This document shows, in pieces, positions 1-64,000 of a stretch of DNA of 64,000 nt. Location of the stretch: NCBI GenBank assembly GCA_044228285.1, contig JBGAVD010000005.1, positions 193,648 through 257,647 of the forward strand. The letters run 5' to 3'. The stretch is from Chlorobiota bacterium. Its GTDB lineage: Bacteria > Bacteroidota > Ignavibacteria > Kapaibacteriales > NICIL-2. The notes under the pieces are model-generated. The model ran no database searches. It was not told where the DNA came from and worked only from the letters and a program-made list of their open reading frames with translations. The position numbers and the translations under genes were made by a program. The stretch's first letter is position 1. Each line of letters opens with the position of its first letter.

Positions 1-1
1 G

Positions 2-838
2 TTCATTGTGCTCGGTTGGGGATACATCAATCCTGCAAACTATGTACCTTATATTCCTGAAAACACGGGTGCTTTTGAGCACTTCGGCTGGACAGGTATC
101 GTGACTGGAGCTGCAGTAGTGTTTTTTGCTTTCATTGGTTTTGATGCAGTATCCACAGCGGCTCAAGAAGCGAAGAACCCTCAACGTGATATGCCAATTG
201 GGATTCTTGGCTCTCTGGCGATCTGCACCATTTTGTATTTGGTGTTTGCGCACGTCATGACAGGACTGGAGAACTACAAGAATTTTGCTGGCGAAGCCGC
301 TCCAGTGGCAAAGGCTATCGCGAACACTCCATATGACTGGCTCTACAGAGCAATCATCATTGCCATCTTGATTGGCTATATGTCGGTTATTCTCGTGATG
401 CTCATGGGACAGTCGCGTGTAGCATATGCTATGTCAAAAGATGGACTGTTAGGAAAAGTCTTTTCCACCATCCATCCTCGCTTCCGCACTCCGTACAAAG
501 CGAATGTGATCTTCATGATTCTTGTTGCAATCATCGCTGGTCTTGTTCCCGTAGATGTTTTAGGAGAAGCGACGAGTATAGGAACCTTGTTAGCCTTCGT
601 TCTTGTGTGTGTTGGAGTTATCATACTTCGCAAAACGATGCCAGATGCTCCTCGTTCTTTCAAGACACCTCTTGTGCCGCTAGTGCCAATCCTTGGTATC
701 CTCACTTGTGCATACATGATGTACTCACTACCACTAGATACTTGGGCACGTTTACTCGTGTGGTTTGGCTTGGGTCTCATCGTCTACTTCGGTTATTCGG
801 TCAAGAATTCGAAGCTACGCTTAGCAGACAAAGCTTAG
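2..838 (+). CDS. APC-family amino acid permease, C-terminal portion (5' end truncated by window edge)
   Basis: Multi-TM hydrophobic ORF in frame with the window start. The C-terminal segments resemble APC/amino-acid-polyamine-organocation permeases. It is paralogous in character to the downstream gene. Confidence 0.65.
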   Translation, partial: FIVLGWGYINPANYVPYIPENTGAFEHFGWTGIVTGAAVVFFAFIGFDAVSTAAQEAKNPQRDMPIGILGSLAICTILYLVFAHVMTGLENYKNFAGEAAPVAKAIANTPYDWLYRAIIIAILIGYMSVILVMLMGQSRVAYAMSKDGLLGKVFSTIHPRFRTPYKANVIFMILVAIIAGLVPVDVLGEATSIGTLLAFVLVCVGVIILRKTMPDAPRSFKTPLVPLVPILGILTCAYMMYSLPLDTWARLLVWFGLGLIVYFGYSVKNSKLRLADKA

Positions 839-862
839 TCGTTCAACAGTCTTTTTCTATAG

Positions 863-892
863 AAGCGCGGTTTCACCGCGCTTCCTTTTTAT
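863..892 (+). terminator. Rho-independent terminator hairpin (gaagcgcgg-tttcac-ccgcgcttc) followed by a T-run
   Basis: Perfect GC-rich inverted repeat immediately followed by cttttta, 25 nt after the permease stop codon. Confidence 0.6.
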
Positions 893-904
893 GGAGCATA
901 GCAC

Positions 905-2365
905 ATGTCAGAACTGAAAGAGTTTAAGCGGGACATCAAACTCCTTGATGCTACCCTCATAGTGGTTGGCATCATGATTGGGTCAGGAATCTTCATTGTT
1001 AGTGCCGACATTGCCAGAACGGTGGGTTCGGCTGGTTGGCTACTCGTTGTTTGGGGAGTAACTGGGGTTATTACGCTCGTTGGAGCGCTCAGTTATGGTG
1101 AGCTTGGCGGACTCTTTCCTCAGGCAGGTGGACAATATGTGTACTTACGAGAAGCTTACAATCCACTCGTTGCCTTTTTGTACGGGTGGACCTGCTTCAT
1201 GGTTATCCAAACAGGCTCAATCGCGGCAGTAGGTGTTGCGTTCGCTAAGTACCTTGCAGTGCTTATACCGGCACTTGACGAATCTCATGCGATCAATATA
1301 GCGGGTGATTTCAAGATCTCATCGGCTCAGATTGTTGCCATCGCCATGATCTGCTTCTTAACCTGGGTGAACACAAGAGGAGTGCATACAGGAAAGCTCA
1401 TACAGAATGTGTTCACCTTTGCCAAGGTTGGTTCCATGGTTGGTATCATAGTCTTGGGACTGGTGATAGGATACAACCACGACGTAGTGACTGCAAACCT
1501 CGCGCATTTTTGGGAAGCGAAGCGCATCACTTTGGGTGATAGCGGAACGATCACAGAAGTTCTGCAACTCAGTGGTTACTCACTCGTCGCTGCCATCGCC
1601 GTTGCCCAGGTGGGATCCCTTTTCTCGAGTGACGGCTGGAATAATCTGACCTTTGCAGCAGCAGAAGTCGTTAATCCTCGCAAGAACATACCTTTGGCCT
1701 TGCTCTTTGGAACCTTGATAGTAACTGCTCTCTATATTAGTGTCAATTTGGCATACCTTGTCACTCTACCAGTTGAAGGAAGTGTCAATGGCAGTGTGCT
1801 AGAGCACGGAATTCAATTTGCTACGAACGATCGTGTCGGGGCAGCTTCTGCTGAGATGATCTTTCCCGGAACAGGTGCGTTGATCATGGCTGTCCTTATC
1901 ATGATCTCAACTTTCGGATGTAACAATGGGATGATTTTGGCTGGGGCAAGATGTTACTATGCCATGGCTAAGGATAAGCTGTTCTTCTCGAGAGTAGGAG
2001 AGCTGAATACGAAGTCAGTACCTGCATTTGCACTCTGGCTTCAATGCGGTTGGGCTTCTTTGCTATGCTTGACGGGAAAGTACGGAGATCTTCTTGACTA
2101 TGTCATTTTCGCGGTTCTCCTGTTTTACATCGCAACAATTGTCGGCATCTTCATCCTTCGTCGGAAAATGCCAGATGCTGAACGTCCAGTTAGAGCTGTT
2201 GGGTACCCATTCCTTCCAATTCTCTACATCGTTATGGCTTTCACTATCAGCGTGGTGCTTCTGATTGAGAAGCCAGCGTTTACCTATCCTGGCTTAGGTA
2301 TTGTTCTGGCGGGAATACCTGTGTACTACATTTGGCGATCGAAGCAAAATGAAAAAGCCGCGTGA
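905..2365 (+). CDS. APC-family amino acid transporter (12-TM permease)
   Basis: 486-aa ORF, strongly hydrophobic throughout, with a conserved N-terminal GxG-rich TM1 region (IMIGSGIFIV) typical of APC permeases. ATG start is preceded by a spacer after the upstream terminator. Confidence 0.75.
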   Translation: MSELKEFKRDIKLLDATLIVVGIMIGSGIFIVSADIARTVGSAGWLLVVWGVTGVITLVGALSYGELGGLFPQAGGQYVYLREAYNPLVAFLYGWTCFMVIQTGSIAAVGVAFAKYLAVLIPALDESHAINIAGDFKISSAQIVAIAMICFLTWVNTRGVHTGKLIQNVFTFAKVGSMVGIIVLGLVIGYNHDVVTANLAHFWEAKRITLGDSGTITEVLQLSGYSLVAAIAVAQVGSLFSSDGWNNLTFAAAEVVNPRKNIPLALLFGTLIVTALYISVNLAYLVTLPVEGSVNGSVLEHGIQFATNDRVGAASAEMIFPGTGALIMAVLIMISTFGCNNGMILAGARCYYAMAKDKLFFSRVGELNTKSVPAFALWLQCGWASLLCLTGKYGDLLDYVIFAVLLFYIATIVGIFILRRKMPDAERPVRAVGYPFLPILYIVMAFTISVVLLIEKPAFTYPGLGIVLAGIPVYYIWRSKQNEKAA

Positions 2366-2379
2366 GACGCGGCTTTTTG
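2354..2379 (+). terminator. Rho-independent terminator; the hairpin (agccgcg-tgaga-cgcggct) encloses the TGA stop codon of the permease and is followed by TTTTT
   Basis: Inverted repeat gccgcg/cgcggc with the stop codon TGA (2363-2365) in the loop, then a T5 run. Confidence 0.6.
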
Positions 2380-2430
2380 AATGATCATTACTGTCCGTGT
2401 TGCCTTGAGAAGACAGTAGGGATAACTTTA

Positions 2431-3582
2431 CTACTTAGCAATCGGAATCTTGAAGTAGACTGACAATCCGAGGCTCGCAGAGACGGGACGTGGATTGTTT
2501 TGGGAGTTGTATTTCCATGCACCATTTGCTGACTGGAGATCGTCACTAAAGATATAGTTCCGTGCGTCGCTATAAATGGCTTTAAGCGGGTAGCTTGCCA
2601 TGAAACGGAAATTGACACGACCCCAGTTTTGCTCGGTTACAGGTATGTCAGTACCAATTTTTAATGCAGCTACGCTACCCAAATAGTTCTCATATGCTGC
2701 ACTGTTCTGACCAAATGCTTGGCCAACATAAAAGAGACCAAGACCCGAGTTGTCGGCACCTATTCTAGTACCATTCGTACCGCTTCCATTACGCGTGGCC
2801 ATGGAAAATCCGGTTGTATCGCGAGTGACGTTGACCTCTGCATCAGAACCAAGCTTCGTTGTTCCACTAGTTGACGATTGGAAGCCCACACCAATGACAA
2901 TACCAGCCAGGTTCAAGTGTGGAAAGAAGTCAAGATAATTGTATGTCTCGTGAACCGTGTATGCATCTTGTGGCGTGGATGAAAGAACTTGATCGGCGGA
3001 CGGACGGCTGAGATAAGAGTATTGATGCATACCGAGACTTAATCCGAAGCTTATCGTTCCAAGTGCGGAGAATGGCACTAACAATGTCGCACCATATTCA
3101 GGTAGTGCAGCTACCTTCACATCTGTACGACGACCATTGGCAACTTCAGTATTGATCCCACCTCCAACAAGTCCGAAGTACGGCCCTATGAATATACCCC
3201 AACGTTCTTTTGCTGTTTTTGGAACAACCGTTGGTGTAATAAGTGTAGTGCCGTTCGAATTGTCTGGAGATACAACAATTCCAGTTCCAGTTCTGCCGTT
3301 TTGTCCACCTTGATTGGTGCTATCGACATATGCCAGTGATCGCTCAACTTGCGCAATCCCGTGAGCTGTTAGAGAAATGGCTTCACTCGAAGGTGCGCTA
3401 AAAACACTTCTGTAAGAACCAGTGAGTTCGTCTGCTAAGGATAGAGAAACAACCCGTTGATCTCTTGTTTGCACGGCAACATCCTGGCTAGAGCTAGCAC
3501 GCTCTCTAACAGAATCGCTTAGCAATGGTGAGCTAAGAGCAAGAACAAGGAAAGCCGCGGATGGTAGGTATTTAGGTAGCAT
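2431..3582 (-). CDS. Hypothetical secreted/outer-membrane protein (possible beta-barrel)
   Basis: 383-aa ORF with an N-terminal signal peptide (MLPKYLPSAAFLVLALSSPLLS). It is Gly/Ser/Thr-rich with alternating amphipathic stretches. I recognise no catalytic motif. Confidence 0.4.
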   Translation of the reverse strand: MLPKYLPSAAFLVLALSSPLLSDSVRERASSSQDVAVQTRDQRVVSLSLADELTGSYRSVFSAPSSEAISLTAHGIAQVERSLAYVDSTNQGGQNGRTGTGIVVSPDNSNGTTLITPTVVPKTAKERWGIFIGPYFGLVGGGINTEVANGRRTDVKVAALPEYGATLLVPFSALGTISFGLSLGMHQYSYLSRPSADQVLSSTPQDAYTVHETYNYLDFFPHLNLAGIVIGVGFQSSTSGTTKLGSDAEVNVTRDTTGFSMATRNGSGTNGTRIGADNSGLGLFYVGQAFGQNSAAYENYLGSVAALKIGTDIPVTEQNWGRVNFRFMASYPLKAIYSDARNYIFSDDLQSANGAWKYNSQNNPRPVSASLGLSVYFKIPIAK

Positions 3583-4214
3583 AAGACATCATTATTAGTG
3601 AGTAGTATGATGACAACATTGATTAGTATTCGTTCGGTTAAGCTCAAAATATGATGTTTATGAAGAGTTGCAAGCGTGTTTTATTAACAATTCACCAAGA
3701 GATTGCAATAAGTTGGAGGTAGGGAATAGACCATGTATGACATTGGAATGAGCACTCTTATCCACCGCCGTGCTTATTCCAGTGTATGAAAGCCATTCGT
3801 TAGGACGCTCTCGGTTTCAAGAGAGTATCGTTGCAAACAATGGAAATATATGCTCTCAAAGAGGAGATTTGCCAGGCACAACAAACTCGAAAGTTCGCAA
3901 TCCCATGATAACATTGGCGCACGGAGTATCTCCGTAATTCGAGTTTGTTCGAAACACTAACAGACAAGCTAGTTGAGTTGGAGATACTACAGTCGCGTAG
4001 GGTACTTCTCTTGTGGACTTTTCAACACTAGTTCTCGAATGCCTCTCAATTCCGTAAATTGCGCCACTAGGTTCAGCATTGATTGCATATACTGGCTATT
4101 TCGAAGCTGGTTCTTGTGTTCTGCTCTCTGTGAGCGAACGCCTCCTCGATGCGATCAGTAAAGTGTATACATCATCGAATCTAGGACGACTTTTACTGTA
4201 CAACGGGAAGCAAT

Positions 4215-4904
4215 ATGGCATCGAAGCGCGCACTTTTCGGAACGACAGTCATGCAGAAGTATATCGTGGCATTCAGCGGTTTAGCGATCGTTGGATTCTT
4301 GATAGCTCACTTGGCTGGCAATCTGTTGGTCTATGCAGGACCTTCAGCATTCAATAAGTATGCACAAGGATTACGAGATCTAGGTGCTTTGCTATGGCTT
4401 ATGCGACTCGGAACTTTCGTTGCATTCGTCATGCATATTGTGTTTAGCGTAAAACTAAAAGGACGCAATGCAGCCGCTCGACCAACAAACTACAGTGTTG
4501 TTAGTACCCAGGCATCTACGGTTTCGTCAAGAAGCATGGTCTATACGGGTCTAACCATTCTGACCTTTGTACTCTTTCACCTTGCGCACTTCACCTGGGG
4601 CAAGGTTCAACCGAAACATTTCGAAGGTTCTTGGATGTTGCCTGATGGACGTCTTGTTCACAATGCGTACGCAATGACTGTCGCTGGATTTCAAGAAACA
4701 TCGATTAGCGTACTCTATCTTGTTGCAGTTACTGTCGTATTCCTTCATCTCAATCATGCGGTTCAAAGTGCAGTCCAGACTATAGGATTCAATCACCCAC
4801 GGTATCGTCCGTTGGTTCTCAACATCAGCAAGGTTCTTTCGATAGTGCTTTGGTTAGGCTTTTTCTCGATACCGATTAGTGTGTTGATCGGACGTGTTAA
4901 CTAG
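4215..4904 (+). CDS. frdC: Succinate dehydrogenase/fumarate reductase cytochrome b membrane subunit (type B, Bacteroides FrdC-like)
   Basis: 229-aa polytopic membrane protein with His residues in the TM helices. It lies immediately upstream of, and overlaps or abuts, the flavoprotein subunit gene. This is the operon order C-A-B of type-B SQR. Confidence 0.7.
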
Positions 4905-4917
4905 GAATGGAGACAAG

Positions 4918-6831
4918 ATGATTTTAGATTCGAAAATTCCCGCAGGACCGATCCAAGAGAAATGGGATCGTCATCGTCGCGATATCAAACTGGTCAATCC
5001 TGCTAATAAGCGGAAGTTTAAAGTTATTGTTGTCGGCACTGGCTTGGCCGGAGCATCCGCAGCCGCTACGTTATCCGAACTCGGCTATCAGGTAGATGCG
5101 TTTTCATTTCATGATTCACCACGTCGCGCACACTCGATTGCCGCACAGGGCGGTATCAATGCCGCGAAGAACTATCAGAATGACGGCGACAGTATTCACC
5201 GACTTTTCTATGATACGGTTAAGGGTGGCGACTTCCGGGCTCGTGAGGGAAACGTTTACCGTCTTGCCCAAGTAAGTGTGAACATTATTGACCAGTGTGT
5301 TGCCCAAGGCGTGCCCTTTGCCCGCGAGTACGGTGGACTCTTGGACAATCGCTCATTCGGTGGTGCGCAAGTTTCAAGAACTTTCTACGCTCGTGGCCAG
5401 ACAGGTCAACAACTCTTAATTGGTGCATATCAAGCAATGATGCGCACGGTAGGGCTTGGTAAAACACGTCTATGGAATCGCGAGGAGATGTTGGATGTGG
5501 TGATCGTGGATGGTCATGCCAAGGGTATTATCTCGCGTAACCTTGTCACCGGTGCTATTACACGTCACTCCGCAGACGCAGTCTTACTCTGTACTGGTGG
5601 TTATGGCAATGTGTTCTTCCTTTCAACGAACGCAAAGAACTCCAACGTAACAGCTGCATTCCGCGCCTACAAGCGTGGCGCTGCATTTGCCAATCCGTGT
5701 TACACACAGATTCACCCTACATGCATTCCGGTAAGTGGCGATCATCAATCAAAACTGACCTTAATGTCGGAGTCCCTGCGAAATGACGGACGTATCTGGG
5801 TTCCAAAAACACTGGGAGATGGGAGGAGTCCAGATCAGATTCCTGAGAGCGAACGCGACTACTACCTGGAACGCAAGTATCCAAGCTTTGGTAACCTCTC
5901 GCCACGCGACATCGCCTCACGTGCCGCAAAGCAGGTGTGCGATGAAGGTCGCGGAGTTGGTCCAGGAGGCTTGGGAGTGTATCTTGATTTTGCCTCTGCA
6001 ATTCAACGTCTCGGTAAGGATGTAGTTGAAGAGCGCTATGGAAATCTCTTTGAGATGTATGAGCGAATTACGGCAGAGAATCCGTACGAAGTTCCAATGC
6101 GAATTTTTCCAGCAGTTCACTATACCATGGGTGGTTTGTGGGTTGATTATAACCTCATGAGCAACCTTCCTGGTCTGCACGTACTTGGAGAAGCCAACTT
6201 CTCGGATCACGGAGCAAATCGCTTAGGCGCTAGCGCTCTGATGCAAGGTTTGGCTGATGGGTACTTTGTGATTCCGTACACAATCGGACACTACTTTGCT
6301 TCCCATCCTCAAGTTCGTCCAAGCACTGATCATCCTGCATTTGAAGAAGCAGAACAACAAGTTCGTGGTAAGATTAATAAGCTCTTGACCATCAATGGTT
6401 CACGTAGTGCAATGTCATTCCACCGTGAGCTTGGTAAGATCATGTGGGACTATTGTGGAATGTCGCGCAATGCAGATGGTTTGAAAAAAGCTCTGGAGCT
6501 TATTCCGAAGCTACGTGAAGAGTTTTGGCAGAATCTGCGTGTGCCAGGCCAAGGCGAAGACCTCAATCAGAACCTTGAAGTTGCTGGTCGAGTTGCAGAC
6601 TTCATGGAGTTCTCCGAGCTGATGTGTATGGACGCCTTGAATCGCAATGAATCCTGTGGAGGACATTTCCGAGAAGAGTTTCAAACAGCTGAAGGCGAAG
6701 CAGAAAGAAACGACGCAGAGTATACCTATGTCGGTGCATGGGAATACCAAGGTGATACTCAGAAGCCTGTCATGCATAAGGAAGCTCTCGAGTTCGAGAA
6801 TATTCACTTAGCAGTGCGAAGCTACAAGTAG
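4918..6831 (+). CDS. frdA: Succinate dehydrogenase/fumarate reductase flavoprotein subunit
   Basis: N-terminal FAD-binding fingerprint [14 protein letters not shown], plus conserved [12 protein letters not shown] and HYTMGG motifs. The length (~638 aa) matches type-B FrdA. The ATG at 4918 has GGAG 9 nt upstream. An alternative GTG exists at 4894. Confidence 0.9.
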
Positions 6832-6950
6832 AGTCGCTGTGGCACAATGGGTGCGCAAGCGGCTTGCGACAAGCAAAGGTTTGAACGAATTGTGACCCTA
6901 ATGCGCCTGTAAGAAGGTGCTCATAGAGAAATCAAAAAAGGAATGAGATC

Positions 6951-7700
6951 ATGAAGTTGAAGCTGAACATTTGGAGACAGAAGAATCAAGGTAGCACCGG
7001 TGGTATGGTGGCCTATGATATGGATAATGTAAGCCCGGACATGAGCTTCCTCGAAATGCTCGACATACTTAATGAGAAACTCATTGAGCGAGGTGAAGAA
7101 CCGGTTGCTTTTGAGCATGATTGTCGTGAAGGTATCTGCGGATCCTGTGGTATGATGATCAATGGTATGGCCCATGGTCCTGAGCGCTTGACAACCACCT
7201 GTCAGTTACACATGCGAAAGTTCAGCGATGGTGATGAGATTACCATCGAGCCATGGCGCGCGAAAGCCTTCCCTGTGATCAAGGACTTGGTTGTTGATCG
7301 TGCTTCTTTTGATAACATTATTGCATCTGGTGGCTTCGTAAGTGTTAATACTGGTGGAGTTCCTGATGCCAATGCAATACCTGTTCCGAAAGTCAATGCG
7401 GATAGAGCTTTTGATGCTGCTGCGTGCATCGGCTGCGGTGCCTGCGTTGCTGCATGTCCAAATGCTTCAGCTATGCTCTTTACATCTGCAAAAGTCATGC
7501 ACCTTGCTCATTTGCCCCAAGGTCAAGCGGAGCGTAGTCAGCGTGTGATTTCCATGATTAGCACCATGGACGCTGAGGGTTTTGGTGGCTGTACTAATCA
7601 TTATGAGTGCGAGGCTGCATGTCCAAAGGGCATCTCTGTAGAGAATATTGCCGCAATGAATCGGGACCTCTTTACAGCTAGCTTTGCAAGCCGTGACTAA
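6951..7700 (+). CDS. frdB: Succinate dehydrogenase/fumarate reductase iron-sulfur subunit
   Basis: 2Fe-2S Cys cluster [10 protein letters not shown] and 4Fe-4S/3Fe-4S motifs [12 protein letters not shown] and CEAACP. The gene is RBS-preceded and third in the operon. Confidence 0.9.
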
Positions 7701-7728
7701 CACTTGTATCTACGACGAGTTATGATTC

Positions 7729-7766
7729 AAAGAGGCACTGATTTCCACAGTGCCTCTTTGCTTTTA
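7729..7766 (+). terminator. Rho-independent terminator after frdB
   Basis: Inverted repeat aaagaggcactg/cagtgcctcttt followed by gctttt. Confidence 0.6.
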
Positions 7767-7968
7767 GCTAGATTTTTCGTAGGTCAATTGCTCGGTTTGC
7801 TTCTTTACGACGACTGAGCTACCATGTGCTCTTGCTGTATCTAATTGTTGTGTGTACAATGATGTCAAAACGCTTTCTCCAAGAGTAGACAAGCTATAAG
7901 CGAAGACCGCACATCATTCACTTGGTGAAGAGAATAGTCGATTACTCAATGATGCGTTGAGTTGAACC

Positions 7969-9993
7969 ATGAAATCCTTTTACAGAACTGCATCGTTATT
8001 GCTTCTTGTCAGCCCGTGTCTGCATAGTCAACTATACTCTCAAGTACTTGATTGGGGTAATGCTCTAGGACCCTACAGTGGTTCTGTGTATGCTCTGAGC
8101 GCAACTGGGACTATGATTGTCTGCGGAGGTTCAAATGGCGTGTTTCGATCCCTAAATGAAGGTTTGACATGGTCCTACTCGCCAGTCCCTCACGCCAATG
8201 TCATCAGCAGCAAACAATGCGATGAGATCGATTTGATTGGAACCTTTGGCTCAGGTGTCTATAAAAGTTATCGCGGTGCAATCTGGGATAGTACGAACAA
8301 CGGACTTGGCAACTTGAATGTATGGGCAATGATAAAGGCGGCAGACACATTGTATGCTGGTACGAGTTCAGGTGTGTATATCACAACAAACTGTGGCGTT
8401 GATTGGACGATTCTCGATAGTGGAATTCAGAATCGAGTCGTTAATTGTTTTGCAGTTACTCCAACAGCTATTTATGCAGGAACCACCTCTGGTTTGTATC
8501 GACACTTGCGAGGGATAAAAGGTTGGATACGTTCGGACAGCGGTTTGGGAAACTTCGTAGTGAAGTGTCTCAGCAGCAATGGTAAGGATATTGTTGCTGG
8601 AACATTAGCTGGTGTATTTCGCTCAACTGACGCCGGGCGAAGTTGGCAGGGAATCAACACTGGTTTGAGCGCTCAATCAATCCGATCGATTGTATGGAGT
8701 CCGCAGTACTTGTTTATAGCCACGAACCAAGGCTTATTCAGGAGTTCAAACTCAGGCGATAGCTGGCATGCAATACCTATTAGTCCATCTGACTCGAACA
8801 CAACGGCTCTAGCTCTTTCAAACGAGAAAGTCTTTGCAGGTACCGTTGCCTCGGGTCTGTTTATGAGCACAGACAATGGTCTGACCTGGGAGTTGTGTGA
8901 GGTTGCGGGATCTGTCGTTCGAGCACTGCATATGCATGAGAAAACACTCCGTTGCGGGAGTTTCCTTGGAATATGGCAGTCAAAGAGTGAAGGCGAAAAT
9001 TGGACACACTCGAGCCTAGACTCAGTTGTTCCTATTTCATTGATTAACCATTCGAACTCGCTGTTTTGCGCCACTATGAGCCGTGGCGTGTTTCGTTCAA
9101 CGGACAATGGCATTTCATGGCATGCACAGAATTCGGGCTTAACAGATCTAAAAGCTAGGTGTTTAGTTGTACATCAGGCTTCACTCGTACTAGGTACAAG
9201 CACTGCGATTTGGAAGAGCATTGATAGTGGTGTCACGTGGGGACTTTCTAGCACGGGAGTTCCCCAAACACAAGTGAATTCCATTTGTTCGATTGCTAAT
9301 GTGCTCCTAGCCGCCACACAGGGCTACGGCATCCTAAAGAGTAGCTACGGAGGTGCTTCGTGGATTTCATCTAATAGTGGTATGCGTGACTCAACCGTGC
9401 TTTGTCTTTACTCGAAGAACAACATCGTATATGCTGGCTCTTCAACGCGTCACGTATACTGGAGCACTGATCAAGGTGAAACATGGTTGACGTTGCCTGA
9501 TCCAACAGACCGAGGCTCCGCTGTTAGAGCAATTCAAAGTGTTGACTCATACTTGATTGTTGCTATTGACTCGGTTGGCTTGATGATGACCTCAGATAGT
9601 GGTAAGATCTGGCACAGCGCCGGGTTACAAGACTACTCCGTGTACTGCCTGATCAACGATAAGAACACCCTGTACGCTGGCACCAATGGCTCTGGAGTTT
9701 ATCGCTGTCGTGCACAATCGTTAGTAGAGGTTGAAGAGTTTCCCTTCGCTAAATGTGTTAACATAAAGCTGATACACGACAAGCTCCAGGGACGTTTGAG
9801 GATTGTTCGTGACATGCTGAGTGCAGGTGCCTGTATACAGATGTTTAGTCTTGGTGGCCAACTTGCTGTTGAGTCGGCGTCTTGCTCAGAACCTGAGTGT
9901 ACGATCGATGTTTCTAGTCTACCGAATGGACTCTACTTTGTTCGCATTGCGGAAGGCAATACGATCAATAACCTAAAGATCCTTTTTGAGTAG
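7969..9993 (+). CDS. Secreted BNR/Asp-box repeat (Ycf48/sortilin-like beta-propeller) protein with type-A T9SS C-terminal sorting domain
   Basis: Signal peptide. About eleven SxDxGxTW Asp-box repeats (STDNGLTW, STDAGRSW, SIDSGVTW, and others). The C-terminal ~80 aa (IQMFSLGGQ...LPNGLYFVRI...KILFE) match the T9SS Por_Secre_tail pattern. Confidence 0.6.
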   Translation: MKSFYRTASLLLLVSPCLHSQLYSQVLDWGNALGPYSGSVYALSATGTMIVCGGSNGVFRSLNEGLTWSYSPVPHANVISSKQCDEIDLIGTFGSGVYKSYRGAIWDSTNNGLGNLNVWAMIKAADTLYAGTSSGVYITTNCGVDWTILDSGIQNRVVNCFAVTPTAIYAGTTSGLYRHLRGIKGWIRSDSGLGNFVVKCLSSNGKDIVAGTLAGVFRSTDAGRSWQGINTGLSAQSIRSIVWSPQYLFIATNQGLFRSSNSGDSWHAIPISPSDSNTTALALSNEKVFAGTVASGLFMSTDNGLTWELCEVAGSVVRALHMHEKTLRCGSFLGIWQSKSEGENWTHSSLDSVVPISLINHSNSLFCATMSRGVFRSTDNGISWHAQNSGLTDLKARCLVVHQASLVLGTSTAIWKSIDSGVTWGLSSTGVPQTQVNSICSIANVLLAATQGYGILKSSYGGASWISSNSGMRDSTVLCLYSKNNIVYAGSSTRHVYWSTDQGETWLTLPDPTDRGSAVRAIQSVDSYLIVAIDSVGLMMTSDSGKIWHSAGLQDYSVYCLINDKNTLYAGTNGSGVYRCRAQSLVEVEEFPFAKCVNIKLIHDKLQGRLRIVRDMLSAGACIQMFSLGGQLAVESASCSEPECTIDVSSLPNGLYFVRIAEGNTINNLKILFE

Positions 9994-10053
9994 TGTCATT
10001 CGATGTTTAGAGCCATGTGACGAGTTATGCCGAGCACCGCAAGGTGCGAGCAT

Positions 10054-10090
10054 AAAAAAAGTCTCCTGAAGAACGTTCAGGAGACTTCAT
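10054..10090. terminator. Bidirectional terminator hairpin between convergent BNR-repeat genes
   Basis: agtctcctgaa-gaacg-ttcaggagact stem-loop flanked by an A7 run on the + strand (T-run on the - strand). It serves the - strand gene ending at 10127 and probably the + strand gene ending at 9993. Confidence 0.55.
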
Positions 10091-10126
10091 ATGTCAGATG
10101 TTCAATGAATAATTTGCGATCGAGAT

Positions 10127-11386
10127 TTACTCTCCAGAGAGTACAACGACCTTACTCTCTACACCGCTATTCGTGCGCAATCGTACTATGTAGGAACCTG
10201 CTGAGAGGAGAGTACCCTTTGTATCGCGACCATCCCACTCTGTATAATAGCTACCTGCCTCCAACGAAGTGTTCTGTTCGAGTGAACGCAGATGCATACC
10301 ACGTACGTCATACACATCAATGGCAACAGTGCTGGCTTGATCTACATGATAGTGCACTCGGGCAACATCACGGAAAGGGTTAGGACTAACATGGTCTATG
10401 TATGTAGCTAGTGCGTTTCCTGATGTTTCGACAGGAACTGCGTCGATGATCTGCTTCAATTCTCGATAGAAGAGTCCGCCACCAGAGGTACCAACAAATA
10501 CAGTTGTAGACGTTGATGCAAAAGCGCGTATATCGGTGAAAACAAGTTGCTCGTTTGCAGACTGCCAGGAAGAAGCATTATTCTTCGACAAGAATACACC
10601 GCCGCCGTCAGTACCCGCAAAAATGACTCCATTGCTGACGGTCATTGCGTTAATGGTAACATTTGTCAGACCATTGTTCATCTGCGTCCAGCTCATACCT
10701 GAATTATTGGACACATATGCGCCTTCAGCAGTACCCGCCACGATGACTGTACCATTGACAACAAAGGAACTCACACTGTTCGCGGCGGAACCTAAACCCG
10801 TTCCAACCGGTATCCACATCGCGCCAGCGTCCGTTGAAACGAATACACCACCTTGAGTCGCAGCAAGAATGTTTGTTCCAAGTGCAGCAACTGTGTTGAC
10901 CGAAGCGGAAGGCAAGCCTGGACCTGCTGGGTTCCAATCTGTTCCGTTATTTGTAGACAGGTATACACCGGTTGATGTGCCAGCGACTAAGATGCCCGGA
11001 GCCGCAACGAGCGCAGTTACGTTTGTATTCTTTAGTCCGTTATTCACAGCAGTCCACGTGTTTCCATCGTTGTTTGTTACGAAAACACCACCTCCATACG
11101 TGCCTGCATACATCGAGCTACCGTTGCCGGCAACAGCAAAAGCGCGGAGATTTGACATACCATTGGTAGCCTGTGTAATACTACGACCATTGTCCTTGGA
11201 CACATACACACCACGTGTACTCGTGCCAGCAAAGAGAATAGAACCATTGAGTGCCAGTGACTTGATGGTGATGCCAGAATCAAGATCTGGACACGTCGCT
11301 TGCTTCCATTGCGCAGAAACTGAAACGCATAGGATAAGACTCATGAAAAAGGGAAGTGCTGTACGCACTGATGAAACTCTAAACAT
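10127..11386 (-). CDS. Secreted BNR/Asp-box repeat protein with type-A T9SS C-terminal sorting domain (paralog of 7969-9993)
   Basis: Asp-box repeats (TNNDGNTW, STNNGTDW, STDAGAMW, SNNSGMSW). The C-terminus (SPNPF ... DVYDVRGMHLRSL ... GSYIVRLRTNSG...KVVVL) is a T9SS CTD. The start is taken at the internal Met preceding the signal peptide MFRVSSVRTALPFFMSLILCVSVSAQ. The ORF could instead extend to 11455. Confidence 0.6.
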   Translation of the reverse strand: MFRVSSVRTALPFFMSLILCVSVSAQWKQATCPDLDSGITIKSLALNGSILFAGTSTRGVYVSKDNGRSITQATNGMSNLRAFAVAGNGSSMYAGTYGGGVFVTNNDGNTWTAVNNGLKNTNVTALVAAPGILVAGTSTGVYLSTNNGTDWNPAGPGLPSASVNTVAALGTNILAATQGGVFVSTDAGAMWIPVGTGLGSAANSVSSFVVNGTVIVAGTAEGAYVSNNSGMSWTQMNNGLTNVTINAMTVSNGVIFAGTDGGGVFLSKNNASSWQSANEQLVFTDIRAFASTSTTVFVGTSGGGLFYRELKQIIDAVPVETSGNALATYIDHVSPNPFRDVARVHYHVDQASTVAIDVYDVRGMHLRSLEQNTSLEAGSYYTEWDGRDTKGTLLSAGSYIVRLRTNSGVESKVVVLSGE

Positions 11387-11625
11387 TGTATGTACCAGAA
11401 AAAGTGTAAGTGTCGAAATTGAGAATCGAGTCAGTTGAGCGTAGTTGAAACTCATACTTCTGGCTCTGTAGAACTACATCAAAACAAAGATATATGCGTC
11501 GTGAACGTTCTAGCACTCCGTAGAAATACCGAACCTTCAATAGAATTGTGCGCCGATGCGCACTCTTAACGGAAAACTACGTACTGATAACCATCCGACT
11601 TCATTCATGCGGTACTGACACGAGC

Positions 11626-12306
11626 TCAAAAACTCAACCCGCCAAACATGGGAAGTACCGCGCCATTCAAACTCTTCATACTCGGACCACAGAGCGCGAC
11701 GATAGCCTCTGCACACTCTAAAGGGTCAGTCCAGTTCTGCTCTTCTCCATTCTGCGCCCACTCCAAGTTTGCCGCTGTGCGAAGTATTCCTGGAACGACC
11801 ACATTCGCTCGAAATCCATGTACCCTACCTTCTTCAGCGGCTGACAGACAAAGTGAGATCAGTGCAGCTTTTGATGCGCTATAAGCTGCTCTGTTCGGTG
11901 TGGGGCGCAAAGCGGAGGCTGCACCAATTCCAACAAAACACCCAGCACGGCGCTGCAATTGCGGCATCGTAGCGTGTAGAAGGTTAAACGCGCTCATGAG
12001 GTTTATAGTCAACATACGCGTAAATAGTTCCGAGTTGCTCTCTACAATAGAAGTTCCGGCCTCAATACCACCCACTAAATGCACGACAGCACTGAACTCA
12101 TCTATTGAACTTACGACCTCTGAGCACTCATTCTCGTTTGAAAGATCGCACAGATGCTCAGAATAGAGATGGTTTGATGTCCATCTGCCTTCTGGGTTGG
12201 GATTTCGTACGAGAGCATGGACAAACCAGCCCTGGGCAAGAAAACACTCAACAACAGAGTGTCCTAAGGCACCACCTGCTCCTGAGACGATTGCGCGATG
12301 TAACAT
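11626..12306 (-). CDS. SDR-family short-chain dehydrogenase/reductase
   Basis: Gly-rich NAD(P)-binding motif SGAGGALG near the N-terminus and a YxxxK active site (YSASK). The start is taken at the internal Met. The ORF extends to 12339. Confidence 0.7.
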   Translation of the reverse strand: MLHRAIVSGAGGALGHSVVECFLAQGWFVHALVRNPNPEGRWTSNHLYSEHLCDLSNENECSEVVSSIDEFSAVVHLVGGIEAGTSIVESNSELFTRMLTINLMSAFNLLHATMPQLQRRAGCFVGIGAASALRPTPNRAAYSASKAALISLCLSAAEEGRVHGFRANVVVPGILRTAANLEWAQNGEEQNWTDPLECAEAIVALCGPSMKSLNGAVLPMFGGLSF

Positions 12307-12430
12307 GTGTGCTCCAAGATAAGTATGTCTGAAACTCAAGTTCAGTTTGTGATCAGCCTCTCAGTGAATCGTCTCCAACTCAGGTGGTTGAGCGAGCGAA
12401 GCAGAGCAAACTCCTTTCTACAGAATCTTT

Positions 12431-14464
12431 CTAATAGATGAGGAGTAAATGTGAACGATGCTGTGTAGAATGAGAGCTCTCTATTGTGTAGAGTCCACGC
12501 GGTAGGTCAGCAACAGAAATACTCACGTTTGAATCGTTCGACGAGCTTAAGCGTACTGTCTGCCCAATCGAGTTGACGATTCTCCAACTCGTAAGCACAC
12601 TCTTCTCTATCCACTCAACACGAGCACTACCGAATGGTATAGCACTCGGTATGATTGTGTATTCTTCGTCGAGCTCGGCTACGGAACTAGGGAAGTTGGC
12701 TGGATCCATCCCGCATGGTATGTGCGACTCACCAAAACTAATGCGATCATATGATAGCTCCGGTACACGTCGGCTGCGTTGAGCGTCTTGTACACTAAGG
12801 GCGAAAAACATAGTCGGTGACGTGTTCTTTGGAATACGGACCATATACTGGTTCGCTATGCCTGTAGTTTGCAGAGGATAATCTCTATACTCGCGTCCAT
12901 CAAAGCTCAGCGAAAGGACTGCGCTCACAATTGGAAATGCACTACGTATGGTATAGACGAAGTACTGATAGGTAGGAGCTGCATAGCTAAGAACTGGCGA
13001 GACAACTATCCCATGATGCGTAGCTGCTTCCATCATATTCGGTAAACCATAGCCGACAATGCTGTCTGGACTAGAATTCCGATTTGCATGCGCATACAAC
13101 AACGCGCGTACTTCATAGGGTTTCAAATCAGGAAACTGACTCACGAGCAACGCAATTGCACCTGCCAGGGCAGGTGTCGCGAATGATGTACCATTTCCTT
13201 TGTTGATATTCGCCGTCGTTCCTACTGTTGCCACATAGACATCTACTCCCAGAGCCACAACATCCGGTTTCAGTTTGCCCAGTGCATTTGGACCCTTTGA
13301 TGTCCACCGAGGTACATTCATCAAATCATCAATGACCGCTCCAACAGTAATGGCGGAGTCTGCATCACCGGGAGAGATAAGCGTTCGAGACTCTCCGCCC
13401 TCATTACCTGCAGCTACGCAACATATCATTCCTCGAGCTGTGGCACGATTAACTGCACGATCGCAGATTGTTGAGCGACCGTCGAGCATGGAGTAGTTAT
13501 ACGAAAGTTGAAGAGAGTCAAAATCAAAATAGCCGATAGACGATGAACTCACATCAACACCAGCCGCTTCCAACCATTCTATACCAGCTGCATAGTTGTC
13601 TTCTTCAATGCGACCTTCCTGCCGCATGTCCTCTGTCTTCGCCAGCATGATCTGAGCATCCGGTGCAGTGCCAATGAGGCTATCTGGTTGATAGGCGGCT
13701 ATGATCGAAAGAGTATTCGTTCCATGACCGTCCTGCGATCCAACATCAGCAGATTCGTTTTCGGTTACAGAATCTTGAAACACGAAATCGTACTCACCAA
13801 GCATACGCAAGTGCTGAAAACACTGCATTTGCTTGTAGCGAAATCCATTATCGAGAACTCCCACAAGACATCGCGAGCCTAGTTCTCCCATTGCGTGGAA
13901 CTCATCAGTATTGAGAAGTTTGTTCTGCCTGATCGAGGGTCCGTATCGAAAGACTCCACAGCTAGTATCAAAGGTCTTCAGTCCATTGCGTTTTGATCTT
14001 GGCTGTTCCTCTTGCGTCAGTAACTTGAAAAACGCACCGGTTTCGCTTACATCCTTGACGTACGACTTGGTCTTCAACAACTTCATAACTGTGGTGTCGC
14101 AGGAAACCACCACATAATTATCCCAGCGTAATTCCAAGAGGATTTTCGCACCTGTTTTTCGTATGTTATCGAGATAGGGAGCATAGAGGGGGGCATCTTC
14201 CAGACTGAAGAGTGAGTCTGCTTTCATCACCTTTGCTCTTCGTGCAAGGCATCGATCACTGAGGAGGGCCTGGGTTTGAGTGTACAGTTCACTTCCTTTG
14301 ACAAAGGGAGAAATGCCTTTATTCCGTAGATACACGCGATATGTATTGGCGTCCACAGGCGCACTCCACAATAGAAGCAGCACGAAAGCGGACAGGACTT
14401 GGCCACTTTTCAGCGTGTTTGGAGTCAAGTGTTTCCACTGTGCAAAAGCTAATCGAAGCTGCAT
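12431..14464 (-). CDS. S8-family subtilisin-like serine peptidase with T9SS C-terminal sorting domain
   Basis: Catalytic triad in D-H-S order: VGVLDNGF, HGTNTLSIIA, GTSFATPALAG. Signal peptide present. The C-terminal ~75 aa have a CTD-like pattern (ISVADLPRGLYTIE...LLLIY). Confidence 0.8.
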   Translation of the reverse strand: MQLRLAFAQWKHLTPNTLKSGQVLSAFVLLLLWSAPVDANTYRVYLRNKGISPFVKGSELYTQTQALLSDRCLARRAKVMKADSLFSLEDAPLYAPYLDNIRKTGAKILLELRWDNYVVVSCDTTVMKLLKTKSYVKDVSETGAFFKLLTQEEQPRSKRNGLKTFDTSCGVFRYGPSIRQNKLLNTDEFHAMGELGSRCLVGVLDNGFRYKQMQCFQHLRMLGEYDFVFQDSVTENESADVGSQDGHGTNTLSIIAAYQPDSLIGTAPDAQIMLAKTEDMRQEGRIEEDNYAAGIEWLEAAGVDVSSSSIGYFDFDSLQLSYNYSMLDGRSTICDRAVNRATARGMICCVAAGNEGGESRTLISPGDADSAITVGAVIDDLMNVPRWTSKGPNALGKLKPDVVALGVDVYVATVGTTANINKGNGTSFATPALAGAIALLVSQFPDLKPYEVRALLYAHANRNSSPDSIVGYGLPNMMEAATHHGIVVSPVLSYAAPTYQYFVYTIRSAFPIVSAVLSLSFDGREYRDYPLQTTGIANQYMVRIPKNTSPTMFFALSVQDAQRSRRVPELSYDRISFGESHIPCGMDPANFPSSVAELDEEYTIIPSAIPFGSARVEWIEKSVLTSWRIVNSIGQTVRLSSSNDSNVSISVADLPRGLYTIESSHSTQHRSHLLLIY

Positions 14465-14519
14465 CGAATGAGGTCGTGTAAATTGCCGATAGTTGTTCTT
14501 ATCAAAATAGCGAATTCAA

Positions 14520-15512
14520 ATGGATATGGCATGGACAGACGGTTACAAGGCTGCGGTTGAAAATTGTGCGTGGTTTGAGCGAACTGACCGAGCGATCTTC
14601 TCAGTGCGGGGAACTGATGCGCTCGACTATCTCAATCGGGTAACTACCAACGAACTTCGAGACCTAGCTTCCTTGCATCACCGGCAAACAATGCTGTGCA
14701 CGGACAAAGGTCGCATTGTTGATCTGCTCGATGTGTTCATGATTGAGGCTGAGATCTTTGTGATGTCTTCTCTTCATGCTCTCCCACAGGTGCTTGCGCA
14801 CCTGCGGAGCTATGCGGTCATGGATGATGTGCACTTCAGTGGACCCCTAGATACATTTTCCGTGTTGGAGATAAGCGGTCCTCATACAAGCTCCGCTCTG
14901 CGCTTCCTCTTTGGTGACACACAGGAATTGCCTCAAGCGAACAACATCGTAAAACTCAAATACGAGGGTTTTGAACTTTATGCTCTGTCTAGCCAAGCTC
15001 TTTGCGAGCTGTCATTTTTACTGCTAGTACCGAAAGAGGATAGTCCACGAAGAAGCGCATTTCTCTCAGAGCTTTCCTTGACTATTCAACAAGCAAGCGC
15101 TGACGAGTATGAGCTCCTGCGCTTGGATTCCGGTCACGCAACAGCTCCCAGTGAATTGAATGGTGACTTCAATCCTCTTGAAGCAAATCTCTTACATCTT
15201 ATCAATTTCAAGAAAGGATGTTACATTGGTCAAGAAGTGATCGCCCGCCTTGACTCCTATAACAAAGTGCAGAAGCGACTCGTGGGATTCCGAGCCAATA
15301 CAGCACTACCGCTAAAAGCCCAGATTGAAGTTGAGGAGGTTGCAGTCGGGTACATCACCAGTGTGAGTCATTCTCCGCGTTTCGGCCATGTTGCACTTGG
15401 TTATATTCGCAATGAGCATGCTTTGGAGGATAAGGTATGTGTTGTACGAAGTGTAGACAACAGTGTGCAGGTCCACCTGCAGCTTCTTCCATTTACTAAC
15501 GTTAAGGACTAA
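14520..15512 (+). CDS. ygfZ: YgfZ/GcvT-family folate-binding protein
   Basis: C-terminal signature KKGCYIGQE (K-G-C-Y-x-G-Q-E) characteristic of YgfZ. Length 330 aa. It lacks the GcvT N-terminal extension. Confidence 0.65.
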   Translation: MDMAWTDGYKAAVENCAWFERTDRAIFSVRGTDALDYLNRVTTNELRDLASLHHRQTMLCTDKGRIVDLLDVFMIEAEIFVMSSLHALPQVLAHLRSYAVMDDVHFSGPLDTFSVLEISGPHTSSALRFLFGDTQELPQANNIVKLKYEGFELYALSSQALCELSFLLLVPKEDSPRRSAFLSELSLTIQQASADEYELLRLDSGHATAPSELNGDFNPLEANLLHLINFKKGCYIGQEVIARLDSYNKVQKRLVGFRANTALPLKAQIEVEEVAVGYITSVSHSPRFGHVALGYIRNEHALEDKVCVVRSVDNSVQVHLQLLPFTNVKD

Positions 15513-15515
15513 GAT

Positions 15516-16376
15516 ATGAACCCCAATGAAGAGCTGCCAGAGCGCTTGCAACGTGCACCAAAGGCGTATGACAATCGTGAGTTCTTGCATTCTCCCAGAG
15601 CTAGAATACTGCGTATGCTGGCGGAGTATCAGCACCCAGATATGCATCTGCGCTCGAACGACATACATAGTACCATTATCTTCTTTGGTTCTGCAAGAAT
15701 AAAGTCGAAAGAGCAACATCATCAGGAAGCCGAAGCTCTTCGACTACACATTGAGAACAGCATCGGTGAAGAACAACTTCGCACGCAGAAGAAACTTGAT
15801 CGTTTGGTAGCACACCAGGAAATGAGCGAGTACTATGAAGATGCTGTTGAGTTGGCAAGGCTAATGACCGAGTGGTCAATGAAGCTACCTGACGGATCAG
15901 AATTCGTGATTTGCACGGGCGGCGGACCAGGTATTATGGAGGCAGGGAATAGAGGCGCGCATCAGGCAGGTGGAAAGTCGGTCGGGCTTAACATTTCACT
16001 ACCCTTTGAGCAGTATCCAAATCCTTACATTACCCCCGACCTCAACTTTGAGTTCCACTACTTTTTCATGCGAAAGTATTGGTTTGTGTATCTCGCAAAG
16101 GCTCTGGTTGTGTTTCCTGGAGGTTTTGGCACCCTAGATGAGCTTATGGAAGTGCTTACATTGGTTCAAACTAAGAAGATTCGAAAGCAGATGCCAATCT
16201 GTATCTACGGTGAAAAGTTCTGGAAGAACGTTATCAATTTTGAATATCTTGCCGATATGAATATGATAGAGGCAGATGATCTGCAGCTGTTTCGCTTTGT
16301 CAATTCACCACAAGAAGCCTTTACATTTTTGCGCACAGAGCTCGTACGCATACACGGATTACCGGATATTGAGTAG
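15516..16376 (+). CDS. LOG-family / TIGR00730 Rossmann-fold nucleotide-binding protein
   Basis: GGGPGIMEAGNRGA and PGGFGTLDEL motifs typical of LOG (cytokinin riboside 5'-monophosphate phosphoribohydrolase-like) proteins. It starts 4 nt after ygfZ. Confidence 0.8.
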   Translation: MNPNEELPERLQRAPKAYDNREFLHSPRARILRMLAEYQHPDMHLRSNDIHSTIIFFGSARIKSKEQHHQEAEALRLHIENSIGEEQLRTQKKLDRLVAHQEMSEYYEDAVELARLMTEWSMKLPDGSEFVICTGGGPGIMEAGNRGAHQAGGKSVGLNISLPFEQYPNPYITPDLNFEFHYFFMRKYWFVYLAKALVVFPGGFGTLDELMEVLTLVQTKKIRKQMPICIYGEKFWKNVINFEYLADMNMIEADDLQLFRFVNSPQEAFTFLRTELVRIHGLPDIE

Positions 16377-16381
16377 GGAAA

Positions 16382-17290
16382 ATGCAGGAAGCTATCGTAC
16401 AAGATGAACAGTTAAGAGCTGAGATCCAGCCGTTGTTGTCGCTCTTAGATGACACCGATAGCACCGTCACGACCGCTGTTCAAAACAAGCTCTTGTCGTA
16501 CGGACATCGTGTGGTGCCCTACCTCAGTGATGTACTAAACAAAGAAATCGAACTTACTCGTGACGATGAGAATCCTATCATCGTGAACGCTCGAGCGTGC
16601 ATACGCGCCTTGCAAACAGGTTCACTTTCGCGTTTGTTGAACCAAGTGATTGATGCGCATTTTGACCAGAAAGACATCAGTCTTGAGCAGGCAGCATACT
16701 TACTATCGGCCTTTGGATTTCCTGATATCGACGAGAATGAGTTTTACAAAACACTCGACGCCATTTCGCTACGTGTGCACAACATCTTCATTCAGATGAA
16801 GAATGCTTCAGACCTCAGTTTGCTGATGAGTCTGAATACGGTGTTCTTTGAGCAAGAAGATTTTCGGGGAGCAACTAAGAACTACTACGCTCCGGAGAAT
16901 TCATACATTTCGCAATTGCTCAAGTCGAAGAGGGGAATTCCTATCTCGATTTCCGTCGTATACATGCTGGTTGCTGAGCGAGTGGGGATTGAGCTTCATG
17001 GCATCGGCATGCCGCTCCATTTCCTAGTATACCATCCAGGACTAAACGTTTTCATTGACACGTTTAACCACGGAGCGTTTATATCACGCTCCGACTGCGA
17101 ACAGTTTATCCGGCAGTCAGGCTTTGCGTATTCAGACAAGATGTTGAACAAGTCAGCGAACATCAGTATCTGTGCTCGAATGATGCGCAACCTTATTTAT
17201 GCGCATTCAAAGTATGACCAGAAGTGGGAAGCCGAGACTCTGCAAGAGACTCTCGACGAGATTCTGAGATTGACCGACGAAAAAATCTAA
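16382..17290 (+). CDS. SirB1/UPF0162-family transglutaminase-like protein
   Basis: Core motif G-IPISISVVYMLVAERVGIELHGIGMPLHFLV resembles the conserved SirB1 segment (G-PISL-LY--VA-RLGL-L-GV-FPGHFL). Confidence 0.5.
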   Translation: MQEAIVQDEQLRAEIQPLLSLLDDTDSTVTTAVQNKLLSYGHRVVPYLSDVLNKEIELTRDDENPIIVNARACIRALQTGSLSRLLNQVIDAHFDQKDISLEQAAYLLSAFGFPDIDENEFYKTLDAISLRVHNIFIQMKNASDLSLLMSLNTVFFEQEDFRGATKNYYAPENSYISQLLKSKRGIPISISVVYMLVAERVGIELHGIGMPLHFLVYHPGLNVFIDTFNHGAFISRSDCEQFIRQSGFAYSDKMLNKSANISICARMMRNLIYAHSKYDQKWEAETLQETLDEILRLTDEKI

Positions 17291-17307
17291 CAGTCTAGTC
17301 GCCTCGA

Positions 17308-18144
17308 TTATGCGTTGTCAAACGCGGTCAACTTCACACGCAAATCATTGCACACCTGTGTATGGATTTGGCAAATGCGGCTTTCAGTAAGTGAGAGCAA
17401 TACACCAATTTCCTTGAACGTCAAATTCTCGTAGTAGTAGAGCGTTACTACCAAGCGCTTACGCTCTGGAAGGTTCTTCAGATAGCGCATGAGGAAGGCC
17501 ATACGTTCTTCATCTGCCATGCGTGTCAATGGATTCTCGTAATCCATGTCAGGAATCTCCTGCAGGAGATCACGCTCATCACCATCGTCAGACAAACCAA
17601 GAGAAGACTTGGATTCGTTCATTGATAGGGACGCAACAGCAGCTGCCGCTGCACTAAGATAGGTTTGATACTCTTCAAGGCTGACATTTAGCCTCGTCCG
17701 GATTTCCTCTTCGCTAACCTCGCGACCAGTCTCTTTACGAAGTTGATCTGATACCGCAACGAGTTCATGAGCTTTCTTTCGTGCAGTGCGGGAGAGCCAA
17801 TCAAGTCTGCGCATTTCATCGAGTACGGTTCCTCGAACGCGGGGCATTGCAAAGGTCTCAAACTTGATTCCTCGTTCTGCTTCGAAACGATCAATGGCTT
17901 CATTGAGTCCCAGAATTCCCACATGCAAGAAATCCTCGTCACAGAGAATTGCATTGGTAGGGAGCGACATTGTATGCAAGGTATAGCGTACTAACCACAT
18001 GTAGTTAAGCATCAGACGCTTCTTAGCCTCTGAGCGCTTTGCAGCTGAGCTTCTTTTGGAATGAAACTCTTTCCATGCTGCTCGAACCGCGCTGTCGTCT
18101 ACACTAGGCGTAGGTTTCGTGAGTACTGTTTCCTGATCCACCAT
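17308..18144 (-). CDS. fliA: RNA polymerase sigma factor, FliA/WhiG (sigma-28) family
   Basis: Region 2 (FLHVGILGLNEAIDRFEAERGIKFETFAMPRVRGTVLDEMRRLDW), region 3 (LNVSLEEYQTY) and region 4 (LTFKEIGVLLSLTESRICQIHTQ) align closely with FliA. ATG with an AGGAG RBS. Confidence 0.8.
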   Translation of the reverse strand: MVDQETVLTKPTPSVDDSAVRAAWKEFHSKRSSAAKRSEAKKRLMLNYMWLVRYTLHTMSLPTNAILCDEDFLHVGILGLNEAIDRFEAERGIKFETFAMPRVRGTVLDEMRRLDWLSRTARKKAHELVAVSDQLRKETGREVSEEEIRTRLNVSLEEYQTYLSAAAAAVASLSMNESKSSLGLSDDGDERDLLQEIPDMDYENPLTRMADEERMAFLMRYLKNLPERKRLVVTLYYYENLTFKEIGVLLSLTESRICQIHTQVCNDLRVKLTAFDNA

Positions 18145-18181
18145 CGATTAACTCCTGTCGTTTTAAACTATCTTTTCTTTA

Positions 18182-18574
18182 TCACTGTAGTTCGTTACCA
18201 GTGAGCATTTGATTGATTCGCTCTTCGCGCTCTTGATCCATTGCTCGCTGCTGAGAGTCCAATACTTGCTGTTCTGCTAAAGCCTCTTCATGTAGTCGCT
18301 GAATACGCTCTTCAGCTTCTTTCATTTTCACTCGATGGAGCACCCCAACGATCGTTACCATGATGATTCCCAGGCATACACTTACTCCAACAAAGACTAC
18401 AAGTGAGCGGTACATCGCCGTCGCAAAATCTGCCCGTGATCCAATCGTAAAAAGCAGATACGAAACGCATGCGGATAGGGTACTTACTTGGAAAAGTAGA
18501 CCTATTGGGTAGCGCGAACGAGCCGCTAAGTCCTTGTCCGAGCTTGATTTATCTGATTTCTTTGCTTTTGCCAT
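18182..18574 (-). CDS. Hypothetical small membrane protein (two predicted TM helices + C-terminal charged coiled-coil)
   Basis: 130 aa. Lys/Ser-rich N-terminus, TM1 IGLLFQVSTLSACVSYLLFTIG, TM2 LVVFVGVSVCLGIIMVTIVGVL, then an EAEERIQRLHEEALAEQQ... heptad-like segment. It occupies the position between flhF and fliA. Confidence 0.5.
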   Translation of the reverse strand: MAKAKKSDKSSSDKDLAARSRYPIGLLFQVSTLSACVSYLLFTIGSRADFATAMYRSLVVFVGVSVCLGIIMVTIVGVLHRVKMKEAEERIQRLHEEALAEQQVLDSQQRAMDQEREERINQMLTGNELQ

Positions 18575-18635
18575 GGTTCGTACACTAGGTGTCCATCAAG
18601 TCACTATCCAAAATTGTGCCATCAAAATGAACGCC

Positions 18636-19820
18636 TTATGCGCTTCTGGTAATTTGGGGCTGGAAAACGCTATCCACTATTCGTTCTGGAGTTGCAGCTT
18701 TTATCGACTGAGGGATTCCACGGCCGTCTGTGAGAAAAGATACCGGAACGTTGTAAGTGTGTAGCGCTTGCAGACATGTACCTTGCAATCTTGAACAGTC
18801 GACTTGCGTAAGGACGAGCGCGCACTCAGGGAGTGCTGAGGCCATTCTCATCCATTCATGTGCTGTTTTGTCGTTACAAACTGCGGATACAGTAAGTAGA
18901 ACCGTGTCAGCGTTTGTAGCACTTCTCAATTGCTCGATGCGTGCCGCGCTTTCCGAATTGGCACTATCTAACTGTACTTCTATAAAGACGAAGTCTTGAT
19001 CGTCAGTGTTCTGCATTAATTCCAATAGTTGTTGATTCGAACTATAGGACTCAAGGCGAACGCTTTGAACGTTATCTGGTAGTTGAGCATGTGCACTTGA
19101 AGGCTGTAGTATCAGTGCATTTGAATTCATGGTGAGCGCGAAACTAGCCGAGAGTTTCGCGCACAACGAGCTTTTGCCGCTACCGGGCGCGCCACTGACG
19201 ATGACAATCTTCGGTTGCGAACTTGGTCGTAATGGGTTTGATGTGCGGAGCGAGCTGCAGAGATGAGAGCGCAGTGCTTGACGGAGTATGTCAACTTGAG
19301 CTTCTATGCCTTGTTTATGCAAGTAGGAAAGCAGCTCGTTGCAATGTGTTTCACTGAAGCCAGCCTCCAAAAGCTCCGATTGAAGCACTAAGAATGCAGG
19401 GGGAGTAAAATTCCGTTGCTGAGAGCTTTGAACGGTGCTCAGATTCTCAATTGCTTTCCGTAGAGAAGCGATTTCCGATTGAATGGACTGGGTGTCAGCT
19501 GGAACTGACGCCGAGTAGCGGGTACGTAACTGAGTCTGAGGTGCTTGCGCGGGCGCATCTGGATTCTTTGTCACAGAAGTCGCAAAAAGTGGATTTCTGC
19601 GTTCGCCGGCAGCAAAGGCAATATCGGAGGGCACACGACGTTGTTGGCGGTGCAATTCCAACTCTTCGGGTTCTATGCCAGCCACTACTTCGGTAACTGG
19701 TAGACTCCCAGGTTCGAGAATCTCCCGCGAGGATAGGATAATTGCCTCTTCCCCCAATTCATTGCGCATTTGCTCCAAGCTATCGCGCATGTTTCGTCCA
19801 TGAAACTTCTTGATTCGCAT
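18636..19820 (-). CDS. flhF: FlhF-like SRP-type GTPase (flagellar biosynthesis regulator homolog) with degenerate G2/G3 motifs
   Basis: N-terminal B-domain MRIKKFHGRNMRDSLEQMRNELGEEAIILSSRE closely matches the FlhF N-terminus (B. subtilis MKIKKF...ELGNEAVIL). P-loop GAPGSGKSS retained. The G4 region VLTQVD and C-terminal NVPVSFLTDGRGIPQSI match FlhF. G2 (DTYR) and G3 (DTAG) are not conserved. Confidence 0.75.
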   Translation of the reverse strand: MRIKKFHGRNMRDSLEQMRNELGEEAIILSSREILEPGSLPVTEVVAGIEPEELELHRQQRRVPSDIAFAAGERRNPLFATSVTKNPDAPAQAPQTQLRTRYSASVPADTQSIQSEIASLRKAIENLSTVQSSQQRNFTPPAFLVLQSELLEAGFSETHCNELLSYLHKQGIEAQVDILRQALRSHLCSSLRTSNPLRPSSQPKIVIVSGAPGSGKSSLCAKLSASFALTMNSNALILQPSSAHAQLPDNVQSVRLESYSSNQQLLELMQNTDDQDFVFIEVQLDSANSESAARIEQLRSATNADTVLLTVSAVCNDKTAHEWMRMASALPECALVLTQVDCSRLQGTCLQALHTYNVPVSFLTDGRGIPQSIKAATPERIVDSVFQPQITRSA

Positions 19821-19929
19821 ATCTCTTTCAGACCAGTTATATGTCTGATAGAGTGTAGTAATAATTATGCCAAGAACGGATGTTGACTTGTCGGGAACAT
19901 GTGAGGAGCTTGTTTGAGGGGCGTATTCA

Positions 19930-19965
19930 ATAAAAAAAACGACTGAGAGTAGCTCTCAGTCGTTT
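19930..19965 (-). terminator. Rho-independent terminator for the giant T9SS protein gene
   Basis: On the - strand: stem aacgactgagag/ctctcagtcgtt with loop, followed by a T8 run. Located 28-60 nt downstream of the stop at 19993. Confidence 0.55.
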
Positions 19966-19992
19966 CTGATACTGTGCATTAAGCAAGGAGCT

Positions 19993-22900
19993 CTAGTGTG
20001 TTATCACGAGGGGAAGCGTATGTAAACTGCCGGCGCTTGTCATTCGCACACGGTAAACACCGGACGCAAACGCATGAACGTCGACGAGATACGTGTACTC
20101 TCCAGCTTTATGCTGACCATTCGTAAGGACAGCGACAACTTCACCCTTCTCATTTACAACATCCAACGTTGTGTGCGTTTCGAACCCAACAGCGTAGGAG
20201 ATTTTTGCAAATCCATCTTGAGCTGGTTGAGGTGATACAGAACGAAGAGCGAATGGGGTTTCGCTGACTTTGACAAAGCGTCCACCCATATAGCAACCTA
20301 CAATACTAGTATTCGCAGAACCAAGGTTAACGAGAACACAAGCTTCGCGACCGTTTGGCTTGAAGTCTGCCAATGGCGCAGTGAAGGACTGAGTCTTCAT
20401 ACTATCAATGAGAATCTGCATTTTGACTTTCACCAAATCGCCTGACGCACTCACTGGTGTACTTCCACTTGCAGTGACAATGAGATCAACCGAGTCCGGA
20501 GAACTCGTGTTTACTTGAACTGCAGAATCGATTTTCCAGCTGTTGTCGAACATTGCACCGAGTTGAGCCGTATTCTTCATATAGATGATATCAAATCGAT
20601 TGTAGCGGATACCAGCCGTGAACGACTTAACACCCGCATCCGCCCATTGCGTTGAGACTGCGCTCAGCGAAAGCTCGTTTACCGAGCCATCTGTTGCCAT
20701 ATCCATTGTCGCCTTCGCAAACGCAACGTTTGCAGCAATGGTCGAGACTTTAGTAGACGCCAAAAGAGAGTCTGTGAGCACGAGTCCATCATTAAATCTT
20801 GCATGGACATAAGCCTTATATGTACCTGTTCGCAAAGCGGTTGGATTAAAGACCACATCAAGTTTCACTGAAGATGCAGGTTGTATTGTGATTGGATTGC
20901 CTGGAGTTGGCGTACCGCTGATACTAAAGTTTGCAGCATCCGGTCCGTCTATCCACACTGAATCCAAGATGCGATCGGAGTTCGTCGCACCTGCGGCCGC
21001 ACTATTACCAACGGTGAACACTCCAGCTGGATGATCGCAAGCAGTATTCAAGCCGAAATCATGTCCTTTAACATACGGTGGATTCTGGATGATGCCGTAT
21101 GCCGTAACCATTACTATGGTCTCAAAGGTTCCGGTTGGATTTGCAGTGATAGGTTCTGCATTGTGAACGATGCGAACACGAACATGTTCTGGACCAGCCT
21201 TCGATGCAGTAAACCGCACTGGGATGAGGAATGGAGCCGAACCAATGTCGATAACGGTATCCTTTGGTAAGGTTCTCGTCCAGGCAAAGTCGCGAGGATA
21301 GATACGCTTTACATCATCGTCTGCCTCGTTGATGAAGTCGATACTATGGATAGTCAGCCAGCGAGAGGTACTAGTGTTTGAAATACTCACAAACTCACCT
21401 GCATTTGCGGATACGATAGAGTTGCCTGCAAGCTGAGGAGTCTTAATCTCTGCGTCTAGACATTGAATCTTCTCTAAGTAGCCGTAACCTGTAAGAAAGG
21501 CTTGCTTGGTAACATCGGTCGGGAAGGTGCCTTGAATCAAAGGAGTTTTTGGTCCTTCAACGGTTGGGAGGAACAATACGTCTGCCCGGACCGAATCAAG
21601 ACGGTTCTGGTACACAATAAATGGGATAGCGCGTTCCGTTCGTGTAACTGTATACTCAACCGGAATTGATGATACAACGTCGACGGCAGTACACGTAACC
21701 TGTTGAGTACCACTATTGCCAATGTAACAAGGAAGGGTCTTTGAAACACCCAATCGAACGCTGTCCCAATCATTTCCTATCACATAGGGTCCTGGAGCGC
21801 TTGAGCTTCCAAGCCATGTAGAAATAGGATCATCCTTCGGACTACTTGGTGCGTCACTTAAGAACGGTATGTCAAGTTTCCACTGGTCTTCTGTGGTAGG
21901 GGAGAAGCACACTTCTCGAAAAATCACGCTCTGACCTGGTGGAATAACGATCGTAAATGGAGGAGTTGTAGGTTGATTTTTATTGATGCTAAAAGGAGGA
22001 GTGATCTTCGTCTGATCTATACCTGTAACATGCAACGTATCCGTTCCAACGTTCTTAATAGAGAGATTTCCAGGAATACTACTATTGCAGACCGATTCCC
22101 CAATTCCCACGGTGCCAGCATCAAAATCACCAACTTGGATGTGTGGCATTACACCACGACCTCTAACGTAAAAGGCAAACGGAGCGCATGTTTCCTTTAC
22201 GAGAAGGGAGTCGAAATCTAAGTCTTGTGGAGTACTTACCTCTCTGGTAGGCAGGTAGCTAAGAGTGACGAGAATCGAATCATGCGCCTTGATGACAAGT
22301 CCTGTTGAGTCCGCAGCAGTGTCCGATTTCACACTAAACTCAGCTCCCTTAAGCATGTAAATTTTCTTTACCTTGATTGCTGAATCGTTGTCATTACGAA
22401 TCCAGACTTTCATCGACTTCGATGTACCTACTCGTACGTCACCGAAGTTTACTGGATCTGGATTCAAACGCACACGCGGCGCGAACCACGATACGCTATC
22501 GTAAGTAAAATTGAATGCGCGGTCAATGACATAGAACTTTGCGTATGCATCCTTGCTTTTGTCGATGACTTCGAGTCGAAATGTTGTTTTGAAGTTACTT
22601 GAAGAAACAGGTACTTTGCCGTCTTGTACTTCTTTGCCGTCCGAATGTGTAACGACGATGCGGTAGTTGAAACTACGAGCGTCAGCAGAATCGACGAAGT
22701 CTATCTCCCTAATACCAGTTTCAACATGATCTAAGGTATCATTAACCTTGAAGTTTCTTACTTCAGTACCTTGATAAGTGAAATCTCCACACTCCTCCGA
22801 TCTCGTCAATACAGGAGGCAGGGTATCAAACACATTGAGTTGCTTAAAGGCTGTGGCGGCTGGCCAGCCGTACGAGTCAAATTGGCCATAACCATAAATC

Positions 22901-24387
22901 TCGCCACCGAATGGGGTGTCGCCAAGAATGGTGTGTGGACCATTTGAGATACCAATTCGGGCGTAGTACAGATTTGTTCCTGGAATGCGATTACCTAAAA
23001 AGCTAGGAGTAGTGTTGTAGACGAACTTACCGTCGATCTTGATCGACTTCAGCAGCTTTGCAGAAGCATCTGAGGAGTCACCAATCGCAATCAAGCTAAA
23101 ATAGTGCGTCGTGTACGCAGGATTCGAAGGACATTGGAATATTGTTCCCTTCGTGTACTGTTCCTTTGCTACACAATAAATAGTAAAGGGATCAAAGTTG
23201 TTGTCGTTATCCCAATTTGCTGACGGACATTCGTGCATCAGTTGGAATGGCTTGTTTCCTTTGAAGATAGCCATTCCAACGATTCCTTTGGATTTAGCAG
23301 TCGCAGAACCAGGTCCATCTGATGGTTCCTCTGGAGACTTTGGCAAAGAGCGAACTTCTCCGGCTCTCATACCCAGCACCCCTGTCGGACCATTCAAACG
23401 TTTGCCTGTTTTAAAATCGTAACTCTCCCAGGTGATGTTCGTTCCATTCTCTTTTGCTACTGCTCGGTACAGGTCACCAAGACCGCCACGGACAAACTCA
23501 ACGGTGACGTAGGTTTTACCCCATTGTTCAACCGGTGGTACCATTTCGCAAACGTGATCTCGCCCTCCTCCAAGATTGAAGCAGGGGAACATGGTTCTCT
23601 GGTGAAAATCAATGAAACCGATAGGTTTCGTAGCCACAACTCTAGTACCGCTTAAATCGAATTGGCCTCTGGTCGTACCGTCTCCTTGGACGATGTACGC
23701 TTGACCACGCATCAGATTCACTTGCCAATGATCGCCATATTTATGTCCACCTTCGGTTCGTTTTCCTAAGCCCGTTGTTGCATACTCTCCATATGACGCT
23801 GAACGCGCATAAATATCAACCAGAGTGTTGTCTTCAGATGCAAAGAAGCAAAAGCCAGCCTTCCAATTACGGGCTTCATTGAAATCTGGGTAGGTGAGGG
23901 CATAGTATTCTTTGCCCCAAGATTGAACAGGGATTGCTAGGTATCCATCTGAAGAAACCTGTTTACCATTGTAGACATACACTGATACGTAATCATCAGC
24001 CTTGATGCTGATGCACAAATCTGAAACAGTCTCACTACCGATGACTTCCGGGATTGGAAAAACGCCACCAGCTCCATCAATGACAGTAACTTTTCCAGCT
24101 GTGACACGCAACCTTGACTTGAATCCTAAAGCAGGAACTTCATAATCAAAGGATGTGTTCTTAGAGGACGTGACATAGATTTCACGAGCGGTAGCTCCAC
24201 AGCTCGCGCAGTCATTCAGCGGTAGGCAGAACACAAAATCTCGACCTTGAGAGCCATTGTTCAAGATCCATTCTGAAGTAGGTTTCCCGCCCTGCACCGT
24301 TGGTGCTTTTTTCACTTGAGCACTAAGCGGATACAGCGCAAGAAGTGCAACGACCACCAAACGTATCCACAAGTATCTAAACGCCAT
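19993..24387 (-). CDS. Giant (1464 aa) secreted cell-surface/adhesin-like protein with T9SS C-terminal sorting domain
   Basis: Signal peptide MAFRYLWIRLVVVALLALYPLSAQ. The N-terminal ~500 aa are Cys- and Gly-rich with a beta-helix-like character. The middle has repeated Ig-like / all-beta segments. The C-terminal ~80 aa (LDVVNEKGEVVAVL...GEYTYLVDVHAFASGVYRVRMTS...LPLVI) match the T9SS CTD. Confidence 0.7.
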   Translation of the reverse strand: MAFRYLWIRLVVVALLALYPLSAQVKKAPTVQGGKPTSEWILNNGSQGRDFVFCLPLNDCASCGATAREIYVTSSKNTSFDYEVPALGFKSRLRVTAGKVTVIDGAGGVFPIPEVIGSETVSDLCISIKADDYVSVYVYNGKQVSSDGYLAIPVQSWGKEYYALTYPDFNEARNWKAGFCFFASEDNTLVDIYARSASYGEYATTGLGKRTEGGHKYGDHWQVNLMRGQAYIVQGDGTTRGQFDLSGTRVVATKPIGFIDFHQRTMFPCFNLGGGRDHVCEMVPPVEQWGKTYVTVEFVRGGLGDLYRAVAKENGTNITWESYDFKTGKRLNGPTGVLGMRAGEVRSLPKSPEEPSDGPGSATAKSKGIVGMAIFKGNKPFQLMHECPSANWDNDNNFDPFTIYCVAKEQYTKGTIFQCPSNPAYTTHYFSLIAIGDSSDASAKLLKSIKIDGKFVYNTTPSFLGNRIPGTNLYYARIGISNGPHTILGDTPFGGEIYGYGQFDSYGWPAATAFKQLNVFDTLPPVLTRSEECGDFTYQGTEVRNFKVNDTLDHVETGIREIDFVDSADARSFNYRIVVTHSDGKEVQDGKVPVSSSNFKTTFRLEVIDKSKDAYAKFYVIDRAFNFTYDSVSWFAPRVRLNPDPVNFGDVRVGTSKSMKVWIRNDNDSAIKVKKIYMLKGAEFSVKSDTAADSTGLVIKAHDSILVTLSYLPTREVSTPQDLDFDSLLVKETCAPFAFYVRGRGVMPHIQVGDFDAGTVGIGESVCNSSIPGNLSIKNVGTDTLHVTGIDQTKITPPFSINKNQPTTPPFTIVIPPGQSVIFREVCFSPTTEDQWKLDIPFLSDAPSSPKDDPISTWLGSSSAPGPYVIGNDWDSVRLGVSKTLPCYIGNSGTQQVTCTAVDVVSSIPVEYTVTRTERAIPFIVYQNRLDSVRADVLFLPTVEGPKTPLIQGTFPTDVTKQAFLTGYGYLEKIQCLDAEIKTPQLAGNSIVSANAGEFVSISNTSTSRWLTIHSIDFINEADDDVKRIYPRDFAWTRTLPKDTVIDIGSAPFLIPVRFTASKAGPEHVRVRIVHNAEPITANPTGTFETIVMVTAYGIIQNPPYVKGHDFGLNTACDHPAGVFTVGNSAAAGATNSDRILDSVWIDGPDAANFSISGTPTPGNPITIQPASSVKLDVVFNPTALRTGTYKAYVHARFNDGLVLTDSLLASTKVSTIAANVAFAKATMDMATDGSVNELSLSAVSTQWADAGVKSFTAGIRYNRFDIIYMKNTAQLGAMFDNSWKIDSAVQVNTSSPDSVDLIVTASGSTPVSASGDLVKVKMQILIDSMKTQSFTAPLADFKPNGREACVLVNLGSANTSIVGCYMGGRFVKVSETPFALRSVSPQPAQDGFAKISYAVGFETHTTLDVVNEKGEVVAVLTNGQHKAGEYTYLVDVHAFASGVYRVRMTSAGSLHTLPLVITH

Positions 24388-24602
24388 GTTCTATCCCCAA
24401 TAGAAGAGTTAAAAGACCTGATTGCAAACCATTAATAATTTGTAACAAAATACACAAACGAGATTCAATTGCACCAGCTTTGAAAAAAAAATATTGAGAG
24501 ATTTTCCACAGCCTTTTGTAGCAGTGTTTTGAGGAGAAGAGACGGAGCTGTCGGCAGACAACGCACCTCGATTTCGTCGGCAGTTCCACCGCAGCAATTC
24601 GC

Positions 24603-24610
24603 TATATTTG
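24603..24610 (+). promoter_or_regulatory. Putative Bacteroidota-type -7 promoter element (TATATTTG, fits TAnnTTTG) upstream of transketolase
   Basis: Motif sits 31 nt upstream of the ATG at 24642, within a divergent intergenic region. This is sequence match only. Confidence 0.25.
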
Positions 24611-24641
24611 CGCTGATTATCCATGATATCAGAGATAGGCT

Positions 24642-25532
24642 ATGGCTGGAGAATTTGCGGTGGAATTTGATTCCAATTGCTACACGAACGGCCCACGTCC
24701 GGTGGGCGAATTCAGGAACATTGCAACGAACATTCGGCGTGATATAGTCAAGCAGCTTGTGCTTGCCGGAAGCGGACACTCAGGTGGACCTCTTGGTTCG
24801 GCGGACATCTTTGCTGTGATGTACTTTGGTGGCTATATGCGCTATAACACCGCAGATTGGTTCGGGACAGCCCACGACCGTTTTGTTCTCAGCGCTGGCC
24901 ATATGTGCCCGGTTATGTACGCAACATTGGCAAATGCTGGCGCTTTTCCAAAGTCGGAGCTGGCTAGCCTCAGAAAGTACGGAACACGCCTTCAGGGGCA
25001 CCCGGGTCGAGATATGGGCCTACCAGGAGTTGAAACTTCCTCAGGTTCTCTGGGGCAGGGAATCTCCATTGCTGTTGGTATGGCGATGGCTGATAAACAT
25101 CTCGACAAAAACGACCACCGTGTGTTTAGCCTTACCGGCGACGGCGAGCTTCAAGAGGGCAGCGTCTGGGAAGCGGCAATGGCTGCTTCGCACTACAAGC
25201 TGGACAATTTCTGCTGGATCATCGATAACAATGACTGTCAGATCGACGGTAGAGTTCCAGATGTACTTAACGTGTATCCGATTGTAGACAAATGCGCTAG
25301 CTTCGGATTTGATGTGGTGCACTGTGACGGACATAACCATACCGAACTCGTTGCAGCATTCGACCACTTCCTGGATAACCAAAAGAAGGGCACTGGAAAA
25401 CCAACGGCGATTGTTGCCCGCACGTATATGGGCAATCCTGTTTCGTTCATGAATGACAAATTCGAGTGGCATGGTAAACCACCTAGCTGGGAACAAGCGA
25501 AGATTGCTCTGGACGAACTTGTCCTGAGTTAA
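24642..25532 (+). CDS. Transketolase, N-terminal (TPP-binding) subunit
   Basis: GHSGGPLGSADIF, TPP-binding GDGELQEGSVWEA, and a split-gene arrangement with the next ORF. Confidence 0.85.
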   Translation: MAGEFAVEFDSNCYTNGPRPVGEFRNIATNIRRDIVKQLVLAGSGHSGGPLGSADIFAVMYFGGYMRYNTADWFGTAHDRFVLSAGHMCPVMYATLANAGAFPKSELASLRKYGTRLQGHPGRDMGLPGVETSSGSLGQGISIAVGMAMADKHLDKNDHRVFSLTGDGELQEGSVWEAAMAASHYKLDNFCWIIDNNDCQIDGRVPDVLNVYPIVDKCASFGFDVVHCDGHNHTELVAAFDHFLDNQKKGTGKPTAIVARTYMGNPVSFMNDKFEWHGKPPSWEQAKIALDELVLS

Positions 25533-25615
25533 GCCGAAGCGCTTATAGAGCAGCTCCGTGTGCGCGTACTCTGTTGTTAGCCTTAACTGTACCATCGACT
25601 TTGAAATCAATACTT

Positions 25616-26626
25616 ATGCAAAACATCGAAAAACTTGGAATGAAACCCACGCGCTTTGGCTTCGGCGAAGCTCTTGTGGTTCTTGGCGAACGAAACCCAA
25701 ACGTGGTCGTACTTGGTGGTGATATTACTGGCTCGGTTATGACGAGTTATTTTAAAGAAAAATTTCCTGAACGGTTCTTCTCGATTGGCATTGCTGAGCA
25801 GAATGCGACAACAATAGCAGCAGGCTTGGCGCTGAGTGGAAAGATTCCTTTCTTTGCATCCTATGGCGCCTTCTGCGCCTTGCGTAACGCCGACCAACTG
25901 CGTATCAGCGTTTGTTATAACGAAGCCAACGTCAAAATTGGTGGCGGTCACGCTGGCATTAGTGTTGGACCTGACGGAGCAACCCATCAAGTGTTGGAGG
26001 AAGTTTCTTTCCTTCGCGCTCTGCCACATATGACCATGGTTGTCCCTTGCGACTACCTAGAAGCGAAGAAGGCAACTATTGCTTGCGGTGAGATGGTTGG
26101 ACCAGCGTACATACGCTTTGGCCGTTCACCTGTACCGTTGTTTACAACCGATTCTACACCATTTGAACTGGGCAAAGCTATACAGTTGACAGATGGGAAC
26201 GATGTTGCGATTATGGCTAATGGTGCGATGGTTTGGGAAGCTATTGTAGCTGCAACTGAGCTGTCGAAAAAGGGAATCAATGCTCGTGTGGTGAACGTTC
26301 ATACGGTGAAACCTATCGACGTACAGTGCATCACAACGGCTGCACGTGAGTGCGGATGTATCGTTAGCGCTGAAGAACATCAGGTGCACGGCGGACTCGG
26401 TGCAGCAGTTGCTGAAGTCGTCGTAAAGAATGCACCAGTCCCAATGGAGTTCGTTGGTGTCAAGGACAGCTTTGGCGGCAGCGGTGAGCCTGAGGAACTG
26501 ATGGTGAAGTTCGGCTTGACGTGGAAGGAAATTTACGCATCTGCTTTGCTTGCAATGCAACGACGCGATAAAGGTTCTTCGGGATTTCGCAAGCTGAATG
26601 AAGTGGCGAGCTATAACGAAGCCTAA
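25616..26626 (+). CDS. Transketolase, C-terminal (pyrimidine-binding) subunit
   Basis: FGIAEQNATTIAAGLA and the C-terminal domain. The start is taken at ATG 25616 (MQNIEKLGM...). The ORF extends to 25574. Confidence 0.85.
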   Translation: MQNIEKLGMKPTRFGFGEALVVLGERNPNVVVLGGDITGSVMTSYFKEKFPERFFSIGIAEQNATTIAAGLALSGKIPFFASYGAFCALRNADQLRISVCYNEANVKIGGGHAGISVGPDGATHQVLEEVSFLRALPHMTMVVPCDYLEAKKATIACGEMVGPAYIRFGRSPVPLFTTDSTPFELGKAIQLTDGNDVAIMANGAMVWEAIVAATELSKKGINARVVNVHTVKPIDVQCITTAARECGCIVSAEEHQVHGGLGAAVAEVVVKNAPVPMEFVGVKDSFGGSGEPEELMVKFGLTWKEIYASALLAMQRRDKGSSGFRKLNEVASYNEA

Positions 26627-26667
26627 TCACCTCGTGTAGTCATTGACAAGGATATCTCATTTTTCCA

Positions 26668-26696
26668 AGACCACGACAAGCGTGGTCTTTTTTTTG
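26668..26696 (+). terminator. Rho-independent terminator after transketolase
   Basis: agaccacg-acaag-cgtggtct followed by a T8 run. Confidence 0.65.
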
Positions 26697-26756
26697 TAAC
26701 CTTTCGAGTGATAGCAGACTCATACTGCTTAGTTCACATTACAGGCACACTAGATC

Positions 26757-28229
26757 ATGAAAACACTCTTTTGTATACTATGCATCACGCTACTCTCTGT
26801 CACTTTGCCTGCGCAGCAAACAGCGGTATCAACATCGAAAGACACGAAACGCACGTCTCTCTCAATCTACAATGAGGGCTTTGGCATTGTCCGACAGCAA
26901 CGCAACCTCATGTTGCAAAGCGGGACGAATCTCTTGCGCTTTGAAGACGTTGCCGCTCGTATTGATCCAACGTCAATTAGTATCAAATCTCTGAACCACA
27001 GTGATGCGCTTAGTGTGCGTGAGCAGAACTACCAATATGATCTCTTGAACCCTGTGTCGATTCTCAACAAATCGGTTGGTAAGACTATACGCTTTCGTCG
27101 TAGTCTTCCTAACGGCCAAAGTGATGTTATCGAAGGCACATTGTTGAATCCACCTGTATCAGTTGTGTACCAGCCTGATCAAGGAGGAAGTCAGTCGAGC
27201 TATAATGACTTAGTTATTCGCACGAACGATAACAAGATCATCCTCAATCCTATTGGAGAAATGATCCTCGATGAGGTTCCTACGGGGCTCGTCAGTAAGC
27301 CTTCCTTACTCTGGAAGCTCAACAACTCACACGCTGGTGAGCACCTGACTGAGGTCGCATATATGAGCGAAGGTCTTCAATGGAGTGCGAACTATGTTAC
27401 TGTTCTCAATGACGCTGACTCGAAGGTGGATTTGAATGGCTGGGTTACTCTGAACAATCAAAGTGGCACTACCTATCACGATGCACAGCTGCAACTAGTA
27501 GCCGGCAGCGTGCGCCGCGTCCAAGAAGCACAGCCAATGTTGAACTATAAAACGATGATGCGCGCTGATGCGATGGAAGCTTCCGCTCCATTCCAGGAAC
27601 AATCCTTCTTCGAGTATCATCTTTACACTCTTGATGGAACCACAACATTAGCCGATAATGAAACGAAGCAGATGCAACTTCTTGCAGCCAACAATGTCGA
27701 CGTAAGAAAGAAACTCGTGTTCGATGCTGAGCGTTATCACTCCTATGTTCGAACGCCTGGCGATGGATCGTCGACCGAGGAAATCAAAGCTGCTATCATC
27801 GTTGAGTTGAAGAACTCCAAGGCGAACAACATGGGTATGCCTCTGCCAAAAGGGAAGGTGAGAGTGTATAAGGCAGACTCACAAGGCCGACTCCAGTTCT
27901 TGGGCGAAGACAACATCAATCATACTCCAAGTGATGAGACTGTACGACTCTATATCGGAGACGCGTTTGATGTTGTAGGTACGCGTGTTCAGAAAGACTA
28001 CAAACAAAGTTCAAAACGAAGCACCGAGATTAGCTACGAAGTCACCATACGAAATCACAAAAACACGACAGCCGAGGTTTCAGTTGTCGAGCATGGCTAT
28101 GGTGATTGGGAAGTGATCGGCACCAATGCGAAGAACACAAGAATCGATGCATCTACCATCGAGTTTCCGCTCACTTTAGCAAAGGATGAATCGAAAACTA
28201 TCAGTTATACTGTGCGTACGAAGTGGTAG
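26757..28229 (+). CDS. Secreted hypothetical protein, DUF4139/DUF4140-like
   Basis: Signal peptide. The N-terminal segment (SLSIYNEGFGIVRQ...LRFEDVAARIDPTSISIK) resembles the DUF4140 N-domain. Overall size and beta-rich character fit DUF4139 proteins. This is family-level recall only. Confidence 0.4.
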   Translation: MKTLFCILCITLLSVTLPAQQTAVSTSKDTKRTSLSIYNEGFGIVRQQRNLMLQSGTNLLRFEDVAARIDPTSISIKSLNHSDALSVREQNYQYDLLNPVSILNKSVGKTIRFRRSLPNGQSDVIEGTLLNPPVSVVYQPDQGGSQSSYNDLVIRTNDNKIILNPIGEMILDEVPTGLVSKPSLLWKLNNSHAGEHLTEVAYMSEGLQWSANYVTVLNDADSKVDLNGWVTLNNQSGTTYHDAQLQLVAGSVRRVQEAQPMLNYKTMMRADAMEASAPFQEQSFFEYHLYTLDGTTTLADNETKQMQLLAANNVDVRKKLVFDAERYHSYVRTPGDGSSTEEIKAAIIVELKNSKANNMGMPLPKGKVRVYKADSQGRLQFLGEDNINHTPSDETVRLYIGDAFDVVGTRVQKDYKQSSKRSTEISYEVTIRNHKNTTAEVSVVEHGYGDWEVIGTNAKNTRIDASTIEFPLTLAKDESKTISYTVRTKW

Positions 28230-29281
28230 CATCCCAGTACATACTTGCTATTGAATCATCATGCGATGATAGCTCTGCTTCCGTACTCTGTGACGGCGTA
28301 GTACGGAGCAACGTTATATCATCACAGGCATTCCATGCACAATGGGGAGGAGTCATACCAGAGCTCGCTTCGCGAGCACACTTGGAAAATGTTCCCATTG
28401 TTGTGCGCGCAGCTTTAGAGGAAGCAGGGTGCAAGATGTCTGAGATCACCGCCATCGCTTGTACAACTAAACCTGGACTTCTCGGCGCATTGCTTGTAGG
28501 ATCGAACTATGCAAAAGGACTTGCCCTTCGAGCTGGACTTCCTTGCGTGCCAGTGAATCACATTGAAGGACACCTCTATTCTGCCTTTCTTGAGTCAGAA
28601 CAGATTCGCTTTCCTTTTGTTGCGCTTATCGTCAGCGGTGGTCATACCTCTCTTTTTCTTGTGGAGTCATTCAATTCATACCGCATCCTTGGGTCAACTC
28701 GAGACGACGCAGCAGGTGAGGCTTTTGACAAGGCAGCAAAGTTGTTAGGACTTGGCTATCCAGGTGGTGCTTCTATTGACAGACGATCCCAGCCAGAGCA
28801 CCGCGACTTCGTGCACTTTCCGCGAGCACTCATCAATGACCCTTCCTATGAGTTTAGCTTTAGTGGTATCAAAACGGCCGTAAGAAACTACGTTCAACAG
28901 CACCATAAGGACGAGTTAGATGACCTAACACGCAACAAGATCTGTTCTTCCATTCAAGAAGCGATCGTTGATGTACTCGTACAAAAAACAGTGCGTGCAG
29001 CTGTCGAGTTTAAGGTGCAAGATATTGTCATCGCTGGAGGCGTCTCAGCAAATAGCAGACTACGTGCACTCATGACGGAGCAGTGTGCTACAGGCGGACT
29101 CCACTTTGTCGCTCCTCGTATGTCGTATTCCCTCGACAATGCCGCCATGATCGGCTTTGTTGCACATCAGAAGATTCGGGAGCTTGGTCCCTCAGCCTTT
29201 AGATCTATCGACTTTGAGGTCAACTCCAAGGCTATGAGAATGCACCGACACGGATCAGCTAACCACGCATCTGCTCAGTAG
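28223..29281 (+). CDS. tsaD: tRNA N6-adenosine threonylcarbamoyltransferase TsaD
   Basis: ILAIESSCDDSSASV, HIEGHL and LIVSGGHT motifs. A GTG start overlaps the upstream stop by 7 nt. Confidence 0.85.
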   Translation: MVASQYILAIESSCDDSSASVLCDGVVRSNVISSQAFHAQWGGVIPELASRAHLENVPIVVRAALEEAGCKMSEITAIACTTKPGLLGALLVGSNYAKGLALRAGLPCVPVNHIEGHLYSAFLESEQIRFPFVALIVSGGHTSLFLVESFNSYRILGSTRDDAAGEAFDKAAKLLGLGYPGGASIDRRSQPEHRDFVHFPRALINDPSYEFSFSGIKTAVRNYVQQHHKDELDDLTRNKICSSIQEAIVDVLVQKTVRAAVEFKVQDIVIAGGVSANSRLRALMTEQCATGGLHFVAPRMSYSLDNAAMIGFVAHQKIRELGPSAFRSIDFEVNSKAMRMHRHGSANHASAQ

Positions 29282-29313
29282 CAAGCATCGCTGATATCCA
29301 ACCTTCAGAAGAG

Positions 29314-29341
29314 TAAAAAAAAAGCCAGGCGAAGCCTGGCT
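29314..29341 (-). terminator. Terminator hairpin (gccaggc-gaa-gcctggc) serving ald on the - strand (A9 on + = T9 after the stem on -); possibly bidirectional for tsaD
   Basis: Perfect 7-bp GC stem with adjacent A9 / T-run. Confidence 0.6.
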
Positions 29342-29366
29342 TAATAAAAAGAACATTGCAGAACAC

Positions 29367-30482
29367 TTAGCTGATAAGCGTCTTTGGATCGGTGTATTTC
29401 ATTCCAAATGGCTCAGCGACTGCTTCATAAACGATGTGCCCATCCAAGAAGTTGAGACCTAACCAGAGTTCATGGTTACTCTTCACTGCATCTTTCCAAC
29501 CCATGCCTGCCAATTGCAAAGCATAAGGAAGTGTTGCGTTTGTCAATGCAATTGTTGAGGTGTACGGAACAGCGCCTGGCATGTTCGCAACACAATAGTG
29601 AACAACGTCATCAATGACGAATGTTGGGTTCTCGTGAGTTGTAGGCTTTGTTGTTTCTATACAACCACCTTGATCAACTGACACGTCTACAAGAACGGCA
29701 CCCTTTTTCATGGTTGGGAGCATATCGCGAGTAACCAAGAAGGGAGCTTTTGCACCTGGGATAAGAACTGCACCAACGACGACGTCTGCTTCAACAACAG
29801 CCTTCTGAACGTTAGCTGGAGTTGACATCATGGTGATGACATTCTTTGGCATTACGTCATCGAGATAACGCAAGCGGTACAAGTTGTTGTCCATGATGGT
29901 TACACGAGCACCAAAACCCGCTGCAATTTTCGCGGCATTGATACCCACAATTCCACCACCGAGTACAAGAACGTTACCAGGAGCTGTGCCAGGAACACCG
30001 CCGAGTAGAACTCCACGACCGCCCATTGCGCGCTCAAGGTACTTAGCACCTTGTTGAGGAGCCATACGGCCAGCAACTTCGCTCATAGGGATCAGGAGAG
30101 GGAGTGAACCGTCGATCTTCTGAACTGTTTCATATGCGATACAGATACTGTTCGTCTTTACCATTGCTTCCGTGAGTTCACGATTTGCAGCAGCATGGAA
30201 ATATGTGAAAACGATTTGACCAGCGCGAATCAAGTCATATTCCTGCTTGATTGGTTCTTTAACCTTCATGATCATCTCAGCTTTAGCGAAAACTTCCGCT
30301 GCTGTTGGGATGATGGTAGTACCAGCTTTGATGTAATCTTCGTTGGTGAAGCCACTACCCAAACCACCATTGTTTTCTACAAGCACAGTGTGACCATGTT
30401 TAACGAGCATATCAGCGCCACCTGGGGTGAGGGCAATACGATTCTCATTGGTTTTGATTTCCTTAGGAACTCCGACGATCAT
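29367..30482 (-). CDS. ald: Alanine dehydrogenase
   Basis: N-terminus MIVGVPKEIKTNENRIALTPGG and NAD-binding VLVLGGGIVGINAAKIA. Length 371 aa. Confidence 0.9.
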   Translation of the reverse strand: MIVGVPKEIKTNENRIALTPGGADMLVKHGHTVLVENNGGLGSGFTNEDYIKAGTTIIPTAAEVFAKAEMIMKVKEPIKQEYDLIRAGQIVFTYFHAAANRELTEAMVKTNSICIAYETVQKIDGSLPLLIPMSEVAGRMAPQQGAKYLERAMGGRGVLLGGVPGTAPGNVLVLGGGIVGINAAKIAAGFGARVTIMDNNLYRLRYLDDVMPKNVITMMSTPANVQKAVVEADVVVGAVLIPGAKAPFLVTRDMLPTMKKGAVLVDVSVDQGGCIETTKPTTHENPTFVIDDVVHYCVANMPGAVPYTSTIALTNATLPYALQLAGMGWKDAVKSNHELWLGLNFLDGHIVYEAVAEPFGMKYTDPKTLIS

Positions 30483-30800
30483 AGCGAAACCTTTCGATTG
30501 AGTGAGAAAATTGTCTTGTGTGAATCATACAAAGTTACGGGGAAGCAGGGAATGCTAAGTGAAGAATTGCAGGGCAAAGTGGGCATTTCCACCTCTTTTT
30601 CAAGGAAAAATGAATCGTACATACTTTCTGGATACCTTCCCTTTGCGTCTAAAGATGGTCGAGGTCTTACAGTGTGTGGGAGAGTGTCCGATACACTCAA
30701 AAAAAGTCTGAATGGTTCACAACATGTTAAATTGTGTCCTATTCAAGGATGAATCGTCATTGCGATTCTGATCAACGGATCCATCAATACAGAGACTGCA

Positions 30801-31562
30801 ATGCTCAACGGAAAGAAAGTCGTCGTCGTTTTACCAGCATATAATGCCGAGTTGACACTAGAGAAGACCATTCGTGAGGTCCCCATGGACATCGTGGATG
30901 AGTTAGTGCTTGTGGATGACAATAGCAAGGACAATACTATTGCTAAGGCGAAGGAGATTGGTCTCAAACACGTGATCAAGCATGAGAACAACAAGGGTTA
31001 TGGCGGTAATCAGAAAACCTGTTACGCGAAAGCGATAGAGCTTGGCGCTGACATCGTGATCATGTTGCACCCGGATTATCAGTACACTCCAAAGCTCATC
31101 ATTGCGATGGCTAGCATCATAGCCAACGACGTCTATCCTGTAGTTCTGGGTTCGCGGATCCTTGGTAAAGGTGCTCTTCGCGGCGGTATGCCGGTTTATA
31201 AGTACATTGCAAATCGCCTGTTGACCTTGTCGCAGAATTTACTCAGCGGACAAAAACTCTCTGAGTATCATACCGGCTATCGCGCTTTCTCGAAGGAAGT
31301 GTTTGATCGCATTGATATCAACGTAAACAATGACGACTTTGTGTTTGACAATGAAATGCTGTCGCAGATTATCTATGCGGGTTTTGAGATAGCAGAAGTT
31401 ACATGCCCCACAAAGTACTTTGAGGAAGCTTCATCTATCAACTTCAGCAGAAGTGTGAAGTATGGTCTCGGAGTCCTCGGCGTTTCGTTCCAACACTTTC
31501 TGGCGCGCACCGGTATCTCAAAGCACCACCGCTACAGCGCAGCTGTTGTTAAGCCTCTTTAA
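30801..31562 (+). CDS. GT2-family glycosyltransferase (dolichyl-phosphate mannosyltransferase-like)
   Basis: VVLPAYNAE...VLVDDNSKDNT DxD-containing GT-A N-terminal domain. Confidence 0.75.
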   Translation: MLNGKKVVVVLPAYNAELTLEKTIREVPMDIVDELVLVDDNSKDNTIAKAKEIGLKHVIKHENNKGYGGNQKTCYAKAIELGADIVIMLHPDYQYTPKLIIAMASIIANDVYPVVLGSRILGKGALRGGMPVYKYIANRLLTLSQNLLSGQKLSEYHTGYRAFSKEVFDRIDINVNNDDFVFDNEMLSQIIYAGFEIAEVTCPTKYFEEASSINFSRSVKYGLGVLGVSFQHFLARTGISKHHRYSAAVVKPL

Positions 31563-31621
31563 AGGACTCCGGAAGAACATCACCAATACGAACTTTGCTC
31601 CTTGGCTACGACCTCTGTAGT

Positions 31622-32494
31622 CTATAAAGGCGCTTGCACAGCCTCTCGGAGTGCGTCTTTCAGTTCAGAAGGGAGCGACGGAACTCGTTGGAGCAATTGT
31701 GCAGCCGTCGTCTGAGCTTCACTTGTTTTTCCCAACTTTCGCAGAGCCATTATTCTACGAATGGTAGCCTCATAACTTCCGCGATGCAATTGTTGTTTGC
31801 GCGTACTATGCTGAAACAGAGAGTCTAGCACTTTCTGCTGTACTCCAGCATAGTTCTCCAAGTACCGAGTCTGTATGGTACGTACTTGAACAGGGTCCGT
31901 AGTAGAAGGCACCACTACCGTATCAACATACTCCACTGCCTCAGAACGCGAGAAGAGAGTTGAGTACACATCATGCTTTACAATGAGTGATGTGCTATCA
32001 ATTTGCTCAATCTCGGGGTTGCCATTCTCAACACTGAGTACCCTCTCGAAACAAGAACCTTTCATGCGGTACAGCTCCAAACCTTTAGTAGCTGTTGTCG
32101 AGGAACCGCCTCCATTCGTGTAAACAACCAAATCTAGAGCAGCGTTTTTTTCAAAGCCAAACATCTTACATGATTCAAAATCTTCAAGACTAAAGCAACA
32201 ACTCTGGAGGAAGCGCTTCTCTGAAGTACTCCACAGAAACAAGTGTACAGAGTCCCGCCGATGCGAACGCAAGCTAGAATCACGAACGATGACAATCGCT
32301 TCCTCTATTCCATCCTTGTTGAAGTCTGAGCGGACTAGCACATGGCTTTGTTGGCTGAGCTCTCGAGGAACTTCAAAGAGCATTGTAGTTGAAAGTGGTT
32401 CACTTCGCTTCTCTCCGCAGGAGAGAATGAGTAGGCTGGTAGCCGCTATCAGGCGAACACAGAGCGTAAGAAGGGGAATGCGCAGAGCTTTCAT
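31622..32494 (-). CDS. Hypothetical lipoprotein
   Basis: Lipobox-like LLILSCGEK after a hydrophobic h-region. The start is taken at MKALRIPLL. The ORF extends to 32542, which would leave only 11 nt to the divergent gene. Confidence 0.4.
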   Translation of the reverse strand: MKALRIPLLTLCVRLIAATSLLILSCGEKRSEPLSTTMLFEVPRELSQQSHVLVRSDFNKDGIEEAIVIVRDSSLRSHRRDSVHLFLWSTSEKRFLQSCCFSLEDFESCKMFGFEKNAALDLVVYTNGGGSSTTATKGLELYRMKGSCFERVLSVENGNPEIEQIDSTSLIVKHDVYSTLFSRSEAVEYVDTVVVPSTTDPVQVRTIQTRYLENYAGVQQKVLDSLFQHSTRKQQLHRGSYEATIRRIMALRKLGKTSEAQTTAAQLLQRVPSLPSELKDALREAVQAPL

Positions 32495-32553
32495 ATATTT
32501 GGTGTCGTAGCTAAACCACAAAACTACACAGACGGGACTCACCAGAGAGGATC

Positions 32554-33384
32554 ATGAGGCGTAATCTTATTGTTCTTTGTTTGTTTTACTCTATTGCAGT
32601 CTCTGCACAGCCACAATGGCAACAAGCGGAAGCATTGGAGAAGCTCAATAGTAGTTCGGACGACTATGCTCCTTGTTGGAATCCATTCAATAACACACTC
32701 TTGTTTACCAGTGAGCGAAGCGGTCGCGCCCGGTTGTTTTGCGCTGATAGTAGTTTTAGCGTTGTTGGTGACTTCACACTCTTCAATCAAAGTAAAGGCA
32801 AGGCATATGCTTTTTCCTCTATGTCGAAGAGCGGGGTCTTTCTGTGTTCTGTGTATCGCCATGGAGAACGACAAGCCATAGCTACCATCGCGAGTTCCAG
32901 ATTAATCAATAGTGTCTGGTCCGAATTGGAGCTAGAGAATAGCGTCCTTAGTGACAGCTTCAGTTCACACCCGACGATTTCCCCAAGTGGGTCGACAATA
33001 GTGTTTGTGTCTGATCGCGAGGGTGGTCAAGGAGGTACTGATTTGTGGCTCTGCACACGCAGTGGCTCGATATGGGGAACGCCAGTGAACCTTGGCGAGG
33101 AGCTCAACTCAGAAGCCGATGAAGTTACTCCTTTCCTTTGCAGCGATGACACTTTGTACTTTTCCTCGAATGGCTTCGGGGGCCGCGGCGGCCAAGATGT
33201 TTTTATGACAACACTCGTTGCAGGGGAGTGGCAACCACCTTTGCCACTGAAGTCTATCAACACCTCGTTCGACGAAACAGATTTTATCGTTCTTCCAAAC
33301 CAGCGAGCTGTCTTTGCTTCAAACCGAAATGGCCTGAGAACAGATGTGGATCTGTTTAGTGCTGCTTGCCAGATAACTAAGTAG
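32554..33384 (+). CDS. TolB-like periplasmic beta-propeller (PD40/WD40-like repeat) protein
   Basis: Signal peptide plus repeated PD40-like units: FTSERSGRARLF, FVSDREGGQGGTDLW, YFSSNGFGGRGGQDVF, FASNRNGLRTDVDLF. Confidence 0.55.
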   Translation: MRRNLIVLCLFYSIAVSAQPQWQQAEALEKLNSSSDDYAPCWNPFNNTLLFTSERSGRARLFCADSSFSVVGDFTLFNQSKGKAYAFSSMSKSGVFLCSVYRHGERQAIATIASSRLINSVWSELELENSVLSDSFSSHPTISPSGSTIVFVSDREGGQGGTDLWLCTRSGSIWGTPVNLGEELNSEADEVTPFLCSDDTLYFSSNGFGGRGGQDVFMTTLVAGEWQPPLPLKSINTSFDETDFIVLPNQRAVFASNRNGLRTDVDLFSAACQITK

Positions 33385-33612
33385 TTTGGGAGCCATCTTC
33401 ATGCTGAGCGCTATGCGCTCAGCCCAGTCCTTCAGATAAGCTGGAGCAAATCAGACAGCTTATTCACATTCATGCTTGACAGACGGCCGCTCATCTCGGC
33501 ACTGGATAGACGCCTTCCTTCAAATGAAAACAAAGCAGGCGAAGCAATGCTTCGCCTGTGCCAATCAATGATCCGTATTCTTTGAATATCACTTCGATGA
33601 CCAGGTTCCGAA

Positions 33613-34389
33613 CTACTTCAATGAGAACTTGGTCATCGTACGTTGACTTCCAGCAATTCTCATAACGGGACTTGGACTCAGCGCTGTCATGACATTGGAT
33701 TGCTCGGTCTTCGACAACCAAAGTCCAACATTCTCAACAAAGTAAAAATGCTGCGTCAACGTATAACTGATCGTTCCTCCATTCACGATTACTTTAAAGT
33801 ACTGAATGTACTCACGAGCATCGTAATTCGTCCCTGCAATTGTGGCTGATTTTGAAGCTCCCGTTGCACCTGTCACTTCAAAACGAATAGTAGCAGAGAT
33901 GGTTCCCAAGCCGAACTTGGAGAGATTTAACATAACTCCAGTAAAAGTTGTGTCGAGCGACTTCCAGGAAGCCGCATCATCACTAGGTTTTACTTTCACC
34001 CAGAGGGCTGGTGCAACGAGCGCGGGAGCCAGAGTATCGAGTAAGCTTACTTTCGTGTTCACGAAGGTATAGATCGTACCTGTCGCACTATCTTTTGAAA
34101 AGAATGTCGTGTCGACCATTGCATCAGGACGAGCATACAAAATTCTAAATGCAGCACGATTGTTGTACCAGAGCGAGTCGCTTACGTAGGCTGAATCTTG
34201 AACTATCGGACCGCTTACATCGTTCGTAAGGGTATCGACTTCTTGGCGACTATAAAGCCAGTAGTTGCCGACTTTCAAGGGCAGAAAGTTCTTCGCTGGC
34301 GTGGGTGTCGGAGTCGGTGTTGTTGAGTCACTACAAGAACTGAGGGTGGCCGCTATGACAACGACAGCAGCTAAAATGCTATACTTCAT
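33613..34389 (-). CDS. Hypothetical lipoprotein
   Basis: MKYSILAAVVVIAATLSSCSD lipobox followed by a TPTPTPTP linker. The start is at the internal Met. The ORF extends to 34458. Confidence 0.4.
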   Translation of the reverse strand: MKYSILAAVVVIAATLSSCSDSTTPTPTPTPAKNFLPLKVGNYWLYSRQEVDTLTNDVSGPIVQDSAYVSDSLWYNNRAAFRILYARPDAMVDTTFFSKDSATGTIYTFVNTKVSLLDTLAPALVAPALWVKVKPSDDAASWKSLDTTFTGVMLNLSKFGLGTISATIRFEVTGATGASKSATIAGTNYDAREYIQYFKVIVNGGTISYTLTQHFYFVENVGLWLSKTEQSNVMTALSPSPVMRIAGSQRTMTKFSLK

Positions 34390-34483
34390 GTGAGATACTC
34401 CATAGATATGGTGGATAGAATGTTCTGTTTGCGTGATTATACGTCGGTCTATCACCACTTCGTTTCAACCCAGTTGAAATGCT

Positions 34484-34900
34484 CTATTCGCCGTTCTTAG
34501 CTGGAGCAGGAAGGGGACCGATGAGTGCAATGTACGCACCTGCTGGATCTTGAATCACGCAAAAATGAAATTCACCCATTTTCCTGGGACCGTCGACACA
34601 TTTACCACCGAGTTCGAGTGCCTGCTTAGCCCGTTCCTGCACATCCGGAACTTCAACATAGAGTAACCATTGCGGAGGTACATTTGCATTTGAGCCTTTT
34701 GCATAGCAAACACCGGCAATCGCCTCAGAAGCAGAATCAGACTCGGCAACATTCATGACGAAGTCTCCACCATGCTCTTCGCGAGCAGTAGCTTCCCATC
34801 CGCACACTTGGGAATAGAAAGAGCTCAGTTCAGCTGCATTTGGAACTGTAAGATCGTGCCACACGATGCGACCTTGTTTTTGTCTTGAATCTCTGTTCAT
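34484..34900 (-). CDS. VOC-family (glyoxalase/bleomycin-resistance fold) protein
   Basis: 138 aa, with IVWHDLTVPNAAELSSFYSQVCGWEA and a C-terminal HFCVIQDPAGAYIAL typical of paired beta-alpha-beta-beta-beta modules. Confidence 0.6.
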   Translation of the reverse strand: MNRDSRQKQGRIVWHDLTVPNAAELSSFYSQVCGWEATAREEHGGDFVMNVAESDSASEAIAGVCYAKGSNANVPPQWLLYVEVPDVQERAKQALELGGKCVDGPRKMGEFHFCVIQDPAGAYIALIGPLPAPAKNGE

Positions 34901-36072
34901 GCCATACTTCCTAGATATTTTATGACGAGAATTCCGATGTCATCTGATTGTACAACCTGAGTACTGTAACGGTGAACGCTTTCTACAACATGCATCATGA
35001 GATCATGCGCGCTGAGGTCTTGTTTGTTCAGAAGAATTGAGGCTACATTCTCAACACCGAACATACCACCATCCTTGTCATTCGCCTCCGTTACTCCATC
35101 AGTTACTACAACAATCGACTCTCCAATCTGTAGTGTACAGCTACGTGTATGGTAGGGCATGTGTGAAAGCATGCCGACGGCCATGTTTTGAGTTGGCTGG
35201 CATTCACAAACACTCCCATCGAGATTCACAATGAAAGGATTGACGTGAGCTGCATTACAGTAGTCCAGACGTCCGCTCGGAATGTGAAGTGTACCCAAGA
35301 AAACAGTTGCAAACATTGCCTGCTTGTTCTCGTCTGCAATGATGTTGTTGACGAGTGAGAGCGTATCGCTAGGCGATAGTCCTTGTAGGGTATATGAGCG
35401 AATCAGGATTCGAATCTGAGCCATGAGAAGAGCAGCTGATATCCCCTTACCGGAAACATCACCTACAACGAAAGCTAGACGCTCATCATCAACCATCATG
35501 TAGTCATAGAAGTCACCACCTACATGTCGGGCAGGTAGCATACCTCCATCGAGTTCGAACTCCTTTCGTTCAGGGAAAGCTGGTATACGGCGAGGCAGCA
35601 TCTCTTGCTGGATCTCATGTGCAATCTTCAATTCACTCTCGTACGCTTTCAGCGTATCTCGAGCTTTAAGAGCTTCGCGTACTATATCTACTCGAGCAGA
35701 GGCACGCATGATACTCTGTTGCAGGTCATCGAAGCTCACTGGCTTGACTAAATAATCACTAGCACCAGCATTCATTGCACGCCGAATAAAGTGCATGTCA
35801 TTGTAACCACTAATGACAATGGTTCGAATGTGCGGATAATATGCATTGATCTGCTCTAGGAGAGTGAGTCCGTCCATGTGAGGCATTGAGATGTCGCTCA
35901 TGACCAAAGCAATGTTTGGATGCGCCGAAATCAATTCCAGCGCTTCAATACCATCTCTGGCAAAGAGCAACGAGAGCTCGCCATGCTCGATCAATGGTTG
36001 TAAAGCAAACTCGACAAGCGTTATGAACTCTTCACTGTCGTCAACGAGAAGTAGCTGATAGCGTTCTTTCAC
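34897..36072 (-). CDS. Response regulator with receiver domain fused to PP2C/SpoIIE-type serine phosphatase (RsbU-like)
   Basis: REC: LLVDDSEEF, phospho-acceptor VMSDISMPHMDG, YLVKP. PP2C: GGDFYDYMM...FVVGDVSGKGISAALLMAQ...VVVTDGVTEA. Confidence 0.8.
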   Translation of the reverse strand: MKERYQLLLVDDSEEFITLVEFALQPLIEHGELSLLFARDGIEALELISAHPNIALVMSDISMPHMDGLTLLEQINAYYPHIRTIVISGYNDMHFIRRAMNAGASDYLVKPVSFDDLQQSIMRASARVDIVREALKARDTLKAYESELKIAHEIQQEMLPRRIPAFPERKEFELDGGMLPARHVGGDFYDYMMVDDERLAFVVGDVSGKGISAALLMAQIRILIRSYTLQGLSPSDTLSLVNNIIADENKQAMFATVFLGTLHIPSGRLDYCNAAHVNPFIVNLDGSVCECQPTQNMAVGMLSHMPYHTRSCTLQIGESIVVVTDGVTEANDKDGGMFGVENVASILLNKQDLSAHDLMMHVVESVHRYSTQVVQSDDIGILVIKYLGSMA

Positions 36073-36158
36073 TTTGAATTCCTATGCAATGCATTCCCCT
36101 AATGGAAAGCGGTCTAAGCAAGGCTCAGACCGCTTCAAAATACGTACGATCACTCATG

Positions 36159-36596
36159 TCAGAAACTAGAAGTACCTTCTCCTGAGCCGCCAAAATATGA
36201 ACGGAGTTGGAACAGCGCCCACAACATCAGAAAGTCGCCAAACAACCCACCTATGCTGAACTCTATAATGTTTGCAATCACTGCTACAAGAACTGAATAG
36301 AGTGCGAAATCCCAACCCTGTTTCGAGCCTGAAAGCATTCGCAAGCCTCCTAGCAATCCGAGCACGGCTTGGATTCCATACAGTATCAAAATGAGCATCG
36401 TCGCCGCTCCTGCTATAGGGCTTGCGACTGAAAAAAAGGTGACTAAGCCTAGAGAAGTCACGATAAACAAACCGGATATCACGGAAATAATGATCAAAAT
36501 CCATGGAAAGTAGCGGACTAGAAAATCGATGATACTCTGCGGCCATTTCGGCAGTTTAGCGAAAAAATCTCCCAACGGTTTCTCAATAGCTTCCAT
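36159..36596 (-). CDS. Hypothetical small integral membrane protein (3-4 TM)
   Basis: 145 aa, hydrophobic helices. I recognise no family. Confidence 0.4.
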   Translation of the reverse strand: MEAIEKPLGDFFAKLPKWPQSIIDFLVRYFPWILIIISVISGLFIVTSLGLVTFFSVASPIAGAATMLILILYGIQAVLGLLGGLRMLSGSKQGWDFALYSVLVAVIANIIEFSIGGLFGDFLMLWALFQLRSYFGGSGEGTSSF

Positions 36597-36641
36597 GAGA
36601 ATTCCCCTTAAAGTGATAGAAATTGAAACGAGTGAGTCGCC

Positions 36642-37280
36642 CTACTTCGCTGATAAGTCATTCAACCGCATTGAATTTGCTACGCTTTTCGTAAAGTCAT
36701 TACTTGTCTGATTGTTCGCCTTGACATTGATGACGAATCGTCCACCAATCGCATAGGTTAGCTCTGAGCGTTTGTCCTTCTTATACAAGTGCTCAATACC
36801 TGCTGAGTAGGGAAGTTTCGGATCAAAGGTCTTCGTGCTTTCATTATCATTGTCTGTCGAAAATCCCATAGCCCACATGGCGGTAACAAGTTCATATAGC
36901 CCGGGGTTTTGATTGTAGTCAAGAATCTCCACTTCCACTTCACCACCATTTGCGGAAGTATAGCGGCGCTTTGCTGTTGAGTATGACGCACCAGCCATAT
37001 TAATCGACTCACCACTTGGTTCCTCACTTGTATAACCATTGATGCTGGCTGGAAGAAATGCTTGGAGCTCTTTGTAATGTATGGCAAGCGTGTCGCCCTT
37101 GGCTTTACGCTCCTCGCGTCTCTTACTAACATCAGCATTTTTCTTTTGCATTTCATCAGCATTCTCGCTGAGATTCTTTACAGCATCCATAGCGTCTTTC
37201 ATCTCTTGAGCTTTTTCTCCGCAACTGCTGAGAGCAATAAAGAAGCAAAGAGCGACGCCGAGTATCGAAGTACGTTTCAT
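36642..37280 (-). CDS. Hypothetical lipoprotein
   Basis: MKRTSILGVALCFFIALSSCGEK lipobox. Lys/Glu-rich N-terminal half. The start is at the internal Met. The ORF extends to 37307. Confidence 0.4.
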   Translation of the reverse strand: MKRTSILGVALCFFIALSSCGEKAQEMKDAMDAVKNLSENADEMQKKNADVSKRREERKAKGDTLAIHYKELQAFLPASINGYTSEEPSGESINMAGASYSTAKRRYTSANGGEVEVEILDYNQNPGLYELVTAMWAMGFSTDNDNESTKTFDPKLPYSAGIEHLYKKDKRSELTYAIGGRFVINVKANNQTSNDFTKSVANSMRLNDLSAK

Positions 37281-37559
37281 TTCGACTCCTACAGTGTTAG
37301 TAAACAAAAGACCAAATCGTCTGCTTAACTTAGCTAATGTTTGCCTTCGTTGTACTCGGGAGTTTTCAACCCATTTGTTGTCAACGGGAGTAGCGTAGCT
37401 ATTGTCCTATCAAAGCTCGGCGCAAAGACGGTCTGGCTCTATACCCTTCAGCAGTCCTTCGCTGCTATCAGAGTCCGCGACCATGCGAATGAGTCAATTG
37501 TTTTTCCAAGAGTCTGTAAATTGAAGCTCTTTCAGCAATGATCAACTCCAACTACCACT

Positions 37560-38057
37560 ATGACTACTTTTTTACAGCATACCTTTCTTGGCATATTTTC
37601 TCGTCTGATAGTTGGCTACGTATTTGTCTCTTATGGGATTGAGAAGATTTTTACACCCAAGGACTTTGCTCATAGCATAATGAACTATGAAATGATGCCT
37701 CATTCGTGGGTCAACATCGCGGCATTGATCATGCCTTGGGTGGAAGTTTTTGCCGGAGCGATGTTGATTCTAGGCCTGCGCCTGCGTGCAGCATCCTTTA
37801 TTAGCTCAATGATGTTAGTCATGTTCATCATGGCTATAGGGGTAGCAATGGGACGCGGTTTAGAGATTAACTGCGGTTGTTCAGCGCATCCTGAACCCGT
37901 AGGATTTCCGAAAATTTTGGAGGATTTGGGCTTTTTGGTATTATCCTTGCTTGTGTATTTGTTTCCAAACAGCACTTTGACCCTTGATGCGTACATCCAA
38001 CGGCAGAGAGCGATACCAGAACCAACGCAAACTGAGGAAGCGGTCAGACCTGCATGA
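37560..38057 (+). CDS. DoxX/MauE-family membrane protein
   Basis: 165 aa, four predicted TM helices, DoxX-like N-terminus (FLGIFSRLIVGYVFVSYGIEKIF). Its stop overlaps the next start (ATGA). Confidence 0.55.
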   Translation: MTTFLQHTFLGIFSRLIVGYVFVSYGIEKIFTPKDFAHSIMNYEMMPHSWVNIAALIMPWVEVFAGAMLILGLRLRAASFISSMMLVMFIMAIGVAMGRGLEINCGCSAHPEPVGFPKILEDLGFLVLSLLVYLFPNSTLTLDAYIQRQRAIPEPTQTEEAVRPA

Positions 38058-39901
38058 GCATGAACAAACCCTTATCGTTTAAGGAAAGACTCCAACAAGG
38101 GGTTGTTGTCGCGGATGGTTCGGTGCAAGCTGAGCTTGTTCGCCGTGGACTCAATGAGTTCCCACCTGATGTGTACAATTTGAAGAATCCTGTCGTGGTT
38201 GAGGAGATTCATCGTCTCTTTGTCGATGCCGGGGCTGAGCTAGTGCAAACAAATACCCGTTTCGCAAATCGCTTTGCGTTGGCATCAGCAAGTCTTTCAG
38301 ATAAAGTGTACGAGATCAATCGTAAAGGTGTGTGGATTGCTCGCACTATTGCATTGCACCGTGCATACGTTGCTGGTGTGATTGGACCCACAGGGAAGAT
38401 TCTCGCACCAGTTGGTACGCTTAGTCGCGAGATGGCCCATCAGGCCTTTGTCGAGCAGATCGTTGCACTCATTGATGGTGGAGCCGATGTCCTGATGTTT
38501 AAGTCGTTCATCGACATCGACGAGCTCGAGATTGCCCTTGCAGCTGCTCGATTCGTTAAGGCAGAGATTCCGGTGATTGCTCTGAAAACCTTTCCAGAAG
38601 ATGGTTCCGTCCTAGCAACGCATTATCCTCGAGAGGTAGCAGAGCGTTTGGCAAAACACGATGTGATTGCTCTGGGCTCGAATGGTACTGTTGGACCACA
38701 GAGAATGGTCTCGATCATGCAAGCAATAGGAGACTGCGGTACTCCGCTTTGCGCGTTGCCAGATATCGGTATCCCAACCATGGTAAAAGGGAGACCAGTC
38801 TATCATGCTGATCCAGCGTACGTTTCTGAAGTAGCCGTTCGTTTGGTTGAACAAGGAGTTTCGATCATTGGCGCTGATGGTGGAGCAACGTACGAGCACA
38901 TTAAAGCGATCTCAGAAGCAACGCGAAACGTTGTCGTAGGATCAAAGCATGTGGCTCACAAGCTTGTTGAAGAGCATGAGAAGTCTGGAGACACTGCAGA
39001 CACTCGTTCCGCTTTTGGAAAGAATATTTCCAAGAAGTTTTTGTGGACTGTAGAGCTCGATATACCTAGGGGAACCGATATTGAAGGATTAGTAGAAGCC
39101 GCAAAGTATCTGCAGCAGCACAACTTCGATGCGGTAAACATAAGTGATGGTGCGCGTGCGCGGTTGCGAATGAATCCAGTTGCAATCTCTCATGCAATAC
39201 AGCAACAAAGCGGCATGGAGTGCATCACGCATATTGCTTGTCGGGATAGGAATATGGTTGCTCTGCAAAGTGATATGCTGGCGGCACATTCGCTTGGCAT
39301 TCGTAACATTCTTGCTGTGACCGGTGACCCGGCACATATTGGTGACTTTCCTTTGGCCACAAGTGTCTATGACATCGACTCCATTGGCTTGATCCGTACC
39401 TTGTCGCGTATGAATGGAGGCCGAGATCTTAGTGGTAACAGTCTGCGCACTCGAACACAGTTCAGTATCTGCTGTGCAGTAAATCCAGTGGCTGAAGACC
39501 TAGATCATGAGATTGCGCGACTTGCACAAAAAGCTGCAGAAGGTTGTGAAGTGGCATTCTCTCAACCTATGTTCGAATTGGACCTTGTAGAGCGCTTTCG
39601 AGAGCGTAGTGCGCATATCCCAATCCGCTTCATGGTTGGCGTTATTCCTTTGCGTACAGTACGTCATGCGGAGTTCTTACATTATGAAGTTCCTGGTATG
39701 ACGGTACCAGCAGCTATACGCGAGCGCATGCGTGCAGCTGGTCCTGCCACAGAGGCTGCATCCAAGGAGGGGGTTGCAATCGCCGTCGAGTTTCTACAAG
39801 CCGCATCCAAACTTGCGGATGGTGCATACCTTATGCCTCCTTTCAAAAAGTATGAAATGGCAGTAGAGATAATGCAACGTGTTCAAGTGACTGAACATTA
39901 A
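38054..39901 (+). CDS. yitJ: Bifunctional homocysteine S-methyltransferase / 5,10-methylenetetrahydrofolate reductase (YitJ-like)
   Basis: The N-terminal Hcy-binding (Pfam S-methyl_trans) region VVADGSVQAEL...NPVVVEEIHRLFVDAGAELVQTNT plus a C-terminal MetF-like TIM-barrel region. The 615-aa length matches B. subtilis YitJ architecture. Confidence 0.75.
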   Translation: MSMNKPLSFKERLQQGVVVADGSVQAELVRRGLNEFPPDVYNLKNPVVVEEIHRLFVDAGAELVQTNTRFANRFALASASLSDKVYEINRKGVWIARTIALHRAYVAGVIGPTGKILAPVGTLSREMAHQAFVEQIVALIDGGADVLMFKSFIDIDELEIALAAARFVKAEIPVIALKTFPEDGSVLATHYPREVAERLAKHDVIALGSNGTVGPQRMVSIMQAIGDCGTPLCALPDIGIPTMVKGRPVYHADPAYVSEVAVRLVEQGVSIIGADGGATYEHIKAISEATRNVVVGSKHVAHKLVEEHEKSGDTADTRSAFGKNISKKFLWTVELDIPRGTDIEGLVEAAKYLQQHNFDAVNISDGARARLRMNPVAISHAIQQQSGMECITHIACRDRNMVALQSDMLAAHSLGIRNILAVTGDPAHIGDFPLATSVYDIDSIGLIRTLSRMNGGRDLSGNSLRTRTQFSICCAVNPVAEDLDHEIARLAQKAAEGCEVAFSQPMFELDLVERFRERSAHIPIRFMVGVIPLRTVRHAEFLHYEVPGMTVPAAIRERMRAAGPATEAASKEGVAIAVEFLQAASKLADGAYLMPPFKKYEMAVEIMQRVQVTEH

Positions 39902-40103
39902 TCTTTTCGAAGCCACCAAGGTCTGCCAACATAGTATAGTGCTATGCTCGTCGGTGTATCCGTTTGCCCCTCTGTCTACAGACTACATAGGCATCAACGA
40001 CCTGGCTTGTATCTGTGAGCTATCCAAATTTCTCTCTGAATTGAGCACTTCTCCTGCGTAGATTTGTCCGAAGTACCAATCACTTTTACTTAAGGGGATC
40101 ACA

Positions 40104-40721
40104 ATGGATGAACTGAATGTACCTTCTTTTATACCACAGTCACCTTCAAACATTACCGTTGAAGAGCGTCGTGTAGGATTTGGCCGACGTTTTGGAGCGA
40201 TGTTTCTCGACTTTCTCATTACCATGATTGTATCGGTAGTACTGTATTTCACAATTGGTGATATGGTTCGTGCTATCGGAGAAGAAGCAATAAACGCAAG
40301 TATGGCTCAGCAAGGACAAAGTCTGGAAGATTTACCTGGAGAGATGGGTGGTTGGGTTTCTGCGATGGGCGCTTTTACTGCCTTGTCAACGATATCTGGC
40401 CTTCTTCTTAGCCTTGTTGAGTTGTTTGCAGGAGCTACCTTAGGAAAGATGCTGTTGAGTATTCAGATAGCCCATCCGGACGGTCGCAAAGGAAACATAG
40501 CTTTGTGGTTTAAACGATGGTTGGTTAAGGAGAGTTATGCAGTGCTATCTGCACTCGGCTTTTTCTTGATGATTCCGATCCTGAGCACCATATCACAGGG
40601 CATAGGTTTTATTTACCTAGCAGGATGTTTCTTTGCGCTAAGCTCCAAAAAACAAGCGCTGCACGATATCATTGCATCGACTGCTGTGTTCCGTAACGAA
40701 GACATCGTTAACGAAATCTGA
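40104..40721 (+). CDS. RDD-family membrane protein
   Basis: GFGRRFGAMFLDFLITMIV motif near the N-terminus and three TM helices. Confidence 0.5.
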   Translation: MDELNVPSFIPQSPSNITVEERRVGFGRRFGAMFLDFLITMIVSVVLYFTIGDMVRAIGEEAINASMAQQGQSLEDLPGEMGGWVSAMGAFTALSTISGLLLSLVELFAGATLGKMLLSIQIAHPDGRKGNIALWFKRWLVKESYAVLSALGFFLMIPILSTISQGIGFIYLAGCFFALSSKKQALHDIIASTAVFRNEDIVNEI

Positions 40722-40855
40722 GCTCCGATTCCTGTTGGACCAACCGCATCATGCCAATGTGCGTACAAGCTTTCGAGCTTTGATGTTCTGAGCTGGAGCT
40801 GGACCTATACTCTTTTGTTTGAAACGATCTATTCACTATTGACGGCTTTACAGAT

Positions 40856-41941
40856 ATGGCTTCAGAAGTGTATTACGGCTCATACTTGCAACTCGACAAA
40901 ATTCTCAAGGCGCAAGAATTGGAAAGTGCGAAACATGGCACTCCTGCACACGATGAGATGCTGTTCATCGTAGTCCATCAAGCGTTCGAGCTGTGGTTTA
41001 AGCAAGTTCTTCATGAGTTAAAAGACGTGATTGGCACATTAGCTAAAGACTATGTACCAGAGGCGGAAGTAGGGAAGTGCTTGGCAAGAGTACAGCGAGT
41101 CAATCGCATTCTCTCTATGCTTCCTGAGCAGTTCAGTATACTCGAAACCATGACCCCGCGAGGGTTTATGGAGTTTCGTGACTATCTCAATCCCGCATCC
41201 GGCTTTCAGTCATGGCAGTTTCGTTTGTTCGAGATTAGCTTCGGTGTTGACGAAGCAAAGCGTTTGCAACTTGATCGAAAAGGCTATGTTTCCCGCCTCA
41301 GTGAGGAACATCAACAAGAAGTACGTGATGCCCAGGCGCAGAACTCTTTGTTCACTGTACTCGAACGTTGGTTAGAGAAAATGCCATTTATGGAAACGAA
41401 GGACTACGCATTCTGGGACGACTACAGAAACGCAGTACAAAGCATCTTTGAACATGATCGAAGAGAATTGCGGAAGGTAAGCTCATTGACCTCTGAGCAA
41501 GTTGAGCACCAAGAGCGACAAATAGCCTTACTAGAAGCGAATTTCAAAGCGCTATTTGATGAGACGCTCTTCAACGAACTGCGTGCGAAGTCCGAGAAAA
41601 GGCTATCGCAGAGAGCGACACTTGCGGCACTCTTCATCTCCGTATATGCAGATTATCCTCTTCTCCAAACCCCGTACCGATTGCTTGATGCGGTACTTGA
41701 GATGGACAAGCTCATAGGAGTGTTTCGTTTCCGTCATACGACGATGGTTTCCCGAATGATCGGACAGAGAACCGGTACCGGAGGTTCGAGTGGTGCAGAT
41801 TACCTCATGAAAACTGTAACACAACATCGCGTCTTCACCGATATCGCAGCACTCAGTAGTTACTTACTCGCACCTGCTCAGGTTCCAGTGCTTCCTGAGG
41901 AAGTTGTACGACAGCTACAATTTGCCGTAGAGTTGCGGTAG
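40856..41941 (+). CDS. kynA: Tryptophan 2,3-dioxygenase
   Basis: YGSYLQLDKILKAQEL...HDEMLFIVVHQAFELWFKQVLHEL and C-terminal GTGGSSGADYL motifs. 361 aa, which is the longer form. Confidence 0.8.
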   Translation: MASEVYYGSYLQLDKILKAQELESAKHGTPAHDEMLFIVVHQAFELWFKQVLHELKDVIGTLAKDYVPEAEVGKCLARVQRVNRILSMLPEQFSILETMTPRGFMEFRDYLNPASGFQSWQFRLFEISFGVDEAKRLQLDRKGYVSRLSEEHQQEVRDAQAQNSLFTVLERWLEKMPFMETKDYAFWDDYRNAVQSIFEHDRRELRKVSSLTSEQVEHQERQIALLEANFKALFDETLFNELRAKSEKRLSQRATLAALFISVYADYPLLQTPYRLLDAVLEMDKLIGVFRFRHTTMVSRMIGQRTGTGGSSGADYLMKTVTQHRVFTDIAALSSYLLAPAQVPVLPEEVVRQLQFAVELR

Positions 41942-42189
41942 AGTTGCGGTGGTATTCCTAGTTCAGAAAAGGAGTCCTGTATTCTACTCTGTGATACGCT
42001 TGGTCTGAGCTACAAACGCTGGTGCTCACATATATCGACAAGCGAAAGAGGTCACGGACATCTGCGGCATCTTCGTTCACTATGCTCAGTGCGTCTGCTA
42101 TCCAATACCTACCTCTTTCATGCGTCAGTTATGTGCGATTCGTAGGTCTTCCTTATGAAAGATCTTCGCTTTGAGCCTCAATCTTTCAC

Positions 42190-42882
42190 ATGCGAATACT
42201 GGTTTACAAGTCTATGAACCAAAACTCTGTTATCTACAACGTCAGACGCTCTCTTCTGGCTACACTGAGCAGCCTTCTTGTTGTATCCTGCACTCAGAGT
42301 GCAGAAGCGGGGACTGAGCTACGTCTCGGTGGTAGCTTGCCTTTTACAACCATTGTGTTTAGTGAGCATCAGAACTTTGGTGTGGGTACTGGAATGGATC
42401 TTTTCATGGACATTCAGAAAGATCCAGAATCATCGTACTTCATCTCAGTTCTCCACAACAGCATCTCTGGGAGCCCTGCTCTGTTGCCAAACTCAACAGA
42501 GATTTCGCAAACACCGCATGTAAGTGACTGGGGTTTTAGCGTTGGTTCTGCTTACTACCCAATACAACGTAAAGATGTTGTCAGTCCAGTTTTCGCAGCT
42601 GAGTTTGGGCTGCGTTTCGTTTCGGAGACTATTGAGAGATACGATAGGCTGACGCAAACAACAGAGCAGTCGGTAAATCAAATTCTCTTCAACTGTATCA
42701 ATGTTTCTGCTGGTGCAGAGTTTCAAGTTGACTCGAAATTGTCATTGCAGTCAAAAGTGCGAATGAACATCAATATGCCGGCTACAGACCCTCGGGCACT
42801 TTCGTTTGTGTTTAGTCCCTCAGCCTTCAACTACCTACAGCTCCAATTCCTTCTTAGCGCTCAGTATCGTCTTACGAAGTAG
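42190..42882 (+). CDS. Hypothetical secreted / outer-membrane beta-barrel-like protein
   Basis: Signal peptide (LLATLSSLLVVSCTQSAEA) and alternating hydrophobic beta-strand-like segments. No family recognised. Confidence 0.35.
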   Translation: MRILVYKSMNQNSVIYNVRRSLLATLSSLLVVSCTQSAEAGTELRLGGSLPFTTIVFSEHQNFGVGTGMDLFMDIQKDPESSYFISVLHNSISGSPALLPNSTEISQTPHVSDWGFSVGSAYYPIQRKDVVSPVFAAEFGLRFVSETIERYDRLTQTTEQSVNQILFNCINVSAGAEFQVDSKLSLQSKVRMNINMPATDPRALSFVFSPSAFNYLQLQFLLSAQYRLTK

Positions 42883-43007
42883 TAGGCTACACTCGATGTA
42901 CAAAATGAGTCAGTGATCACAATCTTGACCTGTTGTTGTAGCCATTGCGCAAGCTGGCGTCTACGTTCGCTATCTTTCAGCCTGGCTTTCACTACTGTGT
43001 CTGGCAG

Positions 43008-43043
43008 AAAAAAAAAGCGGCTAGATTGTAGATCTAACCGCTC
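43008..43043 (-). terminator. Terminator hairpin for pepA (- strand)
   Basis: gcggctagat/atctaaccgc imperfect inverted repeat preceded on the + strand by A9 (T9 after the stem on -). Confidence 0.5.
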
Positions 43044-43074
43044 CTGAAATCTTAGCAAGGGGCTACAGAAAGTA

Positions 43075-44556
43075 CTACCAGTTTCGAAGCATATCAACAA
43101 AGAGGCGTACTCCAACACCGCTTCCACCCTTTGGAGTATAAGGACCATCTTTAGGTGCAATTCCTGTTCCTGCGATGTCTAAGTGGGCCCATGGATAATC
43201 ACCAATGAACTTCTTCAAGAACAGAGCTGCTGTGATTGAGCCAGCAGGGCGTCCACCAGAGTTCTTGACATCAGCAACATCACTCTTAATCTGCTCCTCA
43301 TACTCTTCGTACAGCGGCAGTTCGCATACATACTCGCTTGTATTTGCGGATGCATTTTTGATACGTGTTTTCAACGCATCATCTGTTCCCATGAGGCCAG
43401 AGGTAACGCTACCCAAAGCTATCACACATGCACCGGTAAGAGTAGCAATGTCGACAACAGCCTGTGGCTTATAGCGATCAGCGTAGGTCAACGCATCGGC
43501 AAGTACGAGACGTCCTTCAGCATCTGTGTTGTCAATCTCAGAGGTAACTCCATTCATGTGCGTGATAACATCACCTGGAACATAAGCGCTACCACTTGGC
43601 ATATTTTCCGTTGATGGAACTAGGCAAACAAGATTAATTGGAAGCTTGAGTTTTGCGACCGCATACATTGCGCCAATCACACTTGCAGAGCCATGCATAT
43701 CGAGCTTCATTTCCATCATTCCAGCACCTGGTTTGATCGAGATACCGCCGGTATCGAAAGTGATACCTTTGCCAACGAGTACTACTGGCTTGTCACTCTT
43801 TTTACCACCGAAATACTCCATAACGATGAACACTGGAGGACGTACACTTCCTTGGTTCACCGCCAACAAACCGCCCATTTTGAGAGATTCAATTTTCTTC
43901 TTGTTGAACACCTCAACTTTGAAACCAGCAGCTTTGCCAGCCTTTTTAGCACGCTCACCCAATGCCTCAGGATAGATCTCGTTGTTTGGTGCATTTGCCA
44001 AATCACGGGTCAAATAGACGCCTTCGCACAGCGTAGTAGCGAAGCTAATGCCAGACTCAATCGCGCGTTGATCAGACTTTGGACCGCTGATGACAACACT
44101 TTCAATACGTGAGCTTGTTGGATTCAGAGTGAAGTACTTATCAAACTTATATACACCCAGTACTGCACCTTCGATGATAGCTTCAGCAATACTGCCGCTA
44201 TTCAGAGAAGTGCCCGTCGGGAACTCGCAGCACAATTCTTTCACCTTCAATGACTGCGCCATACGTGCAGCTTTTGAGGTTGAACGGCGAATCTGCTCTG
44301 TACTCAATGATGCAATTTTTCCCAAGCCTACTAACAAAACTCTCTTCGTAGTCTTTGCTTTGCCAGCATAACACACAACAACGCTTCCTTTTGCACCTGT
44401 GAAGTCACCACTATCAAGAACACCAAGTGCTGAAGGGAAGGTCTCCGAAACATCTTTTTTCTTTGCCTGAAACAGAGAAGCGTCTTCAAAAAAATAAAGA
44501 ACTATTCCGTCGGCTTTTTGCGAGCCAACGGCTGCGCTAACAAATTGGGTTTTCAT
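43075..44556 (-). CDS. pepA: Leucyl aminopeptidase (M17 family)
   Basis: NTDAEGRLVLADAL signature and a VVDIATLTGA metal-binding region. 493 aa. Confidence 0.9.
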   Translation of the reverse strand: MKTQFVSAAVGSQKADGIVLYFFEDASLFQAKKKDVSETFPSALGVLDSGDFTGAKGSVVVCYAGKAKTTKRVLLVGLGKIASLSTEQIRRSTSKAARMAQSLKVKELCCEFPTGTSLNSGSIAEAIIEGAVLGVYKFDKYFTLNPTSSRIESVVISGPKSDQRAIESGISFATTLCEGVYLTRDLANAPNNEIYPEALGERAKKAGKAAGFKVEVFNKKKIESLKMGGLLAVNQGSVRPPVFIVMEYFGGKKSDKPVVLVGKGITFDTGGISIKPGAGMMEMKLDMHGSASVIGAMYAVAKLKLPINLVCLVPSTENMPSGSAYVPGDVITHMNGVTSEIDNTDAEGRLVLADALTYADRYKPQAVVDIATLTGACVIALGSVTSGLMGTDDALKTRIKNASANTSEYVCELPLYEEYEEQIKSDVADVKNSGGRPAGSITAALFLKKFIGDYPWAHLDIAGTGIAPKDGPYTPKGGSGVGVRLFVDMLRNW

Positions 44557-44842
44557 CCGATTACGTTACAGTAAGGTTAGTAAAAGTCAAGTCGGCAAAA
44601 TTACAAGATATACGGCAATGTGTGGACCGAAATCATCTGCTTGATATCAGCCCACAGAAGATTTTGGAAGAACTCGAGTAGCTAGCATTAGTTCACCATC
44701 AGTTAAATACGACTGAATTGTCTGATACAGAGTGCCGAGAATCCAACAAGGCTGCGGCCTGCACGTCAACACGATGATGAGCTACGCAATTCATTCCTTG
44801 CGTAGTTTCGCAGCATTCACTTACAAAACCAATGCACTTCCT

Positions 44843-47800
44843 ATGAATCCAAACGACGTTTATGTCGAGGACAATTACTATCTCTTCCTTCGCGATCCGA
44901 ATTCAGTTTCAGCCGAATGGCAGGCATACTTTCGAGCTGGCAACGTTCCTGCTTCTTACCAACAGCCTACAATGCAAAGTGCTATGACTTCTCCCATGGT
45001 AGGAAGTCGTGGAAGCATTGAGAGCAGTACAGTTCTTTCATCGGTCTCACCCTCGTCCACAGACCAAAGTTCGAGTACAAATGGAACACTGCAGAAAACG
45101 GCTGCCGTGGCAAAACCTCATATGTATGAAGGTGATTCTCTTCAGATTCTTGGTGGGGTTGCGGAGAAAGTTGCTCAGAACATGATGCAGTCTCTCAGTA
45201 TACCAACGGCAACATCTGTTCGCACGGTTCCCGTGAAAGTGCTTGAGGAGAACCGCCGACTAATTGTGAAGTTTCTTACGAAGCAGCGTCGTCCAAAAAT
45301 CAGTTACACCCACCTTATCGCTTGGGCAATCGTCAAAAGCTTATTGAAGTTTCCAAACCTCAACGATTCATGTTTTGTGGACGAGAGTGGAGTAGTTCAC
45401 CGAGTAAAACGTGGACACATCCATCTCGGTCTTGCGGTTGACACTACGCGCAAAGATGGTACTCGCACTCTCGTAGTGCCAAGTATTAAAGATGCCCAAG
45501 CGCTCAGCTTCGCTGAGTTTATACAGAAGTATGATGAACTCATCCTGAAGGCAAGAACAAACAAGCTTAGCATTGATGATCTCAGCGGAGCCAGTGTTTC
45601 ACTGACGAACCCAGGTGGAATCGGCACAGAAATGTCGATGCCAAGATTGATGCAGGGTCAGGGTCTGATTATCGCCACGGGTGCGATCGACTATCCGCCT
45701 GAGTTTCAAGCCATGATGCCCGATGTGAGATCCACTTTGGCATTAAGTAAGGTTATGACCTTAACAAGTACATATGATCATCGTGTGATACAGGGTGCTG
45801 AGTCTGGTGAGTTTTTGCAGCACATGCAACGCTTATTGCTGGGCGAGTTTAGTTTTTACGAACAGATATTCGCTTCTCTGCACATACATCATGAGCCAGT
45901 AAGCTGGTCAACAGACAAACGTTTGAATCCGTTTGGACCGCAGAACGAGTTTGAAAGTGTTGATAAAGAAGCGAAGGTTCTGCAAATGATCAATGCCTAT
46001 CGTGTTCGTGGACACTTGATGGCAAACATTAACCCTCTGGGAATGGAGGCATACTACTACCCTGAGTTGCAGCCTTCGTACTATGGATTCACAGTCTGGG
46101 ATCTTGATCGCGAGTTTGATACAGGCGGTCTTGGTGGCATTAAGCGAGCTACCTTACGCGACATCATAGACCTCCTTCGTGACACGTATTGCGAGGAGAT
46201 CGGTGTTGAATACATGCACATACAATCACCAGAGAAGAAATTCTGGGTGCAGAATCGAGCTGAGCAAACTCGAAACACGAAACTGTTTTCTCCAGAAGAG
46301 AAGAAAGTGATCTATCGTAAGATCATGCAAGCAGAAGCATTTGAGAATTACATCAACACGAAGTTCATTGGAATGAAGCGTTTCTCCGTTGAAGGTGGAG
46401 AAGCTGTATTACCTATAGTCGAGAGTATTTTCAAAAGCGCCTCGCACCAACAACTCCATGGGGTGGTACTTGGCATGGCTCATAGAGGTCGTCTGAATAT
46501 TCTCGCGAACCTGATGGGTAAGAAGTTAGAGAAGATATTCAACGAGTTTGAAGGCGTGATTGATGCCACTACCGTACAAGGTAGTGGAGACGTGAAGTAC
46601 CATCTTGGCTCACGTGGGGTTTACCAGTCCGAAAGTGGATCAACTGTAGAAGTATTCCTTGTTCCAAATCCTTCTCACCTTGAAGCGGCAGACCCTGTTG
46701 TGGAAGGCACTGCTCGTGCATGGTGCGATGAGATTGGTGATCGCTCATATACGTCTGTTCTTCCTGTGCTCATCCACGGAGATGCCGCCTTCATGGGACA
46801 GGGTGTGGTTCCTGAGACAATGAATCTAGCAAACCTCCGTGGCTACAAGACTGGTGGAACTATACATATTATCATCAACAATCAAGTAGGCTTTACTACA
46901 AATCCTGAAGATTCACGTTCAACAGGATATGCTAGTGATATGGCGAAGTTTCTCCAAGTTCCTATCCTCCATGTGAATGGTGATTCCCCGGAAGCGTGCA
47001 TAACGGCAACGCAATTTGCGTTTGAGTACCGCAATCTCTTCCACGAAGATGTTGTCATAGATATGTACTGCTATCGGAAGTACGGACACAATGAAGGGGA
47101 TGATCCAACCACTACTCAGCCTTTGCTGTACAAAAAGATCAAGCGAGAGCTATCCGTTAGAGCTAAATATCGCTCTCGAATCATCGACGAAAAGGTAGTA
47201 GATGCGCAAGAAGCAGATGCTATTGGCGCTGCCTATGCGGAGATCCTGAACACAGCATTCGATGCCAGGGCATCGGTGCAAACTGCACAACCAGAACAAT
47301 ACGTTCCTCTATCGCAGACACTGCACGAGCGAGCACTCCATAGTGCTGGCGACAAACTCTTTCTTCCGGTGGCGACTAATGTGGACGAAACACGTTTGGT
47401 AGAGATTGGAAAAGCACTTAGCACTGTCCCACCAACATTTCATGTGCACCCAAAAGTGGCAGACGAACTGGCTCGACGGAAGAAACAGATCGAAACGGAT
47501 AATCATGCGATCTCATGGGGCATGGCTGAAGCACTTGCCTTCGGTAGTTTGTTGATAGAAGGTCACCCTGTACGTCTTAGTGGTCAAGACGCGGGAAGAG
47601 GCACTTTCAATCACCGACAGGCGATTCTCCTCGATGTTGAGAATCAAACAGAGTACATTCCACTCAATCATCTTCAAGAAGGTCAACGTTCTTTTCACAT
47701 TTTCAACTCGCCGCTTTCTGAATACGCTGTACTTGGCTTTGAGTACGGTTATAGTGTTGTTAGGAGCTCTGGTTTAACGATCTGGGAAGCTCAGTTTGGT

Positions 47801-48526
47801 GATTTTGCAAATGGCGCTCAGATAGTGTTTGATCAGTTTATTTCGTCGGCTGAAGACAAGTGGGGACAGAAGTCGAATCTAACGATGCTTTTGCCTCACG
47901 GCTTTGACGGGCAAGGACCAGAACACTCAAGCGCAAGATTGGAACGTTACCTTCAGCTTTGTGCTGACGAGAATATGATTGTGTGTTTTGTAACAACCCC
48001 TGCACAGCTCTTTCATATGCTGCGTCGCCAAGTACTGGCTCCTTGGCGTAAACCATGTATTCTCATGTCGCCCAAAGGTTATTTACGTAAAGTGACATCC
48101 GATCTCCGAGCGCTTTCTCAGGAGACATTCCGCGAGGTCATCGACGACCAGAATGTAGATGCAAGTAAAGTGAAGAGATTGATTTTCTGTTCGGGAATGT
48201 TCTATTATGAGCTCGTCCAGCAACGTGCAGCAGCACAGCGTGACGATGTTGCCGTGATTCGTATCGAACAACTATTCCCGCTGCATACCGAAGCTCTTTC
48301 AGCAGTTGTCTCTCGATACTCTAACGTGAGTGAAGTACTCTGGGCACAGGAAGAACCTCGTAATATGGGAGCCTGGTCCTTTATTCAACCACGTCTTCAA
48401 GAGTTGCTTGGCTCAAGAGCGGTCATACGCTATGTAGGCAGAGTAGAAAGCGCAAGCCCAGCTACTGGTTCGGCAAAAGTTCATGCTAAGGAGCAAGCCG
48501 CAATTCTTGAGGAAGCGCTTAGATAG
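44843..48526 (+). CDS. sucA: Multifunctional 2-oxoglutarate dehydrogenase E1 component with N-terminal E2-type acyltransferase catalytic domain (Kgd/OdhA-type)
   Basis: N-terminus MNPNDVYVEDNYYLFLRDPNSVSAEWQAYF matches SucA. Residues ~150-370 form a 2-oxoacid dehydrogenase acyltransferase catalytic domain ending in the TYDHRVIQGAESGEFL (DHR) motif. They are followed by the full E1o TPP-binding core (LGMAHRGRLNILANL, HGDAAFMGQGVV) and the OGDH C-terminal domain. No lipoyl domain. The start is at ATG 44843. The ORF extends to 44732. Confidence 0.85.
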   Translation: MNPNDVYVEDNYYLFLRDPNSVSAEWQAYFRAGNVPASYQQPTMQSAMTSPMVGSRGSIESSTVLSSVSPSSTDQSSSTNGTLQKTAAVAKPHMYEGDSLQILGGVAEKVAQNMMQSLSIPTATSVRTVPVKVLEENRRLIVKFLTKQRRPKISYTHLIAWAIVKSLLKFPNLNDSCFVDESGVVHRVKRGHIHLGLAVDTTRKDGTRTLVVPSIKDAQALSFAEFIQKYDELILKARTNKLSIDDLSGASVSLTNPGGIGTEMSMPRLMQGQGLIIATGAIDYPPEFQAMMPDVRSTLALSKVMTLTSTYDHRVIQGAESGEFLQHMQRLLLGEFSFYEQIFASLHIHHEPVSWSTDKRLNPFGPQNEFESVDKEAKVLQMINAYRVRGHLMANINPLGMEAYYYPELQPSYYGFTVWDLDREFDTGGLGGIKRATLRDIIDLLRDTYCEEIGVEYMHIQSPEKKFWVQNRAEQTRNTKLFSPEEKKVIYRKIMQAEAFENYINTKFIGMKRFSVEGGEAVLPIVESIFKSASHQQLHGVVLGMAHRGRLNILANLMGKKLEKIFNEFEGVIDATTVQGSGDVKYHLGSRGVYQSESGSTVEVFLVPNPSHLEAADPVVEGTARAWCDEIGDRSYTSVLPVLIHGDAAFMGQGVVPETMNLANLRGYKTGGTIHIIINNQVGFTTNPEDSRSTGYASDMAKFLQVPILHVNGDSPEACITATQFAFEYRNLFHEDVVIDMYCYRKYGHNEGDDPTTTQPLLYKKIKRELSVRAKYRSRIIDEKVVDAQEADAIGAAYAEILNTAFDARASVQTAQPEQYVPLSQTLHERALHSAGDKLFLPVATNVDETRLVEIGKALSTVPPTFHVHPKVADELARRKKQIETDNHAISWGMAEALAFGSLLIEGHPVRLSGQDAGRGTFNHRQAILLDVENQTEYIPLNHLQEGQRSFHIFNSPLSEYAVLGFEYGYSVVRSSGLTIWEAQFGDFANGAQIVFDQFISSAEDKWGQKSNLTMLLPHGFDGQGPEHSSARLERYLQLCADENMIVCFVTTPAQLFHMLRRQVLAPWRKPCILMSPKGYLRKVTSDLRALSQETFREVIDDQNVDASKVKRLIFCSGMFYYELVQQRAAAQRDDVAVIRIEQLFPLHTEALSAVVSRYSNVSEVLWAQEEPRNMGAWSFIQPRLQELLGSRAVIRYVGRVESASPATGSAKVHAKEQAAILEEALR

Positions 48527-48562
48527 TTATCATTGCCTCTGGTCTGTCACTTCTGTTTGAAT

Positions 48563-48617
48563 ACCAAGCGTTCCCGCTGACAATTCCTTGTCATCAGGCG
48601 CGCTTGGTTTCTTTTTG
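48563..48617 (+). terminator. Terminator: nested hairpin (accaagcg...cgcttggt with inner ctgacaa/ttgtcag) followed by TTTCTTTTT
   Basis: 8-bp outer stem and 7-bp inner stem, then a T-rich run 37 nt after the sucA stop. Confidence 0.5.
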
Positions 48618-48689
48618 GAGGCTGCTATACGGTGTTCTGCATTCATTCTCGGGCTATAATATCCAATAGAACTGCCGATAATGTAGAGC

Positions 48690-50285
48690 ATGCCCCATCA
48701 GCAGCTGCAGAATACCCTTCACAGACTCTATACCGAGCAGACTCTACGCTCTGTGGGTCGCTTGCGCTTTCCTGAAGTTGTTGAGCGTGAGTTTCAAGAG
48801 TCATTTTATAACCCGCGCGCTCACGAGTTTATCACGCGCTGGGGTCTCCTTCCAGGATTTGTGATTCTCCTTGCCTTCTGCATCGGCGACATTATTGGTT
48901 TTAGTGAAAAGCTCATACTCATTGAGTCGATACGAGTGATTAGCATGGTGCCCCTCTTGCTGTTGTATAAGTACAAACTCAATGTATGGGTGTATAGGCA
49001 TATTCGAAACTTGTACTCGGCTTATCTCCTGTTGTTAGCCTTCAGTGTAGGGACGATTATCGCTATAAGCCCGCACACTGATTTCGCGCATAGGGGCTAC
49101 ATGTTGTCACTTCCAATGCTGATCATAACCACTTTTTTAGCAAAACCGAAGATCCAGATTGGAGTAGCAACGAGCGTGTTGTTCTGCCTCTGCTTCGATG
49201 TTGCCAATCTGTTGTTGGATTTTAAGCCTTTGGGCTTTGGCGAAGTGGTTTCGATGGTGCATTTCAACCTTGTCATGCTGTCGTCCATAGTCATTGGTGC
49301 GTTTACAGCCTATGTTCTCGAGGTTGCAGAACGAAGAGAGTTTCTGCAGCGTAAAATCATAGATCAAGACAAAGAGTTAATCCTATTGCAACAGCTTGAG
49401 CTGAGTGAAGCAGTGAACGAGCTCAGAAGTGTCAACGATCAGCTAGCTTTAAACAACGAGCGCCTTGATCAGTTGAATCGAGAGAAAGATGTCTTCTTAG
49501 GAATTGCTGCACATGACCTGAAGAACCCACTTACCGGAATCTCTGTAAACATTGCTGGCATCAAACGTCACATTGCGAAAATGTCGCAAGGTGATCTGCT
49601 TGCAGCCATGGACCGTATCGATCTCGCCGCAACGAGAATGCGACGTTTGATCGTACAACTCCTAGACATCAACAAGCTAGAGCACGGCTCTATGGAGATA
49701 AACCCACAAAGAGTGTTGATGTCAGAATTGTTGCTGTCAGTGCAACATGACTATCAACTTCAAGCTAGCGAGAAGAATCTGAAACTAATGGTGGAATGTG
49801 AAGCAGGTCTCTGGAGTTGGGCAGACTCGTCCATGCTAATGCAGGTACTGGACAATCTGGTTTCAAACGCGATCAAGTTTTCAGCACAGCATCGCGTGAT
49901 ACGACTTCGTGCACACATGATGAATGTGGACAATACACAGTGGGTGAAGGTGTGCATTCAGGACGAAGGTCCCGGCATCTCTGCCGACGACATAGACAAA
50001 CTATTCAAGAGATTTACAAAACTATCAGCAAAGCCCACTGCTGGTGAGCACTCGAGCGGACTGGGTTTGTCGATTGCAAAGATGCTCATAGATCGGATGG
50101 AGGGTAGCATCCACTGCGAATCGGAGGTGGGGAAGGGAACGAGTTTTGTTCTTCTACTCCCACCTGCTGAAAAATGCGCCACTTCTCCAATAGTAAGAGA
50201 TGTGGACAGAGAACTACAAAGAGCTGACGTGTGTAGTGCTCCTGACCAGCCTAAACATGCACAATTCGGATCATCAAGACTATAA
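48690..50285 (+). CDS. Sensor histidine kinase with N-terminal polytopic membrane sensor domain
   Basis: About 6 TM helices, then a coiled coil, an H-box AAHDLKNPLTGI, and an HATPase N/G boxes (VSNAIKFS, DEGPGI, GLGLSIAK). There is no response regulator adjacent. Confidence 0.8.
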   Translation: MPHQQLQNTLHRLYTEQTLRSVGRLRFPEVVEREFQESFYNPRAHEFITRWGLLPGFVILLAFCIGDIIGFSEKLILIESIRVISMVPLLLLYKYKLNVWVYRHIRNLYSAYLLLLAFSVGTIIAISPHTDFAHRGYMLSLPMLIITTFLAKPKIQIGVATSVLFCLCFDVANLLLDFKPLGFGEVVSMVHFNLVMLSSIVIGAFTAYVLEVAERREFLQRKIIDQDKELILLQQLELSEAVNELRSVNDQLALNNERLDQLNREKDVFLGIAAHDLKNPLTGISVNIAGIKRHIAKMSQGDLLAAMDRIDLAATRMRRLIVQLLDINKLEHGSMEINPQRVLMSELLLSVQHDYQLQASEKNLKLMVECEAGLWSWADSSMLMQVLDNLVSNAIKFSAQHRVIRLRAHMMNVDNTQWVKVCIQDEGPGISADDIDKLFKRFTKLSAKPTAGEHSSGLGLSIAKMLIDRMEGSIHCESEVGKGTSFVLLLPPAEKCATSPIVRDVDRELQRADVCSAPDQPKHAQFGSSRL

Positions 50286-50770
50286 GTTCTTAGCTCGAAC
50301 GCACAGACGCGTAGTCTATTCTAACAATGGCGTCGCTGGAGCAATGCAGCAACGAAGTTGCTGCATTAGCAAAAGACACTTTCTGCAAGCCATCAAACGT
50401 GCAATTCACTCAATCGGAACAGCTCTCGGGACAATGAGAGCCGGACCCTTGCATTTTGTGAGACAGTGTGATGGCTTTTGCTTCTGCACATGGTGTGTAA
50501 CCATACCAAAACTCAGCGCTAGGAACACAAGGCTAACAAATGCACGTGTAGAGCCAGAATCAGTTACTCGCTGAGCAACACTATTCAAGTGTTGTTGTTG
50601 GAAGGTAAATGCAGTTCTTAGCTTCATGGTGATGTCCGTTGTAATACCACTCTCAAAATAACATAGTTCGAAAGCACCCAGGGTTAAAAGCTGTTAAAAA
50701 GTGGTTAACTGAACACGGCATGCCATGCAGAAGAGCAAACATGTCAGCAGACAAGAATCACCCAATTTGA

Positions 50771-51760
50771 TTAGACACGAATGATTTGGTCGCGAAGCTC
50801 CGTATGAGAGCTCTGAAGTCGAGCTCCATGCTGGGAAACTACCCGAGCTGCAGCCAGAGAAGCAAGCTCACCGGCTTGTCGTGGTGTAAACTGATGAGTG
50901 ACTCCGTACAGAAATGCTCCGGCGTACATGTCACCAGCACCGTTCGTATTGAGAACGGTAGTAGCTACAGGAGGAATATGGATAACAGACGATCCAAGCT
51001 TGATCTTTGAGCCTTGCGCGCCTAAGGTAAGGGCTACATTAGGCATGTTTGCGGCTAAAGAATTGAAGGCGTCGTCAATAGAGTCACTTTCGGCATAAGC
51101 CTTTGCTTCAAACTCATTGCAGAAAATTAGGTCTGCCTCAGCAGCAGCTTTATTAAGGACCTGACGGAACACGTTTACGATGAACGTGTCAGAGAAAGTT
51201 ACCGCGATTTTTGTGGCATGCTTCTTTGCATAGAAAATTGCCTCCTCAATTGCAGCAGCGCCACTTTCCTCTGTAAACTTATAACCTTCAATGTACAGCC
51301 ATTCAGCGCGGGCAACAACATCTTCAATAACGTGTTGAGCGCTGAAATTTGTATTAACTCCTAGAGAGGTTTGCATTGTTCGTTCACCGTCAGGGCTCAC
51401 AAGCACAACGCATGTTCCCGTTGGATGTTGCGAGCTCTTCTCCGCAAAAAGCTCTAACCCAAGTTCCTCAAACTCGGAAGCGTAGAAGTTGCCCAGAGCG
51501 TCGTTCCCGAGCAGTGATTTGTAGGCAGCACGACCGCCAAACTGACCGAAAGCAATGACCGTATTCGCTGCAGACCCGCCGCTGCTTTTGCGAGCGATGA
51601 GATGGCTAAGTTTAGTGAGCAGCTCCTGTTGCTCATCTGCTGAAGACAACGTCATGCCTCCTTTGGGTAAACCTAGCTGAAGCAGTTCAGCTTCATTCAC
51701 TTGGAATTCTAAATCAACGAGGGCGTTTCCGAGGGCTACAAGGTGCAGGTCTTTTGTCAT
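50771..51760 (-). CDS. PfkB-family carbohydrate/nucleoside kinase (adenosine-kinase-like)
   Basis: N-terminal LGNALVD and C-terminal NTNGAGDMYAGAFLYG ribokinase-family signature. Confidence 0.7.
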   Translation of the reverse strand: MTKDLHLVALGNALVDLEFQVNEAELLQLGLPKGGMTLSSADEQQELLTKLSHLIARKSSGGSAANTVIAFGQFGGRAAYKSLLGNDALGNFYASEFEELGLELFAEKSSQHPTGTCVVLVSPDGERTMQTSLGVNTNFSAQHVIEDVVARAEWLYIEGYKFTEESGAAAIEEAIFYAKKHATKIAVTFSDTFIVNVFRQVLNKAAAEADLIFCNEFEAKAYAESDSIDDAFNSLAANMPNVALTLGAQGSKIKLGSSVIHIPPVATTVLNTNGAGDMYAGAFLYGVTHQFTPRQAGELASLAAARVVSQHGARLQSSHTELRDQIIRV

Positions 51761-51762
51761 AG

Positions 51763-52770
51763 TTATGCTAGTTCAATGATACGTTCACACAGAGTAATAA
51801 AGTCCATATCGGCAGCAGCAGCTGCCTTCGGTACAAGGCTTGTTGCGGTCATCCCAGGAAGGGTATTTACTTCCAAACACCACGGGTGATTGTCGTCATC
51901 TAAACGAAAGTCCACCCGCGAGTATCCACTGCAGCCGCAAGCTTTATGAGCGGTGATGGCGAGGTTCTGAATAAAGCTGCTGAGTTCATCATCTAGCTCT
52001 GCTGGGCAGATATACTGAGACATGCCTTTGGTATACTTATGCTCGTAGTCATAGAATCCTCCTTCTGGAGCGATCTCAATGATAGGGTAGGCTTCATCGC
52101 CAATCACTGCTACAGTCAGCTCTCTGCCTGGTATAAGTTGCTCAACAACAGCTACAGACGAGTATTGTAATGCAGTCGCAACGGCAACCTCCATCTCATC
52201 CAGATTCCCATTTTCAATGATGGTCATACCCACAGTCGAACCTTGATCATTTGGCTTGACCACAAGAGAGCCACGGAAGCCGTCGCGAAGATCTTTGAGT
52301 AGGTCATAGTCTTTCGCGTTTTCTTGGGTGACAACAGCCCAAGCTGGAGTCGGTACCCCAGTCGCTGAAAAGATAATTTTTGATTGTGCTTTGTCCATCG
52401 CAAGTGCGCTTGCCATCACTTTGGAACCAGTGTAGCGAAGTCCTCTGGCTTGAAGCAGCGCTTGCATGATGCCGTCCTCCCCGTTTTCACCATGCAAGAC
52501 GCTAAAGACAACGTCAACATCATTGAAAACATCAGATAGTACTGCCTTTATAAAATTCTGCACGGGCAAAGCCTCAAGTTCCTCACGGGTTGGCGGCGTT
52601 GCAGGCGCGTCAATATTCTCTATGTTCAGTATGCAAGACTCACCCAATGCAGGATCAATGCAAACAACAGAGTGGTTGTTCTGTTGCAATGCGTTTGCTA
52701 CAGCCTTGCCGCTATTGAGTGAAACGTTTCGCTCGGGAGAATTGCCTCCCATGAGTACGGCGATTTTCAT
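51763..52770 (-). CDS. ddl: D-alanine--D-alanine ligase
   Basis: MKIAVLMGGNSPERNVSLNSG N-terminus and the ATP-grasp core. It is 2 nt from the downstream kinase. Confidence 0.85.
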   Translation of the reverse strand: MKIAVLMGGNSPERNVSLNSGKAVANALQQNNHSVVCIDPALGESCILNIENIDAPATPPTREELEALPVQNFIKAVLSDVFNDVDVVFSVLHGENGEDGIMQALLQARGLRYTGSKVMASALAMDKAQSKIIFSATGVPTPAWAVVTQENAKDYDLLKDLRDGFRGSLVVKPNDQGSTVGMTIIENGNLDEMEVAVATALQYSSVAVVEQLIPGRELTVAVIGDEAYPIIEIAPEGGFYDYEHKYTKGMSQYICPAELDDELSSFIQNLAITAHKACGCSGYSRVDFRLDDDNHPWCLEVNTLPGMTATSLVPKAAAAADMDFITLCERIIELA

Positions 52771-52849
52771 AAAGTAGGTGTTAGGGGATCAAAGTGAATA
52801 AATCGAGTTCGGTAGTGCTTCGAGTCCTGACTGCAGCAAATGCTCGAGT

Positions 52850-53728
52850 TTAGCTTTGCGGTGAATCGAAATCAGGCAGTGTTCCACGTCGCAGAAACTC
52901 ATCATATGCGGTACGCAAACGCTGTACGTCCTCCCATGTCCCTTTCTTCCACTCGGGGTTCCGGAGCAGGGCAGCAGGGTGGTAGGTTACCATCATTCGA
53001 ACGTCCTGATAATTGAAAAACTTTCCTCGTACATCAGCCATTTTGAATTTGGATTTGAGCAAGGTATTGACAGCAGTGAGGCCGAGTGCGAGGATAAACT
53101 TCGGCTTGATGATTTGCAGTTGTTTGTAAAGATACGGTTCGCATTGATCAACTTCGTCGGAGCTTGGCACGCGGTTACCTGGTGGTCGACATTTGAGGAT
53201 GTTACAGATGAACACTTCCTCACGTGAGAGTTGTACTGCCTCTAAGATCTTCGTGAGCAACTGGCCTGCTCTGCCAACGAATGGCTCTCCTTGAGCATCT
53301 TCTTCAGCGCCTGGTGCTTCTCCAATCACAACAATATCCGCGTTTGGATTACCAACACCAAACACGAACTTGTTTCGTGTTGCGCCAAGCTCACAGTTCT
53401 GACATTCACAGATTCGCTCTCGTAGCGTTTTGAGACTTCGTGAACCCTTCCAAGATGTATCCTGAGCCATGTCTTCTTCTTGAGTAAAAGTGTCAGCTTC
53501 ATTACCAGCGTTTCTATTTGTACCTGATTCCTTTGGCAATTCAGCTGAGTCTGCGTTTAGTGCCATAGCTGTGTGGTGTTCTTTGTTCTCGGAGTTCTGA
53601 TGAGTATTTGCTTCAGCCACTTGAACATCAAAGTACAGAATGGGTCCACCAAGCAGTTCTTGTTGTTTCAGATACCTTTCAAGGGTGCTATCTGATGTTT
53701 GGATGTTTATAGTTCGGGACTCAGCCAT
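52850..53728 (-). CDS. Family-4 uracil-DNA glycosylase with ~95-aa low-complexity N-terminal extension
   Basis: CECQNCEL Fe-S Cys motif plus [23 protein letters not shown] family-4 signature. The start ATG overlaps the purT stop (ATGGCTGA). An internal Met at 53470 would give a canonical-length protein. Confidence 0.8.
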
Positions 53729-54902
53729 GTCGGACTACCTTGATCTTAGCAGCAGCTTCCATGGCGCGATCGCAGGCATGCAAAGCAGCCTGTAGATCGG
53801 GACTAAACGCGAGCGCAACGGCCATGCGGCGATATGGACGCGTAGTGGGTTTTGCAAAAACGCGAACATCAATTTCTTTTTCTAGCAAAGCCGCATCGAT
53901 ACCCTCAAAATCTGGAAGCTGATCAGATTGACTCGTCGCGAGGACAACAGAGCTTGCTCCTGAACCACGAAGTATTATCTCGGGTATTGGCAAGCCGAGT
54001 ACGGCTCGACAATGCAACTCAAACTCATTAAGGTTCTGTGTTCCAGCTAATGTGACCATTCCAGTGTCGTGGGGTCGAGGTGATAACTCCGAAAAGACGA
54101 CACCATCTTCGCACAAGAAGAATTCAACGCCCCAGATTCCGGCACCTCCCAAAGCACCAGTTACTTGAGCAGCCATGGATTGCGCTGTACGAAGGTCAGC
54201 TTCTGATAAAGCGCATGGCTGCCAGCTCTGCTGATAGTCTCCTCGCTCCTGACGATGTCCGATTGGAGGGCAAAACAAGGTTGGACCGTTCTTCTGTGTA
54301 ACTGTAAGAAGTGTGATCTCAGTGTGGAAATTGATGAAACCTTCTACGATTACTTCAACAACATCACCGCGGCTGCCAGACAAAGCATAGTTCCACGCTT
54401 TTTCGATATCTGTTGTAGACTTGAGAGTGGATTGTCCTTTTCCCGACGATGACATGAGTGGCTTCACGACACAGGGCAAGCCTATCTGCTGAACGGCAAG
54501 ATTGAACTCTTCAAAAGTAGTTGCATAGGCATAAGGAGCTGTGCGAACACCAAGTTCTTTAGCAGCAAGGTCGCGAATAGCCCGTCGGTTCATTGTGAAG
54601 TTAGCAGCCTTAGCACTAGGAACTACTTGAATGCCAGACTTCTCAAACTCATAGAGTTTCTCCGTTCGTATGGCTTCAATCTCTGGGACGATAATGTCGG
54701 GTTTGTGTCGTTCAACAACCTCCACAAGAGCATCACCATCCAGCATGGAAAAAACTTCAAAGCCATCAGCAACCTGCATAGCAGGCGCTCCGGCATACGA
54801 GTCTGCCGCAATCACATACTGACCTAGACGTTTTGCCGCGATAACGAATTCCTTGCCCAGTTCACCAGAGCCTAAGAGGAGAATTTTCTTTTGGAATGAC
54901 AT
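53721..54902 (-). CDS. purT: Formate-dependent phosphoribosylglycinamide formyltransferase
   Basis: [14 protein letters not shown]-terminus and the ATP-grasp domain. 393 aa. Confidence 0.9.
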
Positions 54903-54935
54903 AGGGATTGAGACAATAGTGAAGACGAAACGGAA

Positions 54936-55493
54936 CTATGGTTGTACTTGGGAGTTGTACTGTCGTCGATACTCTGCAACATAATCCACATAGTTCTGTG
55001 CGGATTGTTCAAGTTTTGCACGTTCGTCTGCTCGGAGCTCACGGACTACTTTGCCAGGGACGCCAGCAATGAGAACACCGCCAGGTGGTGTAGAGCCTTC
55101 TGGGAGTACAGTTCCTGCAGCTATAAGTGTGTAGGGTTCAATGACGCATCGGTCGAGGATCTTGGCACCCATTCCAACAAGCACAAAATCTTTGATGATA
55201 CAGCCGTGAAGCACTGCGCTATGACCAACAGTTACATTATTTCCAATGTTCAAACTGTGTTTCTTATAGGTCACATGCAGCATCGACAGATCTTGAATGT
55301 TCGTCCGTTCGCCAATGCGGATAGAGTGAACGTCACCGCGAATCACCACATTGTACCAAACAGAAGAATATGCACCTATCTCGACATCTCCAAGAATAAT
55401 TGATCCCGCCGCGTAAAAAACACTAGGGTGAATATTCGGCCTTATTCCTCCATATTCGAAGATCTGACCGCTTTGTCCGCTTTCTTTTTGCAT
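54936..55493 (-). CDS. Gamma-class carbonic anhydrase family / left-handed beta-helix hexapeptide-repeat protein
   Basis: VVIRGDVHSIRIGERTNIQDLSMLHV aligns with the YrdA/CaiE family. The start is taken at MQKESGQ. The ORF extends to 55565. Confidence 0.7.
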   Translation of the reverse strand: MQKESGQSGQIFEYGGIRPNIHPSVFYAAGSIILGDVEIGAYSSVWYNVVIRGDVHSIRIGERTNIQDLSMLHVTYKKHSLNIGNNVTVGHSAVLHGCIIKDFVLVGMGAKILDRCVIEPYTLIAAGTVLPEGSTPPGGVLIAGVPGKVVRELRADERAKLEQSAQNYVDYVAEYRRQYNSQVQP

Positions 55494-55553
55494 ATCATTG
55501 TGAGAATTGGACTGCAAAGATATCAAGGAGCTACGCATCACAAGGGTTCGGGC

Positions 55554-55561
55554 GTATTTTT
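55554..55561 (+). promoter_or_regulatory. Putative Bacteroidota-type -7 promoter element (TATTTTTG) upstream of the NTPase gene
   Basis: Fits TAnnTTTG, 21 nt upstream of ATG 55583 in an 89-bp divergent intergenic region. This is sequence match only. Confidence 0.25.
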
Positions 55562-55582
55562 GCATGAAACTATCGTATACCT

Positions 55583-57745
55583 ATGCTCATCGGACGAACT
55601 AAGGAACTCGATCTCATTCTCCAGGAGATCCGTAAACCCGCTACGGCAAATGACCTGAAGCGCATTATTGCCGTGCACGGGATGTTTGGCGTAGGGAAGT
55701 CAACTCTGCTCAGAGAGGTGATTGCCGAGCTCCAACAAAGCAACATGGTGCACGCTGTGTTGTATTCTAATGAAGATGCTCACATAGAGCACCTGCCCGA
55801 GTTTATGTATCAGTTGGTGAATTCATTCAGAGCATGCAAAGCAGACGTACCGCGATACAAGAGCGATGAAACTGACTCACGTTGGATGAGATTCAATGAG
55901 ATTCAACAGGAGTTAGAACAGACTCGTGCGGCTGCAAAATCCACATCAGAGTCTGGCACAACTGAGAGCGTAGCACAACTTGTCAAACACCGTAGCGCAG
56001 ATGAACGCAGGCTGATGACTGATACAGCATCAGTTATTTGTGAGACCTTGATCGTGGATCTGATGAACACTTTCTATCCGCTAGGTGCATCTGGCGGCGA
56101 ATCGCAAGTTCCAGCGGCTCACAGTCAAACGAAGATTGTCATTGTTATTGATACCTACGAGAAAATGACAGCCGCTTTGAATAGCTGGCTTCTTGAGCAC
56201 TTCCTTTTGTATTGTTACATAAAACGCTTTGGAGATTTCAGGTCCTACAATTCACCCTATCTGTCTCAGGAAGTGTATGTGAGACAGTTTTTTGACATTC
56301 GATTTGTGATAGCAGGCCGTGAACCTTTGCGTACAACAGATCCAGAGCGTAGGTGGGATCGATGGCAGCATACCTTACTTGAACTTGGTTTGCGACAATT
56401 CAATCCTGAGAATATTCGAGAGTACTTTGATGAGAACAAATTAGAGTTGCAGAGTGTTGATGAGGTCATGCATGCAACTGCGGGGATCCCGTACCTTGTG
56501 AGTCTTTGGTCTCATGCGCATCGCTTTGATGAGACTCATGCGGATGGTAATCAGACGATTGCAGCGCACGCTCAAGAGCGAATCTTCTGGTACAAAAGTC
56601 CTCAACAAAAAGAGTGGATCAGAACTGCAGCTTTTTGTGATTGGTTTGACGCTGATCTCCTCCGTTGTTTTCGATCATCACACGATCATTCACAAGAAGC
56701 CTATAATTACTTGAGACGCAGCACGGAGCTTTGCCGAGAGTCAACAAGCCACAAAGCGAAGCTGGAGCTTTTAGCTGTTGTACGTGAGAGCATCCGACAC
56801 GCTGTTCGACAAGAGTCTCCGGAACTTGCGAAAGAGTACGAACTAGTTGTCAAGACCTACACTTCAGCAACAGAGTTGCTCTCCAAGTTTGACCAGGACG
56901 AGCAGGATGCTTTACGGCACTTAGCCTACCTTCGGTGTTGTGACCTCAGCTCTACATTGCGAGAACTCTGGCCGGCTGACCAATCAGTAGTCGAACGCTT
57001 AGTTGAACGGTCTCCGAGCTTGTTTGAACAGCACAAAAGAACGATATCTCTCCAAAGCGATACCCATCAGCTATTGGCTCGCTTCAACTCTATGTACGAT
57101 AGTAGTAACGACTCTATAACGAAGAGTAGAGTCCATGAGTATTGGCAGAAAACAAGCGCTGAACTTCAGGCGGAGTGTAACAGCGCAAAGCTTAATCATG
57201 AGAAGGTAGAAAAGGAGATCGTCCGTCTGTCCTCAGAATCAGAGAAAGCTGAGCTTGATTTGCGCGACGCTCAAAACCAGTGTATGGAGTTGGAGTCCGA
57301 GATACGCCCTCTACGTCAAAACACTCCACCGCTGACAACGAATCGTGATGCAGCTGCTGCACGTATTGCCTTCATTCTTTGTCTTGTCCTCGCTGCCGCC
57401 ACTGTTTTCTCGCATGAGTGGATGCCGATGTTGCAAGCTCCTCAAGACATGGAAGAAGCGATTCAAAAAGTACTTCTGGCGTTTGCGATTGGCTTTGCCG
57501 CACTTTTCATATTCTTCGTGTCTCGTTCTATGGCCTTACGCCAGCGTCGCCGACAACATCAGAAGAACAGAGCGGTATTAGCAGAACTCGATGAACGGTA
57601 CAGTGCGGCGCGCGAGAAACTCAACGCCTGCCATACTCTTTTTGATGCAAGGAAGAAGGAACTCGCAATTCAGCGATTGAGAAAAGAAGAGTTAATGAAA
57701 CGCATCACTCTGTTGGAAGATCAGTTATCAGAGGCTATCGTGTAG
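55583..57745 (+). CDS. Membrane-anchored STAND/AAA_16-like P-loop NTPase (hypothetical; C-terminal coiled-coil + two TM helices + coiled-coil)
   Basis: N-terminal LIGRTKELDLILQEI followed by Walker A GMFGVGKSTLL. Walker B-like KIVIVIDTYE. Sensor-1-like FVIAGRE. A helical His/Cys-rich middle region. C-terminus: coiled-coil (ELQAECNSAKLNHEKVEKEI...), TM1 RIAFILCLVLAAATVF (nt ~57349-57411), TM2 VLLAFAIGFAALFIFFV (nt ~57470-57523), then a basic coiled-coil tail. Confidence 0.5.
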   Translation: MLIGRTKELDLILQEIRKPATANDLKRIIAVHGMFGVGKSTLLREVIAELQQSNMVHAVLYSNEDAHIEHLPEFMYQLVNSFRACKADVPRYKSDETDSRWMRFNEIQQELEQTRAAAKSTSESGTTESVAQLVKHRSADERRLMTDTASVICETLIVDLMNTFYPLGASGGESQVPAAHSQTKIVIVIDTYEKMTAALNSWLLEHFLLYCYIKRFGDFRSYNSPYLSQEVYVRQFFDIRFVIAGREPLRTTDPERRWDRWQHTLLELGLRQFNPENIREYFDENKLELQSVDEVMHATAGIPYLVSLWSHAHRFDETHADGNQTIAAHAQERIFWYKSPQQKEWIRTAAFCDWFDADLLRCFRSSHDHSQEAYNYLRRSTELCRESTSHKAKLELLAVVRESIRHAVRQESPELAKEYELVVKTYTSATELLSKFDQDEQDALRHLAYLRCCDLSSTLRELWPADQSVVERLVERSPSLFEQHKRTISLQSDTHQLLARFNSMYDSSNDSITKSRVHEYWQKTSAELQAECNSAKLNHEKVEKEIVRLSSESEKAELDLRDAQNQCMELESEIRPLRQNTPPLTTNRDAAAARIAFILCLVLAAATVFSHEWMPMLQAPQDMEEAIQKVLLAFAIGFAALFIFFVSRSMALRQRRRQHQKNRAVLAELDERYSAAREKLNACHTLFDARKKELAIQRLRKEELMKRITLLEDQLSEAIV

Positions 57746-57802
57746 ACTTCGCTCCATCTGCATGAATATTGATCTCCTTTACGGAAGCCCGGCAAATCGG
57801 AC

Positions 57803-59218
57803 CTACACCATGGCGCTCATGAGTCGTTTACTTAGGTTGAGCAAGAGTTCATCGTTAAAGGCAGCAGCTTGCAGCTGCATGCCAATAGGGAAGCCTCTAG
57901 AATCCACCCCGCAAGGGATGCTGATCGCAGGTATACCAGCAAGATTGGCTGACACAGTTAAGAGGTCGTTCAGATACATCTCGATAGGGTTTGCAGACTT
58001 CTCACCGCGCTTGAATGCTGTAGCTGGTGTTGTTGGAAGGAACAAGGCTGAACAGCTGGAGAATATCTCTTCATAGCCATTCAGAACTAGTCTGCGAGCC
58101 TGTTGTCCCTTTTTATAGTATGCATCATAGTAACCACTAGACAGCACGAAGGTTCCGAGCATGATTCGTCGCTTTACTTCAGCACCAAAACCTTCTGAAC
58201 GCGTAGCAGCCATGATATCTTCTCCATCACGCTCATCCGCGCGATAACCGTATCGCACGCCATCGAATCTTGAGAGGTTCGCTGAAGCTTCGGCAGTTGC
58301 GAGAATATAGTACGTTGGTATCCATGCCTCTTTACCAGCAAGGTGCACAGTCTTTGTTTGAAAACCCATGCCATGAATGGTTTGAATGCACTCTTCATAT
58401 CGAGCCATCACATCTGGAGAACAACCATCCAGTATCGAAGCATCAAGTATCCCGATAACGGCTTCATTGTCATGATGCGCAAGAGCACGAGTCGATTGCA
58501 TTGGAGCAATCTGTGAGCATGTTGCATCTGCAGGATCCGCGCCGCTTATCACATCCATTACCAGCGCCATATCTTCTATAGAATGACTGAAAGGACCTAT
58601 CTGATCCAATGATGACGCAAACGCTACAAGGCCATATCTGGATACACGACCGTATGTAGGCTTATAGCCAACTACTCCGCAAAATGCGGCTGGTTGACGA
58701 ATTGAACCACCAGTATCAGAGCCAAACGAAACGTGAGCGAGTTCAGCTGCAACGGCTACTGCTGAACCTCCTGAGGAGCCTCCAGGAACATACTCACTGT
58801 CGAGTGGGTGATGAACAGGACCAAATGCTGAGTTCTCATTCGACGAACCCATAGCAAATTCGTCGCAATTCGTCTTCCCGAGAATAATCGCTCCTGCATC
58901 TCGTAGGCGTTGCACGATGGTTGCGTCATACACTGGCTTAAATCCTTCAAGGATTTTTGATCCGCAAGTGAGTTGCATCCCTTTAACCGAGATGTTGTCT
59001 TTCATGGCCACGACCATTCCTTCAAGCGGTCTTGCTGTATCACTTGCAAAGCGCAGATCACTTTGTTCTGCTAAGTGCAATGCGCCCGCAGCATCGATCT
59101 GCAAGTATGCGTTGAGATCAGAACGTTGTGCAGCATTATCAAGAAAGCGTTGAACTTCCTGTACACAGGTCGTGGTGTTAGAGAGTCTGGCTTGACGAAA
59201 ATGAGAGTAGCTTAGCAT
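57803..59218 (-). CDS. gatA: Asp-tRNA(Asn)/Glu-tRNA(Gln) amidotransferase subunit A
   Basis: Amidase signature GGSSGGSAVAVAA...GSDTGGSIRQPAAFCGVVGYKPTYG. Confidence 0.9.
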   Translation of the reverse strand: MLSYSHFRQARLSNTTTCVQEVQRFLDNAAQRSDLNAYLQIDAAGALHLAEQSDLRFASDTARPLEGMVVAMKDNISVKGMQLTCGSKILEGFKPVYDATIVQRLRDAGAIILGKTNCDEFAMGSSNENSAFGPVHHPLDSEYVPGGSSGGSAVAVAAELAHVSFGSDTGGSIRQPAAFCGVVGYKPTYGRVSRYGLVAFASSLDQIGPFSHSIEDMALVMDVISGADPADATCSQIAPMQSTRALAHHDNEAVIGILDASILDGCSPDVMARYEECIQTIHGMGFQTKTVHLAGKEAWIPTYYILATAEASANLSRFDGVRYGYRADERDGEDIMAATRSEGFGAEVKRRIMLGTFVLSSGYYDAYYKKGQQARRLVLNGYEEIFSSCSALFLPTTPATAFKRGEKSANPIEMYLNDLLTVSANLAGIPAISIPCGVDSRGFPIGMQLQAAAFNDELLLNLSKRLMSAMV

Positions 59219-59354
59219 AGAGTGCTTGTATGAACGATCTGCGAAGATAGCAATGGTTAAGCAGATGGGAAGAAAGCCCGAGGCGTCAAAAGTGACAGTA
59301 CAAGAATTTGAGGTCTAAAGAGCTAGGTAGGAATTCCCTCACTCCGAACATGTA

Positions 59355-59879
59355 CTATCGCGTAATAGAACCGGAAGGGGGCTGTATGCGTATTGCAGGA
59401 GCAGGGGGCTGCGTTCTACTCAGTGCTTCGGAATCACTGGAATTCTCAGATAGACTCTTGGTATCTTCAGGACTAGTCTGCACATCTTGAAAGCGAATTG
59501 ACTCCTGGGCGTTATCGTGAGATGGGCTAAGCTCCGGCAGGTCGGTGGTCGAGATTGAATCGCTTGTCTCATCACCCTTTAGCTCAGAATTCATGCTATA
59601 GCCTGTTTCTGAGCTGGCGACAACAAAAGCTTCTGGAAGACTTTCAACAGGACTAAGATTTGGCTGCAGTGATCCAGCGATTGGACTTGAACGAGGGCCA
59701 ACGTGTTCAAGATCGGTTGACAAATCGCGCATATGTTGGGTAAACTCATCCTGGGCTTGCCGAACTTTACGCATGCCTTTGCCAATCATTGATGCAACTT
59801 CAGGAATCTTCTTTGGACCAAACAAGACCAAGATTGCAACAACAATGAGTAAGAGTTCACCTCCGCCAACATCAAACAT
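59355..59879 (-). CDS. tatB: TatA/B-family twin-arginine translocase protein (TatB-like, long acidic/Ser-rich C-terminal tail)
   Basis: N-terminal FDVGGGELLLIVVAILVLFGPKKIPEVA (TM + amphipathic helix), followed by a ~110-aa low-complexity tail. Confidence 0.55.
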   Translation of the reverse strand: MFDVGGGELLLIVVAILVLFGPKKIPEVASMIGKGMRKVRQAQDEFTQHMRDLSTDLEHVGPRSSPIAGSLQPNLSPVESLPEAFVVASSETGYSMNSELKGDETSDSISTTDLPELSPSHDNAQESIRFQDVQTSPEDTKSLSENSSDSEALSRTQPPAPAIRIQPPSGSITR

Positions 59880-59916
59880 AGAAGATATCCAGAATAGAAG
59901 GTTGCGCGAATGTCAA

Positions 59917-60099
59917 CTACTTGCTGTCAACTTTGGTGTGGTCAGCAGGACGATCTGAGTTCTCATTGCTCGCAGCTTGCTTGAACTCGCGAATGCCGCT
60001 TCCAAGACCTTTCATCAATTCGGGAATCTTCTTACCACCAAAAAGGAGTGCAATAATGACTCCGATAACTACTAATTCGCCAATACCCATTCCAAACAT
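59917..60099 (-). CDS. tatA: Twin-arginine translocase TatA
   Basis: [42 protein letters not shown]. The start is at the internal Met. The ORF extends to 60147. Confidence 0.7.
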
Positions 60100-60218
60100 A
60101 TGTACCTCTTCAATAGAGTTGAATAATGAGATCACTTCTTCACGCAAACGGAAATCCCGTGTGGGTGGTGTTAGACAATTCGAGCTGTTCGCTCTTAAGA
60201 ACGCTTGGAAGTGCCAAA

Positions 60219-60917
60219 CTAGCCTTCAACCAAACTATGTACGAGAGAACGAAAGATCCCGAGACCGTCAGTTCCACCGAGTAGTGGATCGCAAACGCGC
60301 TCTGGATGCGGCATCAAGCCAACAACATTACCTTCTCTAGACCGAATTCCCGCAATATCACGCAAGGAGCCATTGGGGTTAGCGCTTCCGCCAACTTTGC
60401 CATCGACATCACAGTAGCGAAAAAGTACTTGGTCGTTCGACTCAAGCTCGTTGAGTGTCGCCTCATCAGCAAAGTATGAGCCTTCACCGTGTGCAATAGG
60501 CATTCGCAAAACTTGGTGTAAAGCGTAAGACGAACTAAAGGGACTTTCGTTGTTCTCCACGCGCAAGTACACGTCTTTACAAGAGAAAGACTGCTTCTCA
60601 TTTCGTGCAAGTGCCCCAGGAAGCAAAGCAGCCTCGGTAAGAACTTGAAAACCATTGCAAATACCCAATACATAACCGCCACGTTGAGCAAAAGCAACAA
60701 CTTCCTTCATGATTGGTGAAAAACGGGCTATAGCACCACTGCGGAGATAGTCACCGTAAGAGAAACCTCCTGGCAGGATGACACAATCCACATCTCTTGA
60801 GATAGATTGTTCTTTGTGCCAGAGGAATTGTGCCTCGCTCCCAAGGTTATGCTGCACGGCGTACAGCGCATCTCGATCGCAATTAGATCCCGGGAAAACA
60901 ACAACGGCAAACTTCAC
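60219..60917 (-). CDS. purQ: Phosphoribosylformylglycinamidine synthase subunit PurQ (glutaminase)
   Basis: [17 protein letters not shown]-terminus and the class-I GATase Cys/His region. It overlaps purS by 4 nt. Confidence 0.9.
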
Positions 60918-61171
60918 GCAGCCTCCGTGATAGTAATATGGAAATCTTCCATAATAGGGTTGGCAATGAGCTTCTCACAAGCTTGCTGTGCTACCGACTT
61001 CGCTTCTTCAGCAGTAGGAGCAGCAACCTGGAATTCAACGAATTTGCCCATTCGCACATTTTGAATCGACTGGAAGTTGATGGAGTGCAAAGCATGCTCA
61101 ACTGTCTTGCCCTGAACATCCAGGATGCCTGCGCGTAAGGTAATATCTACAGATGCTGTAAAGGTCTTCAT
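60914..61171 (-). CDS. purS: Phosphoribosylformylglycinamidine synthase subunit PurS
   Basis: [28 protein letters not shown], ~85 aa. The start is at the internal Met. The ORF extends to 61294, where it would overlap pssA. Confidence 0.8.
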
Positions 61172-61247
61172 GTTGTATTGTTCAAGTAATGAGTAACTGT
61201 ATGGAGGAGTGGCTATACCACTATGACACTCCCAAGGATGAGATCGT

Positions 61248-62018
61248 TTAACTAAACTCCTCGTCATCCTCATCATCGTCTTCCAATTCATCATCGAGCT
61301 CGTTCCGTTCTTGATACCATTGAACTACCTGCCGCAGTGCTCCAAAAACCATATAGGCTAGCATACAGGCAAAAGTTGCGGAACCCTTCGTTGCAATGCT
61401 CAGCACGATAGCAGTTACAACAGCAAGAAAGAGAATTGGGTGTTCTTTGAAGCTACGAGCACTTGGACGAGGCAGATTATCATAACGAATTGTACTGACC
61501 ATTGCCAAGGCGGTGGCGACTGTTACAAAATTAACGCAGAGTTCTCTGTAGCTGGGATCGATTTTCTGGTTAAGGAGGAAAAACACCACAAAAGAGACGA
61601 TCGTCAGTGCTCCGGCAGGAATTGGCATCCCTCGAAAGTACTGTTTGTCCTCAAGAGATGTCAGTTGCGCGTTGAAACGCGCAAGACGGTACACTCCAGC
61701 CATCGCTGGAAGTGACGCGAGGAGCAAGCCCATATTCTGGGCGTGCTGAAAGTGTACTTGATAGAGAAGAAAGGAAGGGGCCACTCCGAATGAGACCGCG
61801 TCGCAGAGTGAATCAAGCTCTACACCAAGCTCACTAGCCGATTTTGTTAATCGTGCCATGACGCCATCGAGCATGTCGAAAACCGCAGCTAACAGAATGA
61901 GCAAAGCACCGTTCGTAAAATCATAGCGACTAAACAGCACAATAGCTGAGAACCCGCAAAACAGATTCGCTAGTGTAAAGAAGTTCGGAACAATTGAACG
62001 TGTGATGCGCAGTGCCAA
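61248..62018 (-). CDS. pssA: CDP-diacylglycerol--serine O-phosphatidyltransferase (CDP-alcohol phosphatidyltransferase family) with poly-acidic C-terminal tail
   Basis: DMLDGVMAR...ELGVELDSLCDAVSFGVAP CAPT motif. The C-terminus ends ELDDELEDDDEDDEEFS. Confidence 0.8.
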   Translation of the reverse strand: MALRITRSIVPNFFTLANLFCGFSAIVLFSRYDFTNGALLILLAAVFDMLDGVMARLTKSASELGVELDSLCDAVSFGVAPSFLLYQVHFQHAQNMGLLLASLPAMAGVYRLARFNAQLTSLEDKQYFRGMPIPAGALTIVSFVVFFLLNQKIDPSYRELCVNFVTVATALAMVSTIRYDNLPRPSARSFKEHPILFLAVVTAIVLSIATKGSATFACMLAYMVFGALRQVVQWYQERNELDDELEDDDEDDEEFS

Positions 62019-62033
62019 AGCAGATTTCCTTCG

Positions 62034-62693
62034 TTACTTTAAGCGTGCAATTATGGTCTCAGCTGCTGTGACTTTGTCACCCTCATGAACCAGGATCTCG
62101 GTATTCATAGGCACGATCACATCCATACGTGAGCCGAACTTCATCATTCCAAAACGATCTCCAGCATGAGCGCTGTCATTGACTTTGGTATCAAACACAA
62201 TGCGACGTGCCAGGTAACCAGTAATCTGCTTGAAAACGATCTTAGCAGTTCCAGTATTCAAGCCAAAAACACTACGCTCGTTCAGTTCTGAAGACTTGGG
62301 ATGCCAGGCGACAAGATAGTCGCCTGCATAGTATTTGGCATATTCGATGAGCCCAGTTGCTGGATAGCGATTTACGTGCACGTTCAATGGAGACAAGAAG
62401 ATGCTGATCTGCATAGCCTCCTCATGTAAATACTCCTTCTCGCTTACCTTGGAAACCTGAACCACTTTACCGTCTGCCGGAGCAACAACGACCTTAGCGT
62501 CATTAAGGGCTTCCGCAGCCAGAACTCGCTCGGGATCGCGGAAAAACCATAGCGATAAACACAGAACAAAAACCCCGACTATACCCAGAGGAATGCTCAC
62601 TAAGGGTTTGGAAAGGTACCATGCAAGACCTATGAGGGCCAGTGAACTGAGAACCAACCAAAGTAGATTATCTATACCGTATTTTGAAAACAT
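62034..62693 (-). CDS. psd: Phosphatidylserine decarboxylase (short form)
   Basis: Conserved core VHVNRYPATG...YLVAWHPKS...FGSRMD (cleavage-site region). The start is at MFSKYGI. The ORF extends to 62789. Confidence 0.7.
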   Translation of the reverse strand: MFSKYGIDNLLWLVLSSLALIGLAWYLSKPLVSIPLGIVGVFVLCLSLWFFRDPERVLAAEALNDAKVVVAPADGKVVQVSKVSEKEYLHEEAMQISIFLSPLNVHVNRYPATGLIEYAKYYAGDYLVAWHPKSSELNERSVFGLNTGTAKIVFKQITGYLARRIVFDTKVNDSAHAGDRFGMMKFGSRMDVIVPMNTEILVHEGDKVTAAETIIARLK

Positions 62694-62913
62694 TGAGTTT
62701 CTCGAGTGCTGAAGTGAATGCAAGAGCAAAAAAGAGAGACGAGAGTCAAACGTGGTCAAAACGACTTTGTCCATCCTCCAACCCTCCACATTTTTTCCAC
62801 AAAGCTGATCGTTACCAAGTCAGGCTCTGGTCAATGTGTATTTTGCAAGCACGAAGTTAGGAAATAGTCGTTTCCGATTCGCCCTGTTTTTATTTCACCT
62901 GTTGTCTGCACCC

Positions 62914-64000
62914 ATGAAGTTCTCCATCGCAATGTCCGATTTTCTTCGCTCTCTGCAACTTGTCTTGCCGGCAATACCGACAAAGTCTACGCTCTTTGTG
63001 CTAGAGCACGTGCATTGCACTCTCTTTGACGGAACCTTGACACTGCTTGCAACTGACCAAGAGTTGGCGATTTCGACTTCTCTACAGGTCATGAGTACGG
63101 AGGATGGGGAAGTGCTCATTCCCGCTCGGAAACTGACTGAGCTGGTGAAGTCTCTTGGCAGTGAAGGAATGTTGGATGTGCATGTAGATCCGCGAAGCAA
63201 ACAGGTAACCTTGCGGACAAACTTCGGGGAGTATTTCTTGAAGGGCATCGATGTTACTGAGTTCCCAATGATCCCTGAGTTTAAGCTCGATGCTTCCGTT
63301 CGCTTGCGCAAAGCTGACGTACAACGCATTGCAAGCAAAACAACCTTCGCCGTTTCCGTTGAAGAGTACCGTCCTGCAATGACGGGTGTCTTCTTTGAGT
63401 TTCATGAAGATATTCTCTTGGCGGTTGCAACAGATGGCTATCGTCTTGTGAAGTTGAGTGTGCCACCGGCGGAGGGACAACACTTCCCATCTGGCATATC
63501 AGCAATTATACCCTCTCGGGCGGTGAACCTCTTAGCTAAAGCTGAGTCCGATATCGAGCTCGCAATCAACAAGACCCATGCACGGTTCCGCTCCGATATC
63601 ACGACAACAATCACTCGGTTGATAGATGAGAAGTTCCCCAACTATGACAACGTGATTCCAAAAGACAATGATAAAGTCTGCCTAGTGAAACAGAGTGAAC
63701 TTGCTGCCGCAATACGTCGTATTAGCCTGTTTACTTCAAGTGTGTCGCCACAGATCCGTTTTCTCATGAAAGACAATGTACTGTCGATCAGTGCTGAAGA
63801 CAGCGAGACCGGACACAAGGCTAAAGAGATCATACCTGCAGAGTTCGAATTCGAACCAATGGAGATTGGCTTCAACCATCGTTACATTGAAGAGTCTTTG
63901 CAGCATATTACGTCCGATGATATGAGTGACGGTATGGTGCAAATGTTGCTCAGCTCTGCAACCCGCGCTGTGTTACTTAAGCCCAGAGCAGACAAAGACA
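62914..64000 (+). CDS. dnaN: DNA polymerase III beta sliding clamp, 5' portion (3' end beyond window)
   Basis: MKFSIAMSDFLRSLQLV..., ATDGYRLV and EKFPNYDNVIPK motifs. The reading frame stays open to the window end. It is not in the ORF table because no stop codon falls inside the window. Confidence 0.85.
   Translation, partial: MKFSIAMSDFLRSLQLVLPAIPTKSTLFVLEHVHCTLFDGTLTLLATDQELAISTSLQVMSTEDGEVLIPARKLTELVKSLGSEGMLDVHVDPRSKQVTLRTNFGEYFLKGIDVTEFPMIPEFKLDASVRLRKADVQRIASKTTFAVSVEEYRPAMTGVFFEFHEDILLAVATDGYRLVKLSVPPAEGQHFPSGISAIIPSRAVNLLAKAESDIELAINKTHARFRSDITTTITRLIDEKFPNYDNVIPKDNDKVCLVKQSELAAAIRRISLFTSSVSPQIRFLMKDNVLSISAEDSETGHKAKEIIPAEFEFEPMEIGFNHRYIEESLQHITSDDMSDGMVQMLLSSATRAVLLKPRADKD

Follow-up and report, generated by a model that had tools for sequence, protein, structure and literature searches.

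The window analysed here comprises 64 kb of a 480,751-bp contig. Three open reading frames on its minus strand, proposed in an earlier note on this DNA, were confirmed at their coordinates. The first to be transcribed, flhF* (18636..19820), encodes a 394-aa protein of the FlhF family with degenerate GTPase motifs. It is followed by the gene of a 130-aa protein with two predicted transmembrane (TM) helices (18182..18574) and by fliA (17308..18144), the last gene of the operon, which encodes a 278-aa sigma-28 factor of the FliA/WhiG family. Upstream of flhF* on the same strand lie a sigma-54-like promoter (19858..19873), then the intrinsic terminator of a giant gene (19935..19967; a 15-pair stem followed by a T run) and the giant gene itself (19993..24387). 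The latter encodes a 1464-aa surface protein with IgGFc_binding, ASH and choice-of-anchor D domains and a weak T9SS C-terminal domain. Further on, the two genes of a split transketolase (N and C parts, 24642..26626, plus strand) provide a synteny anchor to the canonical Kapabacteria flhF operons.

The promoter TTGGCATAATTATTAC consists of a -24 TGGCAT, a 5-nt spacer and a -12 TTAC, and 37 nt separate it from the flhF* start codon. The pattern TGGCAY-N5-TTDC matches only twice in the whole window. In related loci, TTGGCAYRRTTWTTAC appears as a conserved sigma-54-like promoter preceding flhF. Indeed, a motif of this type was found 29 to 99 nt upstream of flhF in all eight loci lacking flhG and in 12 of the 18 loci with an isolated flhF-flhG operon (type B). 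In these 20 loci the -24 TGGCAY and the 5-nt spacing are kept by position, and the -12 element reads TTAC or TTTC versus the canonical TTGC. No gene for RpoN or for an enhancer-binding protein was seen in the window. We infer that the flhF* operon may depend on sigma-54.

The giant surface-protein gene was considered as a member of the operon and rejected, because a strong terminator and the operon's own promoter separate the two. Moreover, the adjacency is missing in the relatives L003 and L169, where no homolog of the giant protein was found. Such homologs do lie upstream of flhF in L006, L001, L002, L166 and L010, as well as in the FlhG-containing L074, L082, L094, L095 and L047. The conserved element upstream of the giant gene contains no sigma-28-like motif, and our impression is that it may be closer to a Bacteroidota housekeeping promoter. 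In the 1464-aa protein, the Por_Secre_tail match reached 21.1 bits, under the cutoff of 27 bits; among its orthologs this domain is confident for L002 and weak for L001. The giant gene is a conserved neighbour that forms a separate transcription unit. The trio itself is best explained as a single operon, starting at the sigma-54-like promoter past the terminator of the giant gene.

FlhF* aligned with the FlhF family profile TIGR03499 over residues 1-237, with a score of 99.1 bits. This is below the equivalog cutoff of 174.15 bits; thus the description of the protein as a clear FlhF homolog was right for the family and hid a strong divergence. The Pfam SRP54 profile matched residues 203-386 (48 bits, profile positions 1-195 of 196). 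The closest solved structure by sequence (phmmer) was B. subtilis FlhF, 2px0. The AF2 model of FlhF* had a pLDDT of 82.7, and in Foldseek its top match was S. putrefaciens FlhF (8r9r), with TM scores of 0.77-0.79 for 2px0/2px3. Altogether, the SRP54, phmmer and Foldseek results indicate that the SRP-type NG domain fold is present.

Alignments showed that the P-loop (G1, GAPGSGKS, codons at 19170..19193) is intact, and that G2 (DTYR), G3 (DTxGR) and the G4 lysine are missing. The residues found instead are QPSS at G2, EVQLD at G3 and TQVD at G4 (TKxD), so that the only catalytic remnants are the P-loop and the G4 aspartate. In the relative L003, the P-loop lysine is gone as well (GSGATS). G2, G3 and the G4 lysine have been lost in a tiny subclade of about six lineages. 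Judged from these motifs, FlhF* is a candidate pseudo-GTPase.

The N-terminal domain behaves differently. Identity of FlhF* to its relatives is 55-88% over the N-terminal 75 residues (codons at 19596..19820), versus 23-50% in the G domain and 9-38% in the N domain. The N-terminal sequence reads MRIKKF...ELGEEAIILSSR...EVVAGIEPEEL...AAGE, its motif MRIKKF...ELG..A.IL is kept across 80 FlhF loci, and TIGR03499 aligns from residue 1. AF2 predicted a structured domain across residues 1-70, with a beta-alpha-beta-beta-alpha-alpha succession and block-mean pLDDT values of 85-95 over residues 1-60. In S. putrefaciens FlhF, the first 44-60 residues bind FliG (PMC11236974), and the conserved segment of FlhF* would be the counterpart of this interaction domain.

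FlhF and FlhG are regarded as a conserved molecular switch, "consistently encoded together", with flhG reported always to come next after flhF (PMC12826062). In the window, no flhG lies directly 3' of flhF*, and no ParA/MinD-type reading frame was found in the operon or among the window reading frames scanned. According to the earlier note, flhG had been replaced by the small membrane protein. Its absence is real, but the 130-aa protein corresponds to the resident gene of the flhG-fliA junction. The protein has a basic N-terminus, TM1 at about residues 24-44, TM2 at about 54-80, and a Q/E-rich charged tail of 49 residues (12 D/E, 7 K/R, 8 Q); Kyte-Doolittle peaks were centred at residues 33-35 and 59-75. 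Scans of Pfam and NCBIfam returned no curated family match. This layout of two N-terminal TM helices and a polar tail is the one described for Type-1 FlgV (PMC10802407). The protein also carries the sequence features of this type, with D49 and R56-S57 within ...RADFATAMYRSLVVF..., and its gene lies at the FlgV position, where the flhF/flhG sub-module meets the fliA one. The TM2 arginine is kept in all relatives lacking FlhG, and the Ignavibacteria proteins have an arginine at the aligned position. All related loci have an ortholog, encoded downstream of flhF or flhG and upstream of fliA. Using hhalign, the protein matched the 2-TM proteins of the type-B operons with a probability of 99.5%, and those of genuine Ignavibacteria flagellar operons with 91.6% (E 8e-7). 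The assignment is based on the published Type-1 description and on homology to these Ignavibacteria operon proteins. On these comparisons, the small protein is FlgV-like, and flhG appears to have been simply deleted, with no substitution.

FliA scored 210.6 bits against TIGR02479 (NCBIfam FliA/WhiG), over the cutoff of 189.6, and matched Pfam sigma-70 regions 2, 3 and 4 (PF04542, PF04539, PF04545). Its identity is 92-95% to L006, L001 and L002, 83% to L166 and 75-80% to L003, L010 and L169, which makes it the most conserved of the 18 proteins compared in the region. Between the closest members, FlhF is only 37-54% identical, and the divergence of FlhF relative to FliA is far above that of any classic cluster. 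Normalised to transketolase, the evolutionary rate of FliA inside the clade is about a third of the one measured between lineages with isolated operons, which hints at a changed regulon.

The exact sigma-28 promoter TAAA-N15-GCCGATAA is absent from the window. Relaxed scans of the window and of 13 related loci gave scattered matches with no conserved position. One 11/12 match at 48655, before a histidine kinase gene at 48690, is within chance by a rough estimate. This kinase was compared with the GAF-kinase that follows fliA in relatives, and rejected as its ortholog. The target genes of FliA presumably lie outside the window.

The wider neighbourhood was searched for flagellar genes with Pfam profiles. 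The scan covered 44 reading frames: 41 of the 47 non-overlapping frames that reach 150 aa, two frames that are probably spurious (30195-30752 and 36159-36596) and the frame of the 130-aa protein. No other flagellar gene was found among them (6 of the 44 gave no family match) or among the reading frames inspected in the intergenic gaps, as the earlier note had proposed for the window. A FlgD_ig match at 10127-11455 was rejected as a flagellar gene, because it is an Ig domain at the C-terminus of a surface protein of the BNR/sortilin type. At the eight loci lacking flhG, no flagellar structural gene was found within about 10 kb either side of the operon. The best 120 homologs of the FlhA of L004 were all of Ignavibacteria type, with at least 71% identity; this search is therefore uninformative on the genomes lacking flhG. 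The presence of T9SS cargo genes around the trio had been taken to point to a classically non-flagellated lineage. This does not hold, because T9SS and flagella coexist in Ignavibacteria and Kapabacteria.

The gene order flhF, 2-TM gene, fliA was found in seven relatives, with FlhF identities of 28-54% (BLASTP). In Kapabacteria-type genomes, an isolated flhF-flhG-2TM-fliA operon without flhA, usually beside transketolase, is the norm. In L005, L018, L041, L047 and L052, flhF is immediately preceded by transketolase; in L094 and L095 a homolog of the giant protein stands between the two, as in the window. This shared order in FlhG-containing relatives argues for orthology rather than paralogy. 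By its position, the window trio is the ortholog of the isolated Kapabacteria operon beside transketolase, and no random fragment. The gene flhA, supposed to have given way to the terminator and the 1464-aa gene, was already missing from the ancestral locus. The class Kapabacteria is placed in Bacteroidota, and its MAGs are labelled "Chlorobiota".

Scattering of flagellar regulators, one of the two alternatives initially raised, is supported at the level of the class. In addition to the isolated operons, the Kapabacterium Ca. Thermonerobacter thiotrophicus carries a full flagellar set, in which flhF and flhA/flhB/fliR are found on different contigs. A further Kapabacteria MAG encodes flagella, and seven MAGs from paddy soil were reported without flagellar assembly genes.

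The related loci form a graded series, from the classic cluster (L004) through the isolated operons (L005 and others), L169 and L010 to the degenerate forms. The DQAxxLR helix is present in classic-cluster FlhGs and missing from all isolated-operon FlhGs. In the isolated operons, HDOD and GAF-kinase genes follow fliA, and both are lost from the window operon. L169 has lost flhG and kept the HDOD gene; L010 has also lost flhG. Both intermediates have an intact GTPase at the same locus as the window. A JGI metagenome scan with an FlhF-like alignment returned no relative, and one with FliA returned only FlhG-containing or unrelated loci, at 59-60% identity at best. What is most unusual about the locus was missed by the earlier note: FlhF has decayed in its GTPase motifs, flhG has been lost, and a sigma-54-like promoter is present.

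The trio was compared with known systems. One counterpart is the isolated Kapabacteria operon flhF-flhG-2TM-fliA-HDOD-kinase (L005, L026, L047, L052, L094 and others), which shares the position beside transketolase, the sigma-54-like promoter, orthologous 2-TM and FliA proteins and, in some members, the giant neighbour. These operons keep flhG (without the DQAxxLR helix), HDOD, GAF-kinase and most GTPase motifs, whereas the window has lost all of them. In Vibrio and Pseudomonas, sigma-54-dependent class II operons contain flhF, flhG and fliA. They resemble the window operon in their -24/-12-type promoter (TGGCA, 5-nt spacing) before flhF and in fliA at the operon end, but the promoters of the window and its relatives have TTAC or TTTC instead of TTGC at -12. 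The flhF-flhG-(flgV)-fliA sub-module of flagellar superoperons (Ignavibacteria-type L004; Spirochaetota and Bacillota, PMC10802407) has the same order of FlhF, FlgV-type and sigma-28 genes, the FlhF N-terminal domain and NG fold, the TM2 arginine and the same FliA family. Unlike it, the window has no flhA upstream, no flhG and an FlhF without G2, G3 and the G4 lysine, and its operon is an isolated one, flanked by a surface-protein gene and by housekeeping genes. The flhF-flhG-flgV-fliA operon of Campylobacter and Helicobacter (PMC10802407, PMC10655999) is likewise short, regulatory and separated from the structural genes, and it also encodes a small 2-TM protein between FlhF/FlhG and FliA. However, its Type-2 FlgV lacks the TM2 arginine present in the window protein. 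Moreover, it comes with FlhG and an active FlhF GTPase in demonstrably flagellated cells.

We favour the view that the trio is a reduced operon that still serves flagella, rather than one repurposed after flagellar loss, with a probability of about 0.55. The ancestor would have been an isolated flhF-flhG-flgV-fliA(-HDOD-kinase) operon, with the flagellar structural genes at other loci. The activator helix would already have been missing from the FlhGs of these isolated operons; flhG would then have been lost, followed by the HDOD and kinase genes, and finally the catalytic GTPase motifs of FlhF would have decayed in the window's subclade. Strong selection would have persisted on FliA most of all, and also on the FlgV-like protein and the N-terminal domain of FlhF. 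An enhancer-binding protein together with sigma-54 might switch on the operon. FlhF* could then act as a nucleotide-independent adaptor, with its N-terminal domain recruiting FliG and early basal-body parts, and the FlgV-like protein could associate with the basal body in the membrane. FliA would subsequently transcribe late flagellar genes elsewhere in the genome. Several observations count against this flagellar reading. The progressive reduction of the operon, from flhG through the HDOD and kinase genes to the GTPase motifs, is also compatible with loss of the organelle. Further points are the lack of flagellar structural genes among the window frames scanned and around the eight loci, the paddy-soil MAGs, the slow evolution of FliA inside the clade, the divergence of FlhF relative to FliA, a -12 element that departs from TTGC, and the absence of a convincing sigma-28 promoter nearby.

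The main alternative, which we consider less likely, is that flagella were lost in the clade lacking FlhG and that the trio was repurposed. FliA would then control a non-flagellar regulon, with FlhF*, by way of its N-terminal domain, and the 2-TM protein as membrane-associated modulators or localisation factors. Such a flagella-less Kapabacteria clade might keep, by strong purifying selection, a sigma-54-driven cassette of a nucleotide-independent FlhF pseudo-GTPase, a FlgV-type membrane protein and a hyper-conserved sigma-28 for a non-flagellar programme, for example one directed at surface or T9SS-secreted proteins or a developmental switch. The stepwise loss of flhG, of the HDOD and kinase genes and of the GTPase motifs would be expected in this case. 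The top rank and slow evolution of FliA, its decoupling from FlhF, the Kapabacteria MAGs without flagellar assembly genes and the lack of flagellar genes near any of the eight loci all point in the same direction. There are also precedents for sigma-28 homologs kept by non-flagellated bacteria, such as Chlamydia sigma-28 and Streptomyces WhiG. As in the window, these are strongly conserved sigma factors of the FliA/WhiG type with no flagellar genes nearby; unlike in the window, neither FlhF nor FlgV lies beside them. Repurposing, however, requires the joint co-option of three flagellum-specific proteins. Conservation of FlhF* peaks in the very segment with which Shewanella FlhF binds FliG, and the promoter is the same as in FlhG-containing relatives. 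Moreover, no target gene with a sigma-28 promoter was found in the window or the 13 related loci, and the adjacent giant gene lacks such a promoter. Finally, relatives of FlgV have been reported solely in flagellar operons (PMC10802407).

It is very unlikely that the module is a decaying relic whose function is gone. Loss of the GTPase motifs and of neighbouring operon genes, and the low FlhF identity between relatives, might suggest so. However, the three reading frames are intact in all of about eight lineages, with FlhF identity down to about 30%, and pseudogenes would not remain open and conserved at such divergence. FliA is 75-95% identical across lineages and the FlgV-like protein 36-75% (44-75% if the members with degenerate motifs are taken by themselves); conservation extends to the promoter and to the N-terminal domain of FlhF*.

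Equally improbable is that flhF* is a diverged paralog, with a canonical flhF-flhG pair in a normal flagellar cluster elsewhere in the genome: its sub-cutoff family score would fit, but it occupies the sole flhF locus seen in Kapabacteria that have FlhG, next to transketolase and with the same promoter, FlgV-like gene and fliA, L169 and L010 have an intact GTPase at this very locus, and, as a weak further indication, a search with a Kapabacteria FlhG placed none of its best 120 relatives on the contigs of the window, L006, L002 or L001.

The lineage lacking FlhG thus represents a natural exception to the pairing of FlhF with FlhG: flhG is gone and the catalytic motifs of FlhF have decayed, and despite this loss the FlhF N-terminal domain, the FlgV-like protein and FliA appear to be still under selection. 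The graded series gives an order of dismantling, in which the activator helix was lost first, then flhG, and GTPase decay came afterwards. With the conserved TTGGCAYRRTTWTTAC element, a putative sigma-54 tier of flagellar genes could be mapped in Kapabacteria. Should the cells carry flagella, FlhF would be able to act as a nucleotide-independent adaptor, and FlhF* would provide a natural separation-of-function allele of use for the domain that binds FliG. Should they carry none, the trio would be a rare reuse of flagellar placement and regulatory proteins, and in a truly repurposed cassette FlhF and FlgV would for the first time be seen to work outside a flagellar system.

Inspection of the ORFs in the window recovered the three minus-strand genes of the earlier note at the same coordinates: an FlhF-family ORF of 394 aa (18636-19820), a two-TM, FlgV-like ORF of 130 aa (18182-18574) and a sigma factor ORF of 278 aa (17308-18144). 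The last encodes a bona fide FliA/WhiG sigma factor, scoring 210.6 bits with TIGR02479 (cutoff 189.6) and matching Pfam regions 2, 3 and 4. The FlhF-like protein, initially described as a clear homolog, does belong to this family but is divergent: TIGR03499 matched residues 1-237 with 99 bits, below the 174-bit cutoff, and Pfam SRP54 matched residues 203-386 with 48 bits. By sequence, the solved structure nearest to it is that of B. subtilis FlhF (2px0). The AlphaFold model (pLDDT 82.7) had S. putrefaciens FlhF (8r9r) as first match and gave TM values of 0.77-0.79 against 2px0/2px3. The intergenic gaps are 61 and 37 nt and no internal terminators were found within the trio, which would fit a single operon. 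Upstream of flhF lie a strong terminator (19967-19935, minus strand) and a giant gene for a 1464-aa surface protein (19993-24387, minus strand), whose T9SS tail match is weak (21 bits vs a 27-bit cutoff).

In agreement with the earlier note, no flagellar gene besides the trio was found in the window, either by Pfam scans of 44 ORFs (the 130-aa protein, two ORFs that are probably spurious, and 41 of 47 non-overlapping ORFs that reach 150 aa) or among the gap ORFs inspected. The product of 10127-11455 (minus strand) was rejected as a flagellar candidate: its C-terminal 'FlgD_ig' Pfam match is misleading, and the protein is a BNR/sortilin-type surface protein. Another protein of this type (7969-9993, plus strand) matches Por_Secre_tail with 26.6 bits and so narrowly misses the cutoff of 27 bits. 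No tRNA genes or Rfam families were detected in the window.

The exact FlhF-like sequence is known from one NCBI contig (480,751 bp) and its relatives are few, with 7 at E ≤ 1e-30 among 1.84 billion representative proteins; their MAGs are labelled Chlorobiota, Candidatus Kapabacteria/Kapaibacterium or Bacteroidota. JGI metagenome scans added no close relatives. The order FlhF-like, small protein, sigma-28, whose conservation the earlier note had raised as a question, is kept in seven related loci. Marker proteins were mapped on 80 FlhF loci from species-representative genomes and 80 FliA loci from JGI metagenomes, and three types of locus were distinguished. Classic clusters (type A), which occur in Ignavibacteria, Melioribacter, Bacillota and other taxa, read fliPQR-flhB-flhA-flhF-flhG-(small 2-TM)-fliA. 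Isolated operons (type B), found in Kapaibacterium and related MAGs, are without flhA and read flhF-flhG-2TM-fliA, usually followed by HDOD and GAF-histidine-kinase genes. FlhG-less loci (type C: the window, L006, L001, L002, L166, L003, L010 and L169) read flhF-2TM-fliA.

The wider synteny of the window (transketolase, giant protein, operon, transglutaminase-like, LOG, GCV_T-like and S8 peptidase genes) is shared with L006, L001, L002 and L166. In L010 the giant gene lies about 5.7 kb upstream, and no homolog of it was found in L003 or L169. In five type B loci (L005, L018, L041, L047 and L052) split transketolase genes directly precede flhF, and L094 and L095 show the order transketolase, giant-protein homolog, flhF, as in the window. 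Thus, the window operon is orthologous by position to the ordinary Kapabacteria flhF operon.

Giant IgGFc_binding/ASH homologs are found repeatedly on the upstream side of flhF, next to it or a few kb away, FlhG-containing relatives included (L074 1-303; L082 2350-4899; L094 5197-7680; L095 5201-7648; L047 766-4797; L010 200-4060). This adjacency may reflect old synteny or a functional link. At the other end, HDOD/HD-domain and GAF-HisKA-HATPase kinase genes lie 3' of fliA in classic and isolated operons alike (L004 13326-15584; L023 13068-15310; type B loci such as L026 13630-15894 and L052 13257-15800; L169 3963-4832). The two may thus be a conserved signalling pair that belongs with the sigma-28 sub-module. 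In the subclade of the window, neither gene follows fliA.

In the 130-aa protein, two hydrophobic segments are followed by a Q/E-rich tail. This protein had been taken for a replacement of flhG, but its orthologs adjoin flhG at the flhG-fliA junction of types A and B. In profile-profile comparisons, the type C small proteins matched those of type B with 99.5% probability and the 65-80-aa proteins of Ignavibacteria flagellar operons with 91.6% probability (E 8e-7), the TM2 arginine being aligned in the latter case. The five-part definition of Type-1 FlgV includes two N-terminal TM helices and a polar tail, a TM2 arginine with an 'RS' signature, and a gene position where the flhF/flhG sub-module meets that of sigma-28 (PMC10802407). 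The window protein fits this description by its sequence ...RADFATAMYRSLVVF..., its charged tail and its junction position. Judged from these features, it is probably FlgV-like; it is no stand-in for FlhG.

FlhF and FlhG are described as consistently encoded together, and the DQAxxLR helix of FlhG as essential for stimulation of the FlhF GTPase (PMC12826062). FlhGs of classic clusters carry DQAxxLR (GQAERL in Ignavibacteria), whereas this N-terminal enhancer helix is absent from all FlhGs of isolated operons (L005, L017, L018, L026, L047, L050, L052, L060, L066, L074, L082, L086, L089-L092, L094 and L095). The GTPase cycle of FlhF-FlhG thus appears to have changed prior to the loss of flhG. 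Catalytic positions are already variable in isolated-operon FlhFs, with for example DTYK or DNYK at G2 (DTYR) and loss of the G3 arginine. Among the FlhG-less loci, L169 retains the HDOD gene and its G motifs are intact, and L010 has lost both flhG and the HDOD gene with G motifs intact. In L003, the P-loop lysine, G2 and G3 are lost. The window, L006, L001, L002 and L166 (P0153) have kept the P-loop GxPGSGK[ST] and lost G2; they carry EVQLD, ELQCD, EMAIP, ELHCD and ELTLS in place of G3 (DTxGR), and the G4 (TKxD) lysine is lost (TQVD, TQLD, SQLD, TNLD and TGVD). Altogether, the loci form a graded series in the dismantling of the FlhF-FlhG switch.

Degenerate G2 and G3 (IYLDLDKNGG; VLIDSSFSF) were also seen in the FlhF of a Legionellales MAG (L069 1004-2125) in a normal flhA-flhF-flhG-fliA context, so that decay of these motifs extends beyond the Kapabacteria clade.

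Conservation is very uneven along FlhF. Relatives are 55-88% identical to the window over residues 1-75 of FlhF, compared with 12-30% in the linker, 9-38% in the N domain and 23-50% in the G domain. S. putrefaciens FlhF has a structured domain for interaction with FliG in its first 44-60 residues (PMC11236974), and the AlphaFold model of the window protein confidently predicts a beta-alpha-beta-beta-alpha-alpha domain at residues 1-70. Among the window, L006, L001 and L002, FliA is 92-95% identical, matching or surpassing transketolase (81-93%) and all further proteins in the comparison, while FlhF is 37-54% and the FlgV-like protein 57-75% identical. In classic clusters, FliA pairs at 90-100% identity correspond to FlhFs at 87-98%, and pairs at 70-80% to FlhFs at 54-71%. 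FliA identity is 75-95% over the FlhG-less clade as a whole and falls to 37-57% against isolated-operon FliAs, and relative to transketolase the rate of FliA inside the clade is about three-fold slower. Thus, constraint on FliA has tightened, and FlhF is relaxed apart from its N-terminus.

A sigma-54-like promoter sequence, TTGGCATAATTATTAC (element TTGGCAYRRTTWTTAC), precedes the flhF start by 37 nt. The pattern TGGCAY-N5-TTDC has two matches in the 64-kb window vs 1.2 expected by chance, and it occurs 29-99 nt upstream of flhF in 8/8 FlhG-less and 12/18 isolated-operon loci, within intergenic regions otherwise unalignable between loci. The -24 element and spacing are of sigma-54 type; as the -12 element reads TTAC or TTTC instead of TTGC, we only infer that the operon would depend on sigma-54. 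Mapping of sigma-28 promoters (TAAA-N15-GCCGATAA), suggested earlier, gave no convincing site in the window or related loci. None resembling this type was found upstream of the giant gene, whose conserved upstream element gives the impression of a Bacteroidota-type housekeeping promoter.

A single 11/12 match to the sigma-28 consensus, TATA-N15-GCCGATAA (48655-48682, plus strand), stops 8 nt short of a histidine kinase gene (48690-50285; 531 aa); by rough estimate, a lone match this good does not exceed what chance would yield. On comparison, this kinase was rejected as an ortholog of the operon-linked GAF kinase. Another gene (34897-36072, minus strand) encodes a response-regulator receiver domain fused to a SpoIIE/PP2C phosphatase (RsbU-like), which could feed a partner-switching cascade controlling some alternative sigma factor, although its surroundings showed neither anti-sigma nor antagonist genes. 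The window also encodes a 1264-aa 2-oxoglutarate dehydrogenase E1 whose N-terminus carries a 2-oxoacid acyltransferase (E2 catalytic) domain (44732-48526, plus strand), an E1-E2 fusion architecture known from actinobacterial OdhA/Kgd-type enzymes, and a 720-aa protein (55583-57745, plus strand) whose sole recognised domain is an N-terminal STAND/AAA_16-type NTPase.

The literature on Kapabacteria connects the type B operon with real flagella. Ca. Thermonerobacter thiotrophicus has flagellar genes 'not in a single cluster', its annotation table listing flhF under contig 1000104 and flhA/flhB/fliR under contig 1000061, and a second Kapabacteria MAG has flagella and chemotaxis genes. A lineage with scattered regulators, one alternative of the earlier note, is borne out insofar as such operons are normally detached here, but loss of flhG and decay of the FlhF GTPase are unusual. 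The search for FlhG homologs in the same genomes was a weak negative, covering the best 120 relatives of a Kapabacteria FlhG. A search with an FlhA from L004 yielded, among its best 120 hits, Ignavibacteria-type FlhAs of 71% identity or more. We favour a reduced operon that is still flagellar, with a probability of roughly 55%, because selection has preserved the FliG-binding-type domain along with the FlgV-like protein, FliA and the promoter, and because flagella occur in related Kapabacteria that have the isolated operon. Repurposing of the trio after loss of flagella we consider less likely; the stepwise reduction of the operon, the FliA rate shift and seven paddy-soil Kapabacteria MAGs reported without flagellar assembly genes would agree with it. 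That the trio is a functionless relic is very improbable given this conservation under selection, and equally so that flhF is a paralog, a paralog or stray fragment being rejected for the operon because its transketolase-linked position matches type B loci.

The trio is thus the ortholog of a known flagellar regulatory operon, normally detached in this lineage, and to that extent ordinary. Undescribed in the literature searched, the loss of flhG and decay of the FlhF GTPase, with the N-terminal domain still conserved and FliA hyper-conserved, constitute a new variant of this operon.

Follow-up and report, generated by a model that had tools for sequence, protein, structure and literature searches.

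The question raised by this locus is whether an FlhF homolog that has lost most of its GTPase motifs is still a GTPase or has become a pseudo-GTPase. FlhF is the third SRP-type GTPase and is structurally represented by the B. subtilis (2PX0/3SYN) and S. putrefaciens (8R9R) proteins. The homolog lies on the reverse strand at positions 18636..19820 of the window, by which the whole analysed stretch of 64,000 nucleotides is meant. It is a real ORF of 394 amino acids with an ATG start, and HMMER, MAFFT and AlphaFold/Foldseek all assign its product, as the initial annotation had done, to FlhF proteins of the B-NG architecture, the best phmmer match in the PDB being the FlhF of B. subtilis, 2px0 (E 1.5e-7). 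The equivalog profile TIGR03499 scores 99.1 bits over residues 1-237, the match stopping just after the P-loop, and this is below the cutoff of 174.15 bits; Pfam SRP54 (PF00448) matches residues 203-386 with 48 bits (cutoff 22.7), covering positions 1-195 of the 196 in the profile. From the N-terminus, all on the reverse strand, the protein consists of the FliG-interaction domain (FID) of the B-domain at residues 1-52 (19665..19820), delimited by the AlphaFold2 (AF2) model and conservation, a disordered B-domain linker at residues 53-110 (19491..19664) with pLDDT below 50 at residues 71-103 and low conservation in the alignment, a fast-evolving helical N domain at residues 111-198 (19227..19490; AF2 helices at 108-190), and a G domain of the SRP-GTPase fold at residues 199-394 (18639..19226), identified by Pfam SRP54 and Foldseek, in which the switch motifs are lost.

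The gene is part of a conserved operon, flhF-(flhG)-small membrane protein-fliA, and is the positional ortholog of the canonical flhF of its relatives. Two genes downstream, the cluster is closed by fliA, encoding sigma-28 (17308..18144, reverse strand), the product of which scores 210.6 bits with TIGR02479 FliA_WhiG (cutoff 189.6). The ORF between them (18182..18574, reverse strand) encodes a 130-residue protein with two predicted transmembrane helices and a charged coiled-coil tail; its homologs are found in the same position in 29 ORFs from Kapabacteria and Ignavibacteria loci, and it has no match to a Pfam or NCBIfam family. Purely from its place in the gene order, we infer that it is a candidate membrane partner of FlhF. 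Homology to FipA (DUF2802) was considered for the small protein and discarded, with no such Pfam match even at E 0.1, and a functional analogy to FipA would be speculation. A scan of the window for sigma-28 promoters (TAAA-N14-16-GCCGATAA, at most 2 mismatches) returned 5 matches at 3 distinct places, the best at 48655-48681 ahead of a histidine-kinase gene, against approximately 6.4 expected from shuffled sequences; the matches are no evidence for a FliA regulon.

The GTPase motifs of the protein are lost selectively. In the phmmer alignment the P-loop (G1) of 2px0, GsTGaGKTT, is opposite GAPGSGKSS in the window protein (residues 210-218; 19167..19193, reverse strand), which is intact as had been proposed, although GPTGVGKTTT, quoted as the B. 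subtilis sequence for the comparison, is the consensus of FlhFs in general and 2px0 itself reads GSTGAGKTT, a correction that leaves the conclusion unchanged. At G2 the ITTDTYRIAAVEQL of 2px0 corresponds to ILQPS----SAHAQL, and the former switch I, ILQPSSAHAQLPD (residues 237-249; 19074..19112, reverse strand), carries a 6-residue deletion and has no DTxR/K. The former G3 (residues 278-286; 18963..18989, reverse strand), VFIEVQLDS, which aligns as VFIEVQLDSAN with VFVDTAGRN of 2px0, likewise has no DTxGR. In G4 (residues 338-341; 18798..18809, reverse strand) TKID is replaced by TQVD, so that the lysine has become glutamine and the aspartate is kept, and towards the C-terminus GQNVPEDI corresponds to GRGIPQSI. 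The same motif columns result when MAFFT aligns the protein with 80 species-level FlhFs or with 178 proteins from databases, and the earlier claims of G2 and G3 loss and of the G4 substitution are thus borne out by both programs. The possibility that G2 and G3 are present but merely shifted in the alignment, which the initial annotation had named as the finding that would overturn it, has practically no probability left, since a regular-expression search of the whole protein found no match to D[TS]x[RK], D[TS]xG or [NT]KxD, and HMMER, MAFFT and the structure model share one register. The sole DxxG, a DGRG at residue 365, belongs to the G5 region, which is kept. Conservation of the two ends of the protein was also correctly recognised: in the FID, for which the FlhF pattern is MRIKKF...ELG.DA.ILS, the columns A26, I28, L29, E44 and A47 are invariant, and the C-terminal region around P359, G366 and P370 is conserved.

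The predicted structure is in line with these assignments. The AF2 model of the window FlhF has a pLDDT of 88, and its best Foldseek match is the S. putrefaciens FlhF 8r9r (E 5e-15), with TM-scores normalised by target of 0.73-0.77 to FlhF structures, 2px0 reaching 0.77. Together with the full-length SRP54 match, the model indicates that the SRP-type NG fold is kept, as the profile alignment and structure prediction suggested for checking the initial annotation now show. The FID is predicted as three strands and one helix (E2-8, H11-22, E27-34, E42-49) with a pLDDT of approximately 97, which agrees with the description of the FID crystal structure (PMC11236974). The region of residues 241-253 is modelled as coil, so that the helix following G2 is missing; in the control, the intact-motif sister protein P0033 modelled with the same sequence set, a 13-residue helix (262-274) is present after G2. 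Overall, with G1 retained, G2 and G3 lost, the G4 lysine replaced and the NG fold apparently preserved, the reading as a candidate pseudo-GTPase stands. That the protein probably cannot hydrolyse GTP is judged from the motifs.

The degeneracy is lineage-wide, which a comparison of orthologs had been expected to decide. Across the two MAFFT alignments, the same losses are shared by 8 species or clusters (the window, L004-L007, P0034, P0036 and P0037), 7 of which form a clade with a neighbor-joining bootstrap of 88/100. A loss common to a clade with bootstrap support is not a chance feature of the window FlhF. Among the other species-level FlhFs of the MAFFT set both motifs are kept in 73 of 75, the exceptions being L060 and L067. 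The P-loop is retained in 7 of the 8 degenerate members, L007 having GSGATS with the lysine lost, and the G4 aspartate, D341, is invariant across all alignments. Invariant positions of the clade alignment are mostly core hydrophobics and glycines and include the glycines of the P-loop, D341, G366, P370 and residues of the fold core. Retention of the P-loop and of the G4 aspartate suggests that nucleotide binding may persist in most members, though not in L007.

The initial annotation had further remarked that the loss of the GTPase motifs fits the absence of the activating partner FlhG. The gene order flhF>flhG>TM>fliA is found in 15 Kapabacteria-type loci, and flhG is missing from between flhF and the TM gene in all of the degenerate members; the remark therefore holds for the operon position and, in the window, for the 64 kb. 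The gene is also missing from the same position in the intact-motif sisters L008 and P0033, which group together with a bootstrap of 100/100, as does the flhG-less clade of degenerate members and sisters (100/100). Since the sister group without flhG still has intact motifs, the loss of flhG preceded the motif decay. None of the 120 best matches to the FlhG of L072 is assigned to the contigs of the window or L004-L008, a result that is uninformative on whole genomes. The DQAxxLR activator helix motif is absent from all Kapabacteria-type FlhGs, and its absence correlates with an Arg to Lys change in G2 and the loss of the Arg after G3. Of the canonical Kapabacteria-type loci checked, the majority also have HDOD and kinase genes after fliA, which are gone from the locus of the core clade.

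Evolutionary rates differ sharply along the cluster. The nonsynonymous distance (dN) was calculated by domain with the Nei-Gojobori method, comparing the window with L004, L005 and L006; at a pS of 0.75-0.9 the synonymous sites are saturated, which makes only dN comparable, and dN/dS is not given. Within the core clade FliA is 92-95% identical (dN 0.05) and the FID 71-94% (dN 0.055-0.18), whereas the G domain is 30-52% identical (dN 0.45-0.9) and the N domain 22-36% (dN approximately 1.0-1.2); identity of the 130-residue membrane protein is 56-75%. The statement that the protein is under selection is thus correct for the strongly constrained FID, but the constraint is uneven, with the N and G domains evolving approximately 10-20 times faster than FliA, and with a dN of about 1 the N domain may be only very weakly constrained. 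In the intact-motif pair L008/P0033 the FliA identity is 82% and that of the G domain 55%, whereas in a degenerate pair at equal FliA identity the G domains are only 28% identical.

Taken together, the window gene is probably, though by no means certainly, the genuine flhF of a flagellated sub-lineage of Kapabacteria, now turned into a pseudo-GTPase that would act as a constitutive, non-cycling tether. Lacking the residues that contact Mg2+ and the gamma-phosphate and the arginines of the composite site, the protein would not undergo a cycle of GTP-dependent homodimerisation and hydrolysis, and from this presumed loss of the cycle it would follow that it acts as a constitutive adaptor, possibly still holding a nucleotide as a structural ligand. 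The FID would bind FliG and seed assembly of the MS/C-ring, and the only task left to the NG domain would be to dock, independently of nucleotide, onto a membrane or landmark partner, the obvious candidate for which would be the co-transcribed two-TM coiled-coil protein. In support of a tether, the first 44-60 residues of FlhF are enough for FliG binding in S. putrefaciens, and the NG domain there binds HubP regardless of nucleotide (PMC11236974). A flagellar setting is in turn favoured by a FliO gene near fliA at the locus of the degenerate P0036 and by reports of scattered flagellar genes in Kapabacteria MAGs (PMC6338057, PMC7509429). The likely order of events would begin with the loss of the DQAxxLR activator helix from FlhG in Kapabacteria-type lineages, followed by deletion of flhG and, finally, by decay of the FlhF switch motifs with acceleration of the N and G domains. 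Several points weigh against such a tether. FlhF mutants in GTP binding are defective in many species (PMC12826062), and because GTP hydrolysis has been proposed in P. aeruginosa to free FliG from FlhF and so to allow C-ring formation (PMC12713375), an FlhF without hydrolysis would have to release FliG in some other way. The 64-kb window contains no structural flagellar gene. Nucleotide binding is seemingly still selected, since 7 of the 8 members have the P-loop and all have the G4 aspartate, which leaves some room for a non-canonical activity, and an flhG or a second canonical flhF could lie elsewhere in the genome.

The same retained residues would be accounted for if the protein were a rewired but active NTPase, with migrated catalytic residues or a changed specificity, such as for ATP or a kinase-like P-loop chemistry. 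The change of the P-loop from GPTGxGKTT to GAPGSGKSS, a form typical of P-loop kinases, agrees with this, as do the loss of the G4 lysine with the aspartate kept, the P-loop conservation in most members and a Pfam Zeta_toxin match (29.5 bits, cutoff 22.3) at residues 195-249. That match, however, covers only the P-loop segment, and SRP54 is matched over its full profile length, for which reason assignment to a zeta-toxin or kinase family was rejected. The clade alignment contains no alternative conserved acidic or arginine motif, one member has lost the P-loop lysine, and the disparity in dN between the G domain and FliA fits relaxation better than a new active site, which makes a rewired enzyme unlikely. 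Relaxation might also signify a relic in a lineage that is losing its flagella, where the NG part drifts neutrally towards a pseudogene and the FID alone, or nothing, is functional. The 64-kb window has no flagellar gene beyond those of this cluster, flhG and the HDOD and kinase genes following fliA are gone from the core locus, and the divergence of the N and G domains far exceeds that of FliA. Yet full-length, intact ORFs persist in at least 8 degenerate species or clusters despite the saturated synonymous sites, the NG fold is confidently modelled, residues of the fold core are invariant, as are D341, G366, P370 and the glycines of the P-loop, and FliA and the FID are both very strongly constrained. 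At the locus of the degenerate member P0036, moreover, a FliO gene (50.8 bits) lies 2 kb from fliA, and decay to a relic is accordingly quite improbable.

A still smaller chance is given to the gene being a specialised paralog with a FliA-linked side function, the canonical flhF-flhG pair residing elsewhere, for instance beside flhA. There is no flhA at the window locus or upstream of flhF, and the flagellar genes of Kapabacteria are scattered (PMC6338057), as such a paralog would have it. The window gene nevertheless sits exactly where canonical relatives have their only flhF, the 1460-residue T9SS cargo gene upstream of it is shared with the canonical loci L072 and L080, and in a species-level genome scan each degenerate genome yielded this single locus among the 80 best of 384 matches; the lack of an FlhG relative from the contigs of these loci among the 120 best points weakly in the same direction.

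On the preferred reading as a pseudo-GTPase tether, the lineage departs from the FlhF/FlhG pair as it is usually presented, a conserved and always co-encoded GTPase/ATPase switch for flagellar site and number (PMC12826062): flhG is gone, the FlhF switch has decayed and the FliG-binding head is nearly invariant. It thereby offers a natural test of whether a given function of FlhF depends on the GTP cycle or on tethering alone, and an ordered series from regulatory GTPase to pseudoenzyme in which the activator helix, then flhG, and then G2 and G3 are lost. For annotation the lineage is a warning too, as degenerate FlhFs fall below the equivalog cutoff and are labelled hypothetical. A broader proposal, to which we would give slightly less than an even chance, is that the GTPase cycle of FlhF becomes dispensable once the activator function of FlhG is gone, and that pseudo-GTPases arose more than once, with the Kapabacteria clade joined by independent cases in P0025/P0027, L067 and, in part, L060, each time with an FlhG that is absent or has no DQAxxLR, the nucleotide-independent FID-FliG tethers still building flagella. 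If true, nature would here have carried out a separation-of-function experiment on the FlhF/FlhG switch.

Compared with the known FlhFs, the window protein shares the B-NG architecture, the three-strand, one-helix FID, the SRP NG fold, the P-loop, the G4 aspartate and the G5 region, and its gene is likewise directly upstream of the fliA cluster; it differs in the absence of the G2 DTxR, the G3 DTxGR, the G4 lysine and the helix after G2, and in a locus without flhG downstream or flhA upstream. Bacillus cereus retains a functional FlhF in a genome without an FlhG homolog (PMC7218170) and in this resembles the intact-motif sister group L008/P0033, but that FlhF has its GTPase motifs intact and requires homodimerisation that depends on GTP (T253, D391), whereas the counterparts of these residues are gone from the window protein. 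Pseudomonas, the FlhG of which (FleN) has no DQAxxLR activator motif (PMC12713375), demonstrates that activation of the FlhF GTPase by FlhG can be lost in nature, and the Kapabacteria-type FlhGs likewise have no such motif; in Pseudomonas, however, both genes remain and the FlhF GTPase is intact, whereas in the window lineage flhG is gone and FlhF is degenerate. In the literature searched no degenerate, catalytically inactive or pseudo-GTPase FlhF is described, and as far as that literature shows this would be the first pseudo-GTPase of the SRP/FlhF family. A parallel is found in pseudo-GTPases such as the N-terminal domain of AAGAB, which are GTPase folds without catalytic motifs (PMC12490416, PMC10211241). 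Like them, the window protein keeps a GTPase fold that is conserved in its lineage after the loss of the catalytic G motifs and that would be maintained as a protein-interaction module.

The flhF reading frame (18636-19820, reverse strand) comprises 394 codons opening with ATG, and its product contains a full-length SRP54-type GTPase domain at residues 203-386 (Pfam, 48 bits against a cutoff of 22.7). The NCBIfam FlhF equivalog TIGR03499 matches residues 1-237 at 99 bits, under its cutoff of 174, and the top phmmer match among PDB sequences is the B. subtilis FlhF (2px0). The alignment to 2px0 reproduces the motif correspondences drawn by eye in the initial annotation: the P-loop (G1) is intact as GAPGSGKSS, whereas QPS/SAH plus a gap stands opposite the DTYR of G2, EVQLD opposite the DTAGR of G3 and TQVD opposite the TKID of G4, and the C-terminal GRGIPQSI corresponds to GQNVPEDI. 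MAFFT alignments of 80 species-level FlhFs and of 178 database proteins give the same motif columns. A shifted alignment concealing motifs elsewhere, which was to have overturned the assignment, does not account for these losses, since a pattern search of the whole protein finds no D[TS]x[RK], D[TS]xG or [NT]KxD. In SRP GTPases, the G2 threonine and G3 aspartate coordinate Mg2+, the G3 glycine senses the gamma-phosphate, and arginines from both motifs complete the composite active site that forms in the head-to-tail dimer. With these residues gone, we infer that the window FlhF would be unable to go through the cycle of GTP-dependent dimerisation and hydrolysis; nucleotide may still be bound through G1, G4 and G5.

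The AlphaFold2 model, computed from an alignment of 96 sequences, has a mean pLDDT of 88 and an NG-type fold. Residues 1-49 are predicted as three strands and one helix (pLDDT about 97), which fits the description of the solved FliG-interaction domain (FID) of S. putrefaciens FlhF (PMC11236974), and are followed by disorder at residues 71-103, an N domain made of helices and a G domain with a Rossmann-like fold. The first-ranked Foldseek match in the PDB is the S. putrefaciens FlhF (8r9r, E 5e-15) and the TM-score (by target) to B. subtilis FlhF is 0.77; NG domains of SRP54/Ffh and FtsY/SR-alpha are intermixed with the FlhF matches at similar scores. Between strands 235-240 and 254-259 the window model has only coil, whereas a control model of the motif-intact sister P0033, a cluster-representative protein modelled from the same sequences, has a 13-residue helix there (262-274). 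The helix after switch I is thus predicted to be absent in addition to the G2 motif, in agreement with a 6-residue deletion at this site in the alignment. The loss of G2, G3 and this helix within a predicted SRP-type NG fold supports the earlier reading of the protein as a candidate pseudo-GTPase.

The degeneracy is lineage-wide. Close relatives in the protein database number just three, at 45%, 37% and 29% identity, and one carries the annotation Candidatus Kapabacteria. In a scan with each GTDB species represented by a single genome, among the best 80 of 384 FlhF matches both G2 and G3 are missing only in the window protein and at loci L004, L005, L006 and L007, all from Chlorobiota and Kapaibacterium MAGs, and in L007 (P0004) the P-loop lysine is lost too (GSGATS). 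Both motifs are kept in 73 of the 75 remaining loci; the exceptions are a Nitrospirota locus without G2 (L060, 6001-7269) and a Legionellales MAG locus without G3 (L067, 1004-2125), each with an FlhG devoid of the activator motif. An exhaustive profile search over 1.84 billion cluster representatives added three further degenerate FlhFs, P0034 (G2, G3 and G4 lost), P0036 (G2 and G3) and P0037 (G2). In a neighbour-joining tree the degenerate core, seven of these eight members, is monophyletic (88/100 bootstraps), and its sister group (P0033, P0035 and L008) has intact DTYK/DTVGR.

The local gene order in the window runs from a T9SS cargo protein of 1464 aa through flhF, a protein of 130 aa with two predicted transmembrane helices (the TM protein) and fliA (TIGR02479, 210 bits) to a convergent transglutaminase-like gene (16382-17290), and is repeated in L001/L005, L002/L006, L004 and L087. 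The operon reads flhF>flhG>TM>fliA in 15 further Kapabacteria-type loci, and flhG is present at the L050 locus. No degenerate member (window, L004-L007, P0034, P0036, P0037) has an flhG in the slot separating flhF from the TM gene, nor do the motif-intact sisters L008 and P0033, and in the window the two genes are only 61 bp apart, which leaves no flhG remnant there. Since the flhG-less group is monophyletic (100/100 bootstraps in the neighbour-joining tree), the operon lost flhG before the FlhF motifs decayed. The absence of the FlhG partner claimed initially therefore stands locally, at the operon of all degenerate members and within the 64-kb window, where family searches found no further flagellar genes besides the flhF/fliA locus. 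The P0036 locus also encodes FliO (PF04347, 50.8 bits), at a distance of 2 kb past fliA, and scattered flagellar and chemotaxis genes have been published for Kapabacteria MAGs (PMC6338057, PMC7509429), so the lineage is probably flagellated.

The TM protein (18182-18574, reverse strand) has a basic N-terminus, the two predicted helices and a charged coiled-coil tail, and keeps its place after flhG (or flhF) and ahead of fliA at loci of both Kapabacteria and Ignavibacteria, with lengths of 70 to 502 aa. It matches no Pfam or NCBIfam family, and a DUF2802/FipA identity was rejected as the sequence gives no such match. The T9SS cargo gene (19993-24387, reverse strand), with IgGFc_binding, ASH/HYDIN-like Ig and Por_Secre_tail domains, lies directly upstream of flhF in the same orientation, a synteny also retained in the canonical flhG-bearing L072 and L080. 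After fliA, most of the canonical Kapabacteria-type loci compared and also P0033 and P0037 have an HDOD-domain gene, often followed by a histidine-kinase-like gene (examples of these flanking genes are L024 9630-11894, L072 3948-4880, L084 2695-3567 and L089 3963-4832); in the core clade of the window the transglutaminase-like gene stands in its place. Elsewhere in the window, a sigma-28-like site with a perfect -10 element, TATA-N15-GCCGATAA (48655-48681, forward strand), precedes the start codon (ATG) of a histidine kinase gene (48690-50285) by 9 bp, the count of such sites in the window being not above shuffled expectation. The gene at 34897-36072 (reverse strand) encodes a fusion of a response-regulator receiver with a SpoIIE/PP2C phosphatase, a regulator of the partner-switching type; it is adjoined by several ORFs without family assignment, including 33613-34458 and 36159-37307.

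The initial view that the protein is under selection holds strongly for the FID, with the NG domains evolving far faster. Among the four closest clade members, compared by dN alone because synonymous sites are saturated, identity is 92-95% for FliA (dN about 0.05), 71-94% for the FID (residues 1-52; dN 0.055-0.18), 56-75% for the TM protein (0.19-0.40), 30-52% for the G domain (0.45-0.9) and 22-36% for the N domain (about 1.0-1.2). The flhG-less but motif-intact control pair L008/P0033 has 82% FliA and 55% G-domain identity, versus about 28% for the G domain of degenerate pairs at equal FliA identity; on the evidence of this one control pair, the NG acceleration thus tracks motif loss and not flhG loss alone. 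All the same, at least eight deeply diverged lineages retain an intact frame, and invariant positions in the clade alignment include the P-loop glycines, the pre-G3 strand (DF.F), D341, G347, G366 and P370, so the fold is still maintained.

Among genes following FlhF at the 80 best loci, 38 FlhGs have a DQAxxLR-type N-terminal activator motif, and at 36 of these loci FlhF has DTxR and DTxGR. A GQAERLxEL variant replaces the motif at about 14 Ignavibacteria loci. None of the Kapabacteria-type FlhGs surveyed has an activator helix, the Walker A box beginning at residue 9-29, and the FlhFs of such loci have DTxK for DTxR, often without the arginine after G3. A missing activator motif correlates with the G2 Arg-to-Lys change (DTYK) and the lost post-G3 arginine; the motif has already been reported missing from Pseudomonas FleN (PMC12713375). 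Outside Kapabacteria, P0027 (L090, 2982-3959; GAGRTS, no DTxR, DTPAWG, TQVD) and its relative P0025 are independent degenerate FlhFs, as are those of L067 and L060. The P0027 locus is a classical flhA-flhF-flhG-fliA-cheY, and its FlhG starts MRILSVSSGKGGVGKT, with no N-terminal activator helix.

The Shewanella FID binds FliG by itself, and the contact of the NG domain with the landmark protein HubP does not depend on nucleotide (PMC11236974), which makes a constitutive tether the simplest working model for the degenerate FlhF. In such a model the FID would recruit FliG and the NG domain would dock on a membrane partner, for which the TM/coiled-coil protein is a candidate by gene order. The main difficulty is the release of FliG, which has been proposed to be freed from FlhF by GTP hydrolysis (PMC12713375), so that a tethering FlhF would need another release route.

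Targeted literature searches turned up no report of an FlhF that is a pseudo-GTPase, and a 2025 review, which describes flhF and flhG as consistently encoded together, does not include degenerate FlhFs (PMC12826062). The closest known proteins are the canonical FlhFs, whose family the window protein fits by fold, architecture and position but not by its GTPase motifs or TIGR03499 equivalog score. B. cereus likewise has FlhF without FlhG; however, its FlhF depends on GTP-dependent dimerisation (PMC7218170).

Follow-up and report, generated by a model that had tools for sequence, protein, structure and literature searches.

We infer, with moderate confidence, that the gene designated T, located in the 64-kb window (the whole stretch of DNA analysed), encodes an inner-membrane NTPase that acts as the switch in a module signalling from the envelope to the cytoplasm, possibly with a link to motility. 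T was originally predicted to be a defence or a signalling protein inserted between two operons. The evidence favours the latter role: a signalling protein is preferred to an inserted anti-virus gene because T is stably inherited and its relatives lie beside regulatory or flagellar genes.

Domain architecture of T

The open reading frame of T, read from the window sequence, begins with an ATG codon that is kept across the family alignment and encodes a product of 720 amino acids. The predicted features of the gene and its product are as follows.

55583..57745, + strand: complete gene T, encoding a membrane-anchored STAND-type NTPase (open reading frame and full-length homologues)
55583..56392, + strand: core of the P-loop NTPase, residues 1-270, including a helical insert at about 95-164
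55679..55705, + strand: Walker A motif GMFGVGKST, residues 33-41 (read from the translation)
56132..56161, + strand: Walker B strand KIVIVIDTYE, residues 184-193 (read from the translation)
56312..56323, + strand: AGRE, residues 244-247, with the sensor-1-type arginine R246
56393..56587, + strand: helical domain carrying GxP as G301-I-P303 (predicted as helices by AF2)
56588..56782, + strand: winged-helix-like domain, residues 336-400 (conservation and AF2 helix/strand pattern)
56783..57097, + strand: helical extension, residues 401-505, bearing the family motif RxLAYFxxFD (445-454)
57101..57322, + strand: first long helix or coiled coil, residues 507-580 (AF2 helix H507-580)
57353..57523, + strand: two-TM hairpin, with TM1 at 591-609, loop at 610-628 and TM2 at 629-647 (hydropathy)
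57533..57730, + strand: second long helix or coiled coil, residues 651-716 (AF2 helix H621-716, continuous with TM2)
57725..57742, + strand: extreme C-terminal peptide L-x-E-[PSA]-[YF]-[IV], here LSEAIV

Judged by its motifs, the N-terminal part is assignable as a nucleotide-binding oligomerisation module of the STAND type: Walker A, the sensor-1 arginine and GxP are intact, and the IVIVID190 strand of Walker B is present. Among 81 diverse family members, G33, G36, G38 and K39 of Walker A are 98-100% conserved and D190 of Walker B is 94% conserved. Family-wide conservation is 98% for R246, 93% for G301 and 86% for P303. The Walker B of the family reads D-[TND]-[YF]-[ED], compared with hhhhDD/DE in STAND proteins; the residue after D190 is T, N or D, and the conserved acidic residue comes not next to D190 but at +3 (E193). 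The GxP-containing helical domain is followed by a winged-helix-like domain, which is the arrangement that marks STAND NTPases. The latter domain carries W345, F351, L360 and F363 within EWIRxAAFxDWFDxxxLRCF, and structural matches run on through it (440-540 alignment columns). In Pfam, the window protein scores 32.5 bits against AAA_16 (cut-off 32.6), 22.1 against NB-ARC (cut-off 23.5) and 16.8 against NACHT (cut-off 26.7), and weak NPHP3_N and nSTAND5/6 matches accompany that to AAA_16. AAA_16 is matched at E<=1e-3 by 13 of 66 family members.

The helical extension is less typical in the window protein. Here the family motif reads RHLAYLRCCD, and it is degenerate throughout the window subclade. 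The helical region had been described as rich in His and Cys, and this enrichment is real, if local (H+C 7.2% in residues 271-505 vs about 4% elsewhere). A metal site was rejected, and no conserved metal-binding motif is recognised, because C362 is the sole conserved residue of that kind.

The C-terminal part of T, the fastest-evolving part of the protein, is predicted to form a helix, a two-TM hairpin and a second helix. The AlphaFold model of T is confident (mean pLDDT 84.9). The first helix includes a heptad-like segment at 527-575, and its length is constrained family-wide, with a median of 70 residues. The heptad score of the window protein, by our own scoring, is weak at about 2.3 SD over shuffles, so the term coiled coil derives mainly from the predicted long helices and composition. 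TM1 and TM2 have Kyte-Doolittle 19-residue means of 2.33 and 2.36, respectively, and the hairpin was detected in 73 of the 81 members at the threshold applied. Across the family, the median number of K/R residues is three ahead of TM1, one in the loop and four past TM2, which indicates an in-out-in topology, with both termini predicted to be cytoplasmic. The periplasmic loop is short (family median 15 residues) and poorly conserved, and would therefore be awkward for sensing an envelope protein. The C-terminal tail has a median length of 73 residues (IQR 70-77) and ends in the conserved peptide, in which L715 is 74% and E717 70% conserved among the 81 members.

Thus, the open reading frame and domain layout of the original prediction hold. 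The STAND-type assignment agrees with the near-cut-off AAA_16 score, the weak matches to other STAND models and the existence of AAA_16 plus TPR relatives, and the C-terminal module was recovered by hydropathy, by the AlphaFold model and by its recurrence in the family.

The T family

A profile built from the N-terminal 470 residues only was used to gather the family. This profile finds about 80 representatives of 680-760 amino acids, all of which have the C-terminal hairpin. Clustering at 50% identity divides the family into at least about 80 groups. Members are 16-30% identical and retain the full architecture, and the NTPase residues are 93-100% conserved despite this divergence. The architecture is far beyond chance, since the whole layout recurs in about 80 distant homologues. 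Family members come from metagenome-assembled genomes (MAGs) labelled Chlorobiota bacterium or Candidatus Kapaibacterium. A search of genome contigs with the lone window protein gave three loci, and word-indexed searches with the family alignment and with the neighbouring gene product X (described below) gave nothing new. No family copy was found in plasmids, phages, viral contigs or BFVD, the viral contigs having been searched with a subset of the family. T had not been recognised as a member of a named family, and indeed no Pfam or NCBIfam model covers it. The T family appears to be uncharacterised, previously undescribed and vertically inherited.

Synteny and promoter-like motifs

T is the only + strand gene between positions 50771 and 62789. 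The genes named earlier on its left (gamma-carbonic anhydrase, gamma-CA, and purT) and on its right (gatA-tatB-tatA-purQ-purS-pssA-psd) agree with Pfam assignments at the syntenic locus L007. T occupies the same divergent junction with the gamma-CA gene in five genomes, at protein identities as low as 41%. Four of them (the window, L001, L002 and L007) have an identical T neighbourhood, and the fifth, L010, shares the left junction. Across the syntenic loci T is 41-70% identical, compared with 69-80% for the purine, cell-wall and lipid genes that flank it; the upstream histidine kinase is 58% and 55% identical. The intergenic region between T and the gamma-CA gene contains two promoter-like elements.

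55555..55562, + strand: promoter-like -7 element TATTTTTG (TAnnTTTG), 20 nt 5' of the T ATG, inside GTATTTTTG
55515..55522, - strand: promoter-like element of the divergent gamma-CA gene, TATCTTTG (TAnnTTTG as read on this strand), within CAAAGATA

Both GTATTTTTG and CAAAGATA are invariant in the five syntenic genomes, and the second element lies 22 nt 5' of the probable gamma-CA start at 55493. TATTTTTG is a putative Bacteroidota-type primary-sigma -7 element, and the promoter-like motif of T is of the housekeeping type. Inspection by eye gave no convincing match to a sigma-28-type promoter upstream of T, and a scan for sigma-70-type promoters and terminators performed at chance level. No tRNA or Rfam features were found in the window.

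It is reasonable to regard T, on the evidence of its synteny and upstream motifs, as an old, stably inherited chromosomal gene. A recent insertion between two operons, as had been proposed from the strand arrangement, was rejected because the GC content of T equals that of its flanks, the gene occupies the same site in five genomes and the intergenic promoter-like motifs are invariant. Orthologues at the same locus across the lineage with a known housekeeping role had been named as evidence that would tell against a defence function; such same-locus orthologues were found, whereas a known housekeeping role was not. A metagenome search anchored on gamma-CA returned 80 loci that have neither T nor any other window gene and is therefore uninformative on the presence or absence of T.

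Gene neighbourhoods of family members

At 7 of 13 loci, T is the last gene of a same-strand trio, X > H > T, with intergenic gaps of -4 to 188 nt. X is an exported, probably beta-rich protein. H is an RsbW/SpoIIAB-like small GHKL protein that strongly matches HATPase_c_2 and has the anti-sigma factors SpoIIAB and RsbW as its top NCBIfam matches. Between lineages whose T proteins share 20-32% identity, identity is 24-37% for X and 38-56% for H. The structure predicted for X from four sequences had a pLDDT of 36 and was unusable; there is a weak hint that X may be all-beta, possibly an outer-membrane barrel. S412 of T was considered as a phosphorylation site for H and dropped, since it is not conserved family-wide. 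Neither X nor H was found by HMM searches (E<=10) in the 64-kb window or at any window-clade locus. Window T may act without X and H, or X and H may be located elsewhere in the genome.

Several neighbourhoods contain flagellar regulatory genes. The flbD gene is upstream in three trio loci. At the trio locus L098, the genes after T encode an FlhF-like protein (169.7 bits vs a cut-off of 174.15), a MinD-like protein in the flhG position and FliA/WhiG (206 bits vs 189.6). The window also encodes FliA/WhiG (210.6 bits vs 189.6) and an FlhF-like GTPase, 36 kb from T. The flagellar link is based on three to four loci that possibly share ancestry. Kapabacteria MAGs have been reported to contain flagellar and chemotaxis genes (PMC7509429, PMC6338057). 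Further contexts in the family include BamD, murF, ddl and plsY.

Proposed function and alternatives

In the proposed mechanism, the two length-matched helices of T would pair to form a stalk of about 10 nm that holds the NTPase head beneath the membrane, and nucleotide-dependent oligomerisation of the head would switch the output. The ancestral partners of T would be X and H, which are encoded directly upstream in many relatives. X would serve as the envelope-side input and H as the cytoplasmic output, for example by controlling a group-3 sigma factor such as FliA. The module would be an envelope-to-cytoplasm signalling device, tied to flagellar regulation in some lineages. In the window clade, T would have become physically separate from X and H and, with a conserved promoter-like motif of its own, would most likely be expressed constitutively. 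Counting against the proposal are the lack of X and H near window T, the few loci behind the flagellar link, the short periplasmic loop, the housekeeping type of the upstream motif, the absence of STAS and PP2C genes from the neighbourhoods viewed, the helicase and restriction genes at L099 and the degenerate family motif in the window subclade.

A more elaborate form of this proposal, which we regard as tentative and doubtful, is that X-H-T constitutes a new kind of trans-envelope signalling system in which the membrane-embedded STAND NTPase forms a signalosome beneath the inner membrane and captures or releases the RsbW-like anti-sigma kinase in response to the exported envelope protein, thereby gating a group-3 sigma factor such as FliA. 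If true, X-H-T would be a STAND-based checkpoint on flagellar or envelope gene expression in bacteria of the Bacteroidota/Chlorobiota group, and window T would be a derived stand-alone form of the switch.

Alternatively, T could be a membrane-organising or landmark NTPase that tethers, shapes or marks a membrane site, such as a flagellar or division site, and sends no signal to a sigma factor. This role is unlikely. It would accommodate the mitofusin-like layout of NTPase, helix, TM hairpin and helix with both termini cytoplasmic, the position of T directly before the flagellar placement and number genes at L098 (FlhF-like, and MinD-like in the flhG position), and the neighbourhoods with BamD, murF, ddl and plsY. 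However, the NTPase is of the AAA+/STAND class and not a dynamin-type G domain, the long-helix matches are generic, and the conserved GHKL partner H is left unexplained.

It seems quite unlikely that T is a single-gene anti-phage or abortive-infection STAND protein, in which a phage cue would trigger NTP-dependent oligomerisation and the TM hairpin would then form a pore or damage the membrane. The STAND module is structurally similar to NLRs and Avs5, TM effectors are known among defence STANDs according to PMC13581612 and PMC13001434, and the C-terminal part of T is the fastest to evolve. At L099 a DEAD/ResIII helicase gene is located about 0.7 kb, and a Type ISP restriction gene 7 kb, from the family member, and 21 of 66 members have weak, P-loop-level similarity to PADLOC mad8 (best E 3.4e-7). 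However, at most one of 13 contexts (L099) is defence-like, which has a chance probability of P=0.18 under the null of 0.0153 of PMC13581612, applied to a small sample with neighbours judged by Pfam labels. That synteny is stable and that the promoter-like motifs do not vary among the five genomes also argues against defence, as does the conserved operon with partners that are not of a defence type. No defence HMM matched significantly; for window T the sole PADLOC match was mad8 (21.4 bits, residues 26-138), which covers the P-loop only. T has no repeat-type sensor, the TPR arrays of its closest soluble relatives having been lost in the T family. A patchy, mobile distribution was not found, given the common locus in five genomes and the lack of plasmid, phage or viral copies. 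The defence role originally suggested is not supported by the PADLOC result, by the search for mobile copies or by the gene contexts.

Membership of the KAP or YobI/Tmn transmembrane P-loop NTPases is very improbable and effectively refuted by TM positions: the YobI-ATPase match of the window protein is weak (21.5 bits vs a cut-off of 27 in Pfam), and KAP_NTPase is matched by 5 of 66 members (27.1 bits vs a cut-off of 20 in the distant L014) and by window T at E=0.083, but the only TM segments of T are the two of the hairpin, some 400 residues beyond Walker B, with none between Walker A and Walker B, its top fold matches are MalT, CED-4 and NLRs, and PADLOC reports no Tmn match.

The signalling role proposed for T would have consequences beyond this locus. 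STAND NTPases are now mostly studied as immune receptors or soluble transcription regulators. The T family has a membrane hairpin on a helical stalk in place of sensor repeats, is inherited like a core gene and recurs beside genes for an anti-sigma-type kinase and for regulators of flagella. Should the module relay signals from the envelope to a sigma factor, the STAND superfamily would gain new input and output logic, and the module would offer a way into gene regulation and the control of motility in poorly studied Kapaibacteria/Ignavibacteria-type bacteria. A caution for genome mining is that TM helices in a solitary STAND gene do not by themselves indicate defence.

Comparison with known systems

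Unlike Avs1-5 and bNACHT proteins, T has no defence HMM match, sensor repeats or defence-island context, is inherited vertically in synteny, and has relatives in a conserved operon with X and H. T resembles Tmn (YobI) and KAP proteins in that a TM hairpin ties its P-loop NTPase to the membrane. PMC13001434 describes a coiled-coil element adjoining the membrane in Tmn, two TM helices inserted within the P-loop domain of YobI/Tmn, and four TM helices in KAP proteins. Unlike in YobI/Tmn, the hairpin of T is C-terminal and far from the NTPase core, and the class of NTPase differs.

The order of an N-terminal NTPase, helical stalk, membrane-tip anchor and returning C-terminal helix is shared with mitofusin, atlastin and bacterial dynamin-like proteins. 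The NTPase fold of T is unrelated and has no dynamin-type G domain, and the likeness is architectural only. The recurrent neighbour H best matches anti-sigma F and anti-sigma B factors, a point in common with RsbW/SpoIIAB/RsbT modules. The stressosome is a large oligomeric scaffold that holds an RsbW/RsbT-type kinase. The T family differs from partner-switching modules and the stressosome in three respects: the neighbourhoods viewed contained no STAS or PP2C genes, H is absent near window T, and the scaffold would be a membrane STAND NTPase.

The nearest relatives of T by profile search are AAA_16 plus TPR STAND proteins of the MalT/AfsR type (E about 1e-17 to 1e-25), and MalT is the top Foldseek match (E=5.8e-8). 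These proteins and T have NTPase, helical and winged-helix domains in the same order and share the N-terminal xxGRxxE, Walker A, the sensor-1 arginine and GxP; both have a Walker B strand, which in the T family has the form D-[TND]-[YF]-[ED] in place of hhhhDD/DE. Unlike the MalT/AfsR-type proteins, T has no TPR or other repeat sensor (TPR, WD40 or LRR) and no DNA-binding or recognised output domain, and it is instead predicted to be anchored in the membrane by its helix, two-TM and helix module with a conserved C-terminal peptide.

Architecture and conservation of T

T is a 720-aa protein encoded at 55583..57745 (+), and translation matched the position given in the original prediction exactly. 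An ORF reading likewise agrees that its gene is the sole forward-strand gene within 50771-62789. The motifs quoted in that prediction are present: GMFGVGKST at 33-41, KIVIVIDTYE at 184-193 and AGRE at 244-247. In Pfam, T matches AAA_16 at 32.5 bits (cut-off 32.6) and, weakly, NPHP3_N, ATPase_2, nSTAND5/6 and NB-ARC, all within the first ~115 residues; a search of NCBIfam gave no match, and searching solved structures by sequence revealed none related. Together with sensor-1 R246 (98% conserved in the alignment of T homologues, the T family) and a GxP motif (G301 93%, P303 86%), the Pfam matches assign the first 400 residues of T to the STAND class at the level of sequence, as had been proposed. 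The Walker B of the family is peculiar, D-[TND]-[YF]-[ED], in that it has no pair of neighbouring acidic residues. For this reason E154 might, speculatively, provide the catalytic carboxylate; E154 (94%) and D159 (89%) are on a helix that lies between the two Walker motifs, and their conservation equals that of the catalytic motifs.

The AlphaFold2 model of T is confident (mean pLDDT 84.9), and all structural statements on T are based on this single predicted monomer. It contains:

to ~residue 505: P-loop alpha/beta core, then helical and winged-helix-like domains
507-580: first long helix, 74 residues
between the two long helices: TM hairpin
621-716: second long helix, ~96 residues, running from TM2 to the C-terminus

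Strongly hydrophobic 19-residue segments at 591-609 and 629-647 bear out the predicted two TM segments. The predicted His/Cys-rich region holds as local composition (H+C 7.2% in 271-505 versus ~4% elsewhere), but not as a metal site, because C362 is the sole conserved residue.

A word-indexed search with T found only 15 full-length relatives. An exhaustive profile search, using the N-terminal 470 residues alone as query, gave 1292 matches at E<=1e-3, of which 78 reached E<=1e-30. Among the best 111 matches, 81 are proteins 680-760 aa long, in which hydrophobic segments at ~580-670 precede a tail of ~60-115 residues (mostly 68-83); thus, the C-terminal hairpin recurs although it is absent from the query region. 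These 81 members share 16-30% identity with T. Every T-family sequence is from a MAG or metagenome, the named sources being 'Chlorobiota bacterium' and 'Candidatus Kapaibacterium sp.', and Kapaibacterium is placed in Bacteroidota by NCBI. The original prediction did not recognize a named family, and indeed no Pfam model covers the T family, with AAA_16 reaching E<=1e-3 in 13 of 66 members.

Residues G33, G36, G38, K39, E154, D190, R246 and G301 are near-invariant, and all catalytic and switch residues of this STAND-type NTPase are strongly constrained. Conservation extends to W345, F351, L360 and F363 of the winged-helix-like domain, a RxLAYFxxFD motif at 445-454, F481, W521 and the extreme C-terminus, L-x-E-[PSA]-[YF]-[IV]. 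Two TM segments are clear in 73 members, whose median spacing is 70 residues from W521 to TM1 (IQR 68-73), 15 in the TM loop and 73 from TM2 to the C-terminus (IQR 70-77), and whose K/R residues number 3 ahead of TM1, 1 within the loop and 4 following TM2. These values argue that both termini are cytoplasmic and that the two long helices are matched in length. An antiparallel stalk is compatible with the helix lengths, but is not proved: there is no covariation between them (r=0.02). T thus combines its NTPase with a C-terminal membrane hairpin, two length-constrained long helices and a conserved C-terminal peptide. Comparison of close orthologues puts the NTPase core level with the housekeeping neighbours in conservation (81%); the long helices diverge fastest (53-60%).

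RxLAYFxxFD is 70-86% conserved in the 81 members and intact in the L010, L004 and L005 clades of homologous loci, but is degenerate in the window subclade (window 56915..56944), which could reflect a lost partner-binding surface:

window: RHLAYLRCCD
L001: LHLSHLHRCD
L002: KHLAHVRHFQ
L007: RHVAYLRHCI

History of the locus

The T gene was originally viewed as an insertion between two operons, but its GC content (0.45-0.49) does not differ from that of its flanks, and the same site is occupied in relatives. Three MAGs repeat the window gene order, with T between histidine kinase, pfkB, ddl, UDG, purT and gamma-CA (gamma-carbonic anhydrase) on the left and gatA, tatB, tatA, purQ, purS, pssA and psd on the right. 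The T orthologues are 70%, 56% and 55% identical; in L001 and L002, identity is 69-80% for the purine, cell-wall and lipid proteins of the flanks and 55-58% for the histidine kinase upstream. In a fifth genome, L010, T is 41% identical and again divergent from gamma-CA, with the left half of the locus kept. A metagenome scan anchored on gamma-CA recovered non-syntenic lineages only. No tRNA genes or Rfam features were found in the 64-kb window.

The gamma-CA ORF, listed as 54936..55565 (-), would encode 209 aa, and its orthologues are 179-184 aa; the true start is likely the ATG at 55493, giving 185 aa. The divergent intergenic region is then 89 nt and holds both blocks that are invariant in a five-genome alignment:

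20 nt upstream of the T ATG: GTATTTTTG
22 nt upstream of the probable gamma-CA start at 55493: CAAAGATA, which is TATCTTTG on the other strand

Both match TAnnTTTG, which we take to be the Bacteroidota-type primary-sigma -7 element. Shared synteny and these invariant blocks indicate, from sequence, an old divergent promoter pair rather than an insertion scar, and the T gene is vertically inherited.

Genomic contexts of the T family

The neighbourhood sample comprises 13 distinct loci, which are few and not fully independent. In 7 of the 13 (L005/6, L009, L012/13, L096, L097, L098, L100), a T-family gene is preceded on the same strand by genes for X (570-650 aa) and H (134-143 aa, HATPase_c_2), with gaps of -4 to 47 nt between X and H and 4 to 188 nt between H and T. 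T relatives are thus often linked to X and H in operons. Between lineages, X is 24-37% and H 38-56% identical while T is only 20-32%. X lies at:

L006 7548..9500
L009 7516..9462
L012 2903..4759
L096 5464..7374
L097 5865..7574
L098 5539..7446
L100 7753..9564

X has a hydrophobic, signal-like N-terminal segment and no match in Pfam or NCBIfam. Its C-terminal half is conserved (e.g., HLVFLK, NNWN, ANYTxYDF, SFRQ), and a low-confidence model (pLDDT 36) consists nearly entirely of long beta-hairpins; X may be an outer-membrane barrel. The best curated matches of H, below cut-off, are the anti-sigma factors SpoIIAB and RsbW, and H apparently retains the GHKL N-box and G-box motifs, judged by eye. 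HMM searches at E<=10 found neither X nor H in the 64-kb window or any locus of the window clade.

Upstream of the trio, three loci have flbD and the N-terminal half of clpB. ClpB is apparently split, the 435-440-aa gene corresponding to positions 1-427 of the 853-position model:

L096 3812..5125: clpB N-terminal half, upstream of flbD
L097 2961..4283: clpB N-terminal half, upstream of flbD
L098 4038..5345: clpB N-terminal half, upstream of flbD
L004 13249..14577: 442-aa gene (AAA_2 and ClpB_D2-small) near a T-family member

In L098 the trio is followed by a FlhF-like gene (169.7 bits, cut-off 174.15) and a MinD-like gene at the flhG position (best NCBIfam match archaeal-type MinD, below cut-off); after these come genes for a small protein with two TM segments and for a FliA/WhiG sigma factor (206 bits, cut-off 189.6). 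Elsewhere T lies between gamma-CA and either gatA or an M28 peptidase (window clade), beside aspS and plsY (L004), or beside BamD and mfd, with fliP 9 kb off (L014). Related window features are:

17308..18144, minus strand: FliA/WhiG sigma factor (TIGR02479, 210.6 bits, cut-off 189.6)
18185..18595, minus strand: small ORF of ~130 aa between the FlhF-like and FliA genes
18636..19820, minus strand: FlhF-like SRP-type GTPase (best NCBIfam match FlhF, 99 bits, below the 174 cut-off)
10127..11455 and 19993..24387, minus strand: two large secreted proteins

The window FliA/WhiG and FlhF-like genes are 36 kb from T, and the sigma factor is 57% identical to that downstream of T in L098. Unlike L098, no FlhG/MinD-like gene lies between them. 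The small ORF encodes a charged N-terminus followed by two TM segments and a helical tail, also charged, and is homologous to a 236-aa gene at the same position in L098. It aligns with the T-family HMM in register with the TM hairpin and second helix; because the score is only 14 bits, this likeness is probably compositional rather than homologous. Both secreted proteins match Por_Secre_tail, the C-terminal sorting domain of type IX secretion, weakly and below the Pfam cut-off; one of them, 1464 aa long with IgGFc_binding/ASH domains, is encoded immediately upstream of the FlhF-like gene. Given these matches and the flagellar genes, the window organism appears to have type IX cargo and flagellar regulators together. 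Published Kapabacteria MAGs have flagellar and chemotaxis genes (PMC7509429, PMC6338057).

Proposed function and alternatives

The two long helices may form a paired stalk on which the NTPase head sits beneath the inner membrane, with the conserved C-terminal peptide docking back onto the head. The output would then be switched by nucleotide-dependent oligomerisation, as is general for STAND proteins. In trio-bearing species the output would be H, as an anti-sigma-type kinase, with envelope input via X and flagellar regulation as one likely target. As the window T has no adjacent X or H and a degenerate RxLAYFxxFD (RHLAYLRCCD), the same switch probably acts there on partners encoded elsewhere, or is simplified. 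We consider the chances of this non-defence signalling reading as a whole to be about even; the specific sigma-factor checkpoint model of the trio is unlikely.

A membrane-organising or landmark role would suit the mitofusin-like layout of T and its position beside FlhF-like and MinD-like genes, but leaves H unexplained, and we regard it as quite improbable. The defence role, one of the options in the original prediction, is in our view very doubtful. It draws on the STAND fold, on the TM hairpin, which could be an effector, and on one locus, L099, the only defence-like context among the 13. There (5301..12636), T-family member P0163 adjoins a DEAD/ResIII helicase of 1054 aa and is ~7 kb from a Type ISP restriction-modification gene (N6_Mtase, MmeI_Mtase, Type_ISP_C). 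However, the T locus has conserved synteny, T has neither a sensor domain nor defence-model matches, and T is absent from plasmids, phages, viral contigs and BFVD. The defence-neighbour rate in the 13 contexts was not above chance (P=0.18; criterion from PMC13581612).

Membership of T in the KAP or YobI/Tmn groups is effectively ruled out by the number and position of its TM helices. KAP proteins are described with four TM helices, and YobI/Tmn with two inserted within the P-loop domain (PMC13001434), whereas T has only two, ~400 residues downstream of Walker B. The searchable literature yielded no description of the T architecture or the X-H-T trio, and we rate T as a STAND NTPase whose C-terminal module and set of partners are without precedent.
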